Source of the DNA: a virus
DNA length: 64,000 nucleotides
Reading direction: 5' to 3' (one strand)
Virus record (IMG/VR): IMGVR_UViG_3300045988_112441
In this document: in pieces, positions 1 to 64,000 of the stretch
Layout: the number at the start of each line of letters is the position of its first letter
How positions within the stretch are numbered: the stretch's first letter is position 1
The notes under the pieces: generated by a model
Told to the model about the DNA's origin: nothing
What the model saw: the letters and a program-made list of their open reading frames with translations, nothing else
The model's database searches: none
Position numbers and translations under genes: made by a program

Positions 1-78
1 GGTAAGACCTCCTGCTTATCTGTGTGAGTTTCAAAATTAGGTATATTATACCTTACTTCCTACTTTTTTTCAAGATGG

Positions 79-221
79 TCTATGCAAATCTCTATAAGTC
101 TATATTTATCGATATTGCGACATTATTTCGAAGTCGTTTTTGCCATTCCAAAATGGACTCTATGCAAATCTCTGTAAGTCTATATATCTTTTGAAGATTT
201 GGTGTCAAAATTGGTGTCAAA
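79..221. repeat. Direct repeats next to the integrase 3' end: two ~27-bp copies (79-105 and 159-185, TCTATGCAAATCTCT[A/G]TAAGTCTATAT) plus tandem TTGGTGTCAAA x2 (199-221)
   Basis: Read directly from the sequence. The position next to int suggests att-arm or recombination-directionality-factor binding sites. Confidence 0.5.
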
Positions 222-224
222 TAA

Positions 225-1391
225 TTAGGAAACAATCCTATTAAACTGTTTGATTGCCTCTGCTTCGGTCTCTTCTTTTAAGATATGAGTATACACTTTC
301 AAGGTTATATCGGGCGACGAATGTCCCATGAGGTATTGAACCGATTTAACATCCATCTTGGCTTTGACAAGCCGTGTACAATATTCGTGGCGCATACTAT
401 GGGCAGTGACTTCAGGCAATGGTTCATCATGGCAACTATTATAGGCTTTGATTAGTCCTTCAAAAATTCTAACAAGGTTTTTATTCGTATAGGGCCTTCC
501 AGTTTTTGCTATAAACAAGAAGTCGGCCTGCCCATCTATTATTCTCTCTGCTTTTACAATCGGACGTTGTTTTATCGCTTCTTCAAAAGCAATGATGGCG
601 TCTTTAGATAATGGGATAGTCCTTATCCCACTTTCTGTTTTTGTAGGTGCTAAATACAGCCCGCCGCTCTTTCCATCGTACACCATCTGATGAGATATAG
701 TAACAGTGTTGTTATCAAAATCAAATGACTTTTTTGTTAGCCCGCATAATTCTCCTGCTCGAAGTCCTGTCTCGTGCAAAAGCATCACCATGCCAACATG
801 CCTTTTATATACTCGACTAGATTTCATGAACTTGATCAGATTTTGATACTGCTCTTCTGTTAATATTTCTTTTTCTTTTGAGTCACATTTGACAACTGTA
901 TTTAATTTAAAAACGAATGGATTTCTAGGAATTATATTCTCATCAAACATTTCTTGAAATGCCGGTCTAGCTAAAGACATGACATCTCTGATTGTTGTAT
1001 AACAATATCCTTCGTTATCCAATTCTCGTGCAAATTGTTTTACATCGCGCACTAAAATATCAGTTGCATTCATTTCCCCAATTAGGTGATTCTGAAAGAT
1101 TTTCAAATTCTGCGATTTTGTTTTATAGCTGCTTGGCCTAATAGTAAGTTTTGTTTCTTCGAGATGTCTTTTTGCTAATTGGTATACTGTGATTTTTGAA
1201 GTAGACGTTGTACTCCAATTAAGTTTTTCTTGGATTTCAGCTTCTTTTTCTCTCAATTCTTTAAGTGAAGTGGCGTATATTATTGAGCGTTTTCCAAGTT
1301 TGTTTGTCCATCTATATTGGTATCTCCCATCCTTTCTCTGGCTCTCGCCGTCTTTTAAAACTTTGCCATTATTATCTTTACGTCTTATCAT
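225..1391 (-). CDS. int: Tyrosine site-specific integrase
   Basis: 388 aa. C-terminal tyrosine-recombinase R..H-x-x-R..Y motif (HSMRHEYCTRLV...LMGHSS...ITLKVYTHI). Confidence 0.85.
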   Translation of the reverse strand: MIRRKDNNGKVLKDGESQRKDGRYQYRWTNKLGKRSIIYATSLKELREKEAEIQEKLNWSTTSTSKITVYQLAKRHLEETKLTIRPSSYKTKSQNLKIFQNHLIGEMNATDILVRDVKQFARELDNEGYCYTTIRDVMSLARPAFQEMFDENIIPRNPFVFKLNTVVKCDSKEKEILTEEQYQNLIKFMKSSRVYKRHVGMVMLLHETGLRAGELCGLTKKSFDFDNNTVTISHQMVYDGKSGGLYLAPTKTESGIRTIPLSKDAIIAFEEAIKQRPIVKAERIIDGQADFLFIAKTGRPYTNKNLVRIFEGLIKAYNSCHDEPLPEVTAHSMRHEYCTRLVKAKMDVKSVQYLMGHSSPDITLKVYTHILKEETEAEAIKQFNRIVS

Positions 1392-1464
1392 GATGCAGAA
1401 CTCCTTACGTTATATAAGAAGCTCTGGTGTGACACCATGAGTATACCACATCAGAGCCTATATT

Positions 1465-1659
1465 TCAAACAGAATACGTTTGATCTATATATTTTTCGAG
1501 AGCTTTACGTTTGATAAGACGTTTATTCCCCACCCAAAGTACCAATGGACAGTTTTCATCATCAGTAATCGCTCTTAGTCGGCAGACCCCAATCCCCGTG
1601 TAAGCAGCCGCTTCATCTAACGTCAGAGTCGTCTTTTCCCAAATTGGGACTTCTTTCAT
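1465..1659 (-). CDS. Excisionase-like HTH DNA-binding protein
   Basis: 64 aa. LTLDEAAAYTGIGVCRLR...NKRLIKRKALEKYI resembles the Xis/MerR-type HTH. Sits immediately upstream of int. Confidence 0.5.
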   Translation of the reverse strand: MKEVPIWEKTTLTLDEAAAYTGIGVCRLRAITDDENCPLVLWVGNKRLIKRKALEKYIDQTYSV

Positions 1660-2483
1660 TCAATCACCCTCTCCATCTTCTCTTCCCCATACCTTGCCAC
1701 ACATACATTGTAAAGTAGCATGGCACGTGTCATAAGGCCAACTCCGCCGATACGAGGGGTCACTTTGATGTCTTCCATCTCATAAATATCATCGGCACAG
1801 TCGCCGTGTTGCTTTCCGTTCTCGTCATAGTTGATGCCAACATCGATGCAGACTTCAACCCGATCAAGACCAAACGGTGTGATAAAGTTGCGCTTGCCCA
1901 CAGCAGAGATGACCACATCGACCATTTCAAATCCAAGAGTAGTGGCCTTCATGCGGGAACCCGTGCTATTCACAGAGATCACATTACAGTGCCGTTTAAT
2001 CAGCATATCAACCAGCGGACGACCAACAATATCAGATTGACCGCATACGAGTACATTCTTGCCATCCAGATCGTAACCGATGGAGTCAAAAATCTTCATA
2101 ACGCCCAGCGGAGTGCAGGGCTGAAATTTAGATGTAGAATTAAAGCCATCAACGTCAAGTTCATCTGGAATACAAATATTTTTAGGGTCGATATGTTTTG
2201 GCAACGGAAGCTGAACAATGATACCGTCCACATATTCCCAATTATAATCTTCTAAGATCTTGTTGTTCAATTCATCTTCGGTAATATTTTCTGGCAGTTT
2301 GACAAGCTCCACTCCGATTCCAACCTCTTCACAGTCACGCAGCTTGCCGCGAATATAAGCATTGGATGCAGGGTTGTCCCCTACTTGATAAATATGTAAA
2401 ATAGGAGCATAGTCATCTTCTGCGATGACATTCTTGATTTTATTTTTGATATCCTGTGCGATAGATTTGCAGTCAATAATCAT
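1656..2483 (-). CDS. folD: Bifunctional methylene-THF dehydrogenase/cyclohydrolase FolD
   Basis: 275 aa. FolD-like: YQVGDNPASNAYIRGKLRDCEEVGI, CTPLGVMKI, GQSDIVGRPL. Confidence 0.85.
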   Translation of the reverse strand: MIIDCKSIAQDIKNKIKNVIAEDDYAPILHIYQVGDNPASNAYIRGKLRDCEEVGIGVELVKLPENITEDELNNKILEDYNWEYVDGIIVQLPLPKHIDPKNICIPDELDVDGFNSTSKFQPCTPLGVMKIFDSIGYDLDGKNVLVCGQSDIVGRPLVDMLIKRHCNVISVNSTGSRMKATTLGFEMVDVVISAVGKRNFITPFGLDRVEVCIDVGINYDENGKQHGDCADDIYEMEDIKVTPRIGGVGLMTRAMLLYNVCVARYGEEKMERVIE

Positions 2484-2495
2484 TGTGAGTCTCCT

Positions 2496-2906
2496 TTATA
2501 AGAATGTCTGAAATAGTTTCCTAAGCTTTGCGCTGAGAGCGTTATTTTCAAGATATGACGAAGAATTCAATCTGAACTTTCTGTACGGAACGTTTTCAGA
2601 TGATAGATAAACATCATAATTGATGTCGTCTATTGTGAAGGACTCATTAGTGACAACTTTGGCGGTCGGTAAAAGACATTCAAGCAATGAAATATCATAA
2701 TTGAAATCCTGACAAAGAGATTTACCAAAATCATCAATATCTGGAATCTTCTCATTATCGATATAGTCCCAAATATATTTTATTCCAGTTAGACCATCTT
2801 TCATGAGGCTATCCGTTTTTACCATTTTGTGTAGGTCTGTATCAATCAAAATAAATCTACTATAGAATCCAGAAAATCCTCCATTAGACTGTAAAAGCAG
2901 CTTCAT
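2496..2906 (-). CDS. Hypothetical protein
   Basis: ORF track; co-directional packed array. Confidence 0.4.
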   Translation of the reverse strand: MKLLLQSNGGFSGFYSRFILIDTDLHKMVKTDSLMKDGLTGIKYIWDYIDNEKIPDIDDFGKSLCQDFNYDISLLECLLPTAKVVTNESFTIDDINYDVYLSSENVPYRKFRLNSSSYLENNALSAKLRKLFQTFL

Positions 2907-3148
2907 ATGTTTTCTCCTTTATACTCACTACTACTATACAGAATATTTCGTAGCTGATTGATAAAACCATCAACAACGCATTCACTGCAATCTAAATTAA
3001 CCGTACACATGCCACAGCTATCAGTATAATGGTGCAGTAGATCTTCGATTGATCTTTTATAATATTCTGTTTGGTCTTTATAAAACCCTAATTCTACCGT
3101 AAATTCGCCGCTTTTATTTAACGTATTACCGCTATTATTTTTACTCAT
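2903..3148 (-). CDS. Hypothetical Cys-rich protein
   Basis: 81 aa with CGMC...CSEC. Confidence 0.35.
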   Translation of the reverse strand: MSKNNSGNTLNKSGEFTVELGFYKDQTEYYKRSIEDLLHHYTDSCGMCTVNLDCSECVVDGFINQLRNILYSSSEYKGENI

Positions 3149-3156
3149 TTATTACC

Positions 3157-3615
3157 TCAAATAAGATGAAGAAGCCATTGTTTGCTCCAATCGATATTTT
3201 TCATGTTCACCCAGCATTTCACGTCGCCATCTTTGAATAAATATTTCTGATTGAACTTTCTTAATGTAAAATGTGGCTCGCAGTCCGGCCATGAAAATTT
3301 GCCGGGACATCTCCACACAAGATATAAATCACCCGGAATTAGGTTTGACTTATCTGTTGTCATACAGCTCAACAAAAGTGTTTTAACGAATGGATTGTAT
3401 ATATCGACATAGGCTACTACGTTTAAACATGGGCGCATGACGTTATTTAGATAGGGATGAATGAAGTTTTTTGAGATTCTAAATCCAGGCTTAAACCCAT
3501 CTATATCAATCCAATATGCGATTTTCCATCTTGGAGTCCAATCTCCGTAATCTATTATCGTAAGGTATGGTCGGTAGTTCACAAAACAAATTTTACCATC
3601 CAAGTTCAACACCAC
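3157..3615 (-). CDS. Hypothetical Trp-rich protein
   Basis: ORF track. Confidence 0.4.
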   Translation of the reverse strand: MVLNLDGKICFVNYRPYLTIIDYGDWTPRWKIAYWIDIDGFKPGFRISKNFIHPYLNNVMRPCLNVVAYVDIYNPFVKTLLLSCMTTDKSNLIPGDLYLVWRCPGKFSWPDCEPHFTLRKFNQKYLFKDGDVKCWVNMKNIDWSKQWLLHLI

Positions 3616-4084
3616 TTTCGTTTACAATATAGATGCCGTTGTCTTTCAAATACTCAATAAACTCTTCATGTGGTAATTTATGGGCGAGCTCACAAATAGT
3701 GTAGTTACTTCTACCTTTTACCCACTTTGTTTCTTTTCTCAAGTTAGACCACTGATGTACACGAAATTCCTTACAACGCCATTTTAAATGAAAGGCATCT
3801 GCACACAAATCACAAATTGGTATTTCTACATAAAAGTCACCCGGATAGCGTTTTCTTCGCCACCACTCCATATCATAGAATACAATACCATAGAGTTCAG
3901 GATAATCTTCAAATCCATGTTCTCTAAGGTAAGCAAAACCCAATCCATTGATGGTCCATTCTGCCGGCCTTGGGACTGTATATCGAAGCTGCGATTCTGT
4001 ATGTGAGATACAGGCGTTGTTATATTTACCGTCGATGCCCATAATGTACCAGTCGGATCTATAATAGCCTATTTGTTTAGTCAC
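3593..4084 (-). CDS. Hypothetical protein
   Basis: ORF track. Confidence 0.4.
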   Translation of the reverse strand: MTKQIGYYRSDWYIMGIDGKYNNACISHTESQLRYTVPRPAEWTINGLGFAYLREHGFEDYPELYGIVFYDMEWWRRKRYPGDFYVEIPICDLCADAFHLKWRCKEFRVHQWSNLRKETKWVKGRSNYTICELAHKLPHEEFIEYLKDNGIYIVNESGVELGW

Positions 4085-4538
4085 AACTAATCACCTCCCC
4101 CGTATCATCACCCAACGGCCACGTGCATCCATAAAATGTTCCCAAATTTTCGATTTTAAAATAGTACCATTTTTTCGTCACGTAGTCATAAATACTGTAG
4201 CAAGTGCAGCGGCCATCCGGCCAATGGTTCTTTTTAATAGCATCAATATCAAGTTCTAAAAATCGTTTGATTTCGGATAATTTATATGAAGTAAAAATAT
4301 AATCCCATGGGCCACGCCAATGGATAAACCACATGTGCTCTACGGAGTTCGGCCATTCTACAGAAAATCGTTCGACTGGTTTACTTCTGCCAAAATTCTT
4401 ATATTGAAGAAAATAGTTGCTGATACCGTGTACACCAGTCCAATAATGGTCTTTAGTGCAGATGAAATGAGAATAGCTTTCCCATTCTGGATTTTGTATT
4501 TCCCAGTGATTCTTTTCGATTGAAAATCTATTGTCCAT
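4077..4538 (-). CDS. Hypothetical protein
   Basis: ORF track. Confidence 0.4.
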   Translation of the reverse strand: MDNRFSIEKNHWEIQNPEWESYSHFICTKDHYWTGVHGISNYFLQYKNFGRSKPVERFSVEWPNSVEHMWFIHWRGPWDYIFTSYKLSEIKRFLELDIDAIKKNHWPDGRCTCYSIYDYVTKKWYYFKIENLGTFYGCTWPLGDDTGEVISCD

Positions 4539-4602
4539 TCAATCTACCTCATAAAAGTCTAGTTTTACCGTATTTTTCGCTAATTTTTATAGCGATGATA
4601 CG

Positions 4603-5106
4603 TTATTTATTTACCATTCGTAACCGTTTCTCCATAAAGTCGTCCCATTTCATACCGAGAGGACTACCGTCAACATCCACACAGTTGCCATAATCATCAC
4701 GATAAACGGCAGGTTCTGTCGGCTTACCATAAAATGGAATAGATTCTTTTGGGACAATTTGAATTTCTTTGTTAGGATCATAATTAAAATCGTGAGTTCC
4801 ATCGCAAGCCACGATGTCCCCATCTGGCATTATATAAACCGGCTTGAAAAATTTCTTATTTAGATTATCAGATGTATCGAATGTGACACCAGTGATTTCC
4901 CACTCGTCATACCAATGTTTGCTCATTTTTCCACCACATATAAATATCTTCATTTCGGATTCGCAATCTAGTTTCTTTTTCAAAGAAGCATTCATTTGTA
5001 CTATCCCAAATTGCCATGACACAAATATTATCATTCCCGTATGGTTCATACCCATAATATTCGTGAAATTGAAGTAGTAGCCGAAATGTTTTGTTGTTCT
5101 GTCCAT
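4603..5106 (-). CDS. Hypothetical protein
   Basis: ORF track. Overlaps ORF 4907..5143 in another frame; the two may be one frameshifted gene. Confidence 0.35.
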   Translation of the reverse strand: MDRTTKHFGYYFNFTNIMGMNHTGMIIFVSWQFGIVQMNASLKKKLDCESEMKIFICGGKMSKHWYDEWEITGVTFDTSDNLNKKFFKPVYIMPDGDIVACDGTHDFNYDPNKEIQIVPKESIPFYGKPTEPAVYRDDYGNCVDVDGSPLGMKWDDFMEKRLRMVNK

Positions 5107-5166
5107 AAGCAGGGATTGGTTCGTCTTCAGTTTTTATCCACATCGAATTCTCCTAAAACATACATT

Positions 5167-5382
5167 TTAATTCCCAAAGATTTCGCTTCTTAAAATAGGA
5201 CGATCATAACTTCTTACCCAGTGTTCACACTCCGGGCATTTAATTTCATAGTACGGGTCAAGACTTCGTGCCATCAACATATCTTCACTATTATCAGACC
5301 AAAACTCACACCCGCAATCACATACAAAATGATACGCCAGCTTTACCGGTTCCTTTCTGTGTTCAATAATTTTGATTGCCAT
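5167..5382 (-). CDS. Small zinc-ribbon protein
   Basis: CDCGCEF...CPECEH. Confidence 0.4.
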   Translation of the reverse strand: MAIKIIEHRKEPVKLAYHFVCDCGCEFWSDNSEDMLMARSLDPYYEIKCPECEHWVRSYDRPILRSEIFGN

Positions 5383-5666
5383 TATTCTTCTCCTTCGCTC
5401 AAACTCTTTAAGACTTTCTGAATCCTATAGTATCTACCTAGCGGTGTTTCAAAAATAGACCTCAGCCATTCAAAGAAGGTCTGCTTGCCAAATACTTCAT
5501 TATAATCTGCAATATCAATTTGCTTTGCGGTTTCACCACATTCAGGACAAGTGTATCGCAACTCAAAATTGGCAGCTGTAGCATAATAGTCCTTATAGAT
5601 TGAGTCGAAATGTGTCGTCAGCATAAAAATCACAATGACAATGAGGACACTTGAATTCAACTGCAA
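5382..5666 (-). CDS. Small zinc-ribbon protein
   Basis: CPECGETAKQ; the true start may be an internal Met. Confidence 0.35.
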   Translation of the reverse strand: MQLNSSVLIVIVIFMLTTHFDSIYKDYYATAANFELRYTCPECGETAKQIDIADYNEVFGKQTFFEWLRSIFETPLGRYYRIQKVLKSLSEGEE

Positions 5667-5715
5667 ATTTTTGAGGTTCTTGCTCGTGGCCGCGCTTTAC
5701 AATTTTAGTTGCCAT
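5593..5715 (-). CDS. Small zinc-ribbon protein (trimmed to an internal Met)
   Basis: CPHCHCDF. A GGAGGTG RBS sits before the internal ATG, and the trimmed start removes the overlap with the upstream ORF. Confidence 0.3.
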   Translation of the reverse strand: MATKIVKRGHEQEPQKFAVEFKCPHCHCDFYADDTFRLNL

Positions 5716-5935
5716 CAGGCACCTCCACGGTAAAAATATTTTTGTTTGCTTCTTTCCAAGAAATAAACTCAGTCCCGGCAACTTCTGCTCTACATCTATA
5801 GCATCCAATCACATTATTCTCAGGAATATCCAAGTCAGGATTTTCAAAAGAAGCTACTCTAATCTTAGTTGTACAACCGCAGTTCTTACAAGGGAATACA
5901 ATTACTGGATTTTTCAAGCTGTCAGTTTTATGCAT
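5705..5935 (-). CDS. Small zinc-ribbon protein
   Basis: CKNCGC...CYRCRAE. Confidence 0.4.
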   Translation of the reverse strand: MHKTDSLKNPVIVFPCKNCGCTTKIRVASFENPDLDIPENNVIGCYRCRAEVAGTEFISWKEANKNIFTVEVPDGN

Positions 5936-5944
5936 ACTAATACC

Positions 5945-6157
5945 TCAATCTACAAACACAAATGGGGCACTAAAAAAGTTCTCCCCAACAATCATATTTT
6001 CTTCAGATAAAGAAACCTTGATAACTTCATCGTCAGTATGCGTTTCATCATATTCTGCTGTATCGCAGAGCTTGTTAAACTCTCCGTCATTCTTAACGAA
6101 CAGTGTTCCCTTCCCAAGCTCAATTGGTTTCTTTTCTTCTCGAATATGTGCTTTCAT
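5945..6157 (-). CDS. Hypothetical protein
   Basis: ORF track. Confidence 0.35.
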   Translation of the reverse strand: MKAHIREEKKPIELGKGTLFVKNDGEFNKLCDTAEYDETHTDDEVIKVSLSEENMIVGENFFSAPFVFVD

Positions 6158-6891
6158 GCCGCCTCGATTCTTTCTTTAGCAATCTTAAAATATTTTTGGT
6201 CAAGTTCTATACCAATGTAATTTCGTTCAAGATTTTTAGCAGCAATACCGCTTCCTCCAACTCCCATGCAGTTATCAAGAATGGTTTCACCCTTATTTGT
6301 GTAAGTGTTGATAAGCCACTCCATTAAAGCCACCGGTTTCTCGGTTGGATGGAGCATAACGGAGCTGTGTGCTCTTTGGAATGTCACCAGCGATTTCGGA
6401 TACTTCTTCGTATCTCCTACTCTCATTGCGGAGGCTTGATTTGTAGAATCGAAATTCCCATAATTGTTATTTTTACGGTTGCCTTCTTTATACTTGGTTC
6501 CCATACCATGAAGTGGCTCGCCTTCAGTGAATTGAGGATTATATGTAGGAAGCTTTCTATAAAAGACTACGATTTCTTCTGTACTACGAAGCGGCATTCT
6601 CTTTGCATTCAAGAACCCAGAAGAAAGAACTTTGTCCCAAACAAGATTATATCGCCACATCTTACGATTGCTTTCCATAAGATCGGCCATAAACATGCCA
6701 TCAGCGAATAGACAGATTGCACCATTATCCTTAATGATTCGGTTGTATTGTTCCCACAGCTTATCGAAAGGAATCACAGAATCCCATTTATTATGAGTGA
6801 CACCATAGGGCAAGTCACAAAGAATCATATCGATAGATTTATCTGTGATTTGTGGCATAATTTTCAAACAATCATCATTATAAAGTTCCAT
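6154..6891 (-). CDS. Orphan DNA methyltransferase (N6-adenine/N4-cytosine, beta class)
   Basis: 245 aa. An N-terminal DLPY (DPPY) motif and HPTEKP. No restriction-endonuclease partner nearby. Confidence 0.8.
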   Translation of the reverse strand: MELYNDDCLKIMPQITDKSIDMILCDLPYGVTHNKWDSVIPFDKLWEQYNRIIKDNGAICLFADGMFMADLMESNRKMWRYNLVWDKVLSSGFLNAKRMPLRSTEEIVVFYRKLPTYNPQFTEGEPLHGMGTKYKEGNRKNNNYGNFDSTNQASAMRVGDTKKYPKSLVTFQRAHSSVMLHPTEKPVALMEWLINTYTNKGETILDNCMGVGGSGIAAKNLERNYIGIELDQKYFKIAKERIEAA

Positions 6892-6938
6892 TCATTCACA
6901 TCCTCTTATTCCTCCCACCCACCCATAAAATTTACCTT

Positions 6939-7262
6939 TTACCGGAATGAATATTTCGTTCTAATCGAAGGTGTTTCTACACTTTTTGCAGGATTCTCCA
7001 GCGTTGCAGCCGATGCGATAATTTCACCGATGCTCTTCTGGAATTCCTGCAATTTCTTCAATTCGCTTTTAATATCAACTTTCACTTCGACATTTTCAAT
7101 AAACCCAATGTCCTCAAGACATTTACAGTAACCGGCAATCTCGTTATAGAAGATGTGGTCGTACTCTTCCAAAAGCGTGTGCTCGTCAAACAGCTTTACT
7201 TGCCATGCAATTCCAAATGGAGCTTCTTTCTCGTAATGAGATTCGATAATATAATACTTCAT
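6939..7262 (-). CDS. Hypothetical protein
   Basis: ORF track. Confidence 0.4.
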   Translation of the reverse strand: MKYYIIESHYEKEAPFGIAWQVKLFDEHTLLEEYDHIFYNEIAGYCKCLEDIGFIENVEVKVDIKSELKKLQEFQKSIGEIIASAATLENPAKSVETPSIRTKYSFR

Positions 7263-7328
7263 TATATATTCTCCTTACTTGATGCTGTCCTTAGCTTTAA
7301 CCCTCTTTAAAACATCAGCTTTATTCTC

Positions 7329-7862
7329 TTACTGTTTTCCGGTACTTCCAAAACCACCGGCTCCGCGCTCAGTTTCGTCCAATTCGGAAACTTCTTTAAA
7401 ATCAGCCTGCCAAAATGGAACAACTGCCATCTGAGCAATGCGATCACCATGAGTAATCATCTGCGGGATATTGGAGTGGTTATGTAGCGCAACGATATAC
7501 TCTCCACGGTAATCTTGATCGCACACGCCAATTTTGTTCGCAGGAGCAAGTCCAAGCTTAGTTGCCATACCGCTGCGAGCATAGATAGCGACATACCAAC
7601 CTTCCGGCGGAGCCATTCGCAGACCAGTATGAACCTTAACGGTTTCACCCGGCTGAATCATGATGCAGCGGTCACCATTCTTGTTTACCATCGTTGCATC
7701 ATCAAACCCGATATAAGCATACAGGTCTGCACAAGCAGCGTTTTTTGAGCCATAAGTCGGCAGATGAGCATCTTCGTGCAGTTTATTGATTTTAATGTTG
7801 GGGCGATACGGCATCCGACTCATGCCATAGCCAAGATTAGTAGTTGTGTTTCCTAAATCCAT
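7329..7862 (-). CDS. dut: dUTP diphosphatase
   Basis: dUTPase motifs: ARSGMA, GVCDQDYRGE, RGAGGFGSTG. Start trimmed to the Met just after the nrdG stop. Confidence 0.85.
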   Translation of the reverse strand: MDLGNTTTNLGYGMSRMPYRPNIKINKLHEDAHLPTYGSKNAACADLYAYIGFDDATMVNKNGDRCIMIQPGETVKVHTGLRMAPPEGWYVAIYARSGMATKLGLAPANKIGVCDQDYRGEYIVALHNHSNIPQMITHGDRIAQMAVVPFWQADFKEVSELDETERGAGGFGSTGKQ

Positions 7863-7863
7863 A

Positions 7864-8409
7864 TTATTTTCCTTTCTCTTCTGGAGTCCACCAAAGGACT
7901 GGATTATCTTTTCCTGCGCTCCTCCAAATATCAATCACCCTCTGATTTGAGCTTCCCATATATGGAAGAGAAATATCTTTTTTCGCCTCAATAAAAGGAC
8001 CATCAACAAGAACTGTTGTGTATGAAAAAATGTTGACAAGAATGACGCTATCCCATGATTCCATCCATTCTTGTCGCAGTTCTTCATATGTGTACCCCGT
8101 CCATAACCAGATATCTTTTTTTCGCCCAAACTCTTTGTAAACACATTTGCAGATACGAAAGATTGTAGTTCTATTCTCCGGCAAGAGTGGATCTCCACCA
8201 GTGAGAGTCAGTCCCTGAATGTAATCAGGTCGAAGTAAATCTACAATTTTATCAAGCGTTTCATCTGTGAATGGCTGACCACCATTCGGGTCCCATGTGG
8301 TAGGATTTTGACAGCCGGGGCAGTGATGGTTACATCCCGCGCAGAACAACGTGACTCTTACGCCTGGCCCATTCGCAATATCACATGGAACAATTTTAGC
8401 GTAGTTCAT
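7864..8409 (-). CDS. nrdG: Anaerobic ribonucleotide reductase activating protein (radical SAM)
   Basis: CAGCNHHCPGC cluster, GGDPLL. Confidence 0.8.
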   Translation of the reverse strand: MNYAKIVPCDIANGPGVRVTLFCAGCNHHCPGCQNPTTWDPNGGQPFTDETLDKIVDLLRPDYIQGLTLTGGDPLLPENRTTIFRICKCVYKEFGRKKDIWLWTGYTYEELRQEWMESWDSVILVNIFSYTTVLVDGPFIEAKKDISLPYMGSSNQRVIDIWRSAGKDNPVLWWTPEEKGK

Positions 8410-8789
8410 TTAACGCCCTCCATTTTTGCCCCACAGTAGGGACAATACTTAAAAGGCTTGTATTTCTCAGAGCCGATACAAGGTGTCTCGCGCGGATAGA
8501 AAAAATCTTCGTAAAACTGTTCGTTGCAATTAGAACAATGATATACAGAGTCTTCTTCGTCATCGCACGGCCAGTGATCCCAGTGTGCAATAGCACGAAC
8601 TGTATTAGATTCTGCTTTCGGAAGCCCTAATAGGTCTTCGCGTTCTTCTGCTAGGAAATCGGAATAGTCATCTCGTTCGTCATAAAAGCGCATGTGCTTC
8701 AAGCCACTGTCAATTTCGTCTAGTAAAGGAGTGATATCCGCCCATTGAGCGTTTTCAGGAATATATTTCGCCATCTTGAACCACCTCAA
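8406..8789 (-). CDS. Hypothetical protein with a C-terminal zinc ribbon
   Basis: CSNCNE...CPYCG. Confidence 0.4.
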   Translation of the reverse strand: MRWFKMAKYIPENAQWADITPLLDEIDSGLKHMRFYDERDDYSDFLAEEREDLLGLPKAESNTVRAIAHWDHWPCDDEEDSVYHCSNCNEQFYEDFFYPRETPCIGSEKYKPFKYCPYCGAKMEGVK

Positions 8790-8974
8790 TGCTTAAACGT
8801 CTGTAATGCTGCAAACACGACAATGGCAACGTTCACAACTCCACAAAAGAACTTCTGTGCTCTTTCGTCATCAAAACTTGCCTTGGACACTTCAACGATA
8901 AGCTGCTCACATCGGATGCAACAGCCCATCATAATTAGAGTTGCTAAGACAGCAATCGTAAAATCAATCCACAT
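8786..8974 (-). CDS. Small hydrophobic membrane protein
   Basis: 62 aa, mostly hydrophobic. Confidence 0.35.
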   Translation of the reverse strand: MWIDFTIAVLATLIMMGCCIRCEQLIVEVSKASFDDERAQKFFCGVVNVAIVVFAALQTFKH

Positions 8975-9272
8975 CGATTAGCACCTCCTCGATAGGAATA
9001 ATCTGACCATCAACGTAGTAGCACATCTGACCGTGCTCATTATAATAAGGAGACATATAGCCGTAGCCTGCGTAGCCTGCACCTTTTCCGAACAAATAAT
9101 ACATGATGTGTGTATCCTTGTCGTACACCATAGGAGTGTCACCGATACGATAGAACCAGCCATTCGCTACAGTTACATTCCCTACCGAGTCTTTCATCCT
9201 TGTACTGCATCCAGTCAGTATAATCGCTGCTAGAAGTACGCATACGGCAGTATTTTTGAAAATTTTAAACAT
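8964..9272 (-). CDS. Putative lipoprotein
   Basis: Signal peptide plus lipobox (LLAAIILTGCS) from an internal Met, with a GAAAGGAAAGG RBS. Confidence 0.45.
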   Translation of the reverse strand: MFKIFKNTAVCVLLAAIILTGCSTRMKDSVGNVTVANGWFYRIGDTPMVYDKDTHIMYYLFGKGAGYAGYGYMSPYYNEHGQMCYYVDGQIIPIEEVLIDVD

Positions 9273-9379
9273 ACCTTTCCTTTCTGTTAAAAGCGGAATT
9301 CTATTAAAAATCGCCAAAAACTTATTGCGATAACACGTTGATTAAATTTAACTAAAATCAGGATTGTTTTCATCCCCTG

Positions 9380-9709
9380 TCACATGCATCGCCAATAATC
9401 AGGCTTGCCGATAACATCGCAATTTAAATCGTACCATTGAGTGTTCCAGCCCATAAAACCAATTTCTGATGGTCCATCATTACCGTATCTGATGTAGACA
9501 TTATCAGAACAAAGTTTATTATTTACCACTGGTTCTCTATCTTTTACTCGAATCCACCGTGGATCATAATCAACTTCCTTATAGGATGAAATCTCGATGC
9601 TATGATAACAATTGGAAAGTTCCATACGAACATCATCTTCAATGGACTTAATATTTTCTTTATCGATATCATCAACTAAAAGTTCAATGGTCACTTTCCT
9701 CACGTTCAT
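9380..9709 (-). CDS. Hypothetical protein
   Basis: ORF track. Confidence 0.4.
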   Translation of the reverse strand: MNVRKVTIELLVDDIDKENIKSIEDDVRMELSNCYHSIEISSYKEVDYDPRWIRVKDREPVVNNKLCSDNVYIRYGNDGPSEIGFMGWNTQWYDLNCDVIGKPDYWRCM

Positions 9710-10022
9710 TCTCCTTTAAATACCGCCATGCATCAGGCACTTTTAAATAATCAAACACACCGTCCGGCATCCAATTTCCTTGCTTTGAATACCACACTCT
9801 AGTTTCTCGTTCTCCGTATTTTGCTATGACAGTGCTACAAGGCTTCGGAAGATTTATCGTCGGGACATTCCAGTCATCCAACTTAGTTTCCGGCCAGTCA
9901 ATTCGAGTGCCACACTGACCGCAATAACTATTTCGATTCCCATCTTCATTACAAAGATACTCGCCGCTGCCACAATACTGGCAAGCGATAATGCCTTCCT
10001 CTGCAAAAGGATTGTTAATCAT
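9684..10022 (-). CDS. Zinc-ribbon protein (trimmed to Met47)
   Basis: CQYCGSGEY...CGQCG. The trimmed start removes the overlap with 10015..10269. Confidence 0.35.
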   Translation of the reverse strand: MINNPFAEEGIIACQYCGSGEYLCNEDGNRNSYCGQCGTRIDWPETKLDDWNVPTINLPKPCSTVIAKYGERETRVWYSKQGNWMPDGVFDYLKVPDAWRYLKENEREESDH

Positions 10023-10269
10023 GTTCAGCCTCGATTTCTTTCCATCCAATAAAATCACAAACACAAAGCTTTTCTGGATCACATCTGTGGAGCAAGAATT
10101 TATTTTGTCCAGAAAGCCTAGATCCACCAGATACTTCTGCCACTTTATATTTGTCTTCAAATATTCCAGAAAGACTCCATTGTTCAGTAACAGATAGATC
10201 TACATCATGTTTAATGACATCGCAACCACATCCACGGCATTTAAAGATTTTCACTTGTTTCTTTTCCAT
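10015..10269 (-). CDS. Small zinc-ribbon protein
   Basis: CRGCGCD. Confidence 0.4.
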   Translation of the reverse strand: MEKKQVKIFKCRGCGCDVIKHDVDLSVTEQWSLSGIFEDKYKVAEVSGGSRLSGQNKFLLHRCDPEKLCVCDFIGWKEIEAEHD

Positions 10270-10280
10270 ACAGTCGCCTC

Positions 10281-10553
10281 CTAGAACGGCACTTTATCAG
10301 AAACAGGCATTATACAAAAACTCCTTAACGGAACTCCGTTCACCTGATTGGTTTGATGGGATACCGTTCCATACATTTCACCGTTTTTGCTTTCAGACCA
10401 GTGATATGTTACTGTTCTTTCTATTTCGTAATAAGTATCGTCACCAATTACCTCGCAAGACGCCCATTTGTCGGTCTCTACAAGAAGCAAGTATTTACCA
10501 GGCAAATTGAATGGAGGTTCAATATGAGAATAGTAATTATATGTATCTTTCAT
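10281..10553 (-). CDS. Hypothetical protein
   Basis: The ORF-track start at 10565 appears to be GTG; an ATG with an AGGTGG RBS sits at 10553. Confidence 0.35.
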   Translation of the reverse strand: MKDTYNYYSHIEPPFNLPGKYLLLVETDKWASCEVIGDDTYYEIERTVTYHWSESKNGEMYGTVSHQTNQVNGVPLRSFCIMPVSDKVPF

Positions 10554-10702
10554 AACGAACCCCACCTTTCACGGCCACAGGTGTCACAGACGAAGTGCCA
10601 CTTATCATGCCAACTATGGTTACCGTCATAGAGCATCACACCACCACATCGACTGCACTCGGGAAGGAACCAACGGAGTAGACGTTTCAAAAACTTAATC
10701 AT
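10550..10702 (-). CDS. Unlisted 50-aa zinc-ribbon ORF
   Basis: MIKFLKRLLRWFLPECSRCGG...CDTCGRERWGSL with an AAGGAG RBS. Fills the gap between neighbouring genes. Shorter than 60 aa, so absent from the ORF track. Confidence 0.35.
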   Translation of the reverse strand: MIKFLKRLLRWFLPECSRCGGVMLYDGNHSWHDKWHFVCDTCGRERWGSL

Positions 10703-10704
10703 CT

Positions 10705-11064
10705 TTACTCCTTCTTCTCAATAATATCAGCCCTTTCCATAGTCTCGAAGAAATCTTCCATAATGGCATCAGCCATCTTACCAGGAATTTCGGGAAGATC
10801 TAGTCCAAAGTCTCTAAAAGCACAGTGCAGACAGCCCCATGGAGTTAAGGCGAATTTTTCATAAAAATCATCATCGTCATCGTCAGGGTCGTTTTCTTTT
10901 GAGTCCAACATATTCGTCTCGTACTCAAACTGTCTCACTTCATTCTTAGTGAGCCATTTCTGCCACTTGCCACAAACAGAACAATACAGACCAATCTGGC
11001 TACCTTTGCTCTGGATAAAGAAGGATTTACTACCACACTTACATTTGAAGTCCATCTCAGCCAC
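10705..11064 (-). CDS. Zinc-ribbon protein with an acidic tract
   Basis: CKCGS...CSVCGKW; DPDDDDDD. Confidence 0.4.
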   Translation of the reverse strand: MAEMDFKCKCGSKSFFIQSKGSQIGLYCSVCGKWQKWLTKNEVRQFEYETNMLDSKENDPDDDDDDFYEKFALTPWGCLHCAFRDFGLDLPEIPGKMADAIMEDFFETMERADIIEKKE

Positions 11065-11257
11065 CTGCCTTTTCTACATTCTGAACCATGCAGCTCGTAC
11101 CGGGATGAGATTTTTCGAAACGATAATGCGCTTTATTCATAGCATCATTCTGATCCTGTGCCTTGACCATATATGTGTTGAATGCCTGATGTCCATCATC
11201 GTAGTACATTATTTCAACAGACCAATAATTCATATAGCTCCTTTCATGCCACCACAC
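11057..11257 (-). CDS. Hypothetical protein
   Basis: ORF track. Confidence 0.35.
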   Translation of the reverse strand: MWWHERSYMNYWSVEIMYYDDGHQAFNTYMVKAQDQNDAMNKAHYRFEKSHPGTSCMVQNVEKAGG

Positions 11258-11274
11258 CCACCCCGCTAGTTAGT

Positions 11275-11502
11275 TTACTTGCTTCGACTGCCCTTAATGA
11301 AGCACTCAAGCAAAATAAGAGCCAACCAAATACCTGTTGCAACCTTAACTGTAAAAGTGATGTTCAACAGCTTAAAAATCAGCCAGATAATACCAATCGT
11401 GGCAATCCACGAAGTAAAATATGTAGCCACCAGAATCAGAACAATTCTGAGAAAAGAACCAAGTGCCTTAAAGAAATTCTTCCACACTTCTATGCTAATC
11501 AC
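11275..11502 (-). CDS. Small membrane protein
   Basis: Two hydrophobic helices. Confidence 0.35.
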   Translation of the reverse strand: MISIEVWKNFFKALGSFLRIVLILVATYFTSWIATIGIIWLIFKLLNITFTVKVATGIWLALILLECFIKGSRSK

Positions 11503-11508
11503 CTCCGG

Positions 11509-11748
11509 TCAATCGTCCTCGATATGGACACAAGCTGGAACAACCACCTCAGAGTCGTACAGGCGGATTAGTACCCCATTTGCAAGTTTTACTGCATTTG
11601 CATGGCAGTTATCTTCTGTTATAGTAGAAACTTTCATGCATAATGTCTTATTGCTTCCGTAATAAAATGGCTTGCCTTGCTCGATACTTTCAAATTCAAC
11701 TGTTTCTTTTTCCTTTTTTAGAATTTTCATTTTATATAACCCCACCAA
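11509..11748 (-). CDS. Hypothetical protein
   Basis: ORF track. Confidence 0.35.
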   Translation of the reverse strand: MVGLYKMKILKKEKETVEFESIEQGKPFYYGSNKTLCMKVSTITEDNCHANAVKLANGVLIRLYDSEVVVPACVHIEDD

Positions 11749-11767
11749 CCCACCGCTTATACATTAT

Positions 11768-13969
11768 TTAATTGTCGCTCAAATGAACCACTCGATCTCG
11801 AATTTCCTGAGTGCGCCCCTGATTCCAAAAATTGGTTCCCAGGTAACCACAAGTACGTCTTACGACATTCATTTTGTTCTGGTCACGATTACCACAATTC
11901 GGGCACTCCCATATAAGCTTGTGGTTTTTCTCATCTTCTACAATTTTAATTTCGCCGTCGTAGCCGCAGCACTGGCAGTAGTCGGACTTGGTGTTCAGCT
12001 CCGCATACATGATGTTGTCGTAAATGAACTGCATAACACTAAGCACCGCAGGAATGTTCTGCTGCAGATTTGGCACCTCGATATAGCTAATCGCCCCTCC
12101 TGGAGAAAGCTTCTGGAACTCGCTCTCAAACTTTAGCTTAGTGAAAGCATCGATATGTTCACGGACAACGACATGATAAGAATTTGTTACGTAGTCATGG
12201 TCAGTAATATCTGGAATCATACCAAACCGCTTCTGCAAGCAACGTGCAAATTCATATGTAGTGGACTCCAAAGGAGTACCATACAGAGAGTAATCGATGT
12301 TTTCAGCGGCCTTCCACTCGTTACACTTATCATTCATGTGCCGCATAATTTCGAGAGCAAAAGGTTTAGCATCAGGATCGGTGTGGCTCTTGCCGGTCAT
12401 ATACTTCACACACTCATACAGACCGGCATAACCCAGGCTGATGGTGGAGTAGCCGCCGAAGAGCAACTTGTCGATCTTCTCGCCCTTCTTTAGACGAGCT
12501 AATGCACCGTACTGCCACAGGATAGGGGCCATATCAGAAGAAGTGCCGAGTAGACGCTTGTGACGAATCTGTAGAGCTCGATGACACAATTCGAGTCGTT
12601 CATCGAAGATTTTCCAGAATTTATCCTTGTCCCCTTCTGAACTGCAAGCCACGTCCACCAGATTGATGGTCACGACGCCCTGATTGAAGCGGCCATAATA
12701 CTTATGCCCCTTAACCCAATTCTTGGCACTAGCTACGTTCTCAGTGGTGCGGTCAGGAGTAAGGAAGGATCTACAGCCCATGCTAGGCCACACACCGCCT
12801 TTAAGCTCCTTCATAACCTTTGCGGAAATATAATCAGGAACCATTCGCTTGGCAGTACACTTAGCTGCCAGCTCAGTCAGGTAATAATACTTAGAATCAG
12901 AATGAATGTTATCCTCATCAAGAGCATAAATGAGCTTTGGGAAGGCCGGAGTGACCCATACACCAACTTCATTCTTTACACCCTGAATGCGCTGTTTTAA
13001 CACTTCTTCAACAATTAGAGCCAAATCATCACGAGTTTGACCTTCTGGAACTTCATCGAGGTACATAAACACGGTGATAAAAGGGGCCTGGCCGTTTGTC
13101 GTCATCAAAGTGACAACCTGATACTGGATGGTCTGCACGCCACGAGCAATTTCTTTATGTAAACGATCTTCTACAATTCGATTGATAGTTTCAGACTCCG
13201 GCATCTTATCGATTTCATTATTCTGAACCATCTCGTAAAATTCTTGGTGTACTTCACTTGTGATCTTCTTGCGGGAAACATCTACGAATGGAGCCAGATG
13301 TGAAAGTGTAATACTCTGACCTCCAAATTGCATCGAAGCTACCTGTGCAATGATCTGGGTGGCAATGTTGCAGGCGGTGGAAAAGCTGTGAGGTTTTTCA
13401 ATATAGGTGCCGGAGATGACGGTGCCGTTCTGGAGCATATCTTCAAGATTGACCAGATCGCAATTATGGCAGTGCATCACAAAATAATCTTTATCATGCA
13501 CATGAATTAAACCACTTTTGTGTGCATCTCGGATATCCTTTGGAAGTAGAAGTCTGTCAGTTAGTTCCTTAGATACCTCTCCGGCCATGTAATCACGTTG
13601 CGTGCTATTGATGGTTGCGTTCTTATTACTGTTTTCCTGATTGATTGCGTCGTTCTGGGCATCAAGAATTTCAAGAATACTTGCGTTGGTTTTCTCTTTA
13701 TCTCGAATTTCCTGACGATACTGCCGCCACTGACTATATGCATTTGCAACGTCAATAAACGGGCTATTTGCTAGACTGTCCACTACGATATCCTGAATCT
13801 GCTCAACAGAAAGAATGCCCGGCATGTCTGCGATATAGTCAGCAATCGCATTCGACACACGAGCGTCGATACTACCCGGTGTACAGGTCATCGCCTTCTC
13901 GACTGCATTCACAATCTTACTTTTATCAAAAGGGACTTCCGTTCCATCGCGTTTAATCACATATTCCAT
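11768..13969 (-). CDS. nrdD: Anaerobic ribonucleoside-triphosphate reductase
   Basis: 733 aa. C-terminal glycyl-radical motif RRTCGYLG and a Cys-rich zinc site. Confidence 0.9.
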   Translation of the reverse strand: MEYVIKRDGTEVPFDKSKIVNAVEKAMTCTPGSIDARVSNAIADYIADMPGILSVEQIQDIVVDSLANSPFIDVANAYSQWRQYRQEIRDKEKTNASILEILDAQNDAINQENSNKNATINSTQRDYMAGEVSKELTDRLLLPKDIRDAHKSGLIHVHDKDYFVMHCHNCDLVNLEDMLQNGTVISGTYIEKPHSFSTACNIATQIIAQVASMQFGGQSITLSHLAPFVDVSRKKITSEVHQEFYEMVQNNEIDKMPESETINRIVEDRLHKEIARGVQTIQYQVVTLMTTNGQAPFITVFMYLDEVPEGQTRDDLALIVEEVLKQRIQGVKNEVGVWVTPAFPKLIYALDEDNIHSDSKYYYLTELAAKCTAKRMVPDYISAKVMKELKGGVWPSMGCRSFLTPDRTTENVASAKNWVKGHKYYGRFNQGVVTINLVDVACSSEGDKDKFWKIFDERLELCHRALQIRHKRLLGTSSDMAPILWQYGALARLKKGEKIDKLLFGGYSTISLGYAGLYECVKYMTGKSHTDPDAKPFALEIMRHMNDKCNEWKAAENIDYSLYGTPLESTTYEFARCLQKRFGMIPDITDHDYVTNSYHVVVREHIDAFTKLKFESEFQKLSPGGAISYIEVPNLQQNIPAVLSVMQFIYDNIMYAELNTKSDYCQCCGYDGEIKIVEDEKNHKLIWECPNCGNRDQNKMNVVRRTCGYLGTNFWNQGRTQEIRDRVVHLSDN

Positions 13970-13980
13970 GTAATCACCTC

Positions 13981-15504
13981 TTACTCAGCATCCTGCGCAT
14001 CGTTCTTTTCAGAAACAATCGTCGAATCGCTTACAAGGTTCACATTCTTAGTGACCTTTGCATCGTAACTGTTGGCACGGACAATTTCCTTCATATCAAT
14101 GCCAGTTGCTTCACGAACGGCCTCAAAAGTCTGAGCCATGACTGCTGGGACATTGCCGGAAATCTCAGAAACACCATTTGCGTTACTGCCAATGATGGAA
14201 ACCTTGTCAATGGACGCCAGCGGCTTTGCAACCTCAGCTGCAATGCTAGGAAGAATCTTAATGATCATTTCACCCATAGCCGCACCATTGTACTGCTTGT
14301 AAGCTTCGGCCTTCTTCAGCATAGCTTCTGCTTCAGCAAGACCCTTCTGCCTGATGGCCTCAGCTTCCGCCATGCCAACCATACGGATGCCTTCTGCCTC
14401 CTGTTCCTTAGCGAACTTTGCGGATTCTGCAGAACGCTCTGCTTCGTACTTCTTTGCTTCAGCTTCCTTCTGACGCTTATACAGGTCGGCGTCTGCCTGC
14501 TTGCGAATCTCCGCATCCAGCTTTTGCTGACGAACTTCTGCTTCCTGAGCGGCCAACTCAACCATCTTCTTCTGCTTTGCAATAGCTGCGTCAGCTTCAG
14601 CTTCCTTAATTTCCTTATCACGCAGATTCATTTGAATCTCACCAGCAGCTTCTGCATCAGCATTTGCCTTATCAGCCTCCGCCTTCAGAGCGGCCTGAGT
14701 CAGAAGATACTCATTGTTGCGCTGTGCAATAGCGGTCTTGGATTCAATTTCCTTTTCATTTGATTCACGAGCAGTATCCGCCTTAGCACGAGCAATATCA
14801 CGAGCGGCTTCGGCCTTAGCAATCTCTGCCTGTTTCTTCACCAGCTCTTCCTGCTGAACACCAATTGCCTCAATGACACCATGATTATGACCCTGAGCAT
14901 CAATAGCATCCTTAATATCCTGAACATTGAAAGTAACAACTTCCAGACCCATCTTTGCTAAATCAGGACGAGCATTCTCAACAACGGAAATTGCCATCTG
15001 TTTACGATTGGTCAGGATATCATTGACAGTCATCTCAGAAACAATCTCTCGCAGATTGCCCTGAAGGACATCGTTGATCTTTTCGTTAATGCCATCTTCA
15101 CTCATGCCAAGGAAGTTGGAAATAGCAGCCTGCTGACGAGCACTAATATAAGTCTTTGCATCCTCACAACCGGCACTCTTAATCTCATCATCAGTTACAG
15201 TAGAGTTCTCAGAGTAAACCTGAACAGTAACAACAGAGTCCAGCCACAGAGAAACACCCTCTTTAGTCTTTACACCGGTTTCAGGAGTCTTGACATCAAT
15301 CTTGAGCAATCGCATATTCAGACGGTCAGCTCGCTGAATAACCGGAAGGACGAACACGCCACGACCACAGATAACTTTCGGCTTAGACAGTCCAAAACCT
15401 GTTACGACGATTGCCTGAGTAGGAGGAGCCTTCTTATAGCAAGTAAATGCAAAGGCGATCAGAAAGACAACAACGACAGGAATTGCAATAAACATCATAT
15501 TCAT
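13981..15504 (-). CDS. Flotillin-like SPFH/band-7 membrane protein
   Basis: 507 aa. N-terminal transmembrane helix, SPFH domain, then a long AEAEA/KQKK coiled coil. Confidence 0.75.
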   Translation of the reverse strand: MNMMFIAIPVVVVFLIAFAFTCYKKAPPTQAIVVTGFGLSKPKVICGRGVFVLPVIQRADRLNMRLLKIDVKTPETGVKTKEGVSLWLDSVVTVQVYSENSTVTDDEIKSAGCEDAKTYISARQQAAISNFLGMSEDGINEKINDVLQGNLREIVSEMTVNDILTNRKQMAISVVENARPDLAKMGLEVVTFNVQDIKDAIDAQGHNHGVIEAIGVQQEELVKKQAEIAKAEAARDIARAKADTARESNEKEIESKTAIAQRNNEYLLTQAALKAEADKANADAEAAGEIQMNLRDKEIKEAEADAAIAKQKKMVELAAQEAEVRQQKLDAEIRKQADADLYKRQKEAEAKKYEAERSAESAKFAKEQEAEGIRMVGMAEAEAIRQKGLAEAEAMLKKAEAYKQYNGAAMGEMIIKILPSIAAEVAKPLASIDKVSIIGSNANGVSEISGNVPAVMAQTFEAVREATGIDMKEIVRANSYDAKVTKNVNLVSDSTIVSEKNDAQDAE

Positions 15505-15523
15505 GTATTTTTCTCCTTGATTA

Positions 15524-15616
15524 TCTTAAAACAAATTTGGCAAAGCCAAAAATCAACATTGTAACAAACAGGGCAAATGCCGCAAATGGTTCTTCCCAGT
15601 TGTATCTCATTCTCAT
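15524..15616 (-). CDS. Unlisted 30-aa hydrophobic micro-ORF upstream of flotillin
   Basis: MRMRYNWEEPFAAFALFVTMLIFGFAKFVL with an AAGAGGT RBS. Resembles the small membrane partners of flotillin operons. Confidence 0.3.
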
Positions 15617-15629
15617 TTATGTAAACCTC

Positions 15630-16070
15630 TTAAAACTTGACCTCATCGGCACAATCAGGGACCACGGCAGTTTCGATGTTTGGAGCATGGATTTCTGGAC
15701 AGAAAACCAAATCATCCGTATAGTCGGGCTTTGCATGACGAGGAATGTAATCCGACATCGTAGTCAGCTTATCAGTTACCTCGTTAGGGACTTTCTTGAG
15801 CGTATCTACGACACTTTCAGCAACCTTCTGCTGTTCCTCTAAAAGCCGGATTTTATAGTCCAAATACCAACGTGCCTTCGTCAAATCTTGAAGCTGAGAA
15901 TTGCCATCTTTGTGACCTGCCCGGCTCAGATACTTACCAACATTCCAAAGATAAGCATCCTTGTCTAACTGCCACTCCCGTAGCACTTTGATTGCCTCAT
16001 AGGGATTGTCTGCACCGCCGTAATAAGACGGGTGCTCGACGTTCTTCTTGATTTCGTCAAGTGTTTGCAT
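15630..16070 (-). CDS. DUF3310-like phage protein
   Basis: HPSYYGG...NPYEAIKV...W...LWNVGKYL. Start trimmed to a Met preceded by an AAGGAGG RBS. Confidence 0.45.
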   Translation of the reverse strand: MQTLDEIKKNVEHPSYYGGADNPYEAIKVLREWQLDKDAYLWNVGKYLSRAGHKDGNSQLQDLTKARWYLDYKIRLLEEQQKVAESVVDTLKKVPNEVTDKLTTMSDYIPRHAKPDYTDDLVFCPEIHAPNIETAVVPDCADEVKF

Positions 16071-16773
16071 CAATAACCTCCTTGTTTTTTTCAATAGGCT
16101 TATAAACATCTGCCAACCGAGGATGACGGCCACAGCAGCCACGACCTTCTGGACAGAACGGATACTTCGGATTAGCCTCACAGGAAGGAACCATCCAGTT
16201 TGCTACTTCAGGACAAACCTGTGCAACTTCCTTCTTCATTTCTGTGAACATCTCGCGGATTTCTTTTTGAGCCCTAGAACAAAGTCGAAGATGACTCATC
16301 TCAATCAAAGCACGAGCGTTCATCGTGATGTAGAATTCTGTACAGCAAGCATTTGGCAGAACTGCACGAGCGTCTTCGTTTTTGGCATTATGATACTTCT
16401 TGAGAATCTGATAATCGGTATCAATGTCCGACATCATATTATCGAAAACATCAGCATCTTCACCGGTAAACGGATTTACATACTTGAATCCATCCTCGCT
16501 GCAATAACGCTGGCTGCGGCAGCTCATGCTAATATGTCGATGACGACTAATCTGTGCCAGAAGTGCGCGACTCACATCTTTGACATAGAACGTAAAGTTG
16601 ATGTGTTCAAGCACAGAATAATGACCGCTGGCCTTACATCCCTTAGCAATCTTATAATCGTCAGTCATTGAAGAATCATAACAAATACTCGCAGCTTCCT
16701 CTACAATATCTAAAGGATTCTTATCATTTGTAGGAACAACTCGCTGTGTGTACGCAATCAAATCAACAGTCAT
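16057..16773 (-). CDS. thyX: FAD-dependent thymidylate synthase
   Basis: ThyX motif: RHRHISMSCRSQRY. Confidence 0.8.
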   Translation of the reverse strand: MTVDLIAYTQRVVPTNDKNPLDIVEEAASICYDSSMTDDYKIAKGCKASGHYSVLEHINFTFYVKDVSRALLAQISRHRHISMSCRSQRYCSEDGFKYVNPFTGEDADVFDNMMSDIDTDYQILKKYHNAKNEDARAVLPNACCTEFYITMNARALIEMSHLRLCSRAQKEIREMFTEMKKEVAQVCPEVANWMVPSCEANPKYPFCPEGRGCCGRHPRLADVYKPIEKNKEVIDANT

Positions 16774-16783
16774 TCAACTCTCC

Positions 16784-17008
16784 TTAATATTCGTCCTGCC
16801 AGTTTTCAGGAATGTCGTTCTCACCAATTACGATGCAATTTTTAGGTGCGACATTTAAAGTGTACTTTCCATCTTGAACTTTAATCATTACGTTCATAAT
16901 GGAGACAACTTTATGAATGCTCCAAAGAACTCCGCGACCTTTTCGAGTTCTAGCTCTAAGAACTGTGTCGCCAATATGAATTTCTCTATTAAGAATATCG
17001 GTTACCAT
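16784..17008 (-). CDS. Hypothetical protein
   Basis: ORF track. Confidence 0.4.
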   Translation of the reverse strand: MVTDILNREIHIGDTVLRARTRKGRGVLWSIHKVVSIMNVMIKVQDGKYTLNVAPKNCIVIGENDIPENWQDEY

Positions 17009-17019
17009 TTAATCCTCCT

Positions 17020-17184
17020 TTACTTTAGAAGTGCAAACTTAAACCAATCTGGGAAGCTTGATACTGAAATCCAATATTTGATAAGACAAGATAATAGCCA
17101 CAACGCAATCATGATTCCGACCGCAATAAGATAATCCTTAAAAATCTTAATGAAAGCGATCCACATCTTAATCCTGTCTCTCAT
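17020..17184 (-). CDS. Unlisted 54-aa membrane protein (holin-like?)
   Basis: MRDRIKMWIAFIKIF...WLLSCLIKYW with a GAGGTGAGG RBS. Confidence 0.3.
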   Translation of the reverse strand: MRDRIKMWIAFIKIFKDYLIAVGIMIALWLLSCLIKYWISVSSFPDWFKFALLK

Positions 17185-17371
17185 TTACCTCACCTCTTTC
17201 AATCAACTCATCCACAGTAACCTCTCCACAGAGAACCTGTTTAAGCTGCTCTTCTGACAACTGATATGTAATCGGATCTCCACATTCAGTGGGATATCGA
17301 GCTAAGATTCTATAATACTCTGCAAGGGCTCGTTCCTTACGACCCTGCTCACGATGGTCAATACCAATCAT
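17168..17371 (-). CDS. Hypothetical protein
   Basis: ORF track. Confidence 0.35.
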   Translation of the reverse strand: MIGIDHREQGRKERALAEYYRILARYPTECGDPITYQLSEEQLKQVLCGEVTVDELIERGEVNERQD

Positions 17372-17616
17372 ATCGCCCCACCTCCTTCCTCAAATTCTTC
17401 ACTCTTTCCGGTCACGACATAGATGTCATCTTCGAGATCTTCTTTATCAACAAACGATATTTCTCCTAGCCGCAGACCGCACTTGTTACTTTCTGGTCTG
17501 TTGTCAATTATGTAGAAGTCGCCAGCATCACAAAGAACCTTATACCAGTGTCCTTTCTGCAAAGTGGCTTCTGCCGGGCCCCACTCTTTATAGTCCGTTC
17601 TGAAGTACATCCTCAT
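17368..17616 (-). CDS. Hypothetical protein
   Basis: ORF track. Confidence 0.4.
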   Translation of the reverse strand: MRMYFRTDYKEWGPAEATLQKGHWYKVLCDAGDFYIIDNRPESNKCGLRLGEISFVDKEDLEDDIYVVTGKSEEFEEGGGAI

Positions 17617-17963
17617 TAGAGCTCCTTGTAGGGTTCCATATCACCCTTCCAAATCTGAAAATAAGGATGTGCGTCAATGCCGTAAACCTGACCCTTCATA
17701 CCGGTACTGGTGATTTTGTAAGGCTTTCTGTCTTCAAGGCTATTGATAAAGTCCTGATACTGAGGACTCATCTTAAAGAAATCTTTCTTACCCTGAATCC
17801 TCTTTACCTTAATAGTGACCTCATCACCAATCTTTGGTTCCCACTCTTCAACTGGCATTCCAGCAAGAAAATCGGGCCCACCAGCCTTCTTGATTCGCCT
17901 GGCAAGGATTCGTGCTTTACGCTGCTCTCTGCGCCGGTCTTCTCGATTCATCGAATTACTCAT
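17616..17963 (-). CDS. Hypothetical basic protein
   Basis: ORF track. Confidence 0.4.
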   Translation of the reverse strand: MSNSMNREDRRREQRKARILARRIKKAGGPDFLAGMPVEEWEPKIGDEVTIKVKRIQGKKDFFKMSPQYQDFINSLEDRKPYKITSTGMKGQVYGIDAHPYFQIWKGDMEPYKEL

Positions 17964-18195
17964 ATTCTGTTCCTTTCAGCTTATCAAAGTAGGGATCGCC
18001 GTCTCGCTTCTCTAATAAGTTGAGCTCCCCGGCGGAGCCTACAGAATACAAACGAAAATTTTTAAAAATCTCAGCACCTTTAATAGTGGCTAGAGATGTA
18101 ATCACGTAAATGATATTGTGTTCTTCTGTACCATCCATAAGTTGAACTTCAAGTCGTTCTTTCTTTGGGATGGCTAGTTTTCGGAAGTCGTTCAT
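17956..18195 (-). CDS. Hypothetical protein
   Basis: ORF track. Confidence 0.35.
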   Translation of the reverse strand: MNDFRKLAIPKKERLEVQLMDGTEEHNIIYVITSLATIKGAEIFKNFRLYSVGSAGELNLLEKRDGDPYFDKLKGTEYE

Positions 18196-18450
18196 TTATT
18201 CCTCCGGCATTTTAAAAATCCTCTCATCACAACAATAGTCGTCAAAAATGTTTCCGATAATCTCGTAGCATCTTGACGCAGTATTATAACTACCAAGAAC
18301 AATTCCGCGTTCTCCCATACCTTGCCTTGCGTAAACATTAAGGTTTGCGGCATCAATGATTGCCATGCGGTCAAGATTTATAATTTCTCCACCTTGCGTT
18401 AAAAGTAGCATTTTAGTCCTCCGGCATATCGAAACTAACACGGCTCTCAC
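18196..18450 (-). CDS. Hypothetical protein
   Basis: ORF track. Confidence 0.35.
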   Translation of the reverse strand: MRAVLVSICRRTKMLLLTQGGEIINLDRMAIIDAANLNVYARQGMGERGIVLGSYNTASRCYEIIGNIFDDYCCDERIFKMPEE

Positions 18451-18637
18451 AAAGAGCAGTATTAATTTCTTGGATTACTTCTTTTGCTCGTTCTACTGTT
18501 TTATATTTACCAAGTCTCATCCATCCATCTTCATCAAAGGTATACGCTCTGATTACTGCTGATTCATCTACAATATGGATTCCAAAACATTTACCGGTGT
18601 CAACAACTCCGGTTTGATTCTGTGTTAAAATAAACAT
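18413..18637 (-). CDS. Hypothetical protein
   Basis: ORF track. Confidence 0.35.
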   Translation of the reverse strand: MFILTQNQTGVVDTGKCFGIHIVDESAVIRAYTFDEDGWMRLGKYKTVERAKEVIQEINTALCESRVSFDMPED

Positions 18638-18646
18638 TGTAAAACC

Positions 18647-18985
18647 TCACAAATCTGCAAGCTGTGCAGGAGAATTGATATCTGGACTATCCAAATCCAT
18701 CCCAAACTCCTTAGACATTTCATTCTTGATTCCCCAAAAGTAACCTTCGGATGGAGCGTAAACAATAGTCCACCATCCATACGCTTCTTTATTCTTAGGC
18801 GTGAATTCACGAGTTGGAATTCGATTGCCGCTGAAGCTAATTGTTGTGGTTTTGGATGGATTCTCAACACATTTGTTATCCAGAATCCGAAGAATGTGTT
18901 TAATAGACTTCTTGGAAAGATTCATGCCAGCCCTCCCGTTCAGCTTTCCACTGAGCATACTTATCATAAGCAATCTTTTGGGCAA
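18647..18985 (-). CDS. Hypothetical protein
   Basis: ORF track. Confidence 0.35.
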   Translation of the reverse strand: MPKRLLMISMLSGKLNGRAGMNLSKKSIKHILRILDNKCVENPSKTTTISFSGNRIPTREFTPKNKEAYGWWTIVYAPSEGYFWGIKNEMSKEFGMDLDSPDINSPAQLADL

Positions 18986-19304
18986 GCTCTCTATTCTCAG
19001 CGGTTACATAAATAGTCCATACCATTTCCTTATCGTAAGGAGCCGAATCAAAATAATTAGGTTCCCATTCTTTGTCTTTAATATCTTCAACATCTCTATG
19101 GGAACGGATTACGAGCCAGTCTCTATTTTTTTCGTAGTGATAAACCTTCCAAACGCCAATCGGATTTATAATACAATCCTCGTACTCTTCGACATCACCG
19201 TCGTAAGCTGCAGCGATTCTTCCCGCTTTTTCTTTATCTTCAGTAATAGTAATAATTCGATAATTTGAATATTTACCTTCGGTTACTGCGTAATAAGTTT
19301 TCAT
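18900..19304 (-). CDS. Hypothetical protein
   Basis: ORF track. Confidence 0.4.
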   Translation of the reverse strand: MKTYYAVTEGKYSNYRIITITEDKEKAGRIAAAYDGDVEEYEDCIINPIGVWKVYHYEKNRDWLVIRSHRDVEDIKDKEWEPNYFDSAPYDKEMVWTIYVTAENRELAQKIAYDKYAQWKAEREGWHESFQEVY

Positions 19305-19381
19305 AATCCTCTCCTTAGCCGTAGCTTACTTCATTCTTATCGTTTCCACCCATCCAATAAAAGGAATCTTTTAACTTGTTT

Positions 19382-20695
19382 TTAGGCATAAGACACCTCG
19401 TTCTTGTCATCTCTAAATCTTACAAAGGTCGGGAATTGCAGGGACTCAGCGCCAGTTTTCTTGTCACAGCTGACCTCTTTGTATTTACACTCAACAATCT
19501 TGCCAATGTAGTCATCAGGATTCGCCCACACAGTAGCTCTCGTAGCGTCATCAAAGCCAGAGCCAATGCGTAGCTCATTACCCTTGTAGTCCACAACGAG
19601 AGCTCCCGTCGTGCCAGCCAGACGGTTCTGACCTTCCTCAATCGCGATGATTCGCAGGTCAACAGTATAAAAACGTTTTACTTTCAGGCATCCATTATGT
19701 CGTGCCCGGCGGTAAGGGACATCTCTGTTACAGACAAGTCCTTCCCAGTCATTTGCAACAGCATAATCAAGCCATTTAGCAATCTGTGAATGGTCGGTTC
19801 CTTCGTAGACCATCTCGACAACTTCAATGTTTTGAAGATTGTGCTGCTTGATTTTCTCTTTCAGCTCAAGAAGCCGCTGTTTACGAACTGAATACCGTTC
19901 AACACATTCGTCATTTTCAAACTGTCTCTGTAGAACCATATCGAAAATTACGAACTTGATGCAGCTCTTATCTGTAGAATCGCTGTTAATAATGCCTGTC
20001 CCAACAACGAAATTTTTGTTATCTGACAGACCATCGACATTCTTACGAATTAACTCTCCATCAAATACATAACCAAAATAGCCAGTATTTTTAATATCGT
20101 TGATAATGTGGTCAAGTCCAGTAAACTTTTGCGCCTGTCTGGAAATGAACTGACCATTGATAAAGGTGCCGCGCACTCCATTTAATTTGCGCGATACAAA
20201 AATCATTTCATCCCGCTTCAGTTTAACCTTGTCAATCGGATATCCCTGCTGTACCTCCCAGACAGGAACAATCTCTTCGCCGTACACCTTATTGATGGTA
20301 GCTGCCTCGACTCCGATCGGCAGGTTCTTAGTGAACAGTCGTTTCAGAAACTCTTCGTATTCAGGATTTTTATGTAAATAATTCTGGATTGTTGCGATGG
20401 ATGTATCAGAGCCTGTATTGTGACTAGCACCCATAATATAAAGGTATCCGCAGCTGAGATACTGAACATCGAAATCCGGCCTTGCGGTTACCTTCTTATT
20501 GATCTTTGCATTAGACAGGCCAGTAACAATTGCCGGGTCAAGCAGGAATCGGAAGAATGCCATTAACTCATCAGCTTCATCTCCAAAATCCTTACGTGCA
20601 TCCAGCAAAATGCGGGTCTTGTCCGTCTTTTTCTTTGCTTTCTGCAATGCCTTAACCATCGCATCAAGCTTACCTATGAGCTCTTTATCTGTCAT
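19382..20695 (-). CDS. lig: ATP-dependent DNA ligase
   Basis: 437 aa. Adenylation motif SRKLNGVRG (KxDG/KxNG), nucleotidyltransferase fold and OB-fold tail. Confidence 0.8.
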   Translation of the reverse strand: MTDKELIGKLDAMVKALQKAKKKTDKTRILLDARKDFGDEADELMAFFRFLLDPAIVTGLSNAKINKKVTARPDFDVQYLSCGYLYIMGASHNTGSDTSIATIQNYLHKNPEYEEFLKRLFTKNLPIGVEAATINKVYGEEIVPVWEVQQGYPIDKVKLKRDEMIFVSRKLNGVRGTFINGQFISRQAQKFTGLDHIINDIKNTGYFGYVFDGELIRKNVDGLSDNKNFVVGTGIINSDSTDKSCIKFVIFDMVLQRQFENDECVERYSVRKQRLLELKEKIKQHNLQNIEVVEMVYEGTDHSQIAKWLDYAVANDWEGLVCNRDVPYRRARHNGCLKVKRFYTVDLRIIAIEEGQNRLAGTTGALVVDYKGNELRIGSGFDDATRATVWANPDDYIGKIVECKYKEVSCDKKTGAESLQFPTFVRFRDDKNEVSYA

Positions 20696-20708
20696 AAAGC
20701 CTCCTTGT

Positions 20709-20726
20709 GTATCCTGTGTTATATAG
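20709..20726 (-). promoter_or_regulatory. Conserved 18-bp element GTATCCTGTGTTATATAG, copy a, just upstream of the ligase RBS
   Basis: One of at least seven near-identical copies of GTATCCTGT(G/A)TTA(C/T)ATAG, each just 5' of the RBS of a minus-strand gene. Confidence 0.5.
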
Positions 20727-20727
20727 T

Positions 20728-20768
20728 TATAGCTAATAAAGAAAGGCTTGTCGTTACGAGCAAGCCTT
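20728..20768 (-). terminator. Hairpin AAGGCTTG-N10-CAAGCCTT with flanking T-rich tracts
   Basis: 8-bp perfect stem, followed on the minus strand by TCTTTATT. Lies between the helicase and ligase operons. Confidence 0.4.
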
Positions 20769-20777
20769 CTCTTTCTC

Positions 20778-20795
20778 GTATCCTGTGTTATGCAT
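20778..20795 (-). promoter_or_regulatory. Conserved 18-bp element, copy b (GTATCCTGTGTTATGCAT)
   Basis: Sequence identity with the other copies. Confidence 0.4.
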
Positions 20796-20839
20796 CTAAA
20801 GAGAGAATTTTAAGCCTACGGGATGGAGACTTTTTATAA

Positions 20840-20857
20840 CTATATTATACAGGATAC
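20840..20857 (+). promoter_or_regulatory. Conserved 18-bp element, inverted copy c (CTATATTATACAGGATAC)
   Basis: Reverse complement of the element. Confidence 0.35.
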
Positions 20858-20868
20858 GAATATAATTG

Positions 20869-23800
20869 TCAATGCTTTTCTGAAAATTCTTTCCGTAAAA
20901 ATTCCTTCAAGAACGTCCGCTTGTATGGCACCCTCGAAGTCTTTACAGCCCGATCAAGAGCATGAGTTTCGGCGCAAATCACACAATACTTCTTGGCACG
21001 AGTAATGGCCGTATAGAGCCATTCTCTCGTCAGCATCAGGTATGCAGAGTTGTCCATACCAACAATCACATACGGAGCCTCACTGCCCTGTAGTTTATGA
21101 CAACTTAAAGCATAAGCAAGTTCAAGCGTTGCCCAGATGTTATTCCCACCAAAGTAATGCGGAATGAAGATCGTTCCCCATTGGTCAAAATCAACCAGAA
21201 TAAAACTAGTCTCAATCTTTCGGATAATGCCACGGTTTCCGTTGAACACCGGACACTTCTCTTCCTTTTTCTTTGTCTTGAGATTGTATGTGTGAAGTTC
21301 ATAATTGTTCTTGTTGATAATGACTTGATCGCCCTCACGCAGAGTATACACTCTATCCTTGCCATCACCATAGATTGTGACCTTTGCTTCTGCTTGACCA
21401 CGACTCGGATTCACAATTTCCTGAATAGCATTATTGACTTCATAAGTACAGATACTACCACGCAGCTTCTGTGGAAGTACAATCTGAATCTTCGCACTAT
21501 CATTCCCTACCTTATTATATAAGGTACGGTACTGATTGATGATGTGATTGAATGACTCACTTGCATCTTTATAGATATCAAGCTCCAAATCACGAAGTTC
21601 ACCACGAATCTCACTACCAGCCCAGCCATAAGGCACCAATTGCGTAGCATTGCGAACCTTGATGCTCTCCGTGATAATTGCAGACTTAGCTGCCTGACGA
21701 TGGATCTTAGTCAACCGAGCCACAGGAACAACCTTAGATGCAAGCATATCCTTGAAAATGTTACACATACCGATGCTCTCAAGCTGTCCGTCATCACCAA
21801 TCATGATGAATCGCTTTCCGGTCTCGATTGCCTGAATCAAGTCATAGAACAACTGAGCTCCAACCATAGATGTCTCATCCAGAATGATAATATCTTCTTC
21901 AAGAGGATTGTCCTTGTTATGAATGAAACCACCATTCTCAATATCATAACCAAGAAGACGATGAATGGTCTTCCCGTCCTGACCAGTAATCTCCTGCATA
22001 CGAGCTGCGGCACGTCCAGAGAGTGCAGTCTGAGCGAAAGACTTACCGTGAAGGACCTTTAGAACACCAGCGACAACGGTACTTTTACCGGTGTTGCCTG
22101 TGACACAAATTCTTCCATTATATCTTATCAGAAACATATGAGACGGAACCGTAAAACAATACTTATATCCATCGCTTGAACGAACAATATCAATATCGCT
22201 TTTACTGCCTTTTGTCATAAGAGAAACTTTTCCATTCGAGTGTTGCACAATATGAACATTATACTCTGTGACCATTCTACCGTGCCGTTCAATATTTGAT
22301 TCATGTACAACAGAACGATAACCACAAGAAGAAAATGCGAACTGAACAAAATCTGCCGTTTCTTTAATCAGTGTACTAAAATCTTTCCGTCTCCCCTCTT
22401 TTACGTGACCGTCCCAATTTAGAATCTCATCGCAAATCACCTCTAGCTGATGATGATTACAGCTATACCAATACGAAGTAAATCTTTTTTCTTTTCTTGG
22501 AGCATAAAAGACAAAGTTCGAATATTCCAAGTCTTTTGGATTCCACTGATGCTCATCAAAGTATCTACCACTTTCCAAAAGAAGTCTTCTCATGCGAAGT
22601 TTCTTTCGCTCTTTTTTTACGTTTACTCTACACCAAGCTGATTTATGATCCTTCAAAAACGACCCATCGCAAATAACAGCACACATTAGTCTAATATCAG
22701 CATCGCTCAAATCGATTCCTGGACCATCATAATTGAACGTTGTTATAAAATGTCCGTTAAACCCAGACTTTCGTTTAACATTTCTTTGATACAACTCCCA
22801 CATTGGGATTTTAGCTAAATTGTTTTTGCTGGTCAAGTAAACAACATTATGCTCTGCACTCAATAGTTGATTGATACTGCCCGACTTGTTTTTCATGTGA
22901 TATAGATATTCACATTTAAATTTTACATATTTCTCAGGCTCAACAAGCGTTGTAGTCCCATTTTCATTATATTGAAGAACTTTGTCGCCCTTAACATAAT
23001 CTTTTATTTTTTTCCATTGGATACCATTAAAGAACTCCATCTCTGCATCAAGGCATCCGCCGTAACCTGTTAAGATACAGACGTTGCTAGAGCATACCTT
23101 TTTAATAGCATCTCTCTGCTCTTCAGTGTACTCGATACCAAGTTCATCCTCGGCCTCATTGATTGTTGCATCCATATTTCGACCAATCGGCTCAACAGGA
23201 ACATCCGCCAGACGCTTGATTTCCTTCGCAATACTATCTTCCAGATTCCACACTCTAGTTAAAGCAAATTCCTGACGGTCATCGCTCCACCAAAGCGTTT
23301 CACGAGCATCATGCAAATGGAAAAGTGCCCTTTTGATGACTTCTTGGTCACCCTCATTCAAATCAAGTTCCTTAATACAGCTATTGATTGTCTGGTTTGC
23401 CGAGATGATAGAGTTGCCTTCTTCGGCACGGCCAGCAAGAAAGTGCATGACGTAAGCTTCAATTCTAAATTGCGAATTGTGTTTCAACCCCATATTCAGA
23501 GCTAGAGCGTCAGCCTTCTTCCAGCCGATGCCATACACATCGTCAATCAGGACGTAAGGATTCTCTTCAATCTTTCTCACCAGAGTGTCTGCACCATGAT
23601 ATTGACGGACAAGCTTTTCAATAGCACTAGGGGTCAGACCGTACTCAATTAGCTTTGTGTACGCATCACTGTTATCAATGTTGTTTTCATAAGTATCAAT
23701 GATCTTTTGAGCTCTGCCTTCCGTAATACCACTAACAGTGCAAAGCGACTTGATATCACCATTCTTGATAATCTCATACGGATTTTCGAATGCTTCATAA

Positions 23801-24162
23801 AGTATCTCAAACTGATGGTCGGTCAGGATATAATGGAGAAAGCTTTTCTGTTCTTCCGGGTCAGTAATCTCTTGAAACTCATTCATATAAATGATTTTAT
23901 ACTGGTCACCAAACTTTTCATGATGAACATACTCACCACAGAACGAATAAGTTTTATTCATATCGAGGCTAGGAACGTTGCCCTTTAACCGGAGGTCACT
24001 GTATCGACTCATAACAGGATTTCCCTGCTTGACTTTTACCACCTCGGCAGAGAAAGTGGCGAAGCCGCCGGGCTCCACCTCCCTCCCATCTTTCGGATAA
24101 AAGACTCGTTTTATCCTGATGTAGCAACGGATCATATTTTCATTGAATTTTTTATCTGCCAC
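20869..24162 (-). CDS. RecD-like SF1 DNA helicase with an intein in the Walker A P-loop
   Basis: 1097 aa. N-terminal HhH-like domain. GYGG|C...intein...N|TGKST. Helicase motifs DETSMV, IMIGDDGQL, HKLQGSEA, ITRAKK. Confidence 0.8.
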   Translation of the reverse strand: MADKKFNENMIRCYIRIKRVFYPKDGREVEPGGFATFSAEVVKVKQGNPVMSRYSDLRLKGNVPSLDMNKTYSFCGEYVHHEKFGDQYKIIYMNEFQEITDPEEQKSFLHYILTDHQFEILYEAFENPYEIIKNGDIKSLCTVSGITEGRAQKIIDTYENNIDNSDAYTKLIEYGLTPSAIEKLVRQYHGADTLVRKIEENPYVLIDDVYGIGWKKADALALNMGLKHNSQFRIEAYVMHFLAGRAEEGNSIISANQTINSCIKELDLNEGDQEVIKRALFHLHDARETLWWSDDRQEFALTRVWNLEDSIAKEIKRLADVPVEPIGRNMDATINEAEDELGIEYTEEQRDAIKKVCSSNVCILTGYGGCLDAEMEFFNGIQWKKIKDYVKGDKVLQYNENGTTTLVEPEKYVKFKCEYLYHMKNKSGSINQLLSAEHNVVYLTSKNNLAKIPMWELYQRNVKRKSGFNGHFITTFNYDGPGIDLSDADIRLMCAVICDGSFLKDHKSAWCRVNVKKERKKLRMRRLLLESGRYFDEHQWNPKDLEYSNFVFYAPRKEKRFTSYWYSCNHHQLEVICDEILNWDGHVKEGRRKDFSTLIKETADFVQFAFSSCGYRSVVHESNIERHGRMVTEYNVHIVQHSNGKVSLMTKGSKSDIDIVRSSDGYKYCFTVPSHMFLIRYNGRICVTGNTGKSTVVAGVLKVLHGKSFAQTALSGRAAARMQEITGQDGKTIHRLLGYDIENGGFIHNKDNPLEEDIIILDETSMVGAQLFYDLIQAIETGKRFIMIGDDGQLESIGMCNIFKDMLASKVVPVARLTKIHRQAAKSAIITESIKVRNATQLVPYGWAGSEIRGELRDLELDIYKDASESFNHIINQYRTLYNKVGNDSAKIQIVLPQKLRGSICTYEVNNAIQEIVNPSRGQAEAKVTIYGDGKDRVYTLREGDQVIINKNNYELHTYNLKTKKKEEKCPVFNGNRGIIRKIETSFILVDFDQWGTIFIPHYFGGNNIWATLELAYALSCHKLQGSEAPYVIVGMDNSAYLMLTREWLYTAITRAKKYCVICAETHALDRAVKTSRVPYKRTFLKEFLRKEFSEKH
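22093..23055 (-). mobile_element. Intein (about 321 aa) with a LAGLIDADG-type homing endonuclease domain, inside the helicase P-loop
   Basis: The host P-loop reads ILTGYGG-[CLDAEM...VTGN]-TGKST. Intein starts with Cys and ends with Asn followed by Thr. Internal LMCAVICDGSF and FAFSSCGY motifs. Confidence 0.7.
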
Positions 24163-24174
24163 TTTATAACCCTC

Positions 24175-27100
24175 TTACGCTATCTCTCTATCATGCAGCC
24201 ACTGCTTATAAGGCTTCATCTTCTCAACAATGTACGAATTTTCTTTTCTCTTGCAAAGGATTGCAAGATCGTTACCCTTTGAAATCAGACTTGAATATCG
24301 TGCATACTGAGATGCCCAACAAATCATTTCGACAATACCACCTGTCGTGTAAACATGTAAGTACGCAAACTGGTTGCCACGTTTATCCTTCTTTTTTTGG
24401 ATATCTACGATGACACAAATAGCAGTTGCCTTACCGCCATCCTCTACAGTATCAAGACCAGCATCAATATAGGTGCAAGCATCCTTAATGGGATTGCTAG
24501 TCAAAAACATTGAAAGAGTTTCAAATTCCCACATGTGCTCGTCTTGCATATACTTTTCAGCAAACGCCTGCATAAATGCATTCCGCTTTTTGTCTTTTTC
24601 TTTCTTTCGATTCCATGTGCCCGCTTCCCAGCGCTCCCTTCTTACCTTATTATATAAGGCAAGTCTGGTTGGTTTGTCTTTAACAGAGTCCGTATCAATG
24701 CCGTATTCGTCTTTAAGAATGGAAATCTTAGGGAGAGACGCCATCTCATGGAATCCTTTCTCTTTATACTCATTCTCAAAAACCATATTTGCAAAAGTGA
24801 TTAAGATTTTTTTCTTATCCTTTGTCGGGATAGCGCCAGCCTTAATCAACTTGACAACATTTGAGGTTCCAATCTTACCACCGTTTGCTCTCTGAACAAA
24901 GTCTGCCAGTCCAGAATATGGACGGTCTGCAATCACTCCTGAAGCGACACTCTCACCCATTCCCTTAATGGCTTTCAAACCAAACAGGATTGTGTGCTTT
25001 TCCGCATCAGCCTTAAATTCCATATCAGACTTGTTGACACTTGGAGGAAGGACACGAATATGTAGACGGTCGCATTCGTTGATAAACACACCCATTTTGC
25101 CAGAATCGTCTTCCTTGGTAATCATACACGCAGCCATGAAATACTCAGTATAATGAGTTTTCAGGTAAGCCGTCAGGTAAGAAAGAAGTCCATACGCAAC
25201 TGCGTGGCCTCTATTAAAGGAATAAGAAGCCTGCTTCAAGATTAGTGCCCACATCTCAGAAATCTGGTAATCATTCCATCCTTTCTTGTGAAGACCATCT
25301 CGGAACTGAACTTCCAAGGATGCCATAACATCTTTCTTTTTCTTGCCGATAGCACGACGAGCATTGTCAACCTCAGTTTCAGGGAATCCTGCATAGCGGA
25401 ATACCGCTAGTGCCTGTTCCTGATAAAGAAGAATGTATTGCGTCTTAGCAAAAAGCTGTTTGATGTCAGGATGGAGTAGTTTGATAGTCTCTGGATGAAG
25501 TTTATTGGAGCAATACGTCGGGAAGCTGTCCTTAGTACCAGGACGATTCGCTGCGTTCACAACAATGATATCCTCAGCATTATCGCACTTTGCTTCAACA
25601 CACATCTTTCGTGCTTCTGCAGATTCCATCTGGAAAATGCCAATTGTGTTGCCCGACTTGTAGACGGTATCATAGACAGCCTTATCACTTAGATCAAGAT
25701 GGTTGATATCGACATCTTCCCATGTTAATCCAGCCATCTTTAACGTATCGTCAATAATGTCCAGATTCTCAAGACCAAGGAAGTCCATCTTGACCAGCGA
25801 CAAATCATCCATGGCATTGTGCATCTCAAGTTGGCACATCTGATTGCCTTCTCTGTCCATACAAAGAGGACAATATTCAATGACAGGCTTGGGCGTAATC
25901 AATGTACCGGCAGCATGGCGACCCATACTCTTAGGCAGACCCTCAAGACGCATAACGTATTTGAACCATAGAGGAAACTTGTCATATACATTAGAAAGCT
26001 GTTCACTCTTTCCGAGGATATCCTTTAGTAGAACTTCCTTTTCAACTTCTTCGCCAAGATCATCCAGCGTTTTTACAGTCGGAATTAACTTGGCGACCTC
26101 ATTACGTAATTCATACGGAATCTGCATATAATACGGGCTTTCTGGGTCTTCGTTCAGAACTTTGCCAATATCTTTGATGGCAACTTTTGTAGACAAAGAG
26201 TTAAACGTAGCGATAGGAGCAACATTTTCTTTGCCGAAAAGTTCTTCTGCAATAGCAATAAGTTCCTTTCGACGACGTTTAGAGACATCGAAGTCGAAGT
26301 CGGCCAGGCTCTTTCTACCTTTGTTTGCAAAGCGAGAGAAGTCAAGATCCCAACGAACAGAGTCAATCTGAGTAACATTCTCCATAAAAAGGCAAAGACA
26401 ATTTGCGCCAGAACCACGAGAGTACCCACGAGGAATTTTGCGTTCATCAGCCTTTTTGCAAAGCATATACAGCATAATGAAATAGTCAATATAATCAACA
26501 TACTTCAAAACATCCAGTTCCATCTCAATACGATTCCGCCGGGTTTGCTGTTCCACTTCACTCATCCACCCGAATTTTTTATTAAAAGTGGCATATACAA
26601 GGTGCCGAAGATAATCAAAATGAGAATCAAATTTTCCCTCAATTTTCACTTCTGGCATCTGGTTCGGCTGTCCAAGACCGATATCGATATCATCAATCAT
26701 GTCTGCGATTTTCACAGACATCTCACAGCCTTTTTTGATAAAGTCCTCATCAAACTGCTTTGATAGCGTTCTCAAAACATCGTTTTCAGTCTGAAGATAG
26801 CAGTCAACGTAGCTTTCACCAACTTCTCGGCCTTCTCCAATCTCAACAAAGACAGAGTGTGCATCAATATCTTCTTTAGAAAGCATGTGAGCATCGGTCG
26901 TAATGGTATACGGCAAGTCGTATTTCCTAATAAACGCCGCAATTTTTGCATTGGCCTCAGCTTGATCTGGCGTATCATGTGACTGTACTTCCATAAACAC
27001 GTCATCAAAGATCCATTCCAGTTTGTTCCATAACTGCCATGCTTCAGTCTCGTTGCCATCAACAAGTAATCTACTCATTCGACCAACTTGACAGGCTGTA

Positions 27101-27519
27101 AGACAGATGATACCTTTACCCCACTCGTTCTGTTCAATAATGTTCAAAGAAGTTCGAGGCTTTTTATACATACCATCAACGCAAGCATTTGAAACAATCT
27201 TAAATAGATTTTTTAAACCGGTCTCGTTCTTTGCTAGTAAAACAAGATGGTAACGAGGTTGTTTATAGTCTTTTGTATCGGCTTTCTCTGCCTGATTATC
27301 TACTTCATAGACTTCACAGCCGATGATAGGCTTAATACCTGCTTCCTTGCAAGCCTTAACTTGGTCAACAAAAGAGTGCATTTTTCCGTGGTCTGTAACC
27401 GCGATTGCTTTCTGGCCATTTTCTTTGGCAAAGTTTACAAGTTCCTTGACGGTAAGAATAGAGTCAAGTAACGAACCCTGCGCTGTATGTACATGAAGAT
27501 TTACAAAATTATCTGACAT
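24175..27519 (-). CDS. dnaE: DNA polymerase III alpha subunit
   Basis: 1114 aa. N-terminal PHP domain (HVHTAQGSLLD...VTDHG), polymerase core and OB domain. GGAGG RBS. Confidence 0.9.
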   Translation of the reverse strand: MSDNFVNLHVHTAQGSLLDSILTVKELVNFAKENGQKAIAVTDHGKMHSFVDQVKACKEAGIKPIIGCEVYEVDNQAEKADTKDYKQPRYHLVLLAKNETGLKNLFKIVSNACVDGMYKKPRTSLNIIEQNEWGKGIICLTACQVGRMSRLLVDGNETEAWQLWNKLEWIFDDVFMEVQSHDTPDQAEANAKIAAFIRKYDLPYTITTDAHMLSKEDIDAHSVFVEIGEGREVGESYVDCYLQTENDVLRTLSKQFDEDFIKKGCEMSVKIADMIDDIDIGLGQPNQMPEVKIEGKFDSHFDYLRHLVYATFNKKFGWMSEVEQQTRRNRIEMELDVLKYVDYIDYFIMLYMLCKKADERKIPRGYSRGSGANCLCLFMENVTQIDSVRWDLDFSRFANKGRKSLADFDFDVSKRRRKELIAIAEELFGKENVAPIATFNSLSTKVAIKDIGKVLNEDPESPYYMQIPYELRNEVAKLIPTVKTLDDLGEEVEKEVLLKDILGKSEQLSNVYDKFPLWFKYVMRLEGLPKSMGRHAAGTLITPKPVIEYCPLCMDREGNQMCQLEMHNAMDDLSLVKMDFLGLENLDIIDDTLKMAGLTWEDVDINHLDLSDKAVYDTVYKSGNTIGIFQMESAEARKMCVEAKCDNAEDIIVVNAANRPGTKDSFPTYCSNKLHPETIKLLHPDIKQLFAKTQYILLYQEQALAVFRYAGFPETEVDNARRAIGKKKKDVMASLEVQFRDGLHKKGWNDYQISEMWALILKQASYSFNRGHAVAYGLLSYLTAYLKTHYTEYFMAACMITKEDDSGKMGVFINECDRLHIRVLPPSVNKSDMEFKADAEKHTILFGLKAIKGMGESVASGVIADRPYSGLADFVQRANGGKIGTSNVVKLIKAGAIPTKDKKKILITFANMVFENEYKEKGFHEMASLPKISILKDEYGIDTDSVKDKPTRLALYNKVRRERWEAGTWNRKKEKDKKRNAFMQAFAEKYMQDEHMWEFETLSMFLTSNPIKDACTYIDAGLDTVEDGGKATAICVIVDIQKKKDKRGNQFAYLHVYTTGGIVEMICWASQYARYSSLISKGNDLAILCKRKENSYIVEKMKPYKQWLHDREIA

Positions 27520-27860
27520 CTATTCTCCTTCCACCATTAAAACTGATTACGTTCCTTCAGGCGCTTAATCCAACGCTTGCGCTTTTCATCGGCAGTAATA
27601 TTTGCGTGCTCAAAAAAAATCATAAATACGGTCATCGTCGTCATCAAACAACGCATATAGGCAATTGAGTACATCGCCATATTCTTCATTCAAATCAGCC
27701 CACGCTTCACGAATACTTACTGGTGTAGGGTTCTTTTCTATCACGAGCCCGGCGAAGCTTTAATGCCGCCTTTGCAACTTCAGAAGCCTCTTCTGACAAC
27801 TGCGCTAAAATTTCATTCTCGTCGATATAATCAAGGACTCGCAGACCTTTATTTCTATCT
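27520..27860 (-). pseudogene. Fragmented small gene (three consecutive reading frames, no ATG start)
   Basis: Protein-like segments ...ILAQLSEEASEVAKAALKLRRARDRKEP / TPVSIREAWADLNEEYGDVLNCLYALFDDDDDRIYDFF / EHANITADEKRKRWIKRLKERNQF lie in three frames. One join is at an A8 run (27612-27619). Confidence 0.3.
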
Positions 27861-28622
27861 TTAACCATCACTCTTCACCTTGTCTCCAAACTTAATAATG
27901 TCATCAAAAAGCATCACATAGTCATCAGTGTATTTATTTCCATGGAAGTGACCAAAATACCAGAACGGTTTACAATCGTTAGGATAACATTCGTATATAT
28001 CATCAAAGAATATTTCAGTTGACTGGTCTACTGTGCTTTGATCAATACCACCGATAAACAATTCAGTTGGAATGAACCGGAATGGACAGGTATGCGTGAG
28101 CATAACATCAATATCATCGATTTGAGGGTCATGTGTAATATTCCAGATCTTTTTCTTAGTCTTTTCACTCGGCTGTTCATTCGGCCACCAGTTCCATCCA
28201 CGTTCCAACCGATAATATTTATCTACGGAATAAGCTCCGCCGCAAACAAGACAGTTCAGAATTTCCCTATCAGCAAGAATCTGGTAAACTTCGCCATCAA
28301 TAGCAAAATACTGATTGGGATAATGTGGGTCATGCCACACTTTTCCGCAAATATCTCCACTGATTTCCTTTGTCTTATAGCCATCCTTACGAGACGGGCG
28401 GCGTTCGTGATTTCCATGAATGCAGAATAAATTCGCAGGGATGTCCGCAGCAATGGTCTTAATGCTCCATTCACGAGAATCATCCTTGCCGTAGTAATTC
28501 AAACCAACATCGCCAAGGCAGATAATCCAATCATTCTTTCCAAGATTGTGTCTAATGCAAAACTTATTTAGCTTTAAGAGACGATTAAAGTCGCCGTGAA
28601 TATCGCCTGTAATATAAACCAT
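27861..28622 (-). CDS. Calcineurin-like metallophosphoesterase
   Basis: GDIHGD, GDVGLNYYG, GNHE motifs. Confidence 0.7.
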   Translation of the reverse strand: MVYITGDIHGDFNRLLKLNKFCIRHNLGKNDWIICLGDVGLNYYGKDDSREWSIKTIAADIPANLFCIHGNHERRPSRKDGYKTKEISGDICGKVWHDPHYPNQYFAIDGEVYQILADREILNCLVCGGAYSVDKYYRLERGWNWWPNEQPSEKTKKKIWNITHDPQIDDIDVMLTHTCPFRFIPTELFIGGIDQSTVDQSTEIFFDDIYECYPNDCKPFWYFGHFHGNKYTDDYVMLFDDIIKFGDKVKSDG

Positions 28623-28631
28623 ATACTCACC

Positions 28632-28880
28632 TCACTCAAAATCTTCTTTATCAATCACATAAGTTCGTGGATAAAACCTATCGTTTCTATCACCGAAAAT
28701 ATCAACAAAGTAGACTTTAACAATCTCAAACTTACGATTACACTCTTTGCTTTTTAGCATTTTAACTGCATCTCTTGCATTTTCAGCGTAGATTTCTCTG
28801 TGTAAGTTGTGATATTTCTTGAGCGTATAATTATATGTACGGTAATCAATTTTGTAATATCTATATCGTCGTTTTTCCAT
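28632..28880 (-). CDS. Hypothetical protein
   Basis: ORF track. Confidence 0.4.
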   Translation of the reverse strand: MEKRRYRYYKIDYRTYNYTLKKYHNLHREIYAENARDAVKMLKSKECNRKFEIVKVYFVDIFGDRNDRFYPRTYVIDKEDFE

Positions 28881-28883
28881 TTT

Positions 28884-29207
28884 TCATTCAAAATCAAGAA
28901 CAATCATATCTCCCATACCTTCATAGAAAACATGATCCATCTTAAATTTCTCACTAACCGATCCGTGGTCAGTTTCGATACAAATCTCCCAATCTGGATG
29001 CTGCTCTGCAAATTTATCAAGAATATGAGTCAATTCATCCGGTTCAATAATATGAGCACCATCATTTAAAATCTGATTAAATGCTGTATCTTCCCGAAGT
29101 GGTTCTAAATCTGCAATAGTATGTGCAAGTGATTGATGTGCTTTGTCAAGCAAATTTAATGGCAAATCGTAATTACCAACTTTATTCATTGTCAACCAAC
29201 TCTCCAT
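28884..29207 (-). CDS. Hypothetical acidic protein
   Basis: ORF track. Confidence 0.4.
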   Translation of the reverse strand: MESWLTMNKVGNYDLPLNLLDKAHQSLAHTIADLEPLREDTAFNQILNDGAHIIEPDELTHILDKFAEQHPDWEICIETDHGSVSEKFKMDHVFYEGMGDMIVLDFE

Positions 29208-29523
29208 TCTTTACTTTTACAGCCTTATCGTCCCAATATTCATCAGCCCCAACCTTTCTAGAAGCAGTGCCAAAATGCTCTTTCCACTCAGGAAGACTCT
29301 CATTGATGGCATCAAACTGAATACCCCAATCAAAGCAAGCCTCCATTGCATCATACAAAAGCTTTCCTTCCCGACAAGTCCAGAGAATCAGACCAGCACC
29401 GTGCTTCTGTTCCTGAATTGCTTGATAAATGACATTCCAGTTTGGTTCACCGATATCAGGATAATTATTCTCACAGAGAGTGCCATCAAAGTCGATGGCG
29501 ATAGCACGTTTCCAATTTCCCAT
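29182..29523 (-). CDS. Small HAD-like phosphatase-fold protein
   Basis: IAIDFDGTL (DxDGT motif I). Confidence 0.35.
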   Translation of the reverse strand: MGNWKRAIAIDFDGTLCENNYPDIGEPNWNVIYQAIQEQKHGAGLILWTCREGKLLYDAMEACFDWGIQFDAINESLPEWKEHFGTASRKVGADEYWDDKAVKVKNGELVDNE

Positions 29524-29524
29524 A

Positions 29525-31249
29525 TCAAATCACCTCAAAATCAACAATCTGCGCCTGCGGAGTAACTTTGTTTCCGTACTGATTTAAAGACAACCGGCAT
29601 ACAGCATTGATGTATTTTTCTTCCTGATCACCATAGAAGTCATTATTGATCCAGCCAATCATCCGGCCATTATCTGCAAAGCACACAAAATCAATGCCTT
29701 TTTCTTCATCAGAATACTTCCACATATTGCCGTTCTTGCCCATCGGAGCACATCCACTATGAATCAGCGGAATATTTTTAATGTAGAAATATGGCTCTGA
29801 GATTCCCTGTGCCCAGATTTTATGCATTTCATACATGGTCTTCGGCAATGCAACAGTCAGCCTACTATAGTCAAAATCAAAGTCAACCACGATTGCTTTG
29901 CTCATCGTGACATCTTTAAGCAGCTCATTACAATCCGCAATCGCCTTTGGCACGTTTTCTTTCTTGATTTTCACACCAGCAGCATTATCATGACCAAGAA
30001 CTGACTCAAAATCTCCGGTACTCATCAGGAACTCCTTTAAACTTTCAATCGGAGAGCCGTCAGGATTTCTCATTGAACCACCGTAATAGTCCGGTTCATC
30101 AGCAAAAGTACGAAGCAATACGCACGGTTTTGCATACATTTCGGCCAGCTTGATTGCCACAACACCAGTCAGAGTGTTATCAAGAATGCCAGTGGAGTTG
30201 CAGAAGAGAATCTTATTCTGGTCTGCACCATGCTTTTCAATCAGTTCCTGCAACTCTGCAACAGCCTTATCCTTAGTTTTGTTTTGCTGATATTTACAAG
30301 AAGAACACTCACGAGCTACATGCTGCGCCAGAGTCTCATCAATCGTGATACCGGCATTCTTGCCACGAGTCGGAGTGTACTGGAACGTCTGTTCCTCACC
30401 GACCATCGCACGGAACATCCGCTTCTTCTGCTCGGATGAGCCAACACGAATCAGTGCGTTCATCATCGGAACGACGTAGAATTGAACATCATTGATAGTC
30501 GGGTCACCCTTGATGTTGAAGCTATTCGCCTCAACCAAAGCACAAATCATCGGATTTACAATTCGTGCCAGACCTTTCGTGCAAATGCGCTTTGTCTCAT
30601 GCGAGTGCATATCCATGACATCACCGATGTTTCCAACAGCCACCAGATCAAGATACCGGTCTGCAACATCAGTCCAATTATCCTCATCAACAGCCTGAAG
30701 GAACTTATATACCACGCCAGCACCAGACAGTTCCTTGTTAGGATATGTACCATTCTGGTTATTGACGATTACTGCGTAAGGATTCTCTCTGTCGCAGATG
30801 TGATGGTCAAGAATCAGAATATCGATGCCCTTATCACGAAGTTCCTTGCATTGCTCAACATCGTTACTGCCAGCGTCAGGAATAATCAGCAGAGTGGTTT
30901 CAGGTGGAACTTCGATTTCTTTAGAGAGTCCATGTTCCTTACCACTATGATGCAGAACATTGATTTTTCCAAAATAACCAATCGCCTTCAGGTACTGGAA
31001 CATCATTGAGGCACTTGTGAAACCATCCACATCACAGTCTACAAGGATAGAGATGATAGATTTTTTCCAAAGGTGTTTATTCAACATCATGACAGCATAC
31101 TCGATATTGTCCAATTCCCACGGAGAATTCAAGCAAGAATCATCCAGATTCATGTAGGTCTTATAATCCTTGACCCCTCTGTTCTCCATAATCGTTCCAA
31201 TCGGGTCTGATAGGTCGTTCCTACTCCCCTTCCAGAGTTTTACATTCAT
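29525..31249 (-). CDS. DHH-family RecJ-like ssDNA exonuclease
   Basis: DCDVDG and ILDHH motifs; 574 aa. Confidence 0.7.
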   Translation of the reverse strand: MNVKLWKGSRNDLSDPIGTIMENRGVKDYKTYMNLDDSCLNSPWELDNIEYAVMMLNKHLWKKSIISILVDCDVDGFTSASMMFQYLKAIGYFGKINVLHHSGKEHGLSKEIEVPPETTLLIIPDAGSNDVEQCKELRDKGIDILILDHHICDRENPYAVIVNNQNGTYPNKELSGAGVVYKFLQAVDEDNWTDVADRYLDLVAVGNIGDVMDMHSHETKRICTKGLARIVNPMICALVEANSFNIKGDPTINDVQFYVVPMMNALIRVGSSEQKKRMFRAMVGEEQTFQYTPTRGKNAGITIDETLAQHVARECSSCKYQQNKTKDKAVAELQELIEKHGADQNKILFCNSTGILDNTLTGVVAIKLAEMYAKPCVLLRTFADEPDYYGGSMRNPDGSPIESLKEFLMSTGDFESVLGHDNAAGVKIKKENVPKAIADCNELLKDVTMSKAIVVDFDFDYSRLTVALPKTMYEMHKIWAQGISEPYFYIKNIPLIHSGCAPMGKNGNMWKYSDEEKGIDFVCFADNGRMIGWINNDFYGDQEEKYINAVCRLSLNQYGNKVTPQAQIVDFEVI

Positions 31250-32268
31250 TTAATTCTCCTAACACAGTTTTCAATCAATGCCTTAAATTTTTCAGGATTA
31301 TCAGTCGGGGCTTCCTTTTCATCCAGAATCCCTTTATCATCTACTACAGCATACACACTTACGCCATCGACAAATCGATTAGCGAGAACCATAAGCTCAC
31401 TAAGCTGAACGTCTTTATCAAATACAAAACAAATATCAACGCAAAGACGTGTTAAAATTTCAATTTGATTCTGTGAAACCTTCTTACCGCCAGTCGCCAC
31501 ACAGTTGTAGACATCCATGTTCCACATCTGCATGACAGACTTTTCAGCTTCACCAACATATACCAGACCTTCATTCTTAATGTACGGCTCTGTCTTATAC
31601 AGGCCATACAGAATACGGTTTCTGGCACACGGCTCAAGATATAGATACTTTAATTCACCTTCAGGCGGCTTACCAAAATATCTTCCCTTTACACCAACCA
31701 AAGTACCAATTTCATCTCTGATTGGAATCGTGATTCTATTTGTTAGTTCATCAAAACCAATCTCAAACTCCCGTTGTGTCTCGTAAGATATCCCATCGTC
31801 AGCAAAAATCTGGTTAACATAAGGTTTGTAATAACCGAGGATGGCTTCGGAGATGGGGACTATCGGACGGTCATCCTCGTGTTCTTCACCTTCATTTTGC
31901 ATGGTGATGAGTTCTTTTAGAATCAACATACTTTTAGGAAGGTCTTCCTCGAAGTTGTGATAGTAGTCAAGTCCAACCCATTCGCAGATTTGCTTAATAG
32001 CTTTTGGGAAAGACAGTTCCAGAAAGAACTGGACGACAGAAATCAAATCATAACTGGTCTTTCCATTGACAATGTCTCGTGTGTAATCTACCGCAGTAAG
32101 ATTTTCATTCTCGTAGATACAGAGTGCCGTCCTATTGTCACCATCTGGATTCGCACACTGGTAATACCCAGCTTTGTGACTAATATGATGACACCCAAGC
32201 TCTTCCAGAATCGGCTCAATCTGCTGTTCTTCAAGAATGTAATTTTTCAAATCTGCGATATTTACCAT
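31246..32268 (-). CDS. DNA primase (zinc-finger/Toprim-like)
   Basis: N-terminal CHHISHKAGYYQCANPDGDN zinc-binding region. Sits between RecJ and DnaB. Confidence 0.5.
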   Translation of the reverse strand: MVNIADLKNYILEEQQIEPILEELGCHHISHKAGYYQCANPDGDNRTALCIYENENLTAVDYTRDIVNGKTSYDLISVVQFFLELSFPKAIKQICEWVGLDYYHNFEEDLPKSMLILKELITMQNEGEEHEDDRPIVPISEAILGYYKPYVNQIFADDGISYETQREFEIGFDELTNRITIPIRDEIGTLVGVKGRYFGKPPEGELKYLYLEPCARNRILYGLYKTEPYIKNEGLVYVGEAEKSVMQMWNMDVYNCVATGGKKVSQNQIEILTRLCVDICFVFDKDVQLSELMVLANRFVDGVSVYAVVDDKGILDEKEAPTDNPEKFKALIENCVRRIK

Positions 32269-32277
32269 TGTAGTTCC

Positions 32278-33801
32278 TTACTTTCTGGTGCAGACACCGA
32301 CCTCTTTCCAGACATTCTGGTTCAAATTCACTTCAAACATGATTTTCTTTTTCTCACCAAAACGGTTTTTATCGATGTTTCCAACGTAATACCGCTTATC
32401 TGGATTCAGCCGATGGGCACAGTCACCGCCCCACTCAGGGTCATGAGAGATGTATTGATACTTTGCGAATTTATCTTTCGGAATTTCCTTGAATAGAACC
32501 ATCGTCCAAGCAACATGCTTAATCATTTTTGACTCAGCAATGTTGTTTGAATTCAGCTCATCAGGAAGATACTCATGAGCATTTTCAGCCAACTGAATAC
32601 TGCCATAGATAAAGATCTTCAGGTTTTTCGCAATCTCTTCAAGCTCTGTGGCCGTGACCTTGAACGCTGCCCATTCACCAATCGAAGCGATGTCGTTCTT
32701 TAGAGTATCGTAGAACACATACTTAACTCCCTGAGTGAGAGCTGCCTTCTGGATTTCAAATCGTAGGGACTTGTCACTATAATCAGCAGAAACATCTTTT
32801 GCGATAATCAAGCCTTGTGATTCGCTCTCAATCCACTGGCAAACATCAAGCACATTGCGATACTCTTCGCTTTCCTCATAGACGCGAGCTGTGAATTCAT
32901 CAATGCTTTCTATGTATTCCCCGTCTTCGTTTTGCTTTCGGAAGATGAAGTTTCCATTTGCATCCCGGTACATTCCAAGGGTGATTTCTCGTTCATCCTT
33001 GTGAAAGCGATGACCATGCAACTCTTGAAACTCAGGATTATTGATGGCAGTGACTAGCAAGCAATACCGGACGGATTCAAGATCCATCTCATTCAGCAGC
33101 AGAAGAGCTTTCTGCTTTTGAACCAATGTGACGTAAGCAACAATCGCCATCATGTATCTAGTCTTGCCAGCGTTAGATGGCATACCATTGAACATCACAG
33201 TACCCAGCTTCAATCCTCGGAACAAATCATTCATGATTGGGTACTGGAACGGCAAGCCCATATCAGGAACGCTCAGACGTTCATTGACCATCGGCAACAG
33301 ACTGTTATTCAAAATCTCAGCATCGTCGTTTGTGATGATGACAGTATTGATCTTGTCGGCCTTGCCACGAATCAATTTGTAAATGTCCTGAGCGCCAAAC
33401 ATTTCAAATTGCCGATGCTTCAAGATTCCTTCGATGTTAAATCCGTTTCTCTGATACTCACGAAGCAACGAATATTTCTTTAGGATATTGAAATATCCCT
33501 TGATGTCCTCGTCATTCGCAAGGCTCATGTAGTATTCAATGGTTGACCAGCCCTTCAACCGCTTGTATTGAGACAGTCTGGACTCGTCTTCGGCCATAAA
33601 TGTTAAAACAGATGTTTTGTTGAATTCTTGAGTCCGAGTTTCGTAAATGATTAACGCCGCATCGTAGAAAAATTTTGTTGCTTCATCGGCAAAATCGTAC
33701 TTGCTCTTGACATAATGCCCATACTCGACCAAATAGTCAGGATGCTTGTAAATTGCGCCAACAAATAGAATTTCATTCGGGATATTTGAAATGAGTTCCA
33801 C
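32278..33801 (-). CDS. DnaB-like replicative DNA helicase
   Basis: 507 aa. N-terminal DnaB-like domain, Walker A GMPSNAGKT and a RecA-like core. Confidence 0.7.
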   Translation of the reverse strand: MELISNIPNEILFVGAIYKHPDYLVEYGHYVKSKYDFADEATKFFYDAALIIYETRTQEFNKTSVLTFMAEDESRLSQYKRLKGWSTIEYYMSLANDEDIKGYFNILKKYSLLREYQRNGFNIEGILKHRQFEMFGAQDIYKLIRGKADKINTVIITNDDAEILNNSLLPMVNERLSVPDMGLPFQYPIMNDLFRGLKLGTVMFNGMPSNAGKTRYMMAIVAYVTLVQKQKALLLLNEMDLESVRYCLLVTAINNPEFQELHGHRFHKDEREITLGMYRDANGNFIFRKQNEDGEYIESIDEFTARVYEESEEYRNVLDVCQWIESESQGLIIAKDVSADYSDKSLRFEIQKAALTQGVKYVFYDTLKNDIASIGEWAAFKVTATELEEIAKNLKIFIYGSIQLAENAHEYLPDELNSNNIAESKMIKHVAWTMVLFKEIPKDKFAKYQYISHDPEWGGDCAHRLNPDKRYYVGNIDKNRFGEKKKIMFEVNLNQNVWKEVGVCTRK

Positions 33802-33818
33802 TCATCCACCTCCCTCTT

Positions 33819-34511
33819 TTATATCTCATCGAGAATTGCACTTATATCAATTTCATTCTCGTTTTTACTCTGTTTCGGTGCTGTTTTCATACGTTTCAGT
33901 ACCGTTTCAGTCAGATTTTCCTTCATTTTTTCTTCGCTTTCACTGCGAATCGAAGCTAGTCTTTCTTTTCGATCGAGATAACTAGGATATTGAGCCAATA
34001 AAACAGCCAAGTCGTAATTCCATCGCTGACTCATATCACAACCCTTTGCTTCTTTCTCGGCAACTATCTTATCTAGTCGGGGTTTCGCTAGAACCCACAT
34101 ATCGTAAAGTTCTAGCGGAGGAATAGAACCTCTGTATTTGTAATAATTACCGGAAATTAACTGCGCAAGTTTCGAGTAGAAGCTACCAGGAACAACCGCC
34201 GGGGCGTATATATCTCGAATATGGTCGAAAAGAATCTTTTTCTCTTCCTGTTTGATATGTGCAAGCTCACGATTGTGGTCTTGTTCTCTCTTTTTGGAAA
34301 GAAGATCATCGACCTTTTTATCCGTAGTGTCATTCACTTTGTCAAAAAATGCCCTTAGCAGGTCATCTGTCCAAGGGCGTTTTTGATTTTTCTTTTTTTC
34401 TACAAAACAATCCTTATGATAAAAACCAGTCTTGTCGTAGAAAAATGTGCTACGGTCTCGCTCGATGAAAATGTTCTTCCCGCAAATCTTGCATTTACGG
34501 GTTAGTTCCAT
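33819..34511 (-). CDS. Hypothetical replication-associated protein (N-terminal zinc binding)
   Basis: CKICGKN...HKDC. Sits between DnaB and the Sak4-like ATPase. Confidence 0.35.
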   Translation of the reverse strand: MELTRKCKICGKNIFIERDRSTFFYDKTGFYHKDCFVEKKKNQKRPWTDDLLRAFFDKVNDTTDKKVDDLLSKKREQDHNRELAHIKQEEKKILFDHIRDIYAPAVVPGSFYSKLAQLISGNYYKYRGSIPPLELYDMWVLAKPRLDKIVAEKEAKGCDMSQRWNYDLAVLLAQYPSYLDRKERLASIRSESEEKMKENLTETVLKRMKTAPKQSKNENEIDISAILDEI

Positions 34512-35659
34512 TAAGCCAGTTCCTTCTCCATGATTGCGGCGACCTTCTTCAGTTCCTCAATATCAGTCATAGAACGGAACGCGGTAGACAGGCCAGCCGC
34601 CTTAACAGCCTTCTGTGCTGCGCTCTTCTTCACAGGAGAAGCGGAAGCAATCAGGTCGTTCAGCTTTGCCTTGATGTCATCCATAGAAGGCTCTTTACTA
34701 TCAGAACTCTTATCTGCCGGAACATCATCCGGCTCATCGTTTTCGATACCAAGGTCACGCATACTCAGCTTAACCTCAGTCTTAACAGCATCGTTTAAGC
34801 CGTTTTTGATGACGTTCTCCCGATTCTTTGCGCTACTAGAGATAATATCCTGATACTCAAGCAGGGTCAGATCCTCAACGACCTCACCGCCCTTATGCAT
34901 ACCGGTACGATCCTTATCGAAGAAAGCGAGCTGCTGACCATCCTGAAAATACAGGCGGAACTCAGTATCAACGTTGTACTCCTGACCAGCAAACCCATCA
35001 GGAATCTTACGACCAGTAGGCTCACTTACGATAGAACCATTCACAACCTTAGTATGCTTCTCGTCCTTCTCTCGGCAAACAACGATGTAGTTTACACCAG
35101 ATGCATTCAGATCCAAAATCAGAGACTGACCCTTGAAGTTCAGGGTATTGAAATCCTTGAGCTCCATGCCAGCACCCTCAATCTTAACTGCCTTTTCATC
35201 ACCAGTCAGACCCTGAGATGCGGCCTTAACCTTGGCACGCTTCTGCGAGAAGGCGGTGAGGCCCTGGGTAGCAGTCATCTTGAGGATGGAAGCGGAGTCA
35301 ACAACCAGAGCGTCTGCACGGAACGGCTTACTGTCTGCATCCAGATAAACATCTCCATTCTCATCCTCGATATCCTCATCGTTGGTAACCATCTTGATAT
35401 AATCCTGAACTTCTGCCAGAGACTGGGTGTAAACAATCAACAGATTATCAGGATTCACACCATTGGCTTCCAGCTCCTCGGTGTAATTATCAATAGAACC
35501 ATTTTCGGTATCCAAATACAGAACACGGAACGGCTTACCGTCTGCATTCTTCAAATAGCACAGCTGCATAGCAGTACGAGACTTACCAGTTCCCTGTTCA
35601 CCATAAATCAGCATATGAAGCTTCTTACGAACAGCAGATGCCTTACGAATCATAGCCAT
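34511..35659 (-). CDS. AAA_24/Sak4-like RecA-fold ATPase
   Basis: LIYGEQGTGKSRTA Walker A plus LYLDTENG. Confidence 0.5.
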   Translation of the reverse strand: MAMIRKASAVRKKLHMLIYGEQGTGKSRTAMQLCYLKNADGKPFRVLYLDTENGSIDNYTEELEANGVNPDNLLIVYTQSLAEVQDYIKMVTNDEDIEDENGDVYLDADSKPFRADALVVDSASILKMTATQGLTAFSQKRAKVKAASQGLTGDEKAVKIEGAGMELKDFNTLNFKGQSLILDLNASGVNYIVVCREKDEKHTKVVNGSIVSEPTGRKIPDGFAGQEYNVDTEFRLYFQDGQQLAFFDKDRTGMHKGGEVVEDLTLLEYQDIISSSAKNRENVIKNGLNDAVKTEVKLSMRDLGIENDEPDDVPADKSSDSKEPSMDDIKAKLNDLIASASPVKKSAAQKAVKAAGLSTAFRSMTDIEELKKVAAIMEKELA

Positions 35660-35687
35660 ATATGTAAATTCCTCTCTAAATCTTTTA

Positions 35688-35981
35688 TTAAACTTTCAAA
35701 CACTCATACCACGGATCACCCGTTTCAACTGCATGAGCAACATAATCCAACTGACGGGTGATGTTATCCACACTATCAACCAGAAGGTCTTTACACCCTA
35801 CCGGAACAGCACCACCATTGCATTCCGCGTCGGCTTTAGCTTCTGCAATAATCTCAGGATGCGTAGTAAACACAATAGACATCATCGGAGAGTCTTCTTC
35901 AGGTTCCTTTTCAAGCGCTTCGATGTAGACAATGTAAAATTTCATACCATTATAAGCGGTATACTCAAGAGTATTCTGCAT
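35688..35981 (-). CDS. Hypothetical protein
   Basis: ORF track. Confidence 0.4.
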   Translation of the reverse strand: MQNTLEYTAYNGMKFYIVYIEALEKEPEEDSPMMSIVFTTHPEIIAEAKADAECNGGAVPVGCKDLLVDSVDNITRQLDYVAHAVETGDPWYECLKV

Positions 35982-35996
35982 AACTAAACTCCTTAT

Positions 35997-36014
35997 GTAT
36001 CCTGTATTGCATAG
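35997..36014 (-). promoter_or_regulatory. Conserved 18-bp element, copy d (GTATCCTGTATTGCATAG)
   Basis: 15 nt upstream of the ATG at 35981, followed by an AAGGAG RBS. Confidence 0.45.
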
Positions 36015-36030
36015 CTAATGCTAAAATAAA

Positions 36031-37131
36031 TTAACCCCAGTCGTCCTCTTCCTCATTTGCAGGAGTTGCAGTAGACTTGTTGGAACCACCCCACCAAGAA
36101 GTGTCGTTCTCAGCAGCCTTGCCGTCGAAGTCCTTCTTAGCCTGAGTATTGGCAGCAATCTTTGCCCGTGCCTCGGAGATATTGTCCTCTGTGTAAGTAG
36201 GTTCCGCATCCTTGTCGCCAGGGTTCGGATCAAAGGAATCAGGATTAACGCCCTCAATATACAGCTTACGAACTGCCGGAGTGCTCTGGCGCTTCATCTT
36301 ATTAGGACCACCCCAGATATTCTCGGTCTCAACTTCCTCAACCTTCTGCTGATTGACAATGGGGCCAAAACACTCAAAGCTAGTATAAGACTTCAGACGC
36401 TTACGAATAGAATCAGCCAGAACCTTATTCTGAGTGTTTGCCTTATAGTCAATGAAAAGCTCTGCGTCCTCAATGGTGTTGTAGTTCACAATTTTTGCAT
36501 CAACAACTACTTCATCATCCTCATCACTCTTGCGGCAACCAGTGTAAACAATGGTCTGAGTAAACAGAGCCAGCTCCTCGAAACCCTCTGCATCGAAGTC
36601 GATTTCCTTAGAGCTCAGAGACACCTGAGTAGGAACGAAGCGAATTTGGTGCTTGCCGTTGTAAGTGCTGTACTCGATGTTACCACGGACATACACATTG
36701 TCACCATCATGCAGGTTATCAGAGATCTCCTTGGCTGCATCGAAGTCAGTCAGAGTCTTGTTATCATTGACGACCTTACCAGACTCATTCGTCTTCTTGG
36801 TAACACCGACCTTAACGCCAATCATATCATAGCCTTCCGGTGCAACATAAGTCAGACGATCCTTCCAAGCAACTTCCTTCTTATCCTTCTCGATGCCCTT
36901 GTCCTTATCGGCACGGCGGAAGAAGTAAACCTTATCACGAGGCATACCATCAAGATCAACATAAAAAGTGTTTTCATTGGAAGTCTGAACGCCAAAGCTC
37001 AGGACACGGCGCATAGCACCATTCTTAGTCTCCTTCTCGTTATAGAAGTTGCTACGCTGGGTGCCGGTGACCTTACCAGCCATCTCAAAAGAACCACGGG
37101 TCTGAGGAAGATTAAAAATTCTATCTGCCAT
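36031..37131 (-). CDS. Putative ssDNA-binding protein with an acidic C-terminal tail
   Basis: 366 aa ending ...ANEEEDDWG, an SSB-like tail. Sits next to the Sak4-like ATPase. Confidence 0.35.
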   Translation of the reverse strand: MADRIFNLPQTRGSFEMAGKVTGTQRSNFYNEKETKNGAMRRVLSFGVQTSNENTFYVDLDGMPRDKVYFFRRADKDKGIEKDKKEVAWKDRLTYVAPEGYDMIGVKVGVTKKTNESGKVVNDNKTLTDFDAAKEISDNLHDGDNVYVRGNIEYSTYNGKHQIRFVPTQVSLSSKEIDFDAEGFEELALFTQTIVYTGCRKSDEDDEVVVDAKIVNYNTIEDAELFIDYKANTQNKVLADSIRKRLKSYTSFECFGPIVNQQKVEEVETENIWGGPNKMKRQSTPAVRKLYIEGVNPDSFDPNPGDKDAEPTYTEDNISEARAKIAANTQAKKDFDGKAAENDTSWWGGSNKSTATPANEEEDDWG

Positions 37132-37276
37132 ATCAAGTCTCCTTTATATAATTTTGTTTCATTGATAATCACTTATGTTTCTTTTTATTGTCTTGAATCA
37201 ATTCATGCACTATTCATTTTATGTGTTATCCTCCGTCTGGTTTATTGATGGCTTATATTTCATACGGCACTCGCCG

Positions 37277-37489
37277 TTAGAAATCGTCCTTTAAAGGATT
37301 ATGTACAAACATTGCGCCGAGCACTATTGGGAGCCGTTCTGAACATTCAGGGCACAAATCAAAACTCAAAAGCGAACCATCAAGTTGGCTACCATAAGAG
37401 TATTGATGCTCAAAACTGATTCCCTGCTCGCTACCTATCGGCTTGATTTCACGACCACACCAGTTACATATTTTCTTACATGTGTTCAT
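37277..37489 (-). CDS. Small zinc-ribbon protein
   Basis: CNWCGRE...CPECSER. Confidence 0.4.
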   Translation of the reverse strand: MNTCKKICNWCGREIKPIGSEQGISFEHQYSYGSQLDGSLLSFDLCPECSERLPIVLGAMFVHNPLKDDF

Positions 37490-37506
37490 ACGGCATCACC
37501 CCATTT

Positions 37507-37794
37507 TTAATATTCTCTATCACGGAACATCTTAGATTGAGCACGAGTCAGTCTGTTATTCCGGCCATACTTAGGTCTGAATACGGACTGTAGCTTGTTG
37601 TTTGCATATTCGAGGTCACTCTCCAGAATCTTGGCAGCTTCTTCAATGTAGTCTCGAATGGCACAATATTGGTCATTGCTGATACAGTGCGTCTTTAGAT
37701 AATCAAGCATATCGACGGCCTGATTTTTCAAAAGAAGCGTATCTTCAAGCTGTGTCTTGCGCCGTTGGAAGAAATCTATATTCATAGGCATCAC
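37507..37794 (-). CDS. Hypothetical protein
   Basis: ORF track. Confidence 0.4.
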   Translation of the reverse strand: MMPMNIDFFQRRKTQLEDTLLLKNQAVDMLDYLKTHCISNDQYCAIRDYIEEAAKILESDLEYANNKLQSVFRPKYGRNNRLTRAQSKMFRDREY

Positions 37795-38018
37795 TCCTCT
37801 AACAGATTTTCATACATGCTTCGCAATTTTTCATAGGCGACGGCTCGTTTAAGAATCATCTCGTAGGCGTGAGTAGTGTGTTCACGAGGACACCACTTTC
37901 CGCCCTCCTTGCCAAGTCGGATTTGATTCTCAAGAATTTTTTTTGCTTCATCAAAAGTCATCTTTTCGATTCGTTTCTTACTGGCATTTTTCCATTCGTC
38001 TAGTTCCATAGGAATCAC
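37791..38018 (-). CDS. Hypothetical protein
   Basis: ORF track. Confidence 0.4.
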   Translation of the reverse strand: MIPMELDEWKNASKKRIEKMTFDEAKKILENQIRLGKEGGKWCPREHTTHAYEMILKRAVAYEKLRSMYENLLEE

Positions 38019-38254
38019 TCCTTTTTGGCAAATTTACTCCAATCCATCTTGTGATGACAATCAGAACACTCACACTCGAACTTTTCCAGCTTCGTCACAC
38101 AAAACGGACAGAGATACGTGTTCTTATCCTTCTGGAAGATAGGACTTGCCGGAAGGCTCAAGGAGCCGTGATCGATAGTTACATTGATAGGAATTTTGCT
38201 GTTCATCATGTCACCTCTTGTTTGAATTAGCCTTTTATGAGATTTTCTTATCAA
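38015..38254 (-). CDS. Small zinc-ribbon protein
   Basis: CPFCVTKLEKFECECSDCHH. Confidence 0.4.
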   Translation of the reverse strand: MIRKSHKRLIQTRGDMMNSKIPINVTIDHGSLSLPASPIFQKDKNTYLCPFCVTKLEKFECECSDCHHKMDWSKFAKKE

Positions 38255-38727
38255 GTTTTCGTAACTCTAACTTACTGGGAAGAAAATTTCTACAGAAGTA
38301 TGCACTTCCAAAAGACACTCCCTCGACAGGGCTGTCTGCGTGTTTAGGGTCCATGAATCCTATTCGAGAATCAAAACACAGCATCTGTACATCATTTTTG
38401 AAGATGTCAAATCGTGTCTTACCCTGAATACTATTTGCAGGAAGTAGTAGAGCAAACGGCTTTTTAAGCTCATAGGCTCTACGCAATACTTCATCCTTCC
38501 TACTAAAAGGAGGGTTTGAAATCATAATATCCCAATATTCCGGTTCGTATGTAAAGAAATCTTGTCCGTTATCAATGTGGCTATATTCTACTTTATATCC
38601 AGCATTTCTGAACACCTGCACAAAGGCAGACCACTCTTTATCAAACGGACACCAAATCACTGTTTTACTCGACGGGGGGCAAATTCAAGCAATGGAATAA
38701 CCGCGTAAACCGGTGTGTATCGCTCAT
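38235..38727 (-). pseudogene. Phage Dam-like N6-adenine DNA methyltransferase interrupted by a +1 frameshift in a G6/C6 tract
   Basis: C-terminal part has the NPPF motif (IMISNPPFSRKD...LLLPANS). An ATG at 38727 encodes MSDTHRFTRLFHCLNLPP and runs into poly-G 38674-38679. Deleting one G yields a contiguous protein of about 160 aa with a WCPFD (DPF-like) motif. Confidence 0.5.
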
Positions 38728-38777
38728 CGCCTACCGCAGATCGGTCAGCTGTTAAATATCCTTTATTTTCTGGCAAA

Positions 38778-40242
38778 TTATCCTCCTTGCTTTTCTGGAA
38801 AATGCTTCTTAGTTACTGCAACGCAGAACGGTTCAATTTCAGATCCCCAGATAGCAGTACCATCACCATACGTACTTTCAAAGACAAGCGGAAAGCCACC
38901 GATTCCATCAAAAAGACTGCCAAGCGTAGGATTCTCACCGATATACGGCTTCATTTTCTGGAAAATCCAATACCACTGAGGCAATGCAATCGAATTGCCG
39001 AGCGCCTTGTAACGAGGAGAATCAGCTGGTTTGTGCTTTTTACCATTCTCATCAACCCACTCGCCAATATCAGTCCATCCATCAGGGAACCCTTGAAGTC
39101 GTTCACACTCGACAGGAGTCAGGCGACGAACAATCCATTGCAGATTCTTCGTTTCCTTCTCTGCAATCAAGTCAGTAGCATCCTTGTAGTCACGAGATTT
39201 CATCGTACTAGCTTGTTCACTTTCCTTGTATTCACCAATGCGTTGCATTGCAAAGGTTTTCTTTTCAGCAACAAGCGGCATATTATTGCCACCAGTCCCC
39301 CATTGAGCCGTACAAGCCGGACTTGTGTCGCCCTGTTGAGTGTATCGAGCATCCTGACTGTGACTCTCAAACACCACCGGCGAAATCTTTTGTTTTGAAT
39401 TATGTAAAGAGGTGTTGTCTGCCAAGCAAATTAACGTTTGATCTTGCAATGTAGAAAGCGTTGCGCTCTTCTCGATTTGTACCAGTGCGCCTTTGCCACC
39501 ACCTTCGCATCCTGAACGAATCTTTAAAGTGTAGGCAACAGCATTACGGTCAATAGTGTTTATAGTGAAAGCAGTATCTTCTTTTACACCAGTCCCATTC
39601 ATGTTGGTTTCTCTGTCAATCATGTTTCCGACGATACAAAAGCTTTTTTCTCCCACCACTCGATCATTTCCAACAATGCATTTTTCAGCAATTCTGGCAG
39701 CACCTTGCCACGTCGGGATGCTCTCGTCAGAATTCCCTGGCACGCCCGTGCGCTCAAATAATATCTTTGCGGCACGTTGTCCTCCAAAATCCATGACAAG
39801 CGCGATTCTTTGACGACGTTGGGGCACTCCCCAGTATTGAGCATCGAAGAGTCTCCATGCCAAAGACCATCCATTACCGGAAATTGCGCCGGATTTAGAC
39901 CATTTTCCACCTTTTTCCGAAGGTTTAGGAATTGTAGCGTCTGCTTCGACGATGTGTGCAAATTCTTCCAAGACACATCGGAAGTCTTCTCCGTTGTTTG
40001 AGGAGAGTGCTCCTCTAACATTTTCCCAGATTGCAAATTTTGGATATTCTCCATTGGTGGTATCCCTCATTTCTTTTATCACACGAATCATTTCCATAAA
40101 TAGACCAGACCGTTCTCCAGCCAAACCTGCCCGCTTACCGGCAATAGAAAGATCTTGGCTAACAAGGTGAACCACCAGTGATACACGAGACAGGTTCAAT
40201 CTTAGAACCATCAATCTCGCAAATACTTCCATAATGTTTCAC
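38778..40242 (-). CDS. C5-cytosine DNA methyltransferase-like gene, motif order IV-X then I-II, disrupted at the catalytic Pro-Cys codon
   Basis: Motifs in order: ENV (VI), QRRQR (VIII), TRD, RLTPVECERLQGFP (IX), GNSIALP (X), then LFDGIGGF (I) and SEIEPFCVAVTKKHFP (II) at the C-terminus. The GGSPC part of motif IV lies in an upstream frame (GTG at 40242 with a GGAGG RBS). A 4-nt TTAG insertion at 40159-40162 ends that frame with TAG. The ATG at 40232 then gives a protein that reads VSQDLS where motif IV should read PCQDLS. Confidence 0.65.
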
Positions 40243-40259
40243 CAAACCACCTCCTTTTC

Positions 40260-40277
40260 GTATCCTGTGTTACATAG
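40260..40277 (-). promoter_or_regulatory. Conserved 18-bp element, copy e (GTATCCTGTGTTACATAG)
   Basis: Just upstream of the GAAAAGGAGGTGG RBS of the C5-methyltransferase gene. Confidence 0.5.
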
Positions 40278-40383
40278 CTAAATCTCAGAGAATAAGCGAA
40301 AAACAATAGACGTATCAACGTCATATTATTTCAACGCTTATAAAACAAAAGTTCTAGCGGGTTTTATGTACGCCCTTTCGGGC

Positions 40384-40464
40384 TGGTGGGACATGTCGGA
40401 CTTGAACCGTGATACATATGCTCAGTTATGAGCTGAGTTCTCTAACCAATTGAGATAATGTCCC
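40384..40464 (-). tRNA. tRNA-Met/Ile2 (anticodon CAT), atypical
   Basis: Perfect acceptor (GGGACAT/ATGTCCC), D-arm and anticodon arm (CTCAG-CTCATAA-CTGAG), and an encoded CCA. The variable region is about 9 nt and the T-stem has only 3 bp (mismatches at 49:65 and 50:64). Confidence 0.45.
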
Positions 40465-40653
40465 ATAAAAACCAGTTAAATAGCTGCAACTATTCAACTG
40501 GGCACCTTCCTTATAAAACACTATTGCATCTATATCATATAGACGAGGAAGGAATAACAGCGATGCACATTTCCTATATCTCGCCCCTTTCGGGGTGGTA
40601 TCTCGCACAGGCGCGGCCGGATCTGACCGCCAAAGATCCTACCCATACGAGAT

Positions 40654-40728
40654 TGGAGCAGCGAAAGGTAGTCGAAACCTCATCCTCAGCTTGGAAGGCT
40701 GATGTACTAGCCGTTGTACGACCGCCGC
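40654..40728 (-). tRNA. tRNA-Gly (anticodon TCC) with a G3:U70 pair
   Basis: Full cloverleaf: acceptor GCGGCGG/TCGCTGC with G3:U70 and G7:U66, D-arm GTAC-AACGGCTA-GTAC, anticodon loop CTTCCAA, T-arm GAGGT-TTCGACT-ACCTT, U73 and CCA. Confidence 0.6.
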
Positions 40729-40831
40729 ATGAAAACCCAGCTTACAAAACACTACTGCACCATCACTGGCGAGCTGGGAATAATAGTGGTCAAAGGATAT
40801 CAACAAACGGTACGCAACCATTCTATGACCG

Positions 40832-40916
40832 TGGTGCCACAGGCGAGACTCAAACTCGCAAGCCTTTCGGCGTCTACCCCTAAAATAGATGTGTAGGTCA
40901 ATTCCACCACTGTGGC
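40832..40916 (-). tRNA. tRNA-Leu (anticodon TAG), class II
   Basis: 85 nt. Acceptor GCCACAG/CTGTGGC, anticodon stem TCTAT/GTAGA, loop TTTAGGG, variable arm CGCCGAAAGGCTT, T-arm GCGAG-TTTGAGT-CTCGC, A73 and CCA. Confidence 0.65.
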
Positions 40917-40923
40917 ATATAAA

Positions 40924-40997
40924 TTGCGCCGGAAAGAATCGAACTTTCGCAATCGGGACTTCAAAGGACCCTGCCTTAACCGCTTGGCTACGACGCA
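40924..40997 (-). tRNA. tRNA-Gln (anticodon TTG)
   Basis: Acceptor TGCGTCG/CGGCGCA, Gln-like D-arm GCCAAGCGGTTAAGGC, anticodon loop CTTTGAA with a U:U mismatch in the stem, T-arm GAAAG-TTCGATT-CTTTC. No encoded CCA. Confidence 0.6.
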
Positions 40998-41093
40998 TTA
41001 TATACTTGGCTTGCTGTGTCCTATTGCTCCATTTTTGGAGAGCCAAGAATAATAGGAAAGGTATTTTATGAAAAGCATGTTGGGAAACCAACT

Positions 41094-41166
41094 GGTCGAA
41101 AACGTCAGATTTGAACTGCAACTCCTGCTCCCAAAGCAGGCGTGTTACCATTACACCACGTTCTCG
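41094..41166 (-). tRNA. tRNA-Pro (anticodon TGG), atypical
   Basis: C1:G72 acceptor (CGAGAAC/GTTTTCG), A73 and CCA. Anticodon arm CCTGC-TTTGGGA-GCAGG. One extra nucleotide at positions 8-9, and a weak T-stem. Confidence 0.5.
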
Positions 41167-41169
41167 ATA

Positions 41170-41257
41170 TGGTGCCGCAGGTGGGATTCAAACCCACGAT
41201 CCATATTTCAGGCGTCCCGGTTTAAGCGGGAAATGTATGTCACTCCATCACTGCGGC
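41170..41257 (-). tRNA. tRNA-Leu (anticodon TAA), class II-like
   Basis: 88 nt. Acceptor GCCGCAG/CTGCGGC, anticodon stem TCCCG/CGGGA, loop CTTAAAC, 17-nt variable region, T-arm GTGGG-TTTGAAT-CCCAC, A73 and CCA. Confidence 0.5.
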
Positions 41258-41263
41258 ATATAT

Positions 41264-41295
41264 AGAAGCTGTATTTTTTTACAGCTTCTTTTTTA
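41264..41295 (+). terminator. Strong rho-independent terminator on the plus strand (antisense to the tRNA/HNH array)
   Basis: AGAAGCTGT-ATTTTTTT-ACAGCTTCT followed by TTTTTAT; 9-bp perfect stem. On the minus strand it is followed by ATATAT, so it is not a terminator in that orientation. Confidence 0.55.
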
Positions 41296-41301
41296 TCAAC
41301 G

Positions 41302-42198
41302 TTAATTTTCCTCTTTACTGTTCATATCTAATTTTCTGTATGGTAAATCATAATACTTGCACCATTTACGTATGGCATTTCCTGATACTCCATATTTTCT
41401 TCCAACATCTTGAAAGGACATTGAAGCTGTGTCTACCATCAATTGTTCTTTATCAGGAAAATCAATGCGTTTACTGTAAGGATTTCCTTTTAAACAATTT
41501 TTACAGAGACATCCTTTTGCACGCGGACTCATTTCTTTTCCGCATATTGAACAATATTTGATTTTTCTTCTTTTTCTTTCTTTTTTCTCACGGATAACCT
41601 TTTCACGTGGAATTTGAGTTACGTTGTTTTCAATCATTAGTTGCCTTGCTTTGTCATACCACACTCTCGCAGAATAATAAATTCCAACTTTTTCAAGAGC
41701 GGCATTTATAGTTGATGTTGTTTTTAACGCATCAAGAAAATCTTTATCGCTCACAGTCTTGTATTTCCCGATATTATTTTTGCACCAATTATCAGTTTGT
41801 GCATGACAATTCGGGCAAAGCAACTGAAGATTGTCTAATTCATTATTTATGTGGTTTCCGTCAATATGATGTACTTGCAATGGAATCTGTTTGCCCATCT
41901 ATTCAGAGTTTCCACAACATTCACACTTATATGGTTTGATAGAAAGAAGTGCGGATTTTAAATCCTTTATTCGTCTTCCATTTTTAAAACGAGACAAATC
42001 CACGTTCCCTTTATTCTAGCCCTGCCCAGTGAAATGAGAAGTATTTATATTGTGCGCTTTTGCATAATCTTGAAGTACGTGATTCGTACTTCCACCATTT
42101 TTTGAATATCCAAGCTTCTCCGCAACCGCAGCCTAACTTTTGCTTTCCTCAAAAGCTTGCTCAATTTCTTCTTTTGTAAGTTTATCAATCTTTTTCAT
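41302..42198 (-). CDS. HNH homing endonuclease as one continuous 299-codon frame with three in-frame TAG codons
   Basis: GGAGG RBS before the ATG at 42198. Frame reads MKKIDKLTKEEIEQAFEESKS-TAG-38 aa (KLGYSKNGGSTNHVLQDYAKAHNI...)-TAG-38 aa (...KPYKCECCGNSE)-TAG-MGKQIPLQVHHIDGNHINNELDNLQLLCPNCH... TAGs at 42133-35, 42016-18 and 41899-901. No other stops or frameshifts; ORF-track coordinates confirm they share one frame. Confidence 0.7.
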
Positions 42199-42390
42199 AA
42201 AATGCCTCCAACATCTAATAAATGAATATTCGGACTCTGGTGCCAAGGACGGTATTCGAAACCGCATGTGTTTCCACAGCGAGGTTTGGGCTCGCCCTGT
42301 CTCCCATTTGCAGCACCTTGGCATATATTGCCGGTCTTTCCCGGCTGTCAGCCCCGCTCAGGGCATTTTCGGAGGAAGAAAATGTCTTAA

Positions 42391-43059
42391 TTACTCATTA
42401 CCAAGCGTATCAGCGATATCCTTGAAGTCATTCCACTTGATTTTGACAATTACTCGATTACCTCTGCGGTCTTTCAACTCAACCTTTGGACGACCAACCA
42501 GACCTTCCATATAAATGTCATCAATCGAAACCGTAGACTTCGGATGTTGACACACAAACTTGATACCGTCTCGAATCGTCCCTGTAAACAAAATAGGAAC
42601 TACTTGGATACCAAACATCTGAGCAGTCTTTTCAACCCACTCTCTACTCTGGTAGTTATCACCAACCAGGGCATCGAACAAGATGAACCACTCATCAGGT
42701 CGGTATCCATGACCACATCCTTGAATTTTGCCACCATAACCCTCTCCAAAGAGGATTACTTCTTTATCACCGTAAGTCTGTTCAAACAATTCCTCTGCTT
42801 CAGAAGTACCGAAAATTTCATTTAGTGCATCCACCAAATTCTTAGGAAGTTCGGCACGTTCAGTTCGTCCGGCAAAGCTGACTTTATGACCGTCCCAGCA
42901 AACACGCACATTCGTGCCATCCACTTTCTCAGTAAATTCCCACTCATTATTTTGTAGGAACTCAATGGTTTCATTACGAAAATCACCGATAATCAGCTTT
43001 TTAGTGCCTTCGATATCACGATTAAACACCGTTTCGATTTTTTCGTAGGTTTTCATCAA
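42391..43059 (-). CDS. RNA ligase (ATP-dependent nucleotidyltransferase, Rnl-like)
   Basis: 222 aa. Lys-adenylation motif TEKVDGTNVRV. Size and fold resemble small phage/bacterial RNA ligases. Confidence 0.6.
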   Translation of the reverse strand: MMKTYEKIETVFNRDIEGTKKLIIGDFRNETIEFLQNNEWEFTEKVDGTNVRVCWDGHKVSFAGRTERAELPKNLVDALNEIFGTSEAEELFEQTYGDKEVILFGEGYGGKIQGCGHGYRPDEWFILFDALVGDNYQSREWVEKTAQMFGIQVVPILFTGTIRDGIKFVCQHPKSTVSIDDIYMEGLVGRPKVELKDRRGNRVIVKIKWNDFKDIADTLGNE

Positions 43060-43132
43060 AAATCACCTCAAAATTCTAACGTATTTTCGTTAATTATTTT
43101 AACGAAAATCACGATAAAATGTCTATTTTAAT

Positions 43133-45345
43133 TCAGCTCTTCTGCTGACTTGCGTAGAACTCATTCCGCAGCTGAATAATACCCTTTTTGCAGAAAGATT
43201 CCTGGTCTTTCTCTCGTTGTTCACGCATCCAACCATAAAACAGGTTATCCTCAGCAGTAAATAACTTTGCGGTATTTTCATAATAGCCACGTTTCTGAAC
43301 GCTCTGCATGACACCACGCAAGAACTTCCAGTGCTTATAATAAGGAAGCTTCATCTTAAACATGAAATTGTTGCTGTCTCGCAAAACAAAGCCTTCAACG
43401 TGTTCAAAGCCATGATGCAGATAGTTCTCGTTCATGACTTCCTCGTACCAAGGATAGAATTCACTCCAGTTCTCAAAGGTCTTAACCTTCTCCTTAATCT
43501 GCAGATGACACTTCTCAGCTACACGCTTCAGATCATCGTAATCCATCACACTGAAGTTCATATCATTCGCAACAATATCCAGCAAAACAATATGCGGTTT
43601 CTTATATTCAATGATATGAGCATCATTCACAGGATCAATCACCTCGAAGATGATAGAACCATTCTCTTTTGCAACTTCTTTCAGATTCTTACGGTCTTCA
43701 TCAGAAGTCGTATCCATGAGAATCTTTCGGAACATATCTGCAAAAGGCCCTTCAGGAGTGGATTTACTTGCAATGAACAGACCATCCTGTTCTGCATCAT
43801 ACGAAATGATACCAAGAAATCCATTCTCTTTTAAATATGCAGTCACCGGGAACTTCAAAGTGTTCTGTAGGTTTCCAATTCTCGTTTCATTCCGCTCATC
43901 AACCGCAAAGAATTTATCATAGCTTCGAGCTACAATCTTATTCGTCTTTGTGTTAATGAACAATCCCCTTGCTTTGGTAGAAACCTCATCCCAATGCTTC
44001 TTATAAAATGCTTCACGAGAGAAGTTGAAAGAAGAAATATCTCCGAATCGCTTCTCAAACACATATTTGCTTTGACGCATCTTACCAACAAGTTCTGCGT
44101 TATCGAACTCAGTTTTCATTTCAACGGCAGTTTCAGTCTTTGGCTCCTCTTTTCGGAACACATCGTTCTTGGTTTCTACACACTTGATTGACTGACCGTG
44201 TTCAAGTTCCACGCAACGAAGATATCCGCCAAACTCGATTTTTCCTTCGAGGTTGTAGCACCGATGCCCCATATCAATAGGAACATCCTGCACATTCCGA
44301 TGACCGAAGATCTGAATGTAGCTATCCGGCATCGATTTTTCCCAAGACTCAGCCACGGTTAGCATATCAGGATAGCGACCTACACCTTTAATCATCTGAT
44401 CAGCAGATACAAAAGGAAGAAAATAAGGCAGATAGCTCAGGCCACCATGACTTACAAAATACCGCTTACCATCATACTCAAAGTAGGCACACTGGCCGAC
44501 TCTGGAATAGATCTTACGAGCAGTGTTCTTGTCAATACCGGCTTTAAAGAGCTGCGGACGAGTGTAGTTTGCAAACTCTTCACTCTGAACCGGTTCATCA
44601 TGCCCCACTTGTTCAGACAACGCTCGTGATTCCCTTCCAAAAGGATCACATTCTTGCGGTTGTTATTTACAACATCACACAAGAACTTGAATACTTCAAC
44701 GTTTTCGATGCCACGATCGAGATAATCACCAACGAAGATATAAAGTTCGTCGTCCTTCATCTCACCAAGGTATTCACTTAAACAAGTATAGCAGCCATGA
44801 ATATCACCGATGACATGAACCTTCTTCCACTGGTTGAAGTCATTCGGATAGTAGTTCAAATCGGACATCACATCCGTAGTAGAAGGAAGAACCGTCACGC
44901 CAGAAGGAACTTTTTGAGTAGCAAACCGAGCGTACATCTTATCAATGGCCGCTTCAGGAACTCGCTTCAGCCATTCTCTCTGAGCGTTTCTTCGTTTGCA
45001 TTCCTCGATCGGAAGATCCGTCATGTCAATAACATACATCCGATAACGATACTGTTTTGCAAGATTCTTATAACGATTCATTTCGACCGTCTTGGAATTC
45101 GTTGCATCAATCACGGTAAACTCACCATGACTCATACGCACCTCAAGCAGTTTGAAAAGCATCTCCCATACAACATCATCATTCTGCGGAGAAATCTCCA
45201 TCTGCCCGGCAGGTGTTTCCTGTGCGCTCTGGCACATAAGGCGAAGTGTATCAGCACTCAATACGTACTGCTCAAGATTATGCTCTTTAATATAGGTGGA
45301 CTTCCCACAACCTGGTGCTCCACGGAACAGCAAAAGCGTTCTCAT
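43133..45345 (-). CDS. Pnkp-like polynucleotide kinase/metallophosphatase/ligase-like adenylyltransferase, encoded in two overlapping frames
   Basis: ORF 44452..45345 has a P-loop kinase (FRGAPGCGKST) plus GDIHG/GDYLDRG/GNHE. ORF 43133..44620, in the -1 frame, continues with FVSHGG, GHRN and a KENGF ligase-like motif. The 169-nt overlap contains T_TTA_AAG in phase (44542-44548) and a G4 run. Confidence 0.6.
44542..44548 (-). promoter_or_regulatory. Candidate -1 ribosomal frameshift heptamer T_TTA_AAG inside the Pnkp overlap
   Basis: In the zero frame of the upstream ORF (tct tta aag). A -1 slip enters the downstream frame (ttt aaa gcc...). Confidence 0.3.
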
Positions 45346-45366
45346 CTACATTTCCCTTTCTAATAA

Positions 45367-45384
45367 GTATCCTGTGTTACATAG
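45367..45384 (-). promoter_or_regulatory. Conserved 18-bp element, copy f (GTATCCTGTGTTACATAG)
   Basis: 21 nt upstream of the Pnkp ATG. Confidence 0.5.
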
Positions 45385-45390
45385 TTACAA

Positions 45391-45417
45391 TGTTAAAATC
45401 AAGGGGCAGAAGCCCCC
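45391..45417. terminator. GC-rich hairpin GGGGC-AGAA-GCCCC with T-tracts on both sides (bidirectional terminator)
   Basis: Downstream of gene 45423..46349 and upstream of element f. Same terminator-then-element layout as between helicase and ligase. Confidence 0.5.
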
Positions 45418-45422
45418 TGTTT

Positions 45423-46349
45423 TTAATTTTTGTGGAAGTATTCGACCCAGCCCTTGTATCCTTGTCGAAAACTGATATACGCAACCTTGCTGCACTTTCT
45501 TCCGATAATGTCCGCAAGAGGATATTTACCATTTCCGAAACTAAGTTCTGCAAGATTAAATTCTGGATGAGTTTTACAGTAGTTATAAACCTTGACATAC
45601 TCGCCGTTTCTGGTCAGATGTCTTCGGTCTAAAGCCTTTGAATGATATCTTCTTTCGAGAATATCATTCAAGCGCGTGAAATAACTATGAATCGTATTCG
45701 TAGACATTTTTGAATCACTGTCTGCACCAGTTCTATCCTCTGTTTTGCGAAGAATGTAATCACCATTTATGACATAAAACGTTCTGTATCCTCCCATATT
45801 TGGAGCATCGTATTGTTTCATTTCATAACACTGCTTAATGATATTCATCAATCTCGCGTCAACACCGGTCTTATTCAGAACAGTACATGATTCAAAATCA
45901 ACATCGTTAATTGTCAGATTAGAAACCTCTTCGGAAGTAAGACCAATCCAGTACAGCACGGCAATCACGTTCATACGAATCTGATATGGTTCTTCATACT
46001 TGTCCAAGAAATCAACAAACTCATCAGCTGACGCAAAATACTTGTCCTCGTACATATTGTCTGAACTCACGTCGCTCTCCGAGAATTCAGCTAAGTCATA
46101 CATGCTCGCTCGATACTCACTTTTGATGTAACCTGTAATTATTGACTTTACATTTCTGAACGACCGACTTGAATTCACCCAATTGTATTTGGCAAACATC
46201 TTTACAAAATCATCTTTTGTGAAGTCAAACAACTCATACCCACGCTCGGCCTCGTAATCCATAACATGGTTAAGTGTCGATACAACAAACTCACCGCTTC
46301 TATCAGAATACTTTTCGGCAAAAGCTTTGATTTTTTCTTCAGTAAGCAT
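45423..46349 (-). CDS. Hypothetical protein (possible divergent tyrosine-recombinase-like fold)
   Basis: 308 aa. LTSEEVSNLTINDVDF and HSYFTRL...RRH...Y segments resemble recombinase boxes, but only weakly. Confidence 0.3.
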   Translation of the reverse strand: MLTEEKIKAFAEKYSDRSGEFVVSTLNHVMDYEAERGYELFDFTKDDFVKMFAKYNWVNSSRSFRNVKSIITGYIKSEYRASMYDLAEFSESDVSSDNMYEDKYFASADEFVDFLDKYEEPYQIRMNVIAVLYWIGLTSEEVSNLTINDVDFESCTVLNKTGVDARLMNIIKQCYEMKQYDAPNMGGYRTFYVINGDYILRKTEDRTGADSDSKMSTNTIHSYFTRLNDILERRYHSKALDRRHLTRNGEYVKVYNYCKTHPEFNLAELSFGNGKYPLADIIGRKCSKVAYISFRQGYKGWVEYFHKN

Positions 46350-46402
46350 AGTGGCACACTCCTTCTTATTATATGTAGTGTACCATTAAACCTTATAAAA
46401 AA

Positions 46403-46822
46403 TCAAGCAAATGCGGCAAAATTCTGAAATTCCATAGTATGTTGTACGCCGCTCAGGAATGCTGCGAGCAAAAACGGCTCATCCTTACATCTTGCCATTG
46501 CAATCATATTCATTTGACGCTCCGACAAGACACCAAGTTTCTTAATGAACTGTCCTTTGTTAAGTGTATCAGTCTCTTCACAGAGAACGATACTGTCAAC
46601 CTCTAGGAAATCACAATCTTCCTTTGCGAGTAAAACATGAACCGGAGAGCGCTTGTATATTCTGGAAGACAACGGATTTCCTTTAATTGTGGGACTAAAG
46701 AAGTTGCGCTTATTGTTGCTCGTCACAACGAACGGTCGAATACCGCGCTGCTGATGACCTGTCGCATTGGACAAATCGACCAACCAAACCTCTCCGACCT
46801 TTGGGTCAGTATTGTTGTCCAT
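46403..46822 (-). CDS. MazF/PemK-family endoribonuclease toxin-like protein
   Basis: 139 aa. GEVWLVDLSNATGHQQRGIRPFVVTSNN...PLSS...HVLL...VDSIVLCEE matches the PemK/MazF fold signature. No MazE-like antitoxin ORF adjacent. Confidence 0.6.
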   Translation of the reverse strand: MDNNTDPKVGEVWLVDLSNATGHQQRGIRPFVVTSNNKRNFFSPTIKGNPLSSRIYKRSPVHVLLAKEDCDFLEVDSIVLCEETDTLNKGQFIKKLGVLSERQMNMIAMARCKDEPFLLAAFLSGVQHTMEFQNFAAFA

Positions 46823-46840
46823 AGTTTTTTCTCCTCTACA

Positions 46841-46880
46841 ATAATGTAGCTCCGTTCCATAGCTACATTATACAGGATAC
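46841..46880. promoter_or_regulatory. Palindrome ATAATGTAGCT-N9-AGCTACATTAT overlapping inverted element copy g (CTACATTATACAGGATAC, 46863-46880)
   Basis: 11-bp inverted repeat upstream of the MazF-like gene; operator-like. Confidence 0.4.
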
Positions 46881-46914
46881 AACCACAGAAGTCAAGAGGT
46901 TTTTGAAAATATTT

Positions 46915-47271
46915 TTAGTGCCCGTACAACTCAGGATTCTCTGATACGAACACACTGGTATCATCGAAGATCATCTCATACGCTTTCTCTTTATCGCCCG
47001 GCCTAAGCTCTATCCTCCTTACTTCGTGGCACTCCTGCCGCAGCTCAATGTGACTTTCGTTTCCCAAAAATCCAATGCCTTTGACAATTCCATGCGTCTC
47101 TATACCAATGTCGTCCATCTTTTTGCAGATCATGTGAACATCCACACCATTGCAAATAAAACAGACCCACACTCGCTTTTTTCTTATGTACTTCAAAAAG
47201 TTCTCAACCTGTATAACTCCCAAAACCTTTTTCTCACTCATCGAAATACCGCCTTCCGCTCGCATAAACAA
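46915..47271 (-). CDS. Hypothetical protein
   Basis: ORF track. Confidence 0.4.
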   Translation of the reverse strand: MFMRAEGGISMSEKKVLGVIQVENFLKYIRKKRVWVCFICNGVDVHMICKKMDDIGIETHGIVKGIGFLGNESHIELRQECHEVRRIELRPGDKEKAYEMIFDDTSVFVSENPELYGH

Positions 47272-47364
47272 CTTTCAAGATATATTATACACATCTTTTT
47301 GTTTTAGTCAATATATTAAACATCTTTTCGTTGTATTATTTATTAAAATTTTAGATGATGCCAT

Positions 47365-47991
47365 TTATTCAGCATCATCCACAACCAGCTTCGCATCATA
47401 ATAAAACCTGTGTGCGCCAAATTGTCCAGCAAAGGTTGCTCCGCGCTCGTGCCAACTTCCGGCAGCTGCCGCCGGGGCCACAAACCATTGAATTGGTTTG
47501 TCTGAAATTTTAGCGCCGTAATCAAACACCATAGATACCGCCAACTCGTTCTCTGCCGTTACCTTCCTATTATATAAGGTACTGTATCCATACTTTCTGA
47601 AGACCTGCTGGATGGTCAGGCCATCAAGTACGGCAGAATCATAAAGACATTGAGCGACAGCCATCTGACCTTCTAAGCTATCAGCACCTGCTTCACAGGC
47701 GACAATCTGCTCGGCAAGAGCACGCTCATCATCAGTGAGTTCGTGTTTACCCTGGCTGAAGTTCACTACCCGCGTCTCGATAACGGTTTCTACAATGACT
47801 TCTGGCTCCTTTTCTTCTTGCCGTACAATACTTACTGCCGGAGGACTACTATTATAAAGGTACGAATTACTCCGATTCTGAATCCCTGGGCTGATCTTCG
47901 ATACCAGACTCCCTGTCAGCAGGCATATTATACATATAATAGTAATATTTTGCTCACGATTTATTAACAAATTAGAGCTAATAAGAATCAC
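47365..47991 (-). CDS. SleB-like cell-wall hydrolase (Hydrolase_2) with an N-terminal membrane anchor; candidate lysin
   Basis: TDDERALAEQIVACEAGADSLEGQMAVAQCLYDSAV...QQVF. Confidence 0.55.
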   Translation of the reverse strand: MILISSNLLINREQNITIICIICLLTGSLVSKISPGIQNRSNSYLYNSSPPAVSIVRQEEKEPEVIVETVIETRVVNFSQGKHELTDDERALAEQIVACEAGADSLEGQMAVAQCLYDSAVLDGLTIQQVFRKYGYSTLYNRKVTAENELAVSMVFDYGAKISDKPIQWFVAPAAAAGSWHERGATFAGQFGAHRFYYDAKLVVDDAE

Positions 47992-48012
47992 TTCCTTTCG
48001 AAAATATTGGTT

Positions 48013-48204
48013 TTATAAGCTGCGCAAAAATTCATACAGCTCAATTTCACCTTGCAGCCAAACGACATCTCCGCCAGCCTTCAAATACACCGAATAGATC
48101 TTATCAGGATGCTCGAAGATAGATTCTACCTTCTTAGCTGCGTTCCGATCAATAAGTACACTACTCATAGTCTTATTCTCCTTCTTCAAAACGCATATCC
48201 ACAC
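48013..48204 (-). CDS. Hypothetical protein
   Basis: ORF track. Confidence 0.35.
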   Translation of the reverse strand: MWICVLKKENKTMSSVLIDRNAAKKVESIFEHPDKIYSVYLKAGGDVVWLQGEIELYEFLRSL

Positions 48205-48521
48205 ACATTATTATGCAGCGGCGGGTCAATCTCGAATGCTGTGTCACTCTCAGCATCATATTTAAACCACCTCGTCAATTCTGGTCTTGGATACAGACCT
48301 TCCTCGTATCCTTCAACGACTGCGTAGTTGTAACAATGTTCAAAGATGTCAGTCACGTTTTCCTTAACAACTCGAATAGCCTCTGCTAAATCTGTAAAGA
48401 ATCCAGCAATCCAACTGTCGTCCGGCATCCAGTAGATGCCTTTGGTATTTGACACTGGCGAACTAAATTTCGCATTCTGCTCGTTCTTAAACGAGTCAAT
48501 CATTGTTACGGTATAAATCAT
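48186..48521 (-). CDS. Hypothetical protein (trimmed to the Met with an AAGGTG RBS)
   Basis: The trimmed start removes the overlap with the upstream ORF. Confidence 0.35.
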   Translation of the reverse strand: MIYTVTMIDSFKNEQNAKFSSPVSNTKGIYWMPDDSWIAGFFTDLAEAIRVVKENVTDIFEHCYNYAVVEGYEEGLYPRPELTRWFKYDAESDTAFEIDPPLHNNVCGYAF

Positions 48522-48522
48522 T

Positions 48523-48741
48523 TTAAAACACCTTATTATCAAAATGTACTCTATCTTCAACTGGTTCCTGTAACCATACAATCCATTCAAATTTATTCTT
48601 GGGATAACGGTCTGGATACTTCTGAATGTTCTCAAGAAACTTTTCAAGCCCCATAATGTCTATCTTTCTAATTGCGTCAAGTCGAGTCACTTCATGTTTG
48701 TTCTTTTCATGATTTGTTTCGCTCATAATATTTTCCTCCAT
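48523..48741 (-). CDS. Hypothetical protein
   Basis: ORF track. Confidence 0.4.
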   Translation of the reverse strand: MEENIMSETNHEKNKHEVTRLDAIRKIDIMGLEKFLENIQKYPDRYPKNKFEWIVWLQEPVEDRVHFDNKVF

Positions 48742-48754
48742 TAAATCTTAGTTT

Positions 48755-48985
48755 TTATTCGACTCGCTTATTCCACGCTTCGATAAGGTCGGCTTTGATT
48801 CTTTCCTTGTCTTTTTCAGAGGAATCAAAGTAGTAAGTTTTGCTTTCCATGAAAACATGGCAGTTGCACCTATTTTCTTTGTTTCCTCTCGTAACATACA
48901 TCCATCGTGTTTGGCGATAACTGCCCTCTGCAACGGTAACTTCTCCACCACAAAAAGGACACGGCTTTAATTTATATTCACTCAT
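48755..48985 (-). CDS. Zinc-ribbon protein (Lar-like restriction-alleviation candidate)
   Basis: MSEYKLKPCPFCGGE...C; resembles the Lar family. Confidence 0.35.
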   Translation of the reverse strand: MSEYKLKPCPFCGGEVTVAEGSYRQTRWMYVTRGNKENRCNCHVFMESKTYYFDSSEKDKERIKADLIEAWNKRVE

Positions 48986-49032
48986 AACTATGTCTCCCTA
49001 AATCTCAGCTTTTATTAGACATACCTTTTCAC

Positions 49033-49248
49033 TCAAAAGTTATCCAAATCATTTTTAGCAGCTAACACATTGTAATGAATTTCATGCTCGTGTCCTTTTA
49101 CAGAATCATTTAATCTTTTAGCGATCCTTTCCGCTCCTTGTTTTGAAAATTGCCAACTTGCCGTTTTCTCTTTTGTCCATCCATCTATACATTTATATTT
49201 TTTGTACTCAATACCATTTTTTGTGGTTTTAATTACATAGAATTTCAT
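49033..49248 (-). CDS. Hypothetical protein
   Basis: ORF track. Confidence 0.4.
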   Translation of the reverse strand: MKFYVIKTTKNGIEYKKYKCIDGWTKEKTASWQFSKQGAERIAKRLNDSVKGHEHEIHYNVLAAKNDLDNF

Positions 49249-49279
49249 AGAATCCTCCTAGAACTTAACTTTTATCACA

Positions 49280-49579
49280 TCAACTACGTTCTTTAATCAA
49301 ACCATTATCCGATGCCTCTGCTCTTAATTTTATGAGTTCTTTCTTTGTTTCAAAATTTTTCTCATATCTTTCCATAAAAGCCCGAACGTTCATGTTCTTC
49401 TGGTTATTCGGAAAGATAAATTCATCTAAAATACCATCTTTTGTTACCGTATAAATATCCTTTGATGTATACTGTTTTTTCAATTTCACCTCAAAGCCAT
49501 GTTTTAATAGCCAAGAGATAGCTAGTTCCTCTTGTTTATTAAAGTCCCATTTTTTATTTTCAAGTCCTTGTAAATTCAT
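49280..49579 (-). CDS. Hypothetical protein
   Basis: ORF track. Confidence 0.4.
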   Translation of the reverse strand: MNLQGLENKKWDFNKQEELAISWLLKHGFEVKLKKQYTSKDIYTVTKDGILDEFIFPNNQKNMNVRAFMERYEKNFETKKELIKLRAEASDNGLIKERS

Positions 49580-49684
49580 AAGTCCACCTCATTCCATGCT
49601 TGCGCATTCTGTGATTATGCAAAGTTTAACAGCATAACCAGTTGTCGTTAAGCTTTTTACAGCAATTTCATAAGAACCCGGATT

Positions 49685-49900
49685 TTATCGACCATTGTGT
49701 ATTGCATTTTCGATCTTGCCATTGATAGAATCGATTTCACGCATCAGCCTACAACGATAGTTTCCGTTCTTATCAAGTCTGAAACACAAATCCTCATCGT
49801 CACTCTTGTAACCAATATAGCATCCAGACCGACACAAGCTCGTCGCATCAAGCGCATCTTGTATAACTCGTGCTTCATTGAGAGTCAAATCAATCTTCAT
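49685..49900 (-). CDS. Hypothetical protein
   Basis: ORF track. Confidence 0.35.
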   Translation of the reverse strand: MKIDLTLNEARVIQDALDATSLCRSGCYIGYKSDDEDLCFRLDKNGNYRCRLMREIDSINGKIENAIHNGR

Positions 49901-49915
49901 TGTTGTCCACCACCT

Positions 49916-50203
49916 TTATTCTTCTGCCTTTCCACCAACTCCGGCGATAAACACCCGATGCTTTCCATTCTCGTCACGCTGCCAATCACCACCAAGCATC
50001 TCAATCGTATTCAAGACTGTATGGTAAATCTCAACGGAATCCATTGCCTTTTCTTCATCTCCAAAATCATTGGTATGAATCCAACGCCAATTATTATCCA
50101 ACCAGCTGACAACTTTCATAACACCAGCCCGCAGTTCTTTTTCTTTCGTGTTTGTCATTTTTTCACTCCTTTGTTTTACATATCCTGGTTCACAGCATTC
50201 CAT
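49916..50203 (-). CDS. Hypothetical protein
   Basis: ORF track. Confidence 0.4.
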   Translation of the reverse strand: MECCEPGYVKQRSEKMTNTKEKELRAGVMKVVSWLDNNWRWIHTNDFGDEEKAMDSVEIYHTVLNTIEMLGGDWQRDENGKHRVFIAGVGGKAEE

Positions 50204-50685
50204 ACCTCAGTCGAAATCATGTCGTTCTCATCGGATAGGCGACTAATCCAAGCATTGAGCACTTCACGGTACACTGTCATATTTGGACAAAAATGACTGT
50301 TGGTGAATACCGGCATATCGTCATTACACAGAATTCTCATGATGGCAGCGCACACAGCGGCAGATCTCGATACGCCAGCAGCACAATTCACGCAGAACCA
50401 ATCGGTCTTATCTGCTTCGTGGTTATCCAAGACAAATTTCACAATATTCCTAGCTTGAACATCCGTAATGCATGTACCTTCCAGATCAGTAGTACAATCA
50501 TCAAACTTCAGCGGTAGAAAAGTAATATTACCCTCACACTTATGAAAATCAATATGATGGCCATTAGCTTCAGTGATTGAGATAAACCGAATCCGTTCAA
50601 AATGTGGCTGTCGGATAAAGTCTTCTGCATCTTCTGCGCTCATCACCGAGAATTTCCATTTTCTTCGATACATAGTAATAATCAT
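50176..50685 (-). CDS. Dual-specificity/protein-tyrosine phosphatase-like (CX5R)
   Basis: CVNCAAGVSRS active-site signature. Confidence 0.55.
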   Translation of the reverse strand: MIITMYRRKWKFSVMSAEDAEDFIRQPHFERIRFISITEANGHHIDFHKCEGNITFLPLKFDDCTTDLEGTCITDVQARNIVKFVLDNHEADKTDWFCVNCAAGVSRSAAVCAAIMRILCNDDMPVFTNSHFCPNMTVYREVLNAWISRLSDENDMISTEVWNAVNQDM

Positions 50686-50870
50686 TTCTCATCATCCTTC
50701 TTTAACAACACTTGTTTTAAATATTCTGGTGTTAGTTCTCTTATCGTTCCATCTTCCTCTTGAATCATTGGCACTTTATATTCTGACGATAACGGAACAT
50801 TATACTTTTTACAAAGACTCAGGAACAATTCACGATTAAACATCAAGCTCTCCTTCAACAAATACTCCAC
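50682..50870 (-). CDS. Hypothetical protein
   Basis: ORF track. Confidence 0.35.
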   Translation of the reverse strand: MEYLLKESLMFNRELFLSLCKKYNVPLSSEYKVPMIQEEDGTIRELTPEYLKQVLLKKDDEK

Positions 50871-51238
50871 GAGTCATTCCATGCACTCAATTCTTCTAAC
50901 TCATTCCAAATCTGGTCAGAAATATCTTTAATAACAGGATGCTTCTTTACCTGTTCCCATACAATTCTTGTTTCTTCTACGGTAAAATCCCCATAAATAT
51001 TGTTAAACCACTTTACTAGAACCGGATTAGTACCTTCCGGGAAAACAATCTTTTCATGTTCTGTGTTATCAGAACTCATAAAACCAAACCAATAATCGAG
51101 TGATCCGTCAACTTCAGAATCTCTTTTCTCTTTAATATATTTACTTTCTACTCCACCAAAAATTTTTGCAACCTCACACAACTCTCTGTCAAATCGTGGA
51201 TAGCTAGAGCTTCCAGAATAACGATAACCCATACCCAT
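50855..51238 (-). CDS. Hypothetical protein
   Basis: ORF track. Confidence 0.4.
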   Translation of the reverse strand: MGMGYRYSGSSSYPRFDRELCEVAKIFGGVESKYIKEKRDSEVDGSLDYWFGFMSSDNTEHEKIVFPEGTNPVLVKWFNNIYGDFTVEETRIVWEQVKKHPVIKDISDQIWNELEELSAWNDSWSIC

Positions 51239-51259
51239 AATTATTTTCCTCCAAAGAAT

Positions 51260-51535
51260 TTAGGTTTTATTGTTTTCATAAAGTTTTAACATAATTTCTA
51301 GCGAAACAGAATCCAGACTACCATATTGAACCAAATTAAGCGCCATGTAAAAATTCCTTCGAATATTAAAGTCCACTACGTCCTTTATCTCACCGCCTTT
51401 TTGAGCGTGATACAAAATATTATTTAACTTAAACAGTTCCTGATAACTTAACTTGACAACGGCATCACCATCCGTATCTTTTGGATTTTCATTTCCATTA
51501 AAACTCAGAATATTCATATTTGCACCTCCAGTCAA
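51260..51535 (-). CDS. Hypothetical protein
   Basis: ORF track. Confidence 0.4.
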   Translation of the reverse strand: MTGGANMNILSFNGNENPKDTDGDAVVKLSYQELFKLNNILYHAQKGGEIKDVVDFNIRRNFYMALNLVQYGSLDSVSLEIMLKLYENNKT

Positions 51536-51735
51536 ATATCCAAGTCTTTAAAATCAACCACTTCTGATTCACCATCATATTCAATATCTACATTCGATAA
51601 ATATGTTTTGTACGTCTTTTCACGACGTATAGCAGCTTCCATACTCGGACGTCGAATATCATAAAGCAACTGTTTAAGTTCTTCATCCGTCAAATTGTAC
51701 TCTTCTTGCAACATACTCATATCCACACCTCTCAA
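51532..51735 (-). CDS. Hypothetical protein
   Basis: ORF track. Confidence 0.35.
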   Translation of the reverse strand: MRGVDMSMLQEEYNLTDEELKQLLYDIRRPSMEAAIRREKTYKTYLSNVDIEYDGESEVVDFKDLDI

Positions 51736-51821
51736 TCAAAACGCAAACGGATTGTTATCCACTGTTGTTATCAGTGCCACATTCAAAATAAACATTACAA
51801 ACGCGGTCATTCCATATTACC

Positions 51822-52010
51822 TCAATCTCTAAATTCAATATCTACAACAATATTCTCAGGCTCTGTCATGTACCTTCGTGCCAACAGCTCTACCATACGT
51901 TCCTTGTCACCAAGATTGCTTTCTCGTAAAATATACGAAGCAACTTGCTTGCCTCTGTACAAAAATACGGCCCAAGCGCTTCTCCTTAGCGGATTTGAAA
52001 CACCAATCAT
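51822..52010 (-). CDS. Hypothetical protein
   Basis: ORF track. Confidence 0.35.
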   Translation of the reverse strand: MIGVSNPLRRSAWAVFLYRGKQVASYILRESNLGDKERMVELLARRYMTEPENIVVDIEFRD

Positions 52011-52351
52011 TCCATCGCTTCCTCCAGAGAGGTAGTCACATCACCAAAGTCAAAATCCAGAGCACCAATCATATCATCCAGAGCATCCACAGTATCAGAC
52101 AGATTCGTGCAAGCATTATCTGCTTTATCGTACCGCTCACTCCCCTGCAAATTCTCCGGCATGTTATCACGATACTCTTCTTCTTCCCATTGGATATCCT
52201 CAACATCGGATTTTACACTTTCGACCTCAGATACAAGTTCTTCCAGCTTCTTACGGATGGAATCAAAGCGGTCAATGGTCTGTTTTATAGCTTTTCTACG
52301 AGTGTTATTCATTTTCAAATCTCCTCTCAATCTACAATACCAAGCTTGCAA
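52007..52351 (-). CDS. Hypothetical acidic protein
   Basis: ORF track. Confidence 0.4.
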   Translation of the reverse strand: MQAWYCRLRGDLKMNNTRRKAIKQTIDRFDSIRKKLEELVSEVESVKSDVEDIQWEEEEYRDNMPENLQGSERYDKADNACTNLSDTVDALDDMIGALDFDFGDVTTSLEEAME

Positions 52352-52728
52352 ATGTTTTTCGGATCAGTAATGTAGCCAAATGTCAATGTATTACGAAGAT
52401 ATCCCTTGTATTCAAATCCACGGTCACGAGCCGCCAGACGGCACACATCCCGAATCGCAGATTCTCTCGGCCAAGAAATACCAGCCAACTGATACTTCCA
52501 CTGAAGATCTCTCAGCTTCTGCCACTCAATCACAGGTTTTTTCTCATCCTCGAAACACAAACCATTCTGTACCGCATACTTTAGAGCATCGCACCGTTTA
52601 CTCTCTTCCGATGTGCAAATGCCCCAATCATTTTCAAGACGACGATACGCCCTGTTAAATGGTGCTTGCTTTGCCGCATCAATACCAAACGCTGCTCCAA
52701 GCAGACCCAAACCAAGTAACAGTCCCAT
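52327..52728 (-). CDS. Hypothetical secreted protein
   Basis: N-terminal signal-like LLLGLGLLGAAFG. Confidence 0.4.
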   Translation of the reverse strand: MGLLLGLGLLGAAFGIDAAKQAPFNRAYRRLENDWGICTSEESKRCDALKYAVQNGLCFEDEKKPVIEWQKLRDLQWKYQLAGISWPRESAIRDVCRLAARDRGFEYKGYLRNTLTFGYITDPKNICKLGIVD

Positions 52729-52743
52729 ATTTTAAACCTCCAT

Positions 52744-53427
52744 TTATGCTGTTTCCAATTCTCTTTTAACCAACGGACGACGTTTCGTTGCGTTTTTTAA
52801 CCAATCGTTTCCACTAGGGGCTTGTCTATCCACTCTTGTATTGCGACCACAACCAATCGGACACACCCGGCGGTAATCATCAGCTGTCTTGCAGCCAAGA
52901 GATTCAGCTTCGTCCAGTGCTTTTCGCACATAAGCCCATGTATTACCGCCCAGATCAGAACACTTTCCAATTACAGCAAGTACGAGTTTATCACCCATGC
53001 GTTCAACATATTCTGCCAAAGCCTTCTTTCCTGTAGCACTGAGCTTCCCAATATTCTCTCGAAAAACATCCTCGACAGATTTCGTCGTTGTCGTCTCATC
53101 ACAAGACGAAGACGATATCTTATCTTTTTCTTTCTCTTCTTCTTTTTCTAGCTTGGTTTTGCTTGCGCTTGCTTCGCTTTGCTTACGCTTGCTTGATGAG
53201 CCACCAGCTTTACCAGAAATCCTCTTACCTTCGATGTATTCGGCATCTTTATCCAAATCTCTCTTCACGGCAGGCCACACATACCGCTCATTTCCGTTGA
53301 GTTCAGGCTCCGTTCCAGACGATTTATATTTCATCATCGCCAGTACCAGACGCCCCACCTCGGCAGCACTAATGGGTTCAAAGTAGCTCTCGTAAGTATC
53401 CCAGATTTTAATATAAGTATCAGCCAT
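52744..53427 (-). CDS. Putative replication initiation/replisome-organiser protein (DnaD-like C-terminal region)
   Basis: Low-complexity S/K/E linker, then TWAYVRKALDEAESLGCKT. Position next to the integrase. Confidence 0.3.
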   Translation of the reverse strand: MADTYIKIWDTYESYFEPISAAEVGRLVLAMMKYKSSGTEPELNGNERYVWPAVKRDLDKDAEYIEGKRISGKAGGSSSKRKQSEASASKTKLEKEEEKEKDKISSSSCDETTTTKSVEDVFRENIGKLSATGKKALAEYVERMGDKLVLAVIGKCSDLGGNTWAYVRKALDEAESLGCKTADDYRRVCPIGCGRNTRVDRQAPSGNDWLKNATKRRPLVKRELETA

Positions 53428-53435
53428 AACACACC

Positions 53436-54275
53436 TCAGTCTTCCAAGCTGTGTGTATTCACACCATAAAAAGTCTTCTTATAATATTCTTTTGCCTTAT
53501 CCTCATCAAAACCAACGTACCGTAATGTAATATCCTGACTACTATGATTCAACTGACCCTGAATCCAAGACAATGCCTGGTTATCATCCTTATTAAGACA
53601 CATCTCACGATAACCAAATGTCTTACGGCAAGAATGAGATGCAATCTTATAATTAAGACCCAAATCTTTGCCAGCGTTACGAAGAATACGAGCAAAAGAA
53701 TCAACATCAATAGGATCACCGGCCTTTTTGGGTTCTGCAATATGAGGAATACCAGTTTTCCCATCTCCACCATTTGTCCTCAACGACTTTTTCCAGCTCC
53801 CCTGCCGAGACGGAAACATCCAATCGTCATATCCAAGTTTCGCAATCTTAATATATGTTTCAACAATATCCCTCGCTTCTGGAGTAAGGATGATTTCTCG
53901 ATACTTGGACGTTTTTTCTTCAACGATACACACTCCAGCGTCTTCAACCACTTCAATTTTTCCATTATAAAGGCAATAAGACATATCGGAAACTTTCAAT
54001 TTGAGTAAATCACTAGCACGTAACCCGGTTGCGATACCTACGTTAAATAGACACCAATTGCGATATTGCTTTTTATCCCAGAAGTATTCCGAAATCATTT
54101 GAACATCATCCAAGCTTCTAATTGGAGAAATATTACGCTTACGCTTCTGCTTACTTCTTGTAACACCACGTTTTTTAGCCGGAACAGAAGGTTTCGGATT
54201 AAAATAAATCAATTTAGGTATCTGTTCTTCTTTTCTTTCAACAACTGCGCTCATTATATTCACCTCAAACTCCAT
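53436..54275 (-). CDS. Tyrosine recombinase/integrase (second copy)
   Basis: GLRASDLLKLKVSDM, HSCRKTFG, LNHSS...TLRYV (R..H-x-x-R..Y). Confidence 0.75.
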   Translation of the reverse strand: MEFEVNIMSAVVERKEEQIPKLIYFNPKPSVPAKKRGVTRSKQKRKRNISPIRSLDDVQMISEYFWDKKQYRNWCLFNVGIATGLRASDLLKLKVSDMSYCLYNGKIEVVEDAGVCIVEEKTSKYREIILTPEARDIVETYIKIAKLGYDDWMFPSRQGSWKKSLRTNGGDGKTGIPHIAEPKKAGDPIDVDSFARILRNAGKDLGLNYKIASHSCRKTFGYREMCLNKDDNQALSWIQGQLNHSSQDITLRYVGFDEDKAKEYYKKTFYGVNTHSLED

Positions 54276-54489
54276 ACTTCAAACAATACTTACCGTAAGA
54301 TAATCCTTCAGCATCTGCCATTCTTACAATCTCAACAAATGTTGGTTTATGTTTCTTTTTATTCTTGCATCGAATGGATGCCTCATTTCTTATTATCTTA
54401 CGACATTCATCACAATAGAGCTTTCCACATTTAGGACCATACCATGTAATGCCACAGCGATTACACGTTATGTTTCCATATACCATCAT
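54265..54489 (-). CDS. Small zinc-ribbon protein
   Basis: CNRCGITWYGPKCGKLYCDEC. Confidence 0.4.
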   Translation of the reverse strand: MMVYGNITCNRCGITWYGPKCGKLYCDECRKIIRNEASIRCKNKKKHKPTFVEIVRMADAEGLSYGKYCLKYGV

Positions 54490-54758
54490 AATTTACACCT
54501 CAAACTTGTCAATTTTCCAATGATGTCGATAGTAATTTCCAGAATTCCCACTAACAACGGACACCTTACATGAATCACACCACGTTTCGTCCTGTTTCAC
54601 ACTATTTCCTTACGAATCCCGGCAGTCCTTATAAAGCAAGAACATCTTTTCAGACAACTTCTCTTTATCTTTGTTAATAGTAATAATATTACCTTCTGCG
54701 TAAAAATCGCTAGAGTCGATACATTCGTGTAAAATATGAATCGTCATTTTTATATACC

Positions 54759-55382
54759 TCAATTCTTTTCAAACAGATCGTTACGAACCTTCGGAGTAAA
54801 TTGACGCGAGTCAAGCTGTTCAATAGCAGCCTCAAGCCGACCATGGCCCCAATCATCGTTATTTCGATGGTTCATCACAATCTCAAGCAGAAGCTTTGCA
54901 TCCTTAGCTTCTCTGCGCTTCCGGCGAGCTCTTTTAAGTTCTGCCATAAGCTGATAGCCTTGCGCTGCATTTACAGTTTTGAACTCTATTGCGTGTTCAA
55001 TATCAGCAATCTCATCGCTAGCCGCAGTTAAATCACTGTAGACTTTGGCATATAAATCATCGAGGCTGGTCATTGTTTTGTCTGTGACCTCAAGATTTTT
55101 CTTCAACTCTATCAGCCATTCAGAATCTTCCATGTGAAATGCGTATGTATTTGGCTTTACAGCCGGAGCCGTTATATTCGGACTCTTGCCTGCGATGGTA
55201 GCTTCATCCATAGATTTTGGTGCATAGCGTCCGTTCTTATACCCAGCGGGAAGTTTATTGATTTCACAGATTGCCAGCCCCTTTGATTCAAACTGCAATG
55301 CCAGATTGATATCACAGGTGGCGCAGATTCGACCTCCCTTCCGTTTCATAATATAGTTATGACCATTCGAGATTACATACAT
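54759..55382 (-). CDS. Hypothetical protein
   Basis: ORF track. Confidence 0.4.
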   Translation of the reverse strand: MYVISNGHNYIMKRKGGRICATCDINLALQFESKGLAICEINKLPAGYKNGRYAPKSMDEATIAGKSPNITAPAVKPNTYAFHMEDSEWLIELKKNLEVTDKTMTSLDDLYAKVYSDLTAASDEIADIEHAIEFKTVNAAQGYQLMAELKRARRKRREAKDAKLLLEIVMNHRNNDDWGHGRLEAAIEQLDSRQFTPKVRNDLFEKN

Positions 55383-56690
55383 TTACTTATTCTCCTGTCC
55401 TTTCATCAGCTGCTTCACAGTCTTCTTAAATAGCGCGAGATTCTTTTCATTTTCGATAAACACCTTAGTCTTCGTATGCGGTGCCTTACCGTGTGCCTTT
55501 TCGTAAGCCACAAACAAATTATTCATTTTCTTATAGCCAATATGCTCATAAATCAGAGTGTAAGTGTGCTTATATTGTGGCTTGTCACCAAGTTTTTCCG
55601 CCAGAGGCATCATGATTGGAAAAAGGATCTTCGCCGTCTCACTCTGTTTCTTGTTCTTAAGTTTTTTGTTAACGACTTCTTTAGCTACCACATCAATCAC
55701 AGGAGTAACGTTCATATTTGTTTCAGAAACTGCTTCGACAGCCTTTGGAGTCGGACGAAGTTCATTCTGATTCTGATGCAGACGCTCGATAGATGCTACG
55801 TACATATCTGCAACAACAGCCTCCATGATAGATTTCCAAGTGGAATCCTCTTCGATAATGTCGATTATTGAAATTTTCCCACTACGATTCGTTCTCTTAA
55901 TATACTTTGCACGAGCATCTTCCAAAACAAAACCATAATTACGATTCAGATATTCATAGATCTTGTGAAGCGTTTCTTTATTTGTGTAACCTTTAGTATT
56001 TGCAATCACACCAATCTTGCTATACAAATCTTTACGCCAGTCACTCATTTCATCCCGAAACACATTGCGAGGAGTATAGCTCTTAGCACGAATCGAATTA
56101 TCCATCTGCTTATCCTTAATCTGATGGACACACTGAGACACGCTGCTGATTACATTCAGTGCTTCGTTGCTAGTAGCACGAGCTTCCTCAATTTGGTCAC
56201 CGAGCTCCTTGCGAGTGGAATCAAGTTCACTCTGAAGGTTCTTCATACTATCAAACAGAGCGTGAAGTCTTACATCAATAAATTCTTTACTCAGTGCAGC
56301 ATCCATCTGAGGCGTAGCCAGAACGGTGTCACCACGCATCAAGGATTCCATGATGTCCCAGCAGAAATCCATGAACGCATCTGCTTTCGGCTGACGTGAC
56401 AGACGGCAGATTTCCATAACACCACGCAAACTGTAAACAATATATTCACGTTCCTTCGTGATTCCGCCCTCAACTTTCCTCAGTTTGAGGAATGTTGAAA
56501 GAGGGTCAAGACGATCCGTATTCTTAACATGGATGTTTTGAATTGCCTTATTAGGATTATTGTACTCTAGCGCTGCACCAATTTGTTCACGAGTCATGTA
56601 ATACTGATGCTTGTCATTCTGGTACACATCCACATTCAGTACACCAAAGGGCTTAGAGGTTATTACGGTCATAGGATTATTAGTAGTCAT
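55383..56690 (-). CDS. Phage antirepressor-like protein (ORF6N/Bro-N-type N-terminal domain)
   Basis: FGVLNVDVYQNDKHQYYMTREQIGAALEY resembles an ORF6N/Bro-N domain; 435 aa. Confidence 0.45.
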   Translation of the reverse strand: MTTNNPMTVITSKPFGVLNVDVYQNDKHQYYMTREQIGAALEYNNPNKAIQNIHVKNTDRLDPLSTFLKLRKVEGGITKEREYIVYSLRGVMEICRLSRQPKADAFMDFCWDIMESLMRGDTVLATPQMDAALSKEFIDVRLHALFDSMKNLQSELDSTRKELGDQIEEARATSNEALNVISSVSQCVHQIKDKQMDNSIRAKSYTPRNVFRDEMSDWRKDLYSKIGVIANTKGYTNKETLHKIYEYLNRNYGFVLEDARAKYIKRTNRSGKISIIDIIEEDSTWKSIMEAVVADMYVASIERLHQNQNELRPTPKAVEAVSETNMNVTPVIDVVAKEVVNKKLKNKKQSETAKILFPIMMPLAEKLGDKPQYKHTYTLIYEHIGYKKMNNLFVAYEKAHGKAPHTKTKVFIENEKNLALFKKTVKQLMKGQENK

Positions 56691-56709
56691 TTTTGTTTAC
56701 TCCCTACAC

Positions 56710-56961
56710 TCACTCTTTAATCATAAGTTGTTCTTTAGTCCATCGCATCATCTTAGTGCATTCATCTGTAGACGTATTTTCCCAGATAAAGACTCTGCCT
56801 TCGCCAGTTTCTTTATCAATTTCCGTGCAAGACAAATCAATTTGAACGCCATCTTCTCTCTGAAGATAAATGTAAATTCCTGGATAATCTTTATAATCTC
56901 CATCAGCTTCAGCAACCAGTTTTCCAATAGGCGTATCAATTTCAAATCTCTTTTCATTCAT
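56710..56961 (-). CDS. Hypothetical protein
   Basis: ORF track. Confidence 0.4.
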   Translation of the reverse strand: MNEKRFEIDTPIGKLVAEADGDYKDYPGIYIYLQREDGVQIDLSCTEIDKETGEGRVFIWENTSTDECTKMMRWTKEQLMIKE

Positions 56962-56990
56962 ATTACCATCTCCTTAGAAGAACTGTTTTA

Positions 56991-57251
56991 TCAAATCTCT
57001 ACGATTTTCCACCAGTCGTATACGTCACAAGCATCAATACGAATATCACCTTTTAATCGCAAAACACTAAAATTCTGTTCACCGTTTTCATCTTTATAAT
57101 ATTTACAATAATGATTTACAAGAATATCGTCCACTTGTTTGTTCATTTCATTTTCCGCCTCAAGAATCGTATTAAAACCCTTTTTATAAACAACTTCTGG
57201 GAGAAATGAATTCTCACCTTTTGCAATATAAATATTGATAAGCAAAAACAT
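56991..57251 (-). CDS. Hypothetical protein (trimmed to the Met with a GAGGAGG RBS)
   Basis: The trimmed start removes the overlap with 57266..57478. Confidence 0.35.
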   Translation of the reverse strand: MFLLINIYIAKGENSFLPEVVYKKGFNTILEAENEMNKQVDDILVNHYCKYYKDENGEQNFSVLRLKGDIRIDACDVYDWWKIVEI

Positions 57252-57265
57252 TTTGTTTCCTCCTC

Positions 57266-57478
57266 TTAAAACTGATACTTCCAAAAGATTCGTGCGTTGC
57301 CGGTAATATCTTGCAAGCAAGAAATGTACTCCCGGAACGAAATCAGCCCTTGTATTTTTATAACCCATGCTCGCTTTGCACGAACTGCAATCGCTGGATC
57401 GTACTTCACAGCATCATCAAATGCACTGTCGGTCATCTTACGTTCAAAGTAACGAATTTCGTTGATATTCATAATCAT
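57266..57478 (-). CDS. Hypothetical protein
   Basis: ORF track. Confidence 0.35.
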   Translation of the reverse strand: MIMNINEIRYFERKMTDSAFDDAVKYDPAIAVRAKRAWVIKIQGLISFREYISCLQDITGNARIFWKYQF

Positions 57479-57678
57479 TTCTCCTCTGTCTCACTCAGTT
57501 TCTTTTCAAAATCTTCGAGTTCTTCATAATCTTCATCTGTGAGATAATCGTCGATCTCAATATCCAAAAGGATATAACACTGCGCCTGCAAAGCAACATA
57601 CGCATCATCCGCACTCATTCCATTTTCAATAAGAACCTGTGCTGCTTCCATGAGTTTATCATTCATAGTTCGTTCCAT
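57475..57678 (-). CDS. Hypothetical acidic protein
   Basis: ORF track. Confidence 0.35.
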   Translation of the reverse strand: MERTMNDKLMEAAQVLIENGMSADDAYVALQAQCYILLDIEIDDYLTDEDYEELEDFEKKLSETEEK

Positions 57679-57695
57679 TTTCTAAAACCTCGATT

Positions 57696-58013
57696 TTATT
57701 TAATTTCAATATTCATTTTGCTAAATAAATATTTAGCAGATTCTTCAATCGCATCAATAGACCAAACATTAGGATTACACACACCAAGAATTTTATCGCC
57801 AGAAGCATTGTAACGTGCATCACAAAAATGCCACCAGCTATTATCGCCAGCATCATATTCATAATAAACATCCACATCAATTTCAGGGTGACCATCTACA
57901 TGATATTTAATCTGATCTTTATCATTAAATGTATCCGGTTTGTATCCACGTCCATTCCATCCAGAAGGATTCATTTTAGAAAGAAAATCTCTTGCAATCT
58001 CACGTGCCGTCAT
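57696..58013 (-). CDS. Hypothetical protein
   Basis: ORF track. Confidence 0.4.
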   Translation of the reverse strand: MTAREIARDFLSKMNPSGWNGRGYKPDTFNDKDQIKYHVDGHPEIDVDVYYEYDAGDNSWWHFCDARYNASGDKILGVCNPNVWSIDAIEESAKYLFSKMNIEIK

Positions 58014-58203
58014 AAGTTAATGCCCCCAAAATAAAAGCTTTTTCTGAATCAAAAGGTTTTAGTAACTCACATTTGTTGGTTTCTTCATTAAAAATACCAA
58101 CTGTCACACCTTCTCTTAACCAATATGAAAGTGTATCAAGAGCTTCCTTAACTTCGTCCACTGAATGATCCCATCCGCAATTTTGGATAATCATAACTCT
58201 CAC
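58000..58203 (-). CDS. Hypothetical protein
   Basis: ORF track. Confidence 0.35.
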   Translation of the reverse strand: MRVMIIQNCGWDHSVDEVKEALDTLSYWLREGVTVGIFNEETNKCELLKPFDSEKAFILGALTYDGT

Positions 58204-58218
58204 TCCCTTAATTCCTCA

Positions 58219-58437
58219 TTATATTATTATCTTATCCTCACCAAGCGTTTCGGTTTCATACGTTGCATAGACAAGCTCTGTCGGCTTGCTGTAACACATT
58301 TTCATCCAGTTAAGTTCTGCGTTACGCAGCTCTTTTGTAGGATAGACTTCATGCCCTCTATATGTATCGCCGTACATAAAGTGTCTGACAGAGTATTCAA
58401 GATGGTAATACATTATTTTTCTCTCAGCTCCTCGCAC
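58219..58437 (-). CDS. Hypothetical protein
   Basis: ORF track. Confidence 0.35.
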   Translation of the reverse strand: MRGAERKIMYYHLEYSVRHFMYGDTYRGHEVYPTKELRNAELNWMKMCYSKPTELVYATYETETLGEDKIII

Positions 58438-58610
58438 ACTTTAGCAATGATAGCAAGACCATTACGACGAAAATCAGCATTGTAAGGATTTTGTGCCATA
58501 ATATCTAGCGAATGCAACAAATTTTCTAAATCAAGGTTATACTCAACACCTGCTACATCGCAAAGCGTCTCCGTCATTTGTTTAATGTCATATTTTATAG
58601 TAATTCTCAT
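58413..58610 (-). CDS. Hypothetical protein
   Basis: ORF track. Confidence 0.35.
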   Translation of the reverse strand: MRITIKYDIKQMTETLCDVAGVEYNLDLENLLHSLDIMAQNPYNADFRRNGLAIIAKVCEELREK

Positions 58611-58625
58611 AATAAAACTCTCCTT

Positions 58626-58862
58626 TTACATCAATTTGTTAGAAATATCAAATGCTTTCCATCTGAAACCAAATTCATCCGTCCAAACCTGTGCCTCGAG
58701 TTCGTCACTATCATAATAAGCCAGAACATTAGGAAGGTCAGAATACATTGCATGGCATTCTTTCGAATCATCCACGATATATTTCATAACTTCTTTTTCG
58801 TTTTGAAAAAACTCAGGCTCAAAAATTTCACCTTTAGAACCACATTTGATAACACACCACAT
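58626..58862 (-). CDS. Hypothetical protein
   Basis: ORF track. Confidence 0.4.
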   Translation of the reverse strand: MWCVIKCGSKGEIFEPEFFQNEKEVMKYIVDDSKECHAMYSDLPNVLAYYDSDELEAQVWTDEFGFRWKAFDISNKLM

Positions 58863-58865
58863 AAC

Positions 58866-59360
58866 TTATACCTTACTAAAATTTGCATTAAAAAGAATCT
58901 CATTACCATATTCAGTAAGAGTATCCTTAAACCACTTTTCGTTCTTTTTCCACCACGACTCAGCTTGTTGCGAAGTCAATACAATTCCTTTTTTCTTCGC
59001 TGCATCAATAACGTCATCGATACACCAACGAGTTTCAGCAAACTAATACTGATTTACGTCATCATCCTTTTCCTGTTCGTCTTCAATATAGTTATGGCAA
59101 TAGTTGGTGTAGAAATCCACATCAAAAAGTGTGATAGTCATATCATTGCCGCTTAATTCACGTTCAACGTCAGCTACTTCTTCTCTGAGATACAGCTCAG
59201 ACATAATACCGTCTTCATGTTCCTGAATCCATTTCTCTGTAATATTGAACTTTTTCGCCAGTTCATCGACCTCAAACACCCATGTGCCATAATTCGTGTT
59301 TTCAGTGCCATACTTCACCATATAATCAGCAATCTGACGTTCCATCATATTATCATCCAT
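58866..59360 (-). CDS. Acidic protein (paralog of 63089..63412) with a TAG stop followed by a 58-codon in-frame protein-like extension
   Basis: The ORF-track product (105 aa, ...FDVDFYTNYCHNY...VNQY) ends at TAG 59043-45. The same frame continues: FAETRWCIDDVIDAAKKKGIVLTSQQAESWWKKNEKWFKDTLTEYGNEILFNANFSKV, ending at TAA 58866-68. The extension has no ATG of its own and exactly fills the intergenic gap. Confidence 0.4.
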
Positions 59361-59389
59361 GGTATTTCCCTCCTAAAATTCAACATTTA

Positions 59390-60289
59390 TCAAAAGCGCC
59401 AGCTAGTTGTAACAACCTTTTTTGCTTCGCCTTCTTCGTATTTGTTATTTTTAATAGCTTCTTCTAAACCATTACCTGCATTGTAGGCCATACCATTTTG
59501 AACAAGATCATCTCCAAGAAAACCACCACAAGAATCAATTTCAACCCAATTGGATTCGGCGCTTTCTTCGACATCATCTTCTACAAAACCATCCTGTTCA
59601 TAAAGCGTATACCCATACACTTCACCAGTCAGATAGTTGTTATATGCCTCAACGTCAAGTTCCATATTTTTTTCAGCAATAGCTTTATTCTTTTCGTTAA
59701 AGTCAGAAAGAACAGTAACAATCCATCCAGCGCAACTTGAATCAAACGTATCATTGTAAGGATATGTCCGATCTCCGCAGCTCATCGTGATTACGCTGTG
59801 TTCGTAAATCCAAAGAGGAAGCCAAACCACTTTCTTTTCAAGCAATTTCATACAATCACGAATGGAAAAATCTCCTCTTGAATACTGAACAAGATCATCA
59901 TAAAACAGATTTCTCCAAGAATATTCTTCTTCATTTGGAATCCAATCGTTTGACTCAAAATCATTGACGCAAATTGCCCAATAATCATTATCGTCATCCT
60001 GGTCGTGATATTGAACTGCACATGTATCAAATAACTTTTTGTTTACAAGTGCATCAAGAACTTCCTTGTCGTCGCAATACTTCCAAACAAGGTTATTCCA
60101 AAAACTTTCCGGTGTATCTGCTTCAATAAAGTCTCCAAGTTTATAATTCCCATAAAAGCAAGCCATAATAGAATCATGGTCATAATCACGAGGGTTACAC
60201 TCTTCGCCATTGTCTGCCCAAATATGTAAACAATAATTTATATCGTTGTCTGTCCATTTTATGGTTTCATTATCATAGCAATATAACAT
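59390..60289 (-). CDS. Highly acidic protein (possible DNA-mimic/anti-restriction candidate)
   Basis: 299 aa, very rich in D/E with aromatic residues; no catalytic motif. Confidence 0.4.
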   Translation of the reverse strand: MLYCYDNETIKWTDNDINYCLHIWADNGEECNPRDYDHDSIMACFYGNYKLGDFIEADTPESFWNNLVWKYCDDKEVLDALVNKKLFDTCAVQYHDQDDDNDYWAICVNDFESNDWIPNEEEYSWRNLFYDDLVQYSRGDFSIRDCMKLLEKKVVWLPLWIYEHSVITMSCGDRTYPYNDTFDSSCAGWIVTVLSDFNEKNKAIAEKNMELDVEAYNNYLTGEVYGYTLYEQDGFVEDDVEESAESNWVEIDSCGGFLGDDLVQNGMAYNAGNGLEEAIKNNKYEEGEAKKVVTTSWRF

Positions 60290-60308
60290 ATTTAAAATCT
60301 CCCTTTTA

Positions 60309-60503
60309 TCAATCTTTTTCTTTCACAAAAATCATCAGCATATTGAACTCTGGTGTGATGAAGTCAACCGTGTAGCGTCTTGCTTCTGAAATTTCAAGAA
60401 GAGAATTATTATTGTAACATTCAATTTCTTCGCCTGAATTACAATCACAAAGCGTAAAGCTAATGTCATCCGGAATAATTGAAAGTAAAGTAAGCAGTTC
60501 CAT
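60309..60503 (-). CDS. Hypothetical protein
   Basis: ORF track. Confidence 0.35.
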   Translation of the reverse strand: MELLTLLSIIPDDISFTLCDCNSGEEIECYNNNSLLEISEARRYTVDFITPEFNMLMIFVKEKD

Positions 60504-60516
60504 ATTCCATCACCTC

Positions 60517-60789
60517 TTATGCACTAGCCTTTTCTTCAAAAGCGTACCAATCAGACCAAATCTTATCGACCTCGCCATTCTTAAAACCGTTCTTGTAATC
60601 AGTGAACTCAACATAATAGTTGCTTGTCCACTCATTCAGATAGTGTTCATAGATGGCTGCGACTCCACGCTTTGTTTCAACGACAAAACTATCAACCAGA
60701 ACACCTTCAACATAAGCACCAGTGTATTGTGCTTTATTCTGGTGCATCCAACGGCCAAGAGTACCCGCATCCAAATAAAAACGTGTCAT
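60517..60789 (-). CDS. Hypothetical protein
   Basis: ORF track. Confidence 0.4.
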   Translation of the reverse strand: MTRFYLDAGTLGRWMHQNKAQYTGAYVEGVLVDSFVVETKRGVAAIYEHYLNEWTSNYYVEFTDYKNGFKNGEVDKIWSDWYAFEEKASA

Positions 60790-60802
60790 AATTCATTCTC
60801 CT

Positions 60803-61051
60803 TTACTCTGCAATCATCATAGCAAGAACCGGCTCGCCAGAATCCTTCAATTGAAGTTCTAGAATATCACCATCATCAACGATTTCGCACTTATTAAGAT
60901 AATCTTGAAGGAAGAACATCTGACATTCTTGCCAGAAGATTTCTCTCGGGTTTTCGTTCTCATCTACAAATACATCCTTGTGATGGAAAGATCCGTTCCA
61001 AACCCAACTTTCACCATCAAAACAAGCGTGGACTTCTCTCAGATCCCACAT
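60803..61051 (-). CDS. MWDL-family small protein (tandem paralog 1)
   Basis: Starts MWDLREV. Upstream region shares ATCCCACATAGTTAATCCTCC with the next copy. Confidence 0.4.
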   Translation of the reverse strand: MWDLREVHACFDGESWVWNGSFHHKDVFVDENENPREIFWQECQMFFLQDYLNKCEIVDDGDILELQLKDSGEPVLAMMIAE

Positions 61052-61053
61052 AG

Positions 61054-61299
61054 TTAATCCTCCAAAGTTTTAGAATGTCTTAAAATAATAATTTCTTTCA
61101 TTTCTTCTTTATCTCTTGCGGTAGGAAGAACAAAAAAGGAAGAATACTCTGGAAAATAAAAAGAAATACAAAAACTAAGTATCATATACATGATTGTGAA
61201 GTAATGACCTGTTTGTTTGTTCTTGAACTTTGCTCTTCCGATTTTATATTCTTCAGAGTATTCATCTTTAATTAAATCCCACATAGTTAATCCTTCCAA
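61054..61299 (-). CDS. MWDL-family small protein (tandem paralog 2)
   Basis: Starts MWDLIKDEYSEEYKIGRAKF. Confidence 0.4.
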   Translation of the reverse strand: MEGLTMWDLIKDEYSEEYKIGRAKFKNKQTGHYFTIMYMILSFCISFYFPEYSSFFVLPTARDKEEMKEIIILRHSKTLED

Positions 61300-61508
61300 A
61301 AGTTGAGTTTCTTTTTGATTGTCATCTCAATTTCGTCTTTATCACCGTCAGATAGAATCTTATTATCGTACTCGGAATAGCAAAACATAACGCTACGGCC
61401 ATTATATTTATACATAACCATTGCTGTTTTTAATTGTTTGTCACGAAAAAAGGTTGCACACCCAATTCCATATTTTTTAGAATATTCATTTTCAACTAGA
61501 TCCCACAT
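61287..61508 (-). CDS. MWDL-family small protein (tandem paralog 3)
   Basis: Starts MWDLVENEYSKKYGIGCATF. Confidence 0.4.
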   Translation of the reverse strand: MWDLVENEYSKKYGIGCATFFRDKQLKTAMVMYKYNGRSVMFCYSEYDNKILSDGDKDEIEMTIKKKLNFWKD

Positions 61509-61512
61509 TTTA

Positions 61513-62025
61513 TCACCTCAAAATCTCCTTGAGCATCTTTACCATACCTTCGTAATCTTTATCATCGGCACCCAGCATACGAACCGTCATATCAAAATCA
61601 ACTGTCTGACAATCACTGAAATCGTATTGTTCAATATCATTACTACAAGTGTCAGGGTAATGTTCTTCGAGCCGGTCTTTCGTACCACAGTCACAGAAGG
61701 TTCCAGAATAATAATCACTGGCCGACTCACCTGTTTTCATATACACACGGATACCATCTGTGACAATCACTTTAGCGAACCGCTTCATATCTTCTGGCGT
61801 AAAGGTCTTATCCATAACATCATACGAATAGACCATGTAACAAGTTTTATCAGGCTCATAAATATCCTGTTCCTTATCTGCACCAAACGCTCTAGCGTAT
61901 CCACCAGCCCATCCACCACAAAACACAAGAATTTCTTTTCCCGCTTCGATAGCTGCCATATATTCCTCTTCAGGAATCGCTACAATTCTTCCGTTAGGAA
62001 AAATAAAACCTTCAAATTCTCTCAT
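61513..62025 (-). CDS. Hypothetical protein
   Basis: ORF track. Confidence 0.4.
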   Translation of the reverse strand: MREFEGFIFPNGRIVAIPEEEYMAAIEAGKEILVFCGGWAGGYARAFGADKEQDIYEPDKTCYMVYSYDVMDKTFTPEDMKRFAKVIVTDGIRVYMKTGESASDYYSGTFCDCGTKDRLEEHYPDTCSNDIEQYDFSDCQTVDFDMTVRMLGADDKDYEGMVKMLKEILR

Positions 62026-62029
62026 TTTA

Positions 62030-62239
62030 TCACTCCTCTGCGTCTTTTACCGTAACACTATCAATGTCCGTCGGATTCGGATTATCTGGTTCAATCTCAC
62101 CGGCAACAAATCTATCTTTCGCAATTTCATAAGCATCATCTTTGTTGTCTGCTTCTACAAACGTTGTGTAAGTAACTCTTGTTTCAATAGTAACGTAATA
62201 GCCGTTCATTTTACACACTCCCAACATTCTTGAATCCAT
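62030..62239 (-). CDS. Hypothetical protein
   Basis: ORF track. Confidence 0.35.
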   Translation of the reverse strand: MDSRMLGVCKMNGYYVTIETRVTYTTFVEADNKDDAYEIAKDRFVAGEIEPDNPNPTDIDSVTVKDAEE

Positions 62240-62483
62240 AAAGGCTATAACCTTTACATTTGAAATACCGCATCGCTTTGTTAATCTGAGAAGAGCTTGC
62301 TGTCGAATGGCTTTTTAGGTATGTATTCTTATATTCACACAGCTTCTTATACTCATCACTTTCACGATGGGCTTTCAGCTTTTTGCAATGGTCGTGGCAA
62401 CCAGGATAACGCTCCGGTGCCACGCAATAATGGCATGGATCAGTCAATTTCTGCCACCTCCCCAGCTTCATAAAAAGCAACAA
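62211..62483 (-). CDS. Cys/His-rich zinc-binding protein
   Basis: CHYC...CHDHCKK. Confidence 0.35.
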   Translation of the reverse strand: MLLFMKLGRWQKLTDPCHYCVAPERYPGCHDHCKKLKAHRESDEYKKLCEYKNTYLKSHSTASSSQINKAMRYFKCKGYSLYGFKNVGSV

Positions 62484-62622
62484 CGTAGGATTGAGCTATT
62501 CTTTTATCCTTCCATCTATACGGAGTAATAATAACCTTGCCGCTCATCCATGTTTGTTCAACATGATACCAGCCATCAATATAAACAATCTTCATTCTTT
62601 TGTATTTCATATTCCACCTATC

Positions 62623-62910
62623 TCATTTATTAGACTTGCACTGATATTTGCGTTCAATCATCTCTGCATCAGCGCAAGTCATACCGTAATACCAACGCAC
62701 ATCAACAACGGATTCAACCCAGTTTCCAGTCTTGCGGTTCTTTATGACACGAACCTCTTCAACATCTTTGTGAATCTGTGTGCCTGGCTTCGGGAGATAA
62801 GTCAAAACACTTTCTTCAGAATGTTCCAAATCGTAAGAGCCAACAAATGTGCAATCACGTTTGATCAAATCAAAAATTTTCTTGCGGTTCTGTTTAGACA
62901 GGTTTCTCAT
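62623..62910 (-). CDS. Hypothetical protein
   Basis: ORF track. Confidence 0.4.
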   Translation of the reverse strand: MRNLSKQNRKKIFDLIKRDCTFVGSYDLEHSEESVLTYLPKPGTQIHKDVEEVRVIKNRKTGNWVESVVDVRWYYGMTCADAEMIERKYQCKSNK

Positions 62911-63092
62911 ATTGCAAACTCCTTTTCTCTTGTAAACTTAATCACCAACGCATTCACGTTGGCTGCTTCAATCGTGCTTGCTCTTGCATCCTCGTGATTG
63001 CCAGCTCTGAGGAACGAAACACTCTGATCCATCAGCTTACGCCGATATGAAGAAAGAGCTGCGAGAACGATATTCTTTTCAGTGTTGGTCAT
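62907..63092 (-). CDS. Hypothetical protein
   Basis: ORF track. Confidence 0.35.
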   Translation of the reverse strand: MTNTEKNIVLAALSSYRRKLMDQSVSFLRAGNHEDARASTIEAANVNALVIKFTREKEFAI

Positions 63093-63412
63093 ACAATCTC
63101 ACTCCAATTTTTATCCTCTACATTGGGACAAAATTTTGTATAAAAATCAACGTCAAAAGTTTTCACATAAAAATTAGAGCCTTCTTGTAGAGTACATTCC
63201 ACATCAGCAACCGATTCGTGTTCATAAAGTGAATCAAAAATCTCTCCACAATAGGCCGCAACAAACATTTTGCTTACGTTAAATTCTTTTGTGATTTCGT
63301 CAATATGAAAAATCCAATTGCCTTCTGTAGTATTTTTTGTACCTTCTTTGACCATCCATTCGGCAATCTGCTTCACAACTTTGCTTTCGTCCATTTTTAT
63401 CACCTCAATCAA
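63089..63412 (-). CDS. Acidic protein, paralog of 59043..59360
   Basis: Shares ...W.F..DE..K.FN...F...FDVDFYT.. with the 59043 gene. Confidence 0.4.
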   Translation of the reverse strand: MIEVIKMDESKVVKQIAEWMVKEGTKNTTEGNWIFHIDEITKEFNVSKMFVAAYCGEIFDSLYEHESVADVECTLQEGSNFYVKTFDVDFYTKFCPNVEDKNWSEIV

Positions 63413-63642
63413 AACTGAACCACTTCATGTTTGACTTTCTCCAGCATCTCTTTCTCTTGTTCTTCAAGACGCTCAACCTCATATAAAACGCTGTGAATAC
63501 CATAAATAATCAATTCACGATCTCGTTCACGGTTCGCTTTGTTTTCAAGGTTGCTTTTACAACTTCCTTTGCATAATTCGATTTCTCTAAGAACAAGATT
63601 ATCGATTGCGTATTTTAGAATCCGTTTATCTTTCTCAGTCAT
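63409..63642 (-). CDS. Hypothetical coiled-coil protein
   Basis: ORF track. Confidence 0.35.
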   Translation of the reverse strand: MTEKDKRILKYAIDNLVLREIELCKGSCKSNLENKANRERDRELIIYGIHSVLYEVERLEEQEKEMLEKVKHEVVQF

Positions 63643-63651
63643 ATTATCACC

Positions 63652-63819
63652 TCAATCTTCGTAAAATGCTTTCTTATTCTGACATTTGTAGAATGCAATT
63701 ACCTCGTGAACATACTCAGGATCGTCATGAATTCGCAACGAAAATACTTCGTTTGCTTTCTTTTTGGTGCATCCAAACTCCCAGCAAAACGCTTCAATAA
63801 AATCTCTCCGAATGTTCAT
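63652..63819 (-). CDS. Unlisted ~55-aa Cys-containing ORF
   Basis: MNIRRDFIEAFCWEFGCTKKKANEVFSLRIHDDPEYVHEVIAFYKCQ... Confidence 0.25.
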   Translation of the reverse strand: MNIRRDFIEAFCWEFGCTKKKANEVFSLRIHDDPEYVHEVIAFYKCQNKKAFYED

Positions 63820-63842
63820 TTTTTTGTTACTCCTGCTCCATC

Positions 63843-64000
63843 GTTACGCAAATCAAAGGCTCATCAGGATATGCTTCTTCGTCAGAAAAACACACACCCT
63901 TTGACACCCCCTGACCTGAAGTTCTTTCCAGTCTCCGAATTCAGTATTGGTATACATTCCAAAAACCAATTCGGTATTTTCGTCATAGCCAAACTCTTTC
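63843..64000 (-). CDS. Partial CDS (C-terminus only; continues beyond the window)
   Basis: ...KEFGYDENTELVFGMYTNTEFGDWKELQ... is open to the window edge. Confidence 0.3.

Follow-up and report, generated by a model that had tools for sequence, protein, structure and literature searches.

Free-standing HNH homing endonucleases occur in the tRNA clusters of phages, for example in T4- and T5-like phages. Suppressor-tRNA-mediated recoding of stop codons is also known in phages: the reassignments described are TAG→Gln and TGA→Trp or TGA→Gly, and the main survey of phages with a code different from that of their host reported only TAG→Gln and TGA→Trp (10.1101/2021.08.26.457843). TAG→Gln (genetic code 15) is used by the crAss-like, Lak and phAss-1 gut phages (10.1101/2021.08.26.457843; PMC9523058; PMC10607447). 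In code-4 phages, an intron endonuclease loaded with TGA codons has been described by Borges et al., who interpreted these codons as delaying production of the enzyme (10.1101/2021.08.26.457843). For any amber-suppressor phage, Gln is the default choice of annotation pipelines. No earlier description of TAG read as tryptophan was found for viruses of gut bacteria, the full-text matches for TAG/UAG-to-tryptophan being restricted to the hepatitis delta editing site, and a full-text literature search yielded no paper on Faecalibacterium phages with suppressors. We describe here a locus at which TAG is probably read as tryptophan; such a reading would be a new natural variant of the code, and we rate its sparse, polymorphic form in a temperate phage as new.

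The locus lies in a 64,000-nucleotide stretch of viral DNA (IMG/VR record IMGVR_UViG_3300045988_112441), referred to below as the window. The window is part of an integrated temperate prophage of Faecalibacterium prausnitzii of about 120–140 kb, with a GC content of 40.7%, versus about 60% for the host; related IMG/VR genomes measure 118–141 kb. The host gene next to the prophage matches that of F. prausnitzii UT1 with 100% identity, contigs with an identical integrase run on into bacterial genes (L007, L008), and in an excised form (L006) the same integrase is followed by repressor, endolysin and tail genes. All the genes of the window are on the minus strand and, with the standard code, they cover about 93% of its length; their products include a DnaE-type polymerase, helicases, RecJ, a ligase, NrdD, methyltransferases and the integrase. 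This is a very common prophage: one of the proteins of the window is indexed in 1728 blocks of the assembly collection. A DNA search of the phage database revealed no annotated close relative, and the best cultured relative, as judged by DnaE, is Clostridium phage Amboise (47%). A neighbouring Pnkp/RNA-ligase-like gene in the window has a 1-nt deletion.

Table 1. Features of the window, in order of position (codon numbers refer to the gene concerned)
Feature	Position	Strand	Remarks
Host (F. prausnitzii) DNA	1–31		prophage/host att junction at about 31
Integrase gene	225–1391	−
tRNA cluster 1, remaining genes: Pro(UGG), Gln(UUG), Leu(UAG), Gly(UCC), Met(CAU)	40384–41166	−	no CUA anticodon
tRNA-Leu(UAA)	41170–41257	−	downstream border of the endonuclease insertion site
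Predicted HNH homing-endonuclease gene	41302–42198	−	299 codons; 298 aa with TAG as sense
Stop codon TAA of the HNH gene	41302–41304	−
Third TAG, codon 100	41899–41901	−	Trp in 111/117 homolog residues; motif CxxCG..EW.G
Second TAG, codon 61	42016–42018	−	Trp in 91/113 homolog residues; motif GQGWNKG
First TAG, codon 22	42133–42135	−	TGG in the closest relatives, Tyr/Phe in distant homologs
Start codon ATG of the HNH gene	42196–42198	−
Shine-Dalgarno GGAGG	42205–42209	−	6 nt 5' of the ATG; read from the sequence
tRNA-Leu(CAA)	42238–42322	−	upstream border of the endonuclease insertion site; kept in all related loci
Second gene with an in-frame TAG, 164 aa	58866–59360	−	homolog named DUF2624 in one source
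In-frame TAG, codon 106 of the 164-aa gene	59043–59045	−	W 103, L 3 in 106 same-length homologs

The original prediction, made from the letters of the window, was of a single frame of 299 codons running from an RBS-backed ATG (42198) to a TAA (41302) and encoding a coherent HNH endonuclease, interrupted by exactly three stops, all TAG, with no TAA, TGA or frameshift. Retranslation of positions 41302–42198 on the minus strand returned the same frame and the same three TAG codons, with no TAA, TGA or frameshift inside it, and a GGAGG motif precedes the ATG (Table 1); the presence of the three TAG codons in the gene is, thus, confirmed. The nature of the product was also borne out. The Pfam HNH profile (PF01844) matches residues 92–134 with 22.6 bits, for a cutoff of 21.4, the HNH_3 profile scoring below its own cutoff. 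The frame contains CECCG, HHIDGNH, N..N, CPNCH and a C-terminal CxxC...CxxC. Its product has an HTH-like region at the N-terminus, followed by a CxxC + HH..N..N..CPNCH nuclease core; a zinc ribbon is located at the C-terminus, and there is also an HTH. The beta-beta-alpha-metal core between the two Cys pairs (CECCG ... HHIDGNHINNELDNLQLLCPNCH) is in frame and invariant across the alignment. The protein has 1414 homologs.

The gene occupies the gap between two tRNA-Leu genes. In related genomes, the distance between tRNA-Leu(CAA) and tRNA-Leu(UAA) is 76 nt (an empty site), 295 nt, 765 nt or about 980 nt; the 765-nt gap contains a different, HNH_3-like gene of 236 aa that is free of TAG, and the gap of about 980 nt contains the HNH gene considered here. 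This pattern of presence, absence and replacement identifies the Leu-tRNA gap as a hot spot for homing endonucleases, and presence/absence polymorphism at one conserved site in collinear genomes is the behaviour of a mobile free-standing homing endonuclease. The HNH gene is described here as encoding a predicted homing endonuclease, apparently intact and under selection, in a tRNA-gene hot spot. The adjacent cluster had been said to include a tRNA-Gln(UUG) and to lack a CUA anticodon, and both statements hold: none of the seven tRNAs in the 64-kb window has a CUA anticodon in its ARAGORN structure or Rfam hit. A suppressor in the local cluster, or a mis-called anticodon of tRNA-Leu(CAA), was rejected on the same structures and hits.

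An alignment of homologs had been proposed as a means of deciding between Gln, Tyr and Trp at the three TAG sites, and the residues found are tryptophan at positions 61 and 100 and aromatic residues at position 22. Among the best 120 of the 1414 homologs, the residues accompanying tryptophan (Table 1) include R in 11 cases and ‘Q’ in seven at position 61, and ‘Q’ in six at position 100; position 22 is mostly aromatic (Y 73, F 13, W 3, with ‘Q’ in five). HNH loci in IMG/VR were better recovered with a tRNA-anchored DNA pattern than with an alignment-based scan, in which distant HNH genes made up most of the matches listed. Codons were compared in 12 distinct copies of the HNH gene from independent samples. 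These copies contain 34 TAG codons, all within five columns (22, 61, 100, 138 and 180), the codon otherwise found there being TGG, together with TAT or TAC at column 138 and, once, TTA at column 22. The combination of TAGs varies by HNH lineage, and the TAGs at 61 and 100 are kept between copies that are just 50–60% identical (L273, L365, L372). None of the 12 DNA copies has a TAG at a conserved Gln column. Three database proteins (P0001, P0004 and P0013) have ‘Q’ at W columns where their DNA reads TAG (L001, L002, L003), and this is probably also true of P0005, P0007–9 and P0012; the ‘Q’ entries are an artefact, code 15 having been applied in calling the full-length database proteins closest to the HNH protein. 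Under code 11, the HNH gene is called on long contigs as a 198-aa C-terminal fragment, and the fragment of the window allele, found on 78 contigs, is the commonest form. Identical TAGs recur in independent assemblies of other samples, so the assembly errors named in the original prediction as an alternative do not account for them.

The HNH gene is not the only gene of this phage group with internal TAG codons. TAG alternates with TGG in six other genes, including the large terminase (TerL) and the second TAG-bearing gene of the window (58866–59360), which code 11 cuts into a 105-aa ORF and, after it, a 180-nt ‘gap’ without an ATG start; the TAG of this gene is also present in L009 and L011. 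Codon 63 of TerL is TAG in 26 cases and TGG in 50, with TAG at codon 56 in four genomes; codon 89 of a 341-aa late protein (p341) is TAG in 35 and TGG in 115, and codon 365 of an 815-aa protein (p815) is TAG in 22 and TGG in 67. In a late protein of about 560 aa (p564), TAG is fixed in 39 genomes and a diverged ortholog has W. A 180-aa tail-region gene located outside the window carries two to four TAGs, two of them fixed in all close homologs and one alternating with W, and in L015 it has two further TAGs in place of TAT. The recoded stops, thus, sit in conserved, selected genes (HNH, TerL, p341, p815, p564, the 180-aa gene and 58866–59360). Their number is small. The window contains about four in-frame TAGs for 331 TGG codons, or about 1% of Trp codons, and treating TAG as sense raises its coding density from 92.9% to only 93.6%, such that the comparison of coding densities suggested in the original prediction gave no clear gain. 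Heavy recoding of the window was rejected on this basis, with four credible in-frame TAGs and a density that barely moved. Recoding this sparse would be missed by density-based code callers.

TAG is also rare as a terminator. It ends zero to three of the roughly 117 genes of the window, and these include one that is the W codon at 59043 and one in the att region. In the 80 related loci, TAG accounts for 1.4–2.9% of the terminators of long ORFs, whatever the tRNA class, versus about 11% in Faecalibacterium DNA; at the latter frequency, the probability of one TAG terminator or fewer among 117 genes is 2e-5. These counts, which had been called for in the original prediction, imply a host with the standard code and, in the phage lineage, a long-standing avoidance of TAG at the ends of genes. 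A host with a reassigned TAG was rejected, since Faecalibacterium loci end about 11% of their long ORFs with this codon.

The remainder of the genome was followed in related IMG/VR contigs, 80 related genomes being used for the tRNA slot described below. A second tRNA cluster is located directly upstream of TerL, about 19 kb past the right end of the window, its place being read from the related genomes. The search for a CUA tRNA outside the first cluster, recommended at the outset, succeeded here: a slot between tRNA-Ser(UGA) and tRNA-Met(CAU) holds a tRNA(CUA) in 48 of the 80 genomes, a tRNA-Trp(CCA) in seven and neither in 25. ARAGORN alone detected a 76–77-nt tRNA(CUA) in 35 of the 80, and a pattern search for two more types brought the number to 48. 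Six sequence types of tRNA(CUA) were distinguished, two of which have non-canonical T-loops and were overlooked by ARAGORN; one of these two (checked in L429 and L445) also falls below the Rfam gathering score. A cloverleaf was the minimum-energy fold of three of the four types folded, including both types with odd T-loops and excluding the commonest type. The tRNA(CUA) and the phage tRNA-Trp have in common the acceptor stem GCGCCYR/UGGGCGU (G1·U72), G73 and an anticodon loop of the pattern CU-CNA-AA (CUCUAAA in tRNA(CUA), CUCCAAA in tRNA-Trp(CCA)). The tRNA(CUA) types are 65–78% identical to the phage tRNA-Trp(CCA), versus 54–61% to the phage tRNA-Gln(UUG). To judge from these likenesses and from the shared slot, tRNA(CUA) is probably a derivative and an allelic replacement of the phage’s own tRNA-Trp(CCA).

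The TAGs of the HNH gene are, thus, most likely read as tryptophan by a suppressor tRNA made by the phage. The phage-encoded tRNA(CUA) would decode TAG as Trp in this lineage after being charged, presumably, by the TrpRS of the host, and the genome to which the window belongs probably carries this tRNA. The identity of the amino acid is deduced from codon-substitution patterns. Strictly, these indicate that an aromatic residue is tolerated, because some TAGs replace Tyr codons (the two TAT→TAG of L015, and HNH column 138) and position 22 of the HNH protein is mostly Tyr in distant homologs. The suppressor may be produced during lytic growth, a timing that we infer purely from the position of the second cluster, which heads the terminase/structural block, a block that is divergent from the early genes. 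As TAG is a normal terminator in the host, the TAG-bearing genes, namely those encoding the HNH protein, the large terminase, several tail/baseplate proteins and a small early protein, would be completed only when the suppressor is present. If the suppressor is made in lytic growth, then the TAGs would act as a translational lock on these genes in the lysogen, a line of reasoning also put forward by Borges et al. for the TGA-loaded intron endonuclease of code-4 phages.

The tRNA(CUA) might, alternatively, be charged with Gln, as in code 15, giving an HNH protein with Gln at its three Trp positions. TAG→Gln is the sole reassignment of TAG reported for phages, gene callers already place Q in the TAG-bearing genes, U35 is a major identity element for GlnRS and G73 is also found in tRNA-Gln. 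E. coli su+7 (supU), a laboratory mutant of a host tRNA-Trp in which the anticodon is changed from CCA to CUA (C35→U), inserts mainly Gln, and this precedent keeps a Gln or mixed reading alive, with a small share of the probability. Nevertheless, a Gln reading seems unlikely given the codons found at orthologous sites: TAG alternates with TGG in TerL, p341, p815 and HNH, and more rarely with TAT, TAC, TTC or TTA; at internal positions, neither CAA nor CAG ever takes its place, and the conserved Gln columns of the HNH gene are free of it. TAG, thus, aligns with Trp or aromatic residues and not with Gln, the residue expected under code 15. The tRNA(CUA) is, moreover, closer to the phage tRNA-Trp than to tRNA-Gln and occupies the slot of the former. 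A Gln reading would also require dozens of genomes to tolerate Gln, without harm, where the terminase and the HNH protein have a near-invariant Trp.

The distribution of TAG among genomes follows that of the suppressor. TAG at TerL codon 63 was found in 25 of 48 genomes with tRNA(CUA) and in one of 28 others, the locus in this last genome being cut short by the end of its contig (Fisher p = 9e-6); for codon 89 of p341, the corresponding counts are 24 of 47 and two of 30 (p = 5e-5), the two exceptions being one truncated locus and L396, which is without explanation. The possibility of a class of TAG-bearing genomes without a suppressor was considered and rejected, as most such cases were ARAGORN misses of the two types with odd T-loops or loci at contig ends; L396 remains. 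The HNH site and the second cluster could both be read in 13 genomes, with one locus too short. Among these 13, all five genomes with a TAG-bearing HNH gene have tRNA(CUA), and four of them have the exact 22/61/100 pattern of the window. In the five paired genomes without tRNA(CUA), which have tRNA-Trp(CCA) or neither tRNA, the Leu-Leu gap contains a 295-nt spacer (two genomes) or the TAG-free 236-aa endonuclease (three genomes). In two genomes carrying tRNA(CUA), the site is empty (76 nt). Essentially all the terminase and HNH genes with a TAG belong to genomes with tRNA(CUA).

These associations also bear on the possibility that the suppressor is missing from this particular prophage, in which case the HNH gene and 58866–59360 would be silent, either awaiting a co-infecting relative with a suppressor or decaying. 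No tRNA(CUA) is encoded within the 64-kb window, 25 of the 80 related genomes have neither tRNA(CUA) nor tRNA-Trp(CCA), and this copy of the prophage seems to be somewhat damaged, as its Pnkp/RNA-ligase-like gene has lost a nucleotide. This explanation is nonetheless improbable, given the invariable presence of tRNA(CUA) in the genomes with a TAG-bearing HNH gene that were read at both loci, most of them with the very pattern of the window, and the status of the window allele as the commonest one.

A third explanation is that the HNH gene is dead, its TAGs being nonsense codons generated by a GG→AG (APOBEC3G-like) or other G→A process favouring TGG→TAG. A TGG codon does indeed become TAG through one G→A transition at a GG, and the TAG columns of the HNH gene other than column 138 alternate with TGG (with TTA once at 22). 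The pattern of substitutions nevertheless makes a dead gene hardly tenable. Between the window HNH gene and that of L005 (89% amino-acid identity), dN/dS is 0.07 for codons 1–100, the stretch that leads up to the TAGs and separates them, and 0.10 for the other codons; in pairs that are about 50–60% identical, pS is saturated (about 0.75) and pN is about 0.25. Such strong purifying selection between the TAGs implies that the frame is translated through them and, together with the absence of other stops and indels, excludes both decay and the expression of the C-terminal 198 aa alone. About 158 single-nucleotide routes lead from the sense codons of the HNH gene to a stop, only three to six of which are TGG→TAG, yet every stop is of this kind, which is beyond chance. 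The TAGs at 61 and 100 persist in copies with 50–60% identity, free of any other stop or indel and with no surplus of other damage; TAT→TAG, a T→G change, is seen too, unlike the product of a G→A process; and the essential terminase carries TAG, in co-occurrence with tRNA(CUA). Pseudogenization and hypermutation were, thus, rejected on the basis of dN/dS and of the conservation of the TAGs, and the dead-gene reading is already contradicted. Editing that converts UAG into UIG, which is decoded like UGG, is known from the amber/W site of hepatitis delta and would likewise give Trp, but it is scarcely credible, and sequencing or assembly error equally so, because the three HNH sites have no sequence context in common, a matching tRNA(CUA) exists and accounts for the TAG pattern without editing, and the same TAGs are found in many independent assemblies.

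The best overall explanation is probably, therefore, that of an intact HNH gene in which TAG means Trp through a phage suppressor derived from tRNA-Trp, with the TAGs acting as a lock in the lysogen, and we hold it with considerable confidence. The original prediction had proposed amber suppression, reassignment of TAG or the silencing of the gene until a suppressor becomes available. Three of the checks that it called for, namely the alignment of homologs, the search for a CUA tRNA elsewhere in the genome and the count of TAG terminators, all turned out in its favour; the amino acid is most likely Trp, in place of the Gln used by recoded gut phages. The more general proposition, that widespread temperate Faecalibacterium phages of about 120–140 kb read TAG as Trp by means of diversified suppressors derived from tRNA-Trp, at a sparse and strain-polymorphic stage, is one that we consider fairly likely.

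If this reading is correct, then the sparse, polymorphic alternation of TAG with TGG and of CUA with CCA alleles would provide a snapshot of an early or facultative change of code, and would illustrate how a prophage can lock the translation of its terminase, tail and homing-endonuclease genes until the suppressor is made. There are also consequences for annotation. Code 11 splits the genes concerned into fragments (198 aa, 105 aa and 33 aa) and code 15 writes Gln at Trp positions; for this reason, a very common Faecalibacterium prophage has incorrect public entries for its terminases, tail proteins and endonucleases. F. prausnitzii lysogens can be cultured, so suppressor gating in a phage of this keystone gut commensal is directly testable. 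A natural amber suppressor inserting Trp would, in addition, be of interest to genetic-code engineers.

The system has features in common with several described ones. Like the free-standing HNH endonucleases of T4- and T5-type phages, the HNH gene stands alone between tRNA genes and shows presence, absence and replacement at a single intergenic position; unlike them, it contains ambers that would tie its expression to a suppressor tRNA encoded elsewhere in the phage. The resemblance to TGA→Trp code-4 phages such as Agate and Jade lies in the replacement of TGG by a stop and in a homing endonuclease of the early region being loaded with the recoded stop, the endonuclease of Agate and Jade being that of a group I intron; the codon is TAG here, not TGA. 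In the parts of the phage genomes that were read, neither a phage TrpRS nor a release factor turned up. The tRNA(CUA) has the tRNA-Trp body, the G73 and the C35→U anticodon change of E. coli su+7, but it forms a natural, diversified family of phage genes with six types, and the codon evidence points to Trp. Like the code-15 gut phages, these prophages have a host with the standard code, a phage tRNA(CUA), present in 48 of the 80 related genomes, and TAG codons in terminase, tail and late genes, they avoid TAG as a terminator, and the role proposed for the recoding is the gating of late-gene translation. They differ from the code-15 phages in that TAG would specify Trp, through a tRNA probably derived from tRNA-Trp; in the sparseness of the recoding, which affects a handful of genes; in its polymorphism between strains, for both the codon (TAG or TGG) and the tRNA (CUA, CCA or none); and in being found in a temperate prophage of a Firmicute.

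The gap between tRNA-Leu(CAA) and tRNA-Leu(UAA), which houses the HNH endonuclease gene in the window, is differently occupied in other genomes (L356, L361 and L368; L364 and L376; L359 and L363): it may be empty (76 nt), hold a 295-nt spacer or carry another endonuclease gene. This alternative endonuclease is a 236-aa protein of the HNH_3 type, unrelated to the window's HNH protein, and its Trp codons are ordinary TGG. The insertion site is, thus, a hot spot at which homing endonucleases compete. Among the database proteins related to HNH, P0010 (355 aa, from a 77-kb contig) consists of an unrelated 195-aa N-terminus joined to the last ~160 aa of HNH, the HNH-derived part being nearly identical to the window copy, with one difference. 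Recombination, truncation that left only a remnant of the endonuclease, or chimeric assembly may account for this protein. A Pfam search with a second 299-aa ORF of the window (see the table) yielded no match.

Strains differ greatly in the make-up of the second tRNA cluster, with more than 40 arrangements among the 80 loci compared (L377-L456, positions about 600-2900 of each locus), which between them carry Thr(UGU), Thr(CGU), Tyr(GUA), Asn(GUU), Ser(ACU), Ser(UGA), Lys(UUU), Trp(CCA)/CUA and Met(CAU) tRNAs. In the second cluster of one of these loci, L396, neither tRNA(CUA) nor tRNA-Trp was detected, despite the presence of TAG at codon 89 of the late protein gene p341, and this locus is the single exception left without explanation in the association between TAG and tRNA(CUA).

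TAG ends hardly any genes of this phage. The sole other plausible TAG-terminated gene of the window (10281-10565, minus strand) has nine in-frame sense codons after its TAG, followed by TGA (…KVPF*EATVWKRNK*), and this TAG may be read through as well. The polynucleotide-kinase/RNA-ligase-like gene terminates with TAG in the related locus L005; the window has CAG at the same point, followed by three further codons. The window copy is split into two frames by a 1-nt deletion near 44602 (GTGGGG-CATG versus GTGGGGACATG), and is either a pseudogene or the product of a sequencing error.

Additional features of the window and of related loci
Feature	Location	Strand	Remarks
Group I catalytic intron	L398 10822-11167	+	Rfam RF00028, 79.7 bits
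ToxN-type toxin gene	L009 2771-3253	-	PF13958
ORF, 299 aa	window 59390-60289	-	Length equal to that of the HNH frame
Polynucleotide-kinase/phosphatase and RNA-ligase-like gene, 733 aa	window 43133-45345	-	Domains AAA_33, Metallophos and RNA_lig_T4_1 in L005

Two other elements were encountered in related genomes. The group I intron, found in one genome, lies directly downstream of the 274-aa query gene. The ToxN-type gene, present in L009 and L011 and missing from L010, is located about 7 kb past the right end of the window, on the opposite strand, in the early region of the prophage.

The prophage has a GC content of 40.7% (window 1-64000), as against about 57-64% locally in the Faecalibacterium host (host flank of L007/L008), a very large gap with which the phage's load of about 13-15 tRNAs for A/U-ending codons is in agreement.

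Follow-up and report, generated by a model that had tools for sequence, protein, structure and literature searches.

The interval between positions 42391 and 46822 of a viral genome record (IMG/VR IMGVR_UViG_3300045988_112441) encodes a MazF-like RNase and RNA repair enzymes beside a cluster of tRNA genes, which raises the question of whether these genes act together as one module. The initial annotation described three genes here, an RNA ligase, a kinase/metallophosphatase/ligase and a MazF/PemK-like endoribonuclease, and all three passed profile tests. Four genes are present, however, as a repressor homolog located between the MazF and Pnkp genes had been overlooked. Taken as a whole, the explanation we favor, with a confidence somewhat above even, is that the interval, part of the early region of an SPbeta-like temperate phage from gut Firmicutes, consists of two adjacent transcription units rather than one module, and that MazF has its conserved partner in the repressor rather than in the repair enzyme. 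The relevant features of the window, by which we mean the entire 64,000-nt stretch analyzed, are as follows.

46915..47241, minus strand: 108-aa ORF next upstream of MazF; sigma70-like promoter of its own at 47311-47284
46895 to 45402, minus strand: unit A (promoter, MazF-like RNase, repressor homolog, terminator)
46863..46895, minus strand: promoter of the MazF/repressor bicistron (TTGACT 46895-46890, 17-nt spacer, TATAAT 46872-46867)
46863-46880, inverted: copy of the 18-nt element, GTATCCTGTATAATGTAG, overlapping the spacer and -10 box of this promoter
46403..46822, minus strand: MazF/PemK-like endoribonuclease, 139 aa
45423..46349, minus strand: SroF/YopR/MrpR-type integrase-fold repressor homolog, 308 aa
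45402..45418, minus strand: intrinsic terminator 3' of the repressor gene
45384 to 40309, minus strand: unit B (Pnkp-lig, minimal RNA ligase, HNH gene, seven tRNA genes)
45367..45384, plus strand: element copy GTATCCTGTGTTACATAG, 22 nt before the start codon of Pnkp, a candidate operator/promoter element
43133..45345, minus strand: trifunctional RNA repair gene, Pnkp-lig (5'-kinase, lambda-phosphatase-type 2',3'-phosphatase, Rnl1/Trl1-like ligase)
44603..44606, minus strand: frameshift site in Pnkp-lig
42381..43086, minus strand: single-gene insertion with a 222-aa minimal RNA ligase (CDS 42391-43059)
42238..42322, minus strand: tRNA-Leu(CAA), the seventh tRNA (ARAGORN)
41302..41898, minus strand: HNH homing-type endonuclease gene
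40384..41257, minus strand: six-tRNA array, Leu-TAA, Pro-TGG, Gln-TTG, Leu-TAG, Gly-TCC and Met-CAT (ARAGORN)
40309..40322, minus strand: terminator-like hairpin 3' of the tRNA array
40260..40277, plus strand: element copy that immediately precedes the Shine-Dalgarno sequence and start of a C5-methyltransferase gene

A repressor homolog and a repeated 18-nt element

The 308-aa protein is homologous to SroF/YopR/MrpR, the master repressor of SPbeta-family phages. The profile of its family (36 homologs) matched YopR (8bj6, 1.8e-14) and MrpR (8a0a, 6.4e-14) over the full length, and 28 of the 36 homologs matched PF22822 (MrpR_N_CB). The best Foldseek matches of its AF2 model (pLDDT 88.5) were Phi3T SroF-DNA (9rd5, 8.7e-9), SroF-Sar, YopR and MrpR. 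SroF acts as a monomer; this integrase-fold repressor recognizes a long, asymmetric box (bioRxiv 10.1101/2025.11.27.690993). In the family examined here, no Arg or His column was invariant or nearly so (at least 90%). The surroundings are also SPbeta-like, with YorF, YorH and YunG-like neighbors and an integrase gene in the window. Scans of parts of the window turned up neither an AimR-like (arbitrium) gene nor a LexA box, so the analogy with the Bacillus phages may be incomplete.

The boundaries of the two units were set by a promoter scan, a terminator scan and an element search. Unit A starts at a near-consensus host-type promoter (46895-46867, score 11/12, sequence read directly) and ends at the terminator at 45418-45402 (GGGGGC-loop-GCCCC followed by a T run), which is kept in close relatives with changes mostly within the loop. 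Unit B runs from the element at 45367-45384 to the terminator at 40322-40309. The conserved 18-bp element noted earlier is real, with seven copies in the window, all intergenic, compared to 0.02 expected, but it does not bracket a module together with terminators as had been proposed, since one copy and a terminator lie inside the interval, between the repressor gene and Pnkp, and another copy lies over the MazF promoter. Copies are found just upstream of four genes: Pnkp, a DNA ligase gene, the methyltransferase gene and one other. Among close relatives, the core GTATCCTGT is present in every one of the most frequent variants of the MazF/repressor promoter, and most keep the element before Pnkp.

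With one copy over the MazF/repressor -10 box and another before Pnkp, the element looks like an operator and splits the supposed module in two. By analogy with SPBRE in SPbeta, we infer that it is the operator of the repressor; MrpR binds repeated SPBRE sequences in promoter regions, and the aimR promoter is among its ten ChAP-seq peaks (PMC10516654). Among close relatives, the variable half of the element follows the repressor alleles only imperfectly. As the AT-rich half resembles a -10 box, the element could instead be part of a phage-specific promoter.

The RNA repair enzyme, the minimal ligase and the tRNAs

The Pnkp-like kinase/metallophosphatase/ligase was described correctly with respect to motifs and Pfam matches, but its gene is split in the window by a 1-nt deletion. 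The repaired translation of 737 aa matched AAA_33, Metallophos and RNA_lig_T4_1 (2.5e-41) and carries a P-loop (GAPGCGKS), metallophosphatase motifs (GDIHG, GDYLDRG, GNHE, HGG and GHRN) and a ligase motif (LKENGF); both halves map to phrog_8238. The gene appears as two overlapping ORFs (44452-45345 and 43133-44620), and the G run at the frameshift site is four long, against GGGGG or GGGGN in relatives. The junction is in frame in 74 of 74 relatives with a readable site, intact 737-aa homologs exist at 98% identity, and the frameshift is the sole indel within the MazF, repressor and Pnkp coding sequences in comparison with five Pnkp-carrying relatives. The deletion reflects a sequencing error or, alternatively, recent inactivation of the gene, and unit B may be nonfunctional in this genome.

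Only part of the proposed Clostridium Pnkp architecture held. The kinase-phosphatase half is shared, whereas the ligase domain differs: TIGR04075, which represents the Clostridium enzyme (Rnl4, Hen1-dependent), covers only residues 4-303 (79.6 bits compared to a cutoff of 750). PDB matches were to Trl1 ligase domains (2.7e-18 to 1e-9), T4 Rnl1 (~2e-6) and the CthPnkp kinase (6e-6), and by sequence comparison the ligase domain is Rnl1/Trl1 (Rnl6)-like. Large Firmicutes phages (Twort-like and Bacillus SPbeta-like) commonly carry this kinase/phosphatase/ligase fusion, which was found in 130 GenBank phage records. Bacillus Spbetavirus homologs are 44% identical, and the Goe11 gene lies 2.6 kb downstream of the gene at the YopR position.

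The second repair gene is an Rnl-type RNA ligase with KxDG, as annotated (PF09414 at 1.4e-15; motifs KVDG, EGLV and KIK), comprising only the nucleotidyltransferase domain of the Rnl2/Rnl5 superfamily, with a weak match to TIGR02307 Rnl2 (8.9e-7). The gene is a rare insertion. It was absent from all 80 relatives fetched via Pnkp (L009 and L022 have 12 bp there) and present in only 5 of ~160 related loci. Window positions 43142-41804 are 99.1% identical to the relative L125. The genes also do not lie immediately upstream of the six-tRNA array; the tRNAs are present, but tRNA-Leu(CAA), which Rfam does not call at its gathering threshold, and the HNH gene intervene after the ligase. The HNH gene (Pfam HNH, phrog_10822), whose presence varies among relatives, is near-identical (99-100%) in L009, L022, L125 and L128, and more diverged versions (26-57%) occupy the same position in about eight others. 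Rfam confirmed five of the six array tRNAs, and the array shares 79-92% nucleotide identity with its counterparts in relatives.

The MazF-like RNase and its probable partner

The assignment of the 139-aa protein as a MazF/PemK-like endoribonuclease was borne out by PF02452 (3.7e-19), phrog_1936 and PDB matches to S. aureus MazF (5.5e-14) and B. subtilis EndoA (1e-10). Across 25 homologs, G27, R29 and P30 are invariant and the Thr48 equivalent is Ser or Thr; the catalytic Arg is retained and the catalytic Thr position is Ser/Thr. A C-terminal extension of ~30 aa (ARxxDEPFL...) is also conserved, with invariant residues. We likewise recognized no antitoxin beside MazF by Pfam, PHROG, NCBIfam or fold comparison. 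The 108-aa ORF upstream was not recognizable as an antitoxin or antirepressor: it has no Pfam, PHROG or NCBIfam match, and its AF2 model (pLDDT 77) gave ChuX/HutX as the best PDB folds (E at least 0.03), with no MazE or Sar fold among the PDB fold matches. Its homologs, all 108 aa, form a narrow family (75-91% identity), and the ORFs at this position in distant lineages are not homologous.

The MazF gene is directly 5' of a repressor homolog in six lineages (the window clade, L081-83, L089, L090, L091 and L084). About 75% of close relatives keep the order MazF, repressor, Pnkp, as does the L081-83 clade with a Pnkp of 53% identity. A functional link of Pnkp with the pair is therefore possible, and one earlier reading of the interval was a self-contained cleave-and-repair module. 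Spelled out, Pnkp-lig, aided by the small ligase, would reseal MazF-cut RNA, giving a phage-controlled reversible switch with MazF active in one state and repair on lytic entry. The ends produced by MazF chemically match the substrates of kinase/phosphatase/ligase enzymes, L090 has a kinase-phosphatase at the same place and, if the element is an operator, MazF and Pnkp would be expressed in opposite states. A precedent is the reversal by RtcB of MazF cleavage of 16S rRNA in E. coli (PMC5416887). We nevertheless consider this reading unlikely. MazF is likely co-transcribed with the repressor, while Pnkp has a separate promoter, with a terminator and the promoter-proximal element before it. Of 82 close relatives sampled via MazF, ~21 keep the MazF-repressor pair but have a 690-aa unknown protein where Pnkp would be, and the pair also stands without Pnkp in L089 and L091; among five more distant lineages, Pnkp is absent (L089 and L091) or lacks the ligase domain (L090) in three. 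Conversely, Pnkp-lig is widespread with no MazF nearby in the contexts examined, jumbo-phage-like phages among them, and lies beside RlaP and Thg1 in L086. Also, the five loci with the small ligase lack Pnkp, and the frameshift affects Pnkp while MazF is intact. Pnkp is facultative at the MazF-repressor locus.

Strict adjacency and likely co-transcription in six lineages, together with the lack of another antitoxin candidate, could also reflect a toxin-antitoxin-like pair in reverse gene order, in which the repressor additionally neutralizes MazF and addiction or abortive infection is tied to repressor loss. An operator-like element lies over the promoter that the two genes share, and autorepression through DNA binding is typical of type II antitoxins. 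This possibility is similarly doubtful, given that MazF and the repressor diverge at very different rates (70% compared to 30% identity between the window and L081; 94-99% compared to 74-98% among close relatives), which is unusual for a tightly interacting pair. In addition, Bacillus phages have working SroF homologs but no MazF of their own, and a Flintibacter prophage has a split PemK and an intact repressor homolog. Least probable is a stand-alone prophage defense or host-takeover RNase, neutralized by host MazE or its own conserved C-terminal extension and tied to its neighbors by location only, which would fit the PHROG label 'MazF-like growth inhibitor' moron and the many Lachnospiraceae, Blautia and Coprococcus phage records in which a solitary MazF-like gene is annotated, but not the fact that even diverged lineages invariably keep MazF right before the repressor gene, which argues for a link to the repression module.

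Possible roles of the two units

Under the favored two-unit reading, and with expression timing inferred, unit B plausibly is a T4-like phage tRNA/RNA repair-and-replacement unit, judging from homology to T4 Pnkp/Rnl1 and gene order; its RNA substrates are likewise putative. The earlier proposal of tRNA-repair counter-defense combined with replacement tRNAs thus survives in part: intact kinase, phosphatase and ligase motifs, co-orientation, the element upstream of Pnkp and the terminator after the array fit it, with the caveats that Pnkp-lig is frameshifted here, that the small ligase is rare and that only the kinase-phosphatase half follows the Clostridium Pnkp architecture. The kinase would make 5'-phosphate ends on broken RNA, the binuclear metallophosphatase would remove 2',3'-cyclic or 3'-phosphate and the Rnl1/Trl1-type ligase, through Lys506-AMP, would seal the break, such that tRNAs and other RNAs cut by host ribonuclease defenses during lytic growth may be repaired or replaced.

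For MazF, the phi3T phage, in which host MazF promotes lysogeny (PMC10769878), offers an analogy. The sro operon mRNA is reportedly spared by host MazF (bioRxiv 10.1101/2025.11.27.690993); we found no self-immunity signal in the MazF/repressor mRNA, in which UACAU was not depleted and no k-mer was significantly depleted across five lineages. The role of the MazF-like RNase is most likely lysogeny control or prophage-borne exclusion, as judged from host MazF in Bacillus arbitrium phages. If the element is its operator, the repressor would autoregulate unit A and keep the element-marked early genes silent in the lysogen.

Gene order and transcription units

Every gene between 40 and 48.7 kb lies on the minus strand, and in the direction of transcription the region reads as follows:

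47241-46915, minus strand: 108-aa ORF, first in the direction of transcription
46822-46403, minus strand: MazF-like gene
46349-45423, minus strand: gene for a 308-aa repressor homolog
45345-44452 and 44620-43133, minus strand: Pnkp-like gene, as two overlapping ORFs
43059-42391, minus strand: 222-aa RNA ligase
42322-42238, minus strand: tRNA-Leu(CAA)
41898-41302, minus strand: HNH endonuclease gene
41257-40384, minus strand: six tRNAs
start at 40232, minus strand: C5-methyltransferase gene

The three genes that the initial annotation had described here (for an RNA ligase, a Pnkp-like protein and a MazF-like RNase) are all present, but the count is four, with one of the genes broken. Elsewhere the window carries genes for an integrase, Pol III alpha, RecD2, RecJ, NrdD and a DNA ligase, SPbeta marker genes (YorF, YorH and YunG-like) flank related loci, and the related phage contigs, ~125-140 kb long, come from human gut samples. 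The window is therefore a portion of a temperate SPbeta-like phage. A host search with the MazF alignment against the genome_contigs collection gave no match.

There are two tyrosine-recombinase genes in the window (225-1391, and 53436-54275 on the minus strand). The one at the left end encodes a Tn916-type integrase, and the other is a shorter Phage_integrase-family gene of a type seen again a few kb upstream of MazF in two distant related loci, L089 and L090. The C5 cytosine methyltransferase ORF (38778-40232, minus strand) has an unusual motif order, with motif IV-like, ENV, QRRQR and TRD/GNS segments ahead of C-terminal FDGIGG (motif I) and EIEP segments, as a result of either circular permutation or the fusion of two genes. 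A short ORF with an NPPF motif (38235-38660) comes next. Two of the tRNAs, tRNA-Leu(TAG) (40832-40916) and tRNA-Leu(CAA) (42238-42322), are ARAGORN calls absent from the Rfam output at the gathering threshold, and the latter differs by several indels from its counterpart in the related locus L009.

An 18-nt element, GTATCCTGTRTWAYRTAG, occurs seven times in the window (0.02 copies expected), and all seven copies are intergenic. Most lie a few nt upstream of the Shine-Dalgarno sequence of minus-strand genes (Pnkp, the methyltransferase, the DNA ligase and a gene near 35.98 kb). One of the two inverted copies (46863-46880) is located between the -35 (TTGACT) and -10 (TATAAT) sequences of the MazF promoter, overlapping the -10 box, and every one of the commonest promoter variants of close relatives contains the core of this copy. 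A terminator scan detected terminators after the repressor gene (45418-45402) and after the tRNA array (40322-40309). Together, the positions of promoter, element and terminators indicate that MazF and the repressor homolog form one transcription unit (46895 to 45402) and that Pnkp, the ligase and the tRNAs belong to the next (45384 to 40309). The repeated element noted initially is thus real, with its seven copies, but rather than bracketing an RNA-repair module it divides that module and marks the MazF promoter. We also noted an inverted repeat, GTAGCT-ATGGAACGG-AGCTAC, in the MazF 5´ leader (46826-46862, between the -10 box and the Shine-Dalgarno sequence), which shows no differences among all the commonest promoter variants of close relatives. 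Three of the 18-nt copies, two direct and one inverted, cluster at 20709-20857, in the 170 bp of intergenic sequence that precede the ATP-dependent DNA ligase gene (19382-20695).

The MazF-like RNase and the repressor homolog

The MazF-like protein matches PF02452 (3.7e-19, 69.4 bits versus 23.1) as well as S. aureus MazF (5.5e-14) and B. subtilis EndoA (1e-10), so that profile and PDB searches agree with its initial assignment as a MazF/PemK RNase. All 25 family members compared keep Arg29, the catalytic Arg, and have Ser or Thr where the catalytic Thr aligns (Arg25 and Thr48 in B. subtilis MazF). The protein thus shares with the MazEF systems of S. aureus and B. subtilis the PemK fold family and conservation of the catalytic Arg and the Thr/Ser position, and differs from them in having no MazE-like gene, in its place in a phage repressor operon and in an extra C-terminal extension of ~30 aa that is strongly conserved across the 25 members. 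This extension (residues 110-139, 46403-46495), which reads ARxxDEPFLxxAFLxGVQxTxxFxxF with many invariant residues and is not found in canonical MazF, could be an interaction or autoinhibitory segment.

The MazF had been called solitary, and profile and fold checks of the adjoining genes uphold this as regards recognisable antitoxins. No MazE-like gene lies beside it; downstream is the repressor homolog and upstream the 108-aa ORF, which belongs to a narrow family with zero profile matches and is not homologous to the ORFs at the same position in other lineages. The predicted fold of the 108-aa ORF is beta-rich, unlike MazE, with weak ChuX/HutX-like matches. We rejected this ORF as a MazE-like antitoxin or Sar-like antirepressor, given the lack of a profile match, the weakly ChuX/HutX-like fold and the absence of a GAAC-N4-GTTC (LexA-type) box nearby. 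MazF might be neutralised by the repressor, by its own conserved C-terminal extension or by a host MazE.

In single-sequence searches the 308-aa protein gave only weak matches, to MrpR_N_CB (3.6e-4) and to phrog_5830, labelled 'integrase'. A profile built from 36 homologs, however, matched YopR (8bj6, 1.8e-14) and MrpR (8a0a, 6.4e-14) over the full length in the PDB, and 28 of the 36 homologs match PF22822. With the predicted structure (AlphaFold, AF2 pLDDT 88.5) as query, the top seven Foldseek matches were SroF, YopR or MrpR chains, Phi3T SroF-DNA first, followed by SroF-Sar, YopR and MrpR; true recombinases ranked below these. No Arg or His column of the 36-member alignment is invariant or conserved at ≥90%, while a near-invariant Tyr298 is kept. 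Phages of the SPbeta family have MrpR/YopR/SroF as their master repressor, an integrase-fold protein no longer active as a recombinase, whose binding site is a repeated promoter-region element, SPBRE (PMC10516654; bioRxiv 10.1101/2025.11.27.690993).

The occurrence of the 18-nt element in both orientations and overlapping a core promoter fits an operator, by analogy with SPBRE. The seven intergenic copies of GTATCCTGTRTWAYRTAG, one of them over the repressor's own -10 box, are consistent with a candidate operator of the 308-aa protein, and it is possible that the element is instead part of a phage-specific promoter. A search for covariation between the variable half of the element and the repressor alleles found no clean signal. 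The region resembles the repression module of SPbeta/phi3T (SroF = YopR = MrpR; SPBRE) in its integrase-fold repressor homolog, in a short element repeated in promoter regions including the repressor's own, and in belonging to a temperate phage of ~125-140 kb with SPbeta marker genes. In contrast to SPbeta/phi3T, the phage here encodes its own MazF, in a gene that immediately precedes the repressor; neither the six-gene sro operon nor arbitrium genes could be recognised in the window (for an AimR-like gene, in a non-exhaustive search of the scanned ORFs), and the sequence of the 18-nt element is unrelated to the phi3T box.

The kinase-phosphatase-ligase protein and the small RNA ligase

Both ORFs of the Pnkp-like gene map to a single 737-position family, phrog_8238, and the frame switches at a run of G residues (44603-44606; window sequence TGGGGCAT). 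All 74 related loci with a readable junction carry TGGGGGCAT or TGGGGNCAT (G5 or GGGGN) and are in frame, and addition of one G to the window sequence yields a 737-aa protein (hereafter Pnkp-lig) that is 98% identical to an intact database protein. Compared with five Pnkp-carrying relatives, this is the sole indel within the MazF, repressor and Pnkp coding sequences. Either the homopolymer was misread in sequencing or the gene was recently inactivated by mutation; programmed frameshifting was rejected on the single frame of the readable relatives (74/74) and a site without a slippery heptamer.

The kinase domain of Pnkp-lig has the P-loop GAPGCGKS (residues 9-16) and matches AAA_33 (4.4e-24) and the CthPnkp kinase (PDB 4gp7, 5.8e-6). 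All five binuclear metallophosphatase motifs (GDIHG, GDYLDRG, GNHE, HGG and GHRN) are present, divided between the two ORFs by the frameshift. The ligase domain matches PF09511 with 142.4 bits (gathering threshold 28.3), and its motifs LKENGF (Lys506 in the repaired numbering), FEVID, EGFVLR and FKMK align with those of Trl1. Among solved structures it is closest to fungal Trl1 ligase domains (2.7e-18 to ~1e-9), with alignments that cover residues 432-731, through the Trl1-specific C-terminal region to the C-terminus (domain definitions as in PMC6379707), whereas the match to T4 Rnl1 (~2e-6) is limited to the nucleotidyltransferase core. In the best alignment, Lys residues occupy the positions of Trl1 Arg334 and Arg337, the proposed 2´-phosphate contacts (PMC6379707). 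The family is the nearest prokaryotic or viral relative that we found of the fungal tRNA ligase domain.

Three known systems frame the comparison. With Trl1 (fungal/plant, Rnl6), Pnkp-lig shares the ligase module, for which Trl1 gives the best sequence match, one that reaches into the C-terminal helical domain and includes motifs I (KxNG), III, IV (EGFVxR) and V (FKxK) and a C-terminal 'IIxLRNxF' stretch; it differs in domain order and healing enzymes, as Trl1 has the order LIG-KIN-CPD, and its cyclic phosphodiesterase, of the 2H type, leaves a 2´-phosphate. The Clostridium Pnkp architecture proposed in the initial annotation holds for part of the protein: the order of kinase, metallophosphatase and ligase is that of C. 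thermocellum Pnkp/Hen1 (TIGR04075) and the kinase and phosphatase halves are homologous, but the ligase is Rnl1/Rnl6-like (PF09511) where that of C. thermocellum is Rnl4, and TIGR04075 aligns to residues 4-303 only, at 79.6 bits versus an equivalog cutoff of 750, leaving the ligase half unmatched. No Hen1-like match was found among the ~37 window ORFs scanned, the Pnkp neighbours being the repressor homolog and the RNA ligase; Hen1 is not expected, because the Pnkp-lig ligase is not of the Rnl4 type. With T4 Pnkp and Rnl1, which act against the PrrC anticodon nuclease, the region shares a phage 5´-kinase, a 3´-phosphatase, an Rnl1-type ATP-dependent ligase (PF09511) and phage tRNA genes close by. 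Here, however, the three activities reside in a single 737-aa polypeptide, whose gene is frameshifted in the window, the phosphatase is a binuclear metallophosphatase where that of T4 Pnkp is of the DxDxT (HAD) type, and the ligase is closer to Trl1 than to Rnl1.

Pnkp-lig is a known, annotated kind of repair enzyme. More than 4,500 database proteins match the fusion, many with ~50% identity over the full length, and it is present in 130 GenBank phage records, with labels of 'RNA ligase', 'polynucleotide kinase' or 'tRNA ligase'. Among these, the phrog_8238 genes of Bacillus Spbetavirus (44% identity) and Twort-like staphylococcal phages (38%) are full-length homologs with the same three domains, known from annotation alone; we found no biochemical characterisation of the family in the literature searched. 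In L086, a 213-kb phage-like contig, an RlaP nucleotidyltransferase gene directly follows the Pnkp-lig homolog (8001-11280 and 18121-18226), with Thg1-like and adenylosuccinate synthase genes nearby in a larger RNA-repair cluster.

The 222-aa protein matches PF09414 (RNA_ligase, 1.4e-15, 58.3 bits versus 27) and phrog_548, and carries the motifs KVDG (residues 45-48), EGLV and KIK. This confirms the RNA ligase with a KxDG lysine described initially; profiles of DNA ligases or capping enzymes were not matched among Pfam families at E ≤ 0.01, and those identities were rejected, the DNA ligase being encoded separately (19382-20695). The protein covers positions 2-235 of the 341-position phrog_548 and stops after the nucleotidyltransferase domain. 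The Rnl2 C-terminal domain is absent (TIGR02307, 28.7 bits versus a cutoff of 197), and NCBIfam gave weak Rnl2 and DraRnl matches far under their cutoffs. We conclude that this is a minimal ligase consisting of the nucleotidyltransferase domain alone.

Gene linkage and possible roles

MazF lies directly before the repressor homolog in every lineage examined, and profile searches identified the gene downstream of PemK as the repressor homolog in all of these lineages. What follows the repressor varies:

MazF, repressor and downstream genes by lineage (locus; MazF; genes after the repressor)
Window clade, ~160 loci; MazF 94-99% identity; Pnkp-lig in most, 690-aa protein in ~1/4 of the MazF-sampled loci
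L081-83; MazF 70%, repressor 30%; Pnkp-lig (53% identical)
L089; MazF 62%; no Pnkp
L090; MazF 65%; kinase-phosphatase without ligase domain
L091; MazF 61%; no Pnkp
L084, prophage of Flintibacter muris; PemK split, two ORFs; three other genes and then Pnkp-lig, 2.65 kb past the repressor homolog

Pnkp is facultative. Among close relatives fetched via MazF it is present in 61 and absent from ~21, and in the latter its slot is occupied by a 690-aa protein (phrog_1735) and a 127-aa protein (phrog_2018). The 690-aa protein had no Pfam, NCBIfam or PDB sequence match; the two genes, seen for example in L134:7487-9957, L092:7486-9956 and L125:7487-11094, may be an alternative counter-defence cassette. 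In L090 the slot after MazF and the repressor (8587-9813) encodes a 408-aa kinase-metallophosphatase that has no ligase domain. In the F. muris locus (L084:3981-5349, GCA_943192995.1) PemK is split into 84-aa and 46-aa ORFs beside an intact repressor homolog, which suggests that MazF can decay while the repressor is kept. Bacillus phage Goe11 has a Pnkp-lig homolog a few kb downstream of the gene at the YopR position, and no MazF was seen near it.

The small ligase is missing from all 80 loci fetched via Pnkp, is a clean 705-bp insertion relative to two related loci (L009 and L022), and was found in five relatives without Pnkp. With one of these five, L125, the window is 99.1% identical over 43142-41804, which indicates that Pnkp and the small ligase were brought together in the window genome by chance recombination. 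In the sole GenBank phage record with similar DNA, the ligase has an AAA/STAND ATPase gene and NAD-salvage genes as neighbours, and neither Pnkp nor a tRNA lies close by. The small ligase normally accompanies the 690-aa/127-aa cassette, as in MT835544.1.

The repair part of the region is an ordinary phage counter-defence gene set of a widespread family. By homology, Pnkp-lig would heal and seal RNA within one polypeptide, phosphorylating the 5´-OH, removing the 2´,3´-cyclic or 3´-phosphate and sealing through a Lys506-AMP intermediate, and the tRNA genes of the same unit would serve as a replacement supply, following the logic of T4 Pnkp/Rnl1 against host anticodon nucleases. The counter-defence reading of the initial annotation is thus reasonable for Pnkp, the ligase and the tRNAs. 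The other reading offered there, in which MazF and the repair enzymes constitute a self-contained cleave-and-repair module, has a low probability, as neither gene linkage nor operon structure supports it, even though the end chemistry fits and MazF and Pnkp are often adjacent.

In SPbeta-group Bacillus phages, MazF biology is tied to the lysis-lysogeny decision (PMC10516654; PMC10769878): active host MazF favours lysogeny and phage proteins bind either it or MazE (PMC10769878), and MazF is reported to spare the sro operon mRNA (preprint, bioRxiv 10.1101/2025.11.27.690993). By analogy, a phage-borne MazF in the repressor operon could itself promote lysogeny; alternatively, it could act in prophage retention or exclusion. 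With respect to self-immunity of the MazF/repressor mRNA, UACAU (the B. subtilis-type site) is not depleted, nor is any 4-6-mer significantly depleted over five lineages once multiple testing is allowed for, so a role of this MazF in lysogeny remains an analogy. A fuller scenario, which we consider speculative and rather improbable as a whole, is that gut SPbeta-like phages took the MazF arm of an arbitrium-type circuit into their own genome. MazF, co-transcribed with and possibly neutralised by the SroF-type repressor, would bias infection to lysogeny or enforce retention, and at derepression the repressor-controlled Pnkp-ligase/tRNA operon would come on, resealing or replacing RNAs cut by MazF or host RNases and restoring translation for lytic growth.

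For the repair family, work on a single purified Pnkp-lig would establish what is encoded by thousands of genes that now bear the labels 'RNA ligase' or 'AAA ATPase', and the 18-nt element offers a candidate operator map for gut SPbeta-like phages. Of greater interest is that abundant human-gut phages strictly pair a MazF of their own with a SroF/MrpR-type repressor, an arrangement that, as far as our literature searches reached, is an undescribed variant of the SPbeta-type repression module. Because these phages carry their own MazF in the repressor operon, the role of MazF in the choice between lysis and lysogeny becomes testable outside Bacillus.

Follow-up and report, generated by a model that had tools for sequence, protein, structure and literature searches.

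Among the closest described counterparts of the gene treated here are RNA-repair enzymes of bacteria and of phage T4. Bacterial Pnkp, known from the Pnkp-Hen1 system of C. thermocellum and modeled in TIGR04075, joins an N-terminal P-loop polynucleotide 5′-kinase, a central binuclear metallophosphatase of the lambda-phosphatase type, and a C-terminal ATP-dependent ligase. His323 and His376 of the C. thermocellum enzyme (CthPnkp) are essential for phosphatase activity (PMC3675462). Phage T4 repairs tRNA by means of Pnkp and Rnl1, and the phosphatase of T4 Pnkp is a DxDxT acylphosphatase (PMC3592404), as opposed to the metallophosphatase of the gene described below.

That gene lies at 43133..45345 on the minus strand of a 64,000-nt stretch of viral DNA (IMG/VR record IMGVR_UViG_3300045988_112441), which was analyzed as a whole and is referred to as the window. 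On the basis of its Pfam domains (AAA_33, Metallophos, and RNA_lig_T4_1) and of intact relatives, it is a disrupted gene for a trifunctional RNA-repair protein with a 5′-kinase, a 2′,3′-metallophosphatase, and an RNA ligase of the Rnl1/Trl1 type. The three domains stand in the same kinase, metallophosphatase, ligase order as in bacterial Pnkp, the kinase domain has structures of the CthPnkp kinase (4gp7 and 4jst) among its matches, and the protein with its frame restored carries all the metal-binding motifs, GDxHG, GDxxDRG, GNHE, HGG, and GH (cf. PMC3675462). Its His300 and His349 are the equivalents of CthPnkp His323 and His376. The likeness is not full-length: TIGR04075 matches with 79.4 bits against a cut-off of 750, and only residues 4–303, comprising the kinase and the phosphatase, align. 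In contrast to that of bacterial Pnkp, the ligase is of the T4 Rnl1/fungal Trl1 type (PF09511), with the tRNA ligases 9qw7 and 6n0v as its best solved matches; the 60 top-ranking solved structures listed include no ligase module of a Pnkp. The gene further differs from bacterial pnkp in being phage-borne, and no adjacent hen1 gene is called in its neighborhood.

In the window the gene is divided between two frames. ORF1 (45345→44452, minus strand, 297 aa) holds, in native residues 1–248, the AAA_33 kinase and the N-terminal half of the Metallophos domain (GDIHG, GDYLDRG, GNHE) up to ...LLEGNHERCLNKWG; an out-of-frame tail of 49 residues (MMNRFRVKSLQ...SGIL) and a stop come next, and this tail matches no homolog in alignment A1. 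ORF2, the longest ORF of the second frame (44620→43133, 495 aa), contains FVSHGG, FGHRN, and the RNA_lig_T4_1 ligase domain. Its frame is −1 relative to ORF1, (45345 − 44620) mod 3 being 2, and the 169-nt overlap at 44452–44620 is open in both frames; coordinates and frame arithmetic thus bear out the split gene, the −1 frame, and the overlap described in an earlier note on this DNA. The true-frame continuation, His249–Ser737, occupies 43133..44602 (minus strand) and supplies the second half of the phosphatase, with His300 in SHGG and His349 in GHRN, as well as the ligase domain; both histidines are cut off from ORF1 by the frameshift. The mechanically called ORF2 stretches up to a TTG at 44620. 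No Shine–Dalgarno sequence precedes this TTG or the ATG at 44395, unlike the neighboring genes. Restoring a single G yields a 2214-nt ORF with one terminal stop that encodes 737 aa, short of the fusion of roughly 750 aa that had been estimated.

The lesion itself sits in a run of G residues. Ancestral TGG GGG CAT (Trp247-Gly248-His249) has become TGG GGC AT in the window, where one G is lost from G5 and a G4 run is left at codons Trp247-Gly248 (44603..44606, minus strand; C4 on the plus strand); the position given earlier, 44602–44605, was one nucleotide off. DNA alignment shows GGGG in the window against GGGGG in the relative L001; the same difference is seen against L002, L053, and L007, and relative to L001 and L002 it is the sole internal indel (gene nt 740). 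P0001 and P0002 are intact 737-aa relatives, 97–98% identical. P0002, P0004, and P0007, which are 90–98% identical to the restored protein, read NKWGHDEPVQSEEFANYTRPQLFKAGIDK, the exact G-run fusion, while the sole difference of P0001 (98%) at the junction is E251K. Two pattern scans for the junction matched 110 contigs (79 from IMG/VR and 31 from metagenomes), and not one of these is split at the G-run site; the glycine codon in scanned copies is GGG in 68, GGC in 9, and GGA in 4, all in frame. The same pattern gives 0 matches in GTDB species genomes, which therefore offer no hint of a host or prophage. Megablast of the gene against cultured phages returns no match, the homologs there being detectable at the protein level only. 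At that level, the homolog is matched over 80% or more of its length at a single place in 113 cultured-phage records, among them SPbeta-like Bacillus phages and Twort-like Staphylococcus phages, and each of the best 25 of the 113 is a single tblastn piece. Alignment of homologs across the junction, a check that the earlier note had named beforehand, identifies the G-run fusion as the colinear one: homologs match NKWGHDEPVQSEEF... and not the TTTAAAG junction, and they track the −1 frame from the G run on, 20 codons upstream of the heptamer. Of the readings in that note, the one that holds is the alternative of a single-base indel in the G run, near-identical relatives having G5 where the window has G4. 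The gene is split by the loss of one G and not by programmed frameshifting at TTTAAAG, and what the window contains is very probably a loss-of-function allele, in which a phage RNA-repair gene has lost a G from its G5 run.

Disruptions of the gene are not confined to this site. L084 carries a nonsense change (CAA→TAA, codon 254), L011 a 44-nt tandem duplication (nt 694–737), and L053 the substitution H349Y; in L085 and L086 a GGG run near nt 1379 is one G short, P0003 and P0007 have internal deletions, and P0151 and P0159 are further truncations. These other lesions occur in near-identical backgrounds, and some of them lie on low-coverage contigs (L100 at 1.5×, L104 at 2.8×) and are possibly assembly artefacts. 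The 161-aa “members” of the ORF1 protein cluster were discarded as a candidate common truncation, as they represent a DUF3310 protein that is unrelated and is encoded in another phage region, their grouping being a clustering artefact. Between alleles, dN/dS is 0.03–0.09 in 14 of 15 pairs, the exceptional pair being only 3 substitutions apart, and these low values place the lesions at the tips of the tree. The G4 alleles are too close to intact alleles for decay after the frameshift to be measured, and judged by sequence ORF2 may continue to be used. One pair of window-type G4 contigs was considered for selection on ORF2 and proved uninformative: the window and L004 differ by 24 substitutions, of which 23 are concentrated in codons 679–737, a recombined 3′ end, and 1 lies elsewhere. 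The gene is best classed as an ordinary, recently inactivated accessory gene.

Programmed −1 frameshifting at T_TTA_AAG, as proposed in the earlier note, would join ORF1 and ORF2 into a 737-aa protein reading ...VRSSLK up to the slip and AGIDKNTARK... beyond it, and is so improbable that it can almost be set aside. The slippery heptamer is present as noted. ORF1 reads TCT TTA AAG at 44550–44542, which puts a canonical X_XXA_AAG heptamer (44548–44542, minus strand) exactly in phase with ORF1 inside the overlap, and the product would have the length of the native protein. By chance, 56 codons would contain about 0.17 generic in-phase X_XXY_YYZ heptamers (P ~0.15) and only about 0.018 of the X_XXA_AAG subclass, a rarity that speaks for recoding. 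An in-phase canonical heptamer within an overlap is nonetheless weak evidence by itself. The heptamer shares its phase only with the shifted tail of ORF1, the true frame being CTC TTT AAA GCC (Leu-Phe-Lys-Ala); it stands unchanged, though out of phase, in intact alleles, and a synonymous change to CTT TTC AAA GCA removes it in 8 of 65 copies. A slip at this point would place 20 residues, MMNRFRVKSLQTTLVRSSLK, before the junction and displace the conserved HDEPVQSEEFANYTRPQLFK, the very segment in which homologs at 50–60% identity keep xHDxxxxSxEFxNxTRxQL with F258 and T262 nearly invariant. Since homologs are not colinear with the heptamer junction, the slip is refuted by the comparison that the note itself had laid down. 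Neither the two-frame layout nor the slippery site is conserved among relatives, as would be expected of a programmed site; none of the 110 scanned contigs shows the layout, and the cultured-phage records, in covering the homolog at a single place, argue in the same direction. A downstream stimulatory hairpin, likewise named beforehand as a check, did not materialize: in pseudoknot-free folding, the 102 nt downstream reach −27.2 kcal/mol, shuffles averaging −24.0 (z = −0.99), and 30 of 200 shuffles of this stretch fold as well. Diversity at third positions is unremarkable in the overlap (0.136 versus a gene mean of 0.147), and the G4 alleles equal intact ones apart from the deletion, so that nothing in them is adapted to recoding. 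A canonical −1 site that would restore the native junction was also looked for close to the G run and rejected, with no X_XXY_YYZ found between GNHE and His249; near the run, the sole conceivable event is Gly-tRNA slipping on G_GGC, which is non-canonical and involves a single tRNA. Traces of full-length protein could still come from spontaneous −1 slippage at a low level, at the heptamer or at G_GGC. The heptamer is coincidental and is accounted for by the true-frame codons.

If the split comes from loss of a G, that loss could in principle lie in the data, with an intact G5 gene in the source phage and one base dropped by the assembly. The earlier note regarded such an error as a coherent alternative; the indel stands, and the error is improbable. 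A 1-nt homopolymer change is the commonest kind of consensus error, the in-frame version is found in 110 of 110 pattern-scanned contigs, and a homopolymer elsewhere in the window, G6 (38674–38679) in the Dam-like gene, also marks a frame break, as had been pointed out. A third such frameshift, claimed for A8 at 27612, was rejected on inspection, A8 (27612–27619) being intergenic with no split ORF around it. Against an error, the exact 297-aa ORF1, out-of-frame tail included, is present on 11 contigs from JGI, ENA, and Logan with differing flanking genes (among them JGI 3300029023 and ENA ERZ19079793, the latter at 16.6× coverage), and a second frameshifted allele, P0129, is present on 5 more, for which the 4 places shown are 4 different samples. 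The same deletion is thus on at least 16 contigs from several samples and sources and with several naming styles (NODE_, SPAdes-like; k141_, MEGAHIT-like; Logan). Moreover, G5 is read in the same context in more than 100 other assemblies, which makes a systematic error unlikely, and the other homopolymer break (the Dam-like G6/C7 tract, C6 versus C7) is likewise polymorphic and common to different strains, including diverged ones. Besides the deletion, the gene of the P0129 allele has 0 mismatches to the intact L007, L057, and L082; L093 equals L007 except for the deletion, whereas the window allele is 50 mismatches from L093 and 12 from the intact L053. Since nothing but the deletion separates the P0129 allele from intact ones, the deletion has at least two origins, and because it was assembled independently on at least 16 contigs in two backgrounds, it is most likely a real mutation and not a one-off error. 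A mixture of G4 and G5 phages in the source sample, or a consensus error in this one assembly, keeps a small residual probability. A real deletion might also be reversible, the G run acting as a contingency locus that switches the RNA-repair module on and off, with the enzyme useful in some hosts and costly in others; this is very unlikely. The recurrence of the same 1-nt deletion at least twice on different allelic backgrounds is what such a switch would produce, the C6/C7 tract in the nearby Dam-like methyltransferase gene varies between strains, and several independent knock-outs of the repair gene stand at consensus frequency in natural samples. Contingency tracts, however, typically have 7 units or more, with ON and OFF lengths both common. 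Here G5 is short, and the run is unconserved, a GGC or GGA glycine codon cutting it short in 13 of the 81 in-frame copies. OFF alleles are absent from the 110 scanned contigs and were found only on the 16 contigs of a larger protein index; the deletion alone is seen, with no G6 allele and no reversion found. Plain gene loss is the better fit for most other lesions, since the nonsense codon, the duplication, and the large deletions cannot be reversed. It is equally doubtful that the G run and the Dam-like C6/C7 run together serve as hypermutable switches of counter-defense and epigenetic functions during host moves. If they did, this would be phase variation in a virus, and the recurrent consensus-level knock-outs would reflect selection and not decay.

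The preferred reading remains a real, 1-nt inactivating deletion. The ancestral gene would have encoded a single 737-aa protein combining a polynucleotide 5′-kinase, a binuclear metallophosphatase, and an Rnl1/Trl1-type RNA ligase, and loss of one G from the G5 at Trp247-Gly248-His249 would have moved everything from His249 on into the −1 frame. Mutant mRNA would then give a 297-aa product consisting of an intact kinase domain, a phosphatase fragment without the two C-terminal metal-binding histidines His300 and His349, and 49 nonsense residues. With no ribosome-binding site ahead of any internal start codon, the ligase domain is probably not translated. Phosphatase and ligase activity are accordingly predicted from the sequence to be lost in the G4 allele. 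The deletion appears to circulate as a real variant in human-gut phage populations, to have arisen at least twice at a small mutational hotspot, and to be one of several independent, recent disruptions of an accessory gene under strong long-term purifying selection. In annotation, the locus is to be treated as a single gene, encoding a 737-aa RNA-repair kinase-phosphatase-ligase and disrupted by a 1-nt deletion at 44603–44606, and neither as a recoding site nor as two genes. More broadly, natural human-gut phages have an RNA-repair gene whose strong long-term conservation contrasts with its repeated knock-out at the tree tips.

Immediately downstream of the gene lies a second, small RNA ligase (PF09414, with a weak Rnl2/DraRnl-like match; 42391..43059, minus strand), which is called in L003 and not in L004 or L093, and is missing in some strains. 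A cluster of 7 tRNA genes (ARAGORN; 40384..42322, minus strand) lies downstream of the repair genes. Upstream, a PemK/MazF-like toxin gene (46403..46822, minus strand) is followed by an MrpR/Xer-like gene of 308 aa (45423–46349), located between the toxin and the repair gene, and this three-gene order is kept in all related loci examined. A DNA methylase gene is also among the neighbors. By analogy with T4 Pnkp and Rnl1, the gene may heal and seal tRNA or other RNA cut by host or toxin ribonucleases. Its knock-outs at the tips, together with the nearby MazF-like toxin gene and tRNA cluster, fit a conditionally useful counter-defense module.

Compared with known systems, the heptamer resembles programmed −1 sites of the X_XXA_AAG type, such as those of dnaX and IS3-family transposases, in heptamer type, phase, and overlap with a −1 ORF, and differs from them in having no stimulatory element, no conserved heptamer or layout, and no colinear product. 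With the T4 tRNA-repair pathway the gene shares a ligase of the Rnl1 family, and a role as a phage counter-measure to RNA-cutting host defenses would be in line with established T4 biology; unlike in T4, all three activities are on one polypeptide. Full-length homologs are ORFs of cultured phages (SPbeta-like Bacillus, Staphylococcus Twort, and Kayvirus-like phages), which are annotated as “RNA ligase,” “polynucleotide kinase,” or “hypothetical protein.” They have the same three-domain layout, the best matches showing 38–45% identity over 99–100% of the protein, and they are intact, whereas the window copy carries the 1-nt deletion.

The repair gene, which lies on the minus strand, is split in the window into two overlapping ORFs. 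ORF1 (45345 to 44452, minus strand, 297 aa) encodes an AAA_33 P-loop kinase plus the N-terminal half of a metallophosphatase of the calcineurin-like type, with the motifs GDIHG, GDYLDRG, and GNHE. ORF2 (longest ORF 44620 to 43133, minus strand, 495 aa), which is in the -1 frame with respect to ORF1, encodes the remaining phosphatase (FVSHGG, FGHRN) together with an RNA ligase domain of the T4 Rnl1 type. Across 44452-44620 both reading frames are open. The ORF1 frame reads TCT TTA AAG in this overlap, and the heptamer T_TTA_AAG (44548-44542) is an in-phase X_XXY_YYZ site; the two-frame split with a slippery heptamer is thus real, as the earlier note had it. By chance, the 56 overlap codons are expected to hold ~0.17 generic in-phase heptamers and ~0.018 of the X_XXA_AAG subclass.

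The split stems from a single-base indel at the G run of the Trp247-Gly248 codons, as the earlier note had suggested in the alternative: the window has one G fewer than the intact locus L001 (AAGTGGGGGCATGAT in L001 versus AAGTGGGGCATGAT in the window) and is otherwise colinear. This G is the sole internal indel relative to the intact genes of L001 and L002; the G4 run lies at 44603-44606, not 44602-44605, and the repaired protein has 737 aa, not roughly 750. In protein searches, the G-run fusion matches thousands of full-length single-ORF homologs, and P0001 and P0002 (737 aa) are 97-98% identical to it. Across the junction, the homologous proteins P0002, P0004, and P0007 align as ...GNHERWLNKWGHDEPVQSEEFANYTRPQLFKAGIDKNTARK..., a stretch in which P0001 differs from them at two residues (H242, K251), and from NKW to AGIDK they equal the window's encoded sequence exactly, given one extra G in the run. 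Even at 50-60% identity, homologs retain the pattern HDxxxxSxEFxNxTRxQLxxA, whose codons lie in the -1 frame in the DNA that separates the G run from the heptamer; F258 and T262 are almost invariant. Slippage at the heptamer would swap this conserved stretch for MMNRFRVKSLQTTLVRSSLK, which has no counterpart in the alignment. Because the homologs match the G-run junction and the DNA differs by one base, the proposed -1 slip at T_TTA_AAG is refuted, and programmed frameshifting there is rejected since its trans-frame segment is not colinear with the homologs. From GNHE to His249, where a slip yielding the native protein would be needed, there is no canonical slippery site.

Conservation, diversity, and folding around the overlap lend no support to recoding. 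In the true frame, the heptamer falls within CTC TTT AAA GCC (Leu-Phe-Lys-Ala), and 8 of 65 copies read CTT TTC AAA GCA, a synonymous change that destroys it. Third-position diversity is typical (0.136 in the overlap versus 0.147 in the gene, 37th percentile of windows), which indicates no constraint from a second frame or RNA element. The 102 nt downstream of the heptamer, checked for a stimulatory structure, are no more stably folded than shuffled sequence (z = -0.99). A junction pattern scan that permitted either 4 or 5 bases at the G-run site matched 79 IMG/VR and 31 metagenome contigs, all in frame; in a subset of these loci the Gly248 codon varies synonymously (GGG 68, GGC 9, GGA 4), as expected of ordinary coding sequence. 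Among cultured phages, 142 records contain a homolog, mainly Staphylococcus phages, including Twort-like ones, but also Lactobacillus and SPbeta-like Bacillus phages. In 113 cultured-phage records a single place accounts for at least 80% of the protein, and each of the 25 best listed tblastn matches is a single piece. Full-length homologs in these phages are labelled merely "RNA ligase", "polynucleotide kinase", or "hypothetical protein".

Most likely, the indel is a true loss-of-function mutation that has recurred, rather than the sequencing error that the earlier note had considered. The exact 297-aa ORF1, including 49 out-of-frame residues, is recorded on 11 contigs; JGI 3300029023, possibly the contig from which the window derives, carries it in a gene identical to the window's, and ENA ERZ19079793 (NODE_70, 16.6x coverage) carries it beside differing neighbouring genes. 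The two window-type G4 contigs are almost the same outside codons 679-737, a 3' segment that has recombined. P0129, another frameshifted form of ORF1, shows this deletion in other flanking sequence on 5 contigs; its four listed places are from four different samples, with MEGAHIT-style (k141_) or Logan contig names. The missing G aside, the P0129-type gene (loci L093-L095) shows 0 mismatches over 2.2 kb to intact L007, L057, and L082, while the window-type allele has 12 mismatches to intact L053 and 50 to L093. The distinguishing SNPs nearest to the G run are 14 nt away on its upstream side and about 60 nt away on its downstream side, which would leave room only for a tiny shared conversion patch. 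These sequences argue strongly, if short of proof, for the simplest reading, namely at least two independent losses of this G in real phage DNA. Systematic sequencing error is improbable, because the same context is read as G5 in >100 other assemblies.

Such a loss of function is an ordinary kind of event, and some novelty attaches only to the reading in which the G run, jointly with the C6/C7 tract in the Dam-like methyltransferase gene nearby (about 38235-38790, minus strand), acts as a contingency switch. This gene is frame-broken at 38674-38679 by a run (G6 on the plus strand, C6 on the coding strand) that the earlier note correctly listed as a homopolymer frame break. The window, L003, and L042 have C6 and end in ...PLLEFAPRRVKQ at a stop codon, followed by a separate 141-aa ORF at 38235-38660, whereas L004, L005, L064, L068, and L077 have C7 and read through as ...PLLEFAPPSSKTVIWCPFDKEW...; L013 is without such a run. 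L042 is just 93% identical at this locus and still has C6, so the length variation is not confined to one background, and the poly-C looks like a phase-variable methyltransferase tract. The G tract, on the other hand, is short and not conserved, and many lesions of the repair gene are irreversible, which makes a contingency switch very improbable. The A8 at 27612-27619, also taken for a homopolymer frameshift, is intergenic: the genes on either side encode a DnaE-like polymerase (24175-27519) and a metallophosphatase (27861-28622), both on the minus strand, and no split ORF is apparent around it.

The recurrent loss of the repair gene extends to different lesions in other strains, in backgrounds nearly identical to intact alleles. 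L084, which is 2 mismatches away from intact alleles including L020, has CAA changed to TAA at codon 254; in L011, nt 694-737 are duplicated in tandem (44 nt); and L085 and L086 are one G short in a GGG run near nt 1379, which yields the 471-aa P0004. There are also internal deletions of about residues 137-327 (P0003) and 313-617 (P0007), further truncations (P0151, P0159), a fusion to downstream methylase-like sequence (P0157), and a 3' rearrangement (L034). Of the intact-frame alleles, L053 (IMG/VR contig 3300045988_087521) is the closest to the window's; it has P326S and a CAT to TAT change giving H349Y at the metal-binding histidine of GHRN, unique among 65 copies, and is probably an independent phosphatase-dead missense allele. 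Two further disrupted cases, L100 and L104, come from contigs covered at just 1.5-2.8x and could be artefacts. Disruption is a minority state, as 4 of ~77 pattern-selected copies with a gene start and readable end are broken (L011, L034, L100, L104). Many 161-aa DUF3310 proteins, unrelated to the repair enzyme, are listed in the same 90%-identity protein cluster as the window's ORF1; they were rejected as truncated repair genes and make cluster sizes unusable as counts of these. The dN/dS between alleles is 0.03-0.09 in 14 of 15 pairs, the exception being L001 versus L084, just 3 substitutions apart. Overall, the repair gene looks like an accessory gene that purifying selection strongly maintains over the long term, yet that individual strains have lost repeatedly and recently.

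A different kind of interruption is seen in L091 and L092 (about 6793-9988, an unrelated phage region), where a GIY-YIG/NUMOD homing-endonuclease ORF, probably a mobile intron or free-standing endonuclease insertion, breaks an NrdD anaerobic ribonucleotide reductase gene; the sister contigs L087-L090 have this gene uninterrupted (736 aa).

The G4 allele would produce a protein of 297 aa whose kinase domain is intact and whose phosphatase is cut after GNHE, losing His300 and His349. These correspond to His323 and His376 of C. thermocellum Pnkp, essential residues that bind the second metal (PMC3675462). The candidate ORF2 starts (TTG 44620, ATG 44395), unlike neighbouring genes, have no GGAG-type ribosome-binding site, so the ligase domain is probably not made, and spontaneous slippage may allow trace read-through.

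The neighbourhood (toxin, MrpR/Xer-like, repair, second ligase, and tRNA genes) fits RNA repair. A PemK/MazF-like toxin gene (46403-46822, minus strand) and an MrpR/Xer-like tyrosine-recombinase-like gene (45423-46349, minus strand, 308 aa) lie upstream of the repair gene; they are always immediately upstream in L001-L004, L084, L085, and L093-L096, and the pairing may be functional. After the repair gene come a small 222-aa RNA ligase (42391-43059, minus strand; PF09414, weak Rnl2/DraRnl-like match) and seven tRNA genes (Met, Gly, Leu x3, Gln, Pro; 40384-42322, minus strand). The small ligase is not called in L004 or L093, so this downstream part of the island varies between strains.

In its domain order (kinase, metallophosphatase, ligase) the restored protein follows bacterial Pnkp, yet it falls outside that family: its score is 79 bits where the cut-off is 750, the alignment to the family model is confined to residues 4-303, and no Hen1 neighbour is called. 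The ligase domain belongs to the Rnl1/Trl1 type (PF09511), with tRNA ligases (9qw7, 6n0v) as the best solved relatives. Functionally, the restored protein presumably resembles the T4 Pnkp and Rnl1 healing-and-sealing pathway, condensed into one polypeptide.
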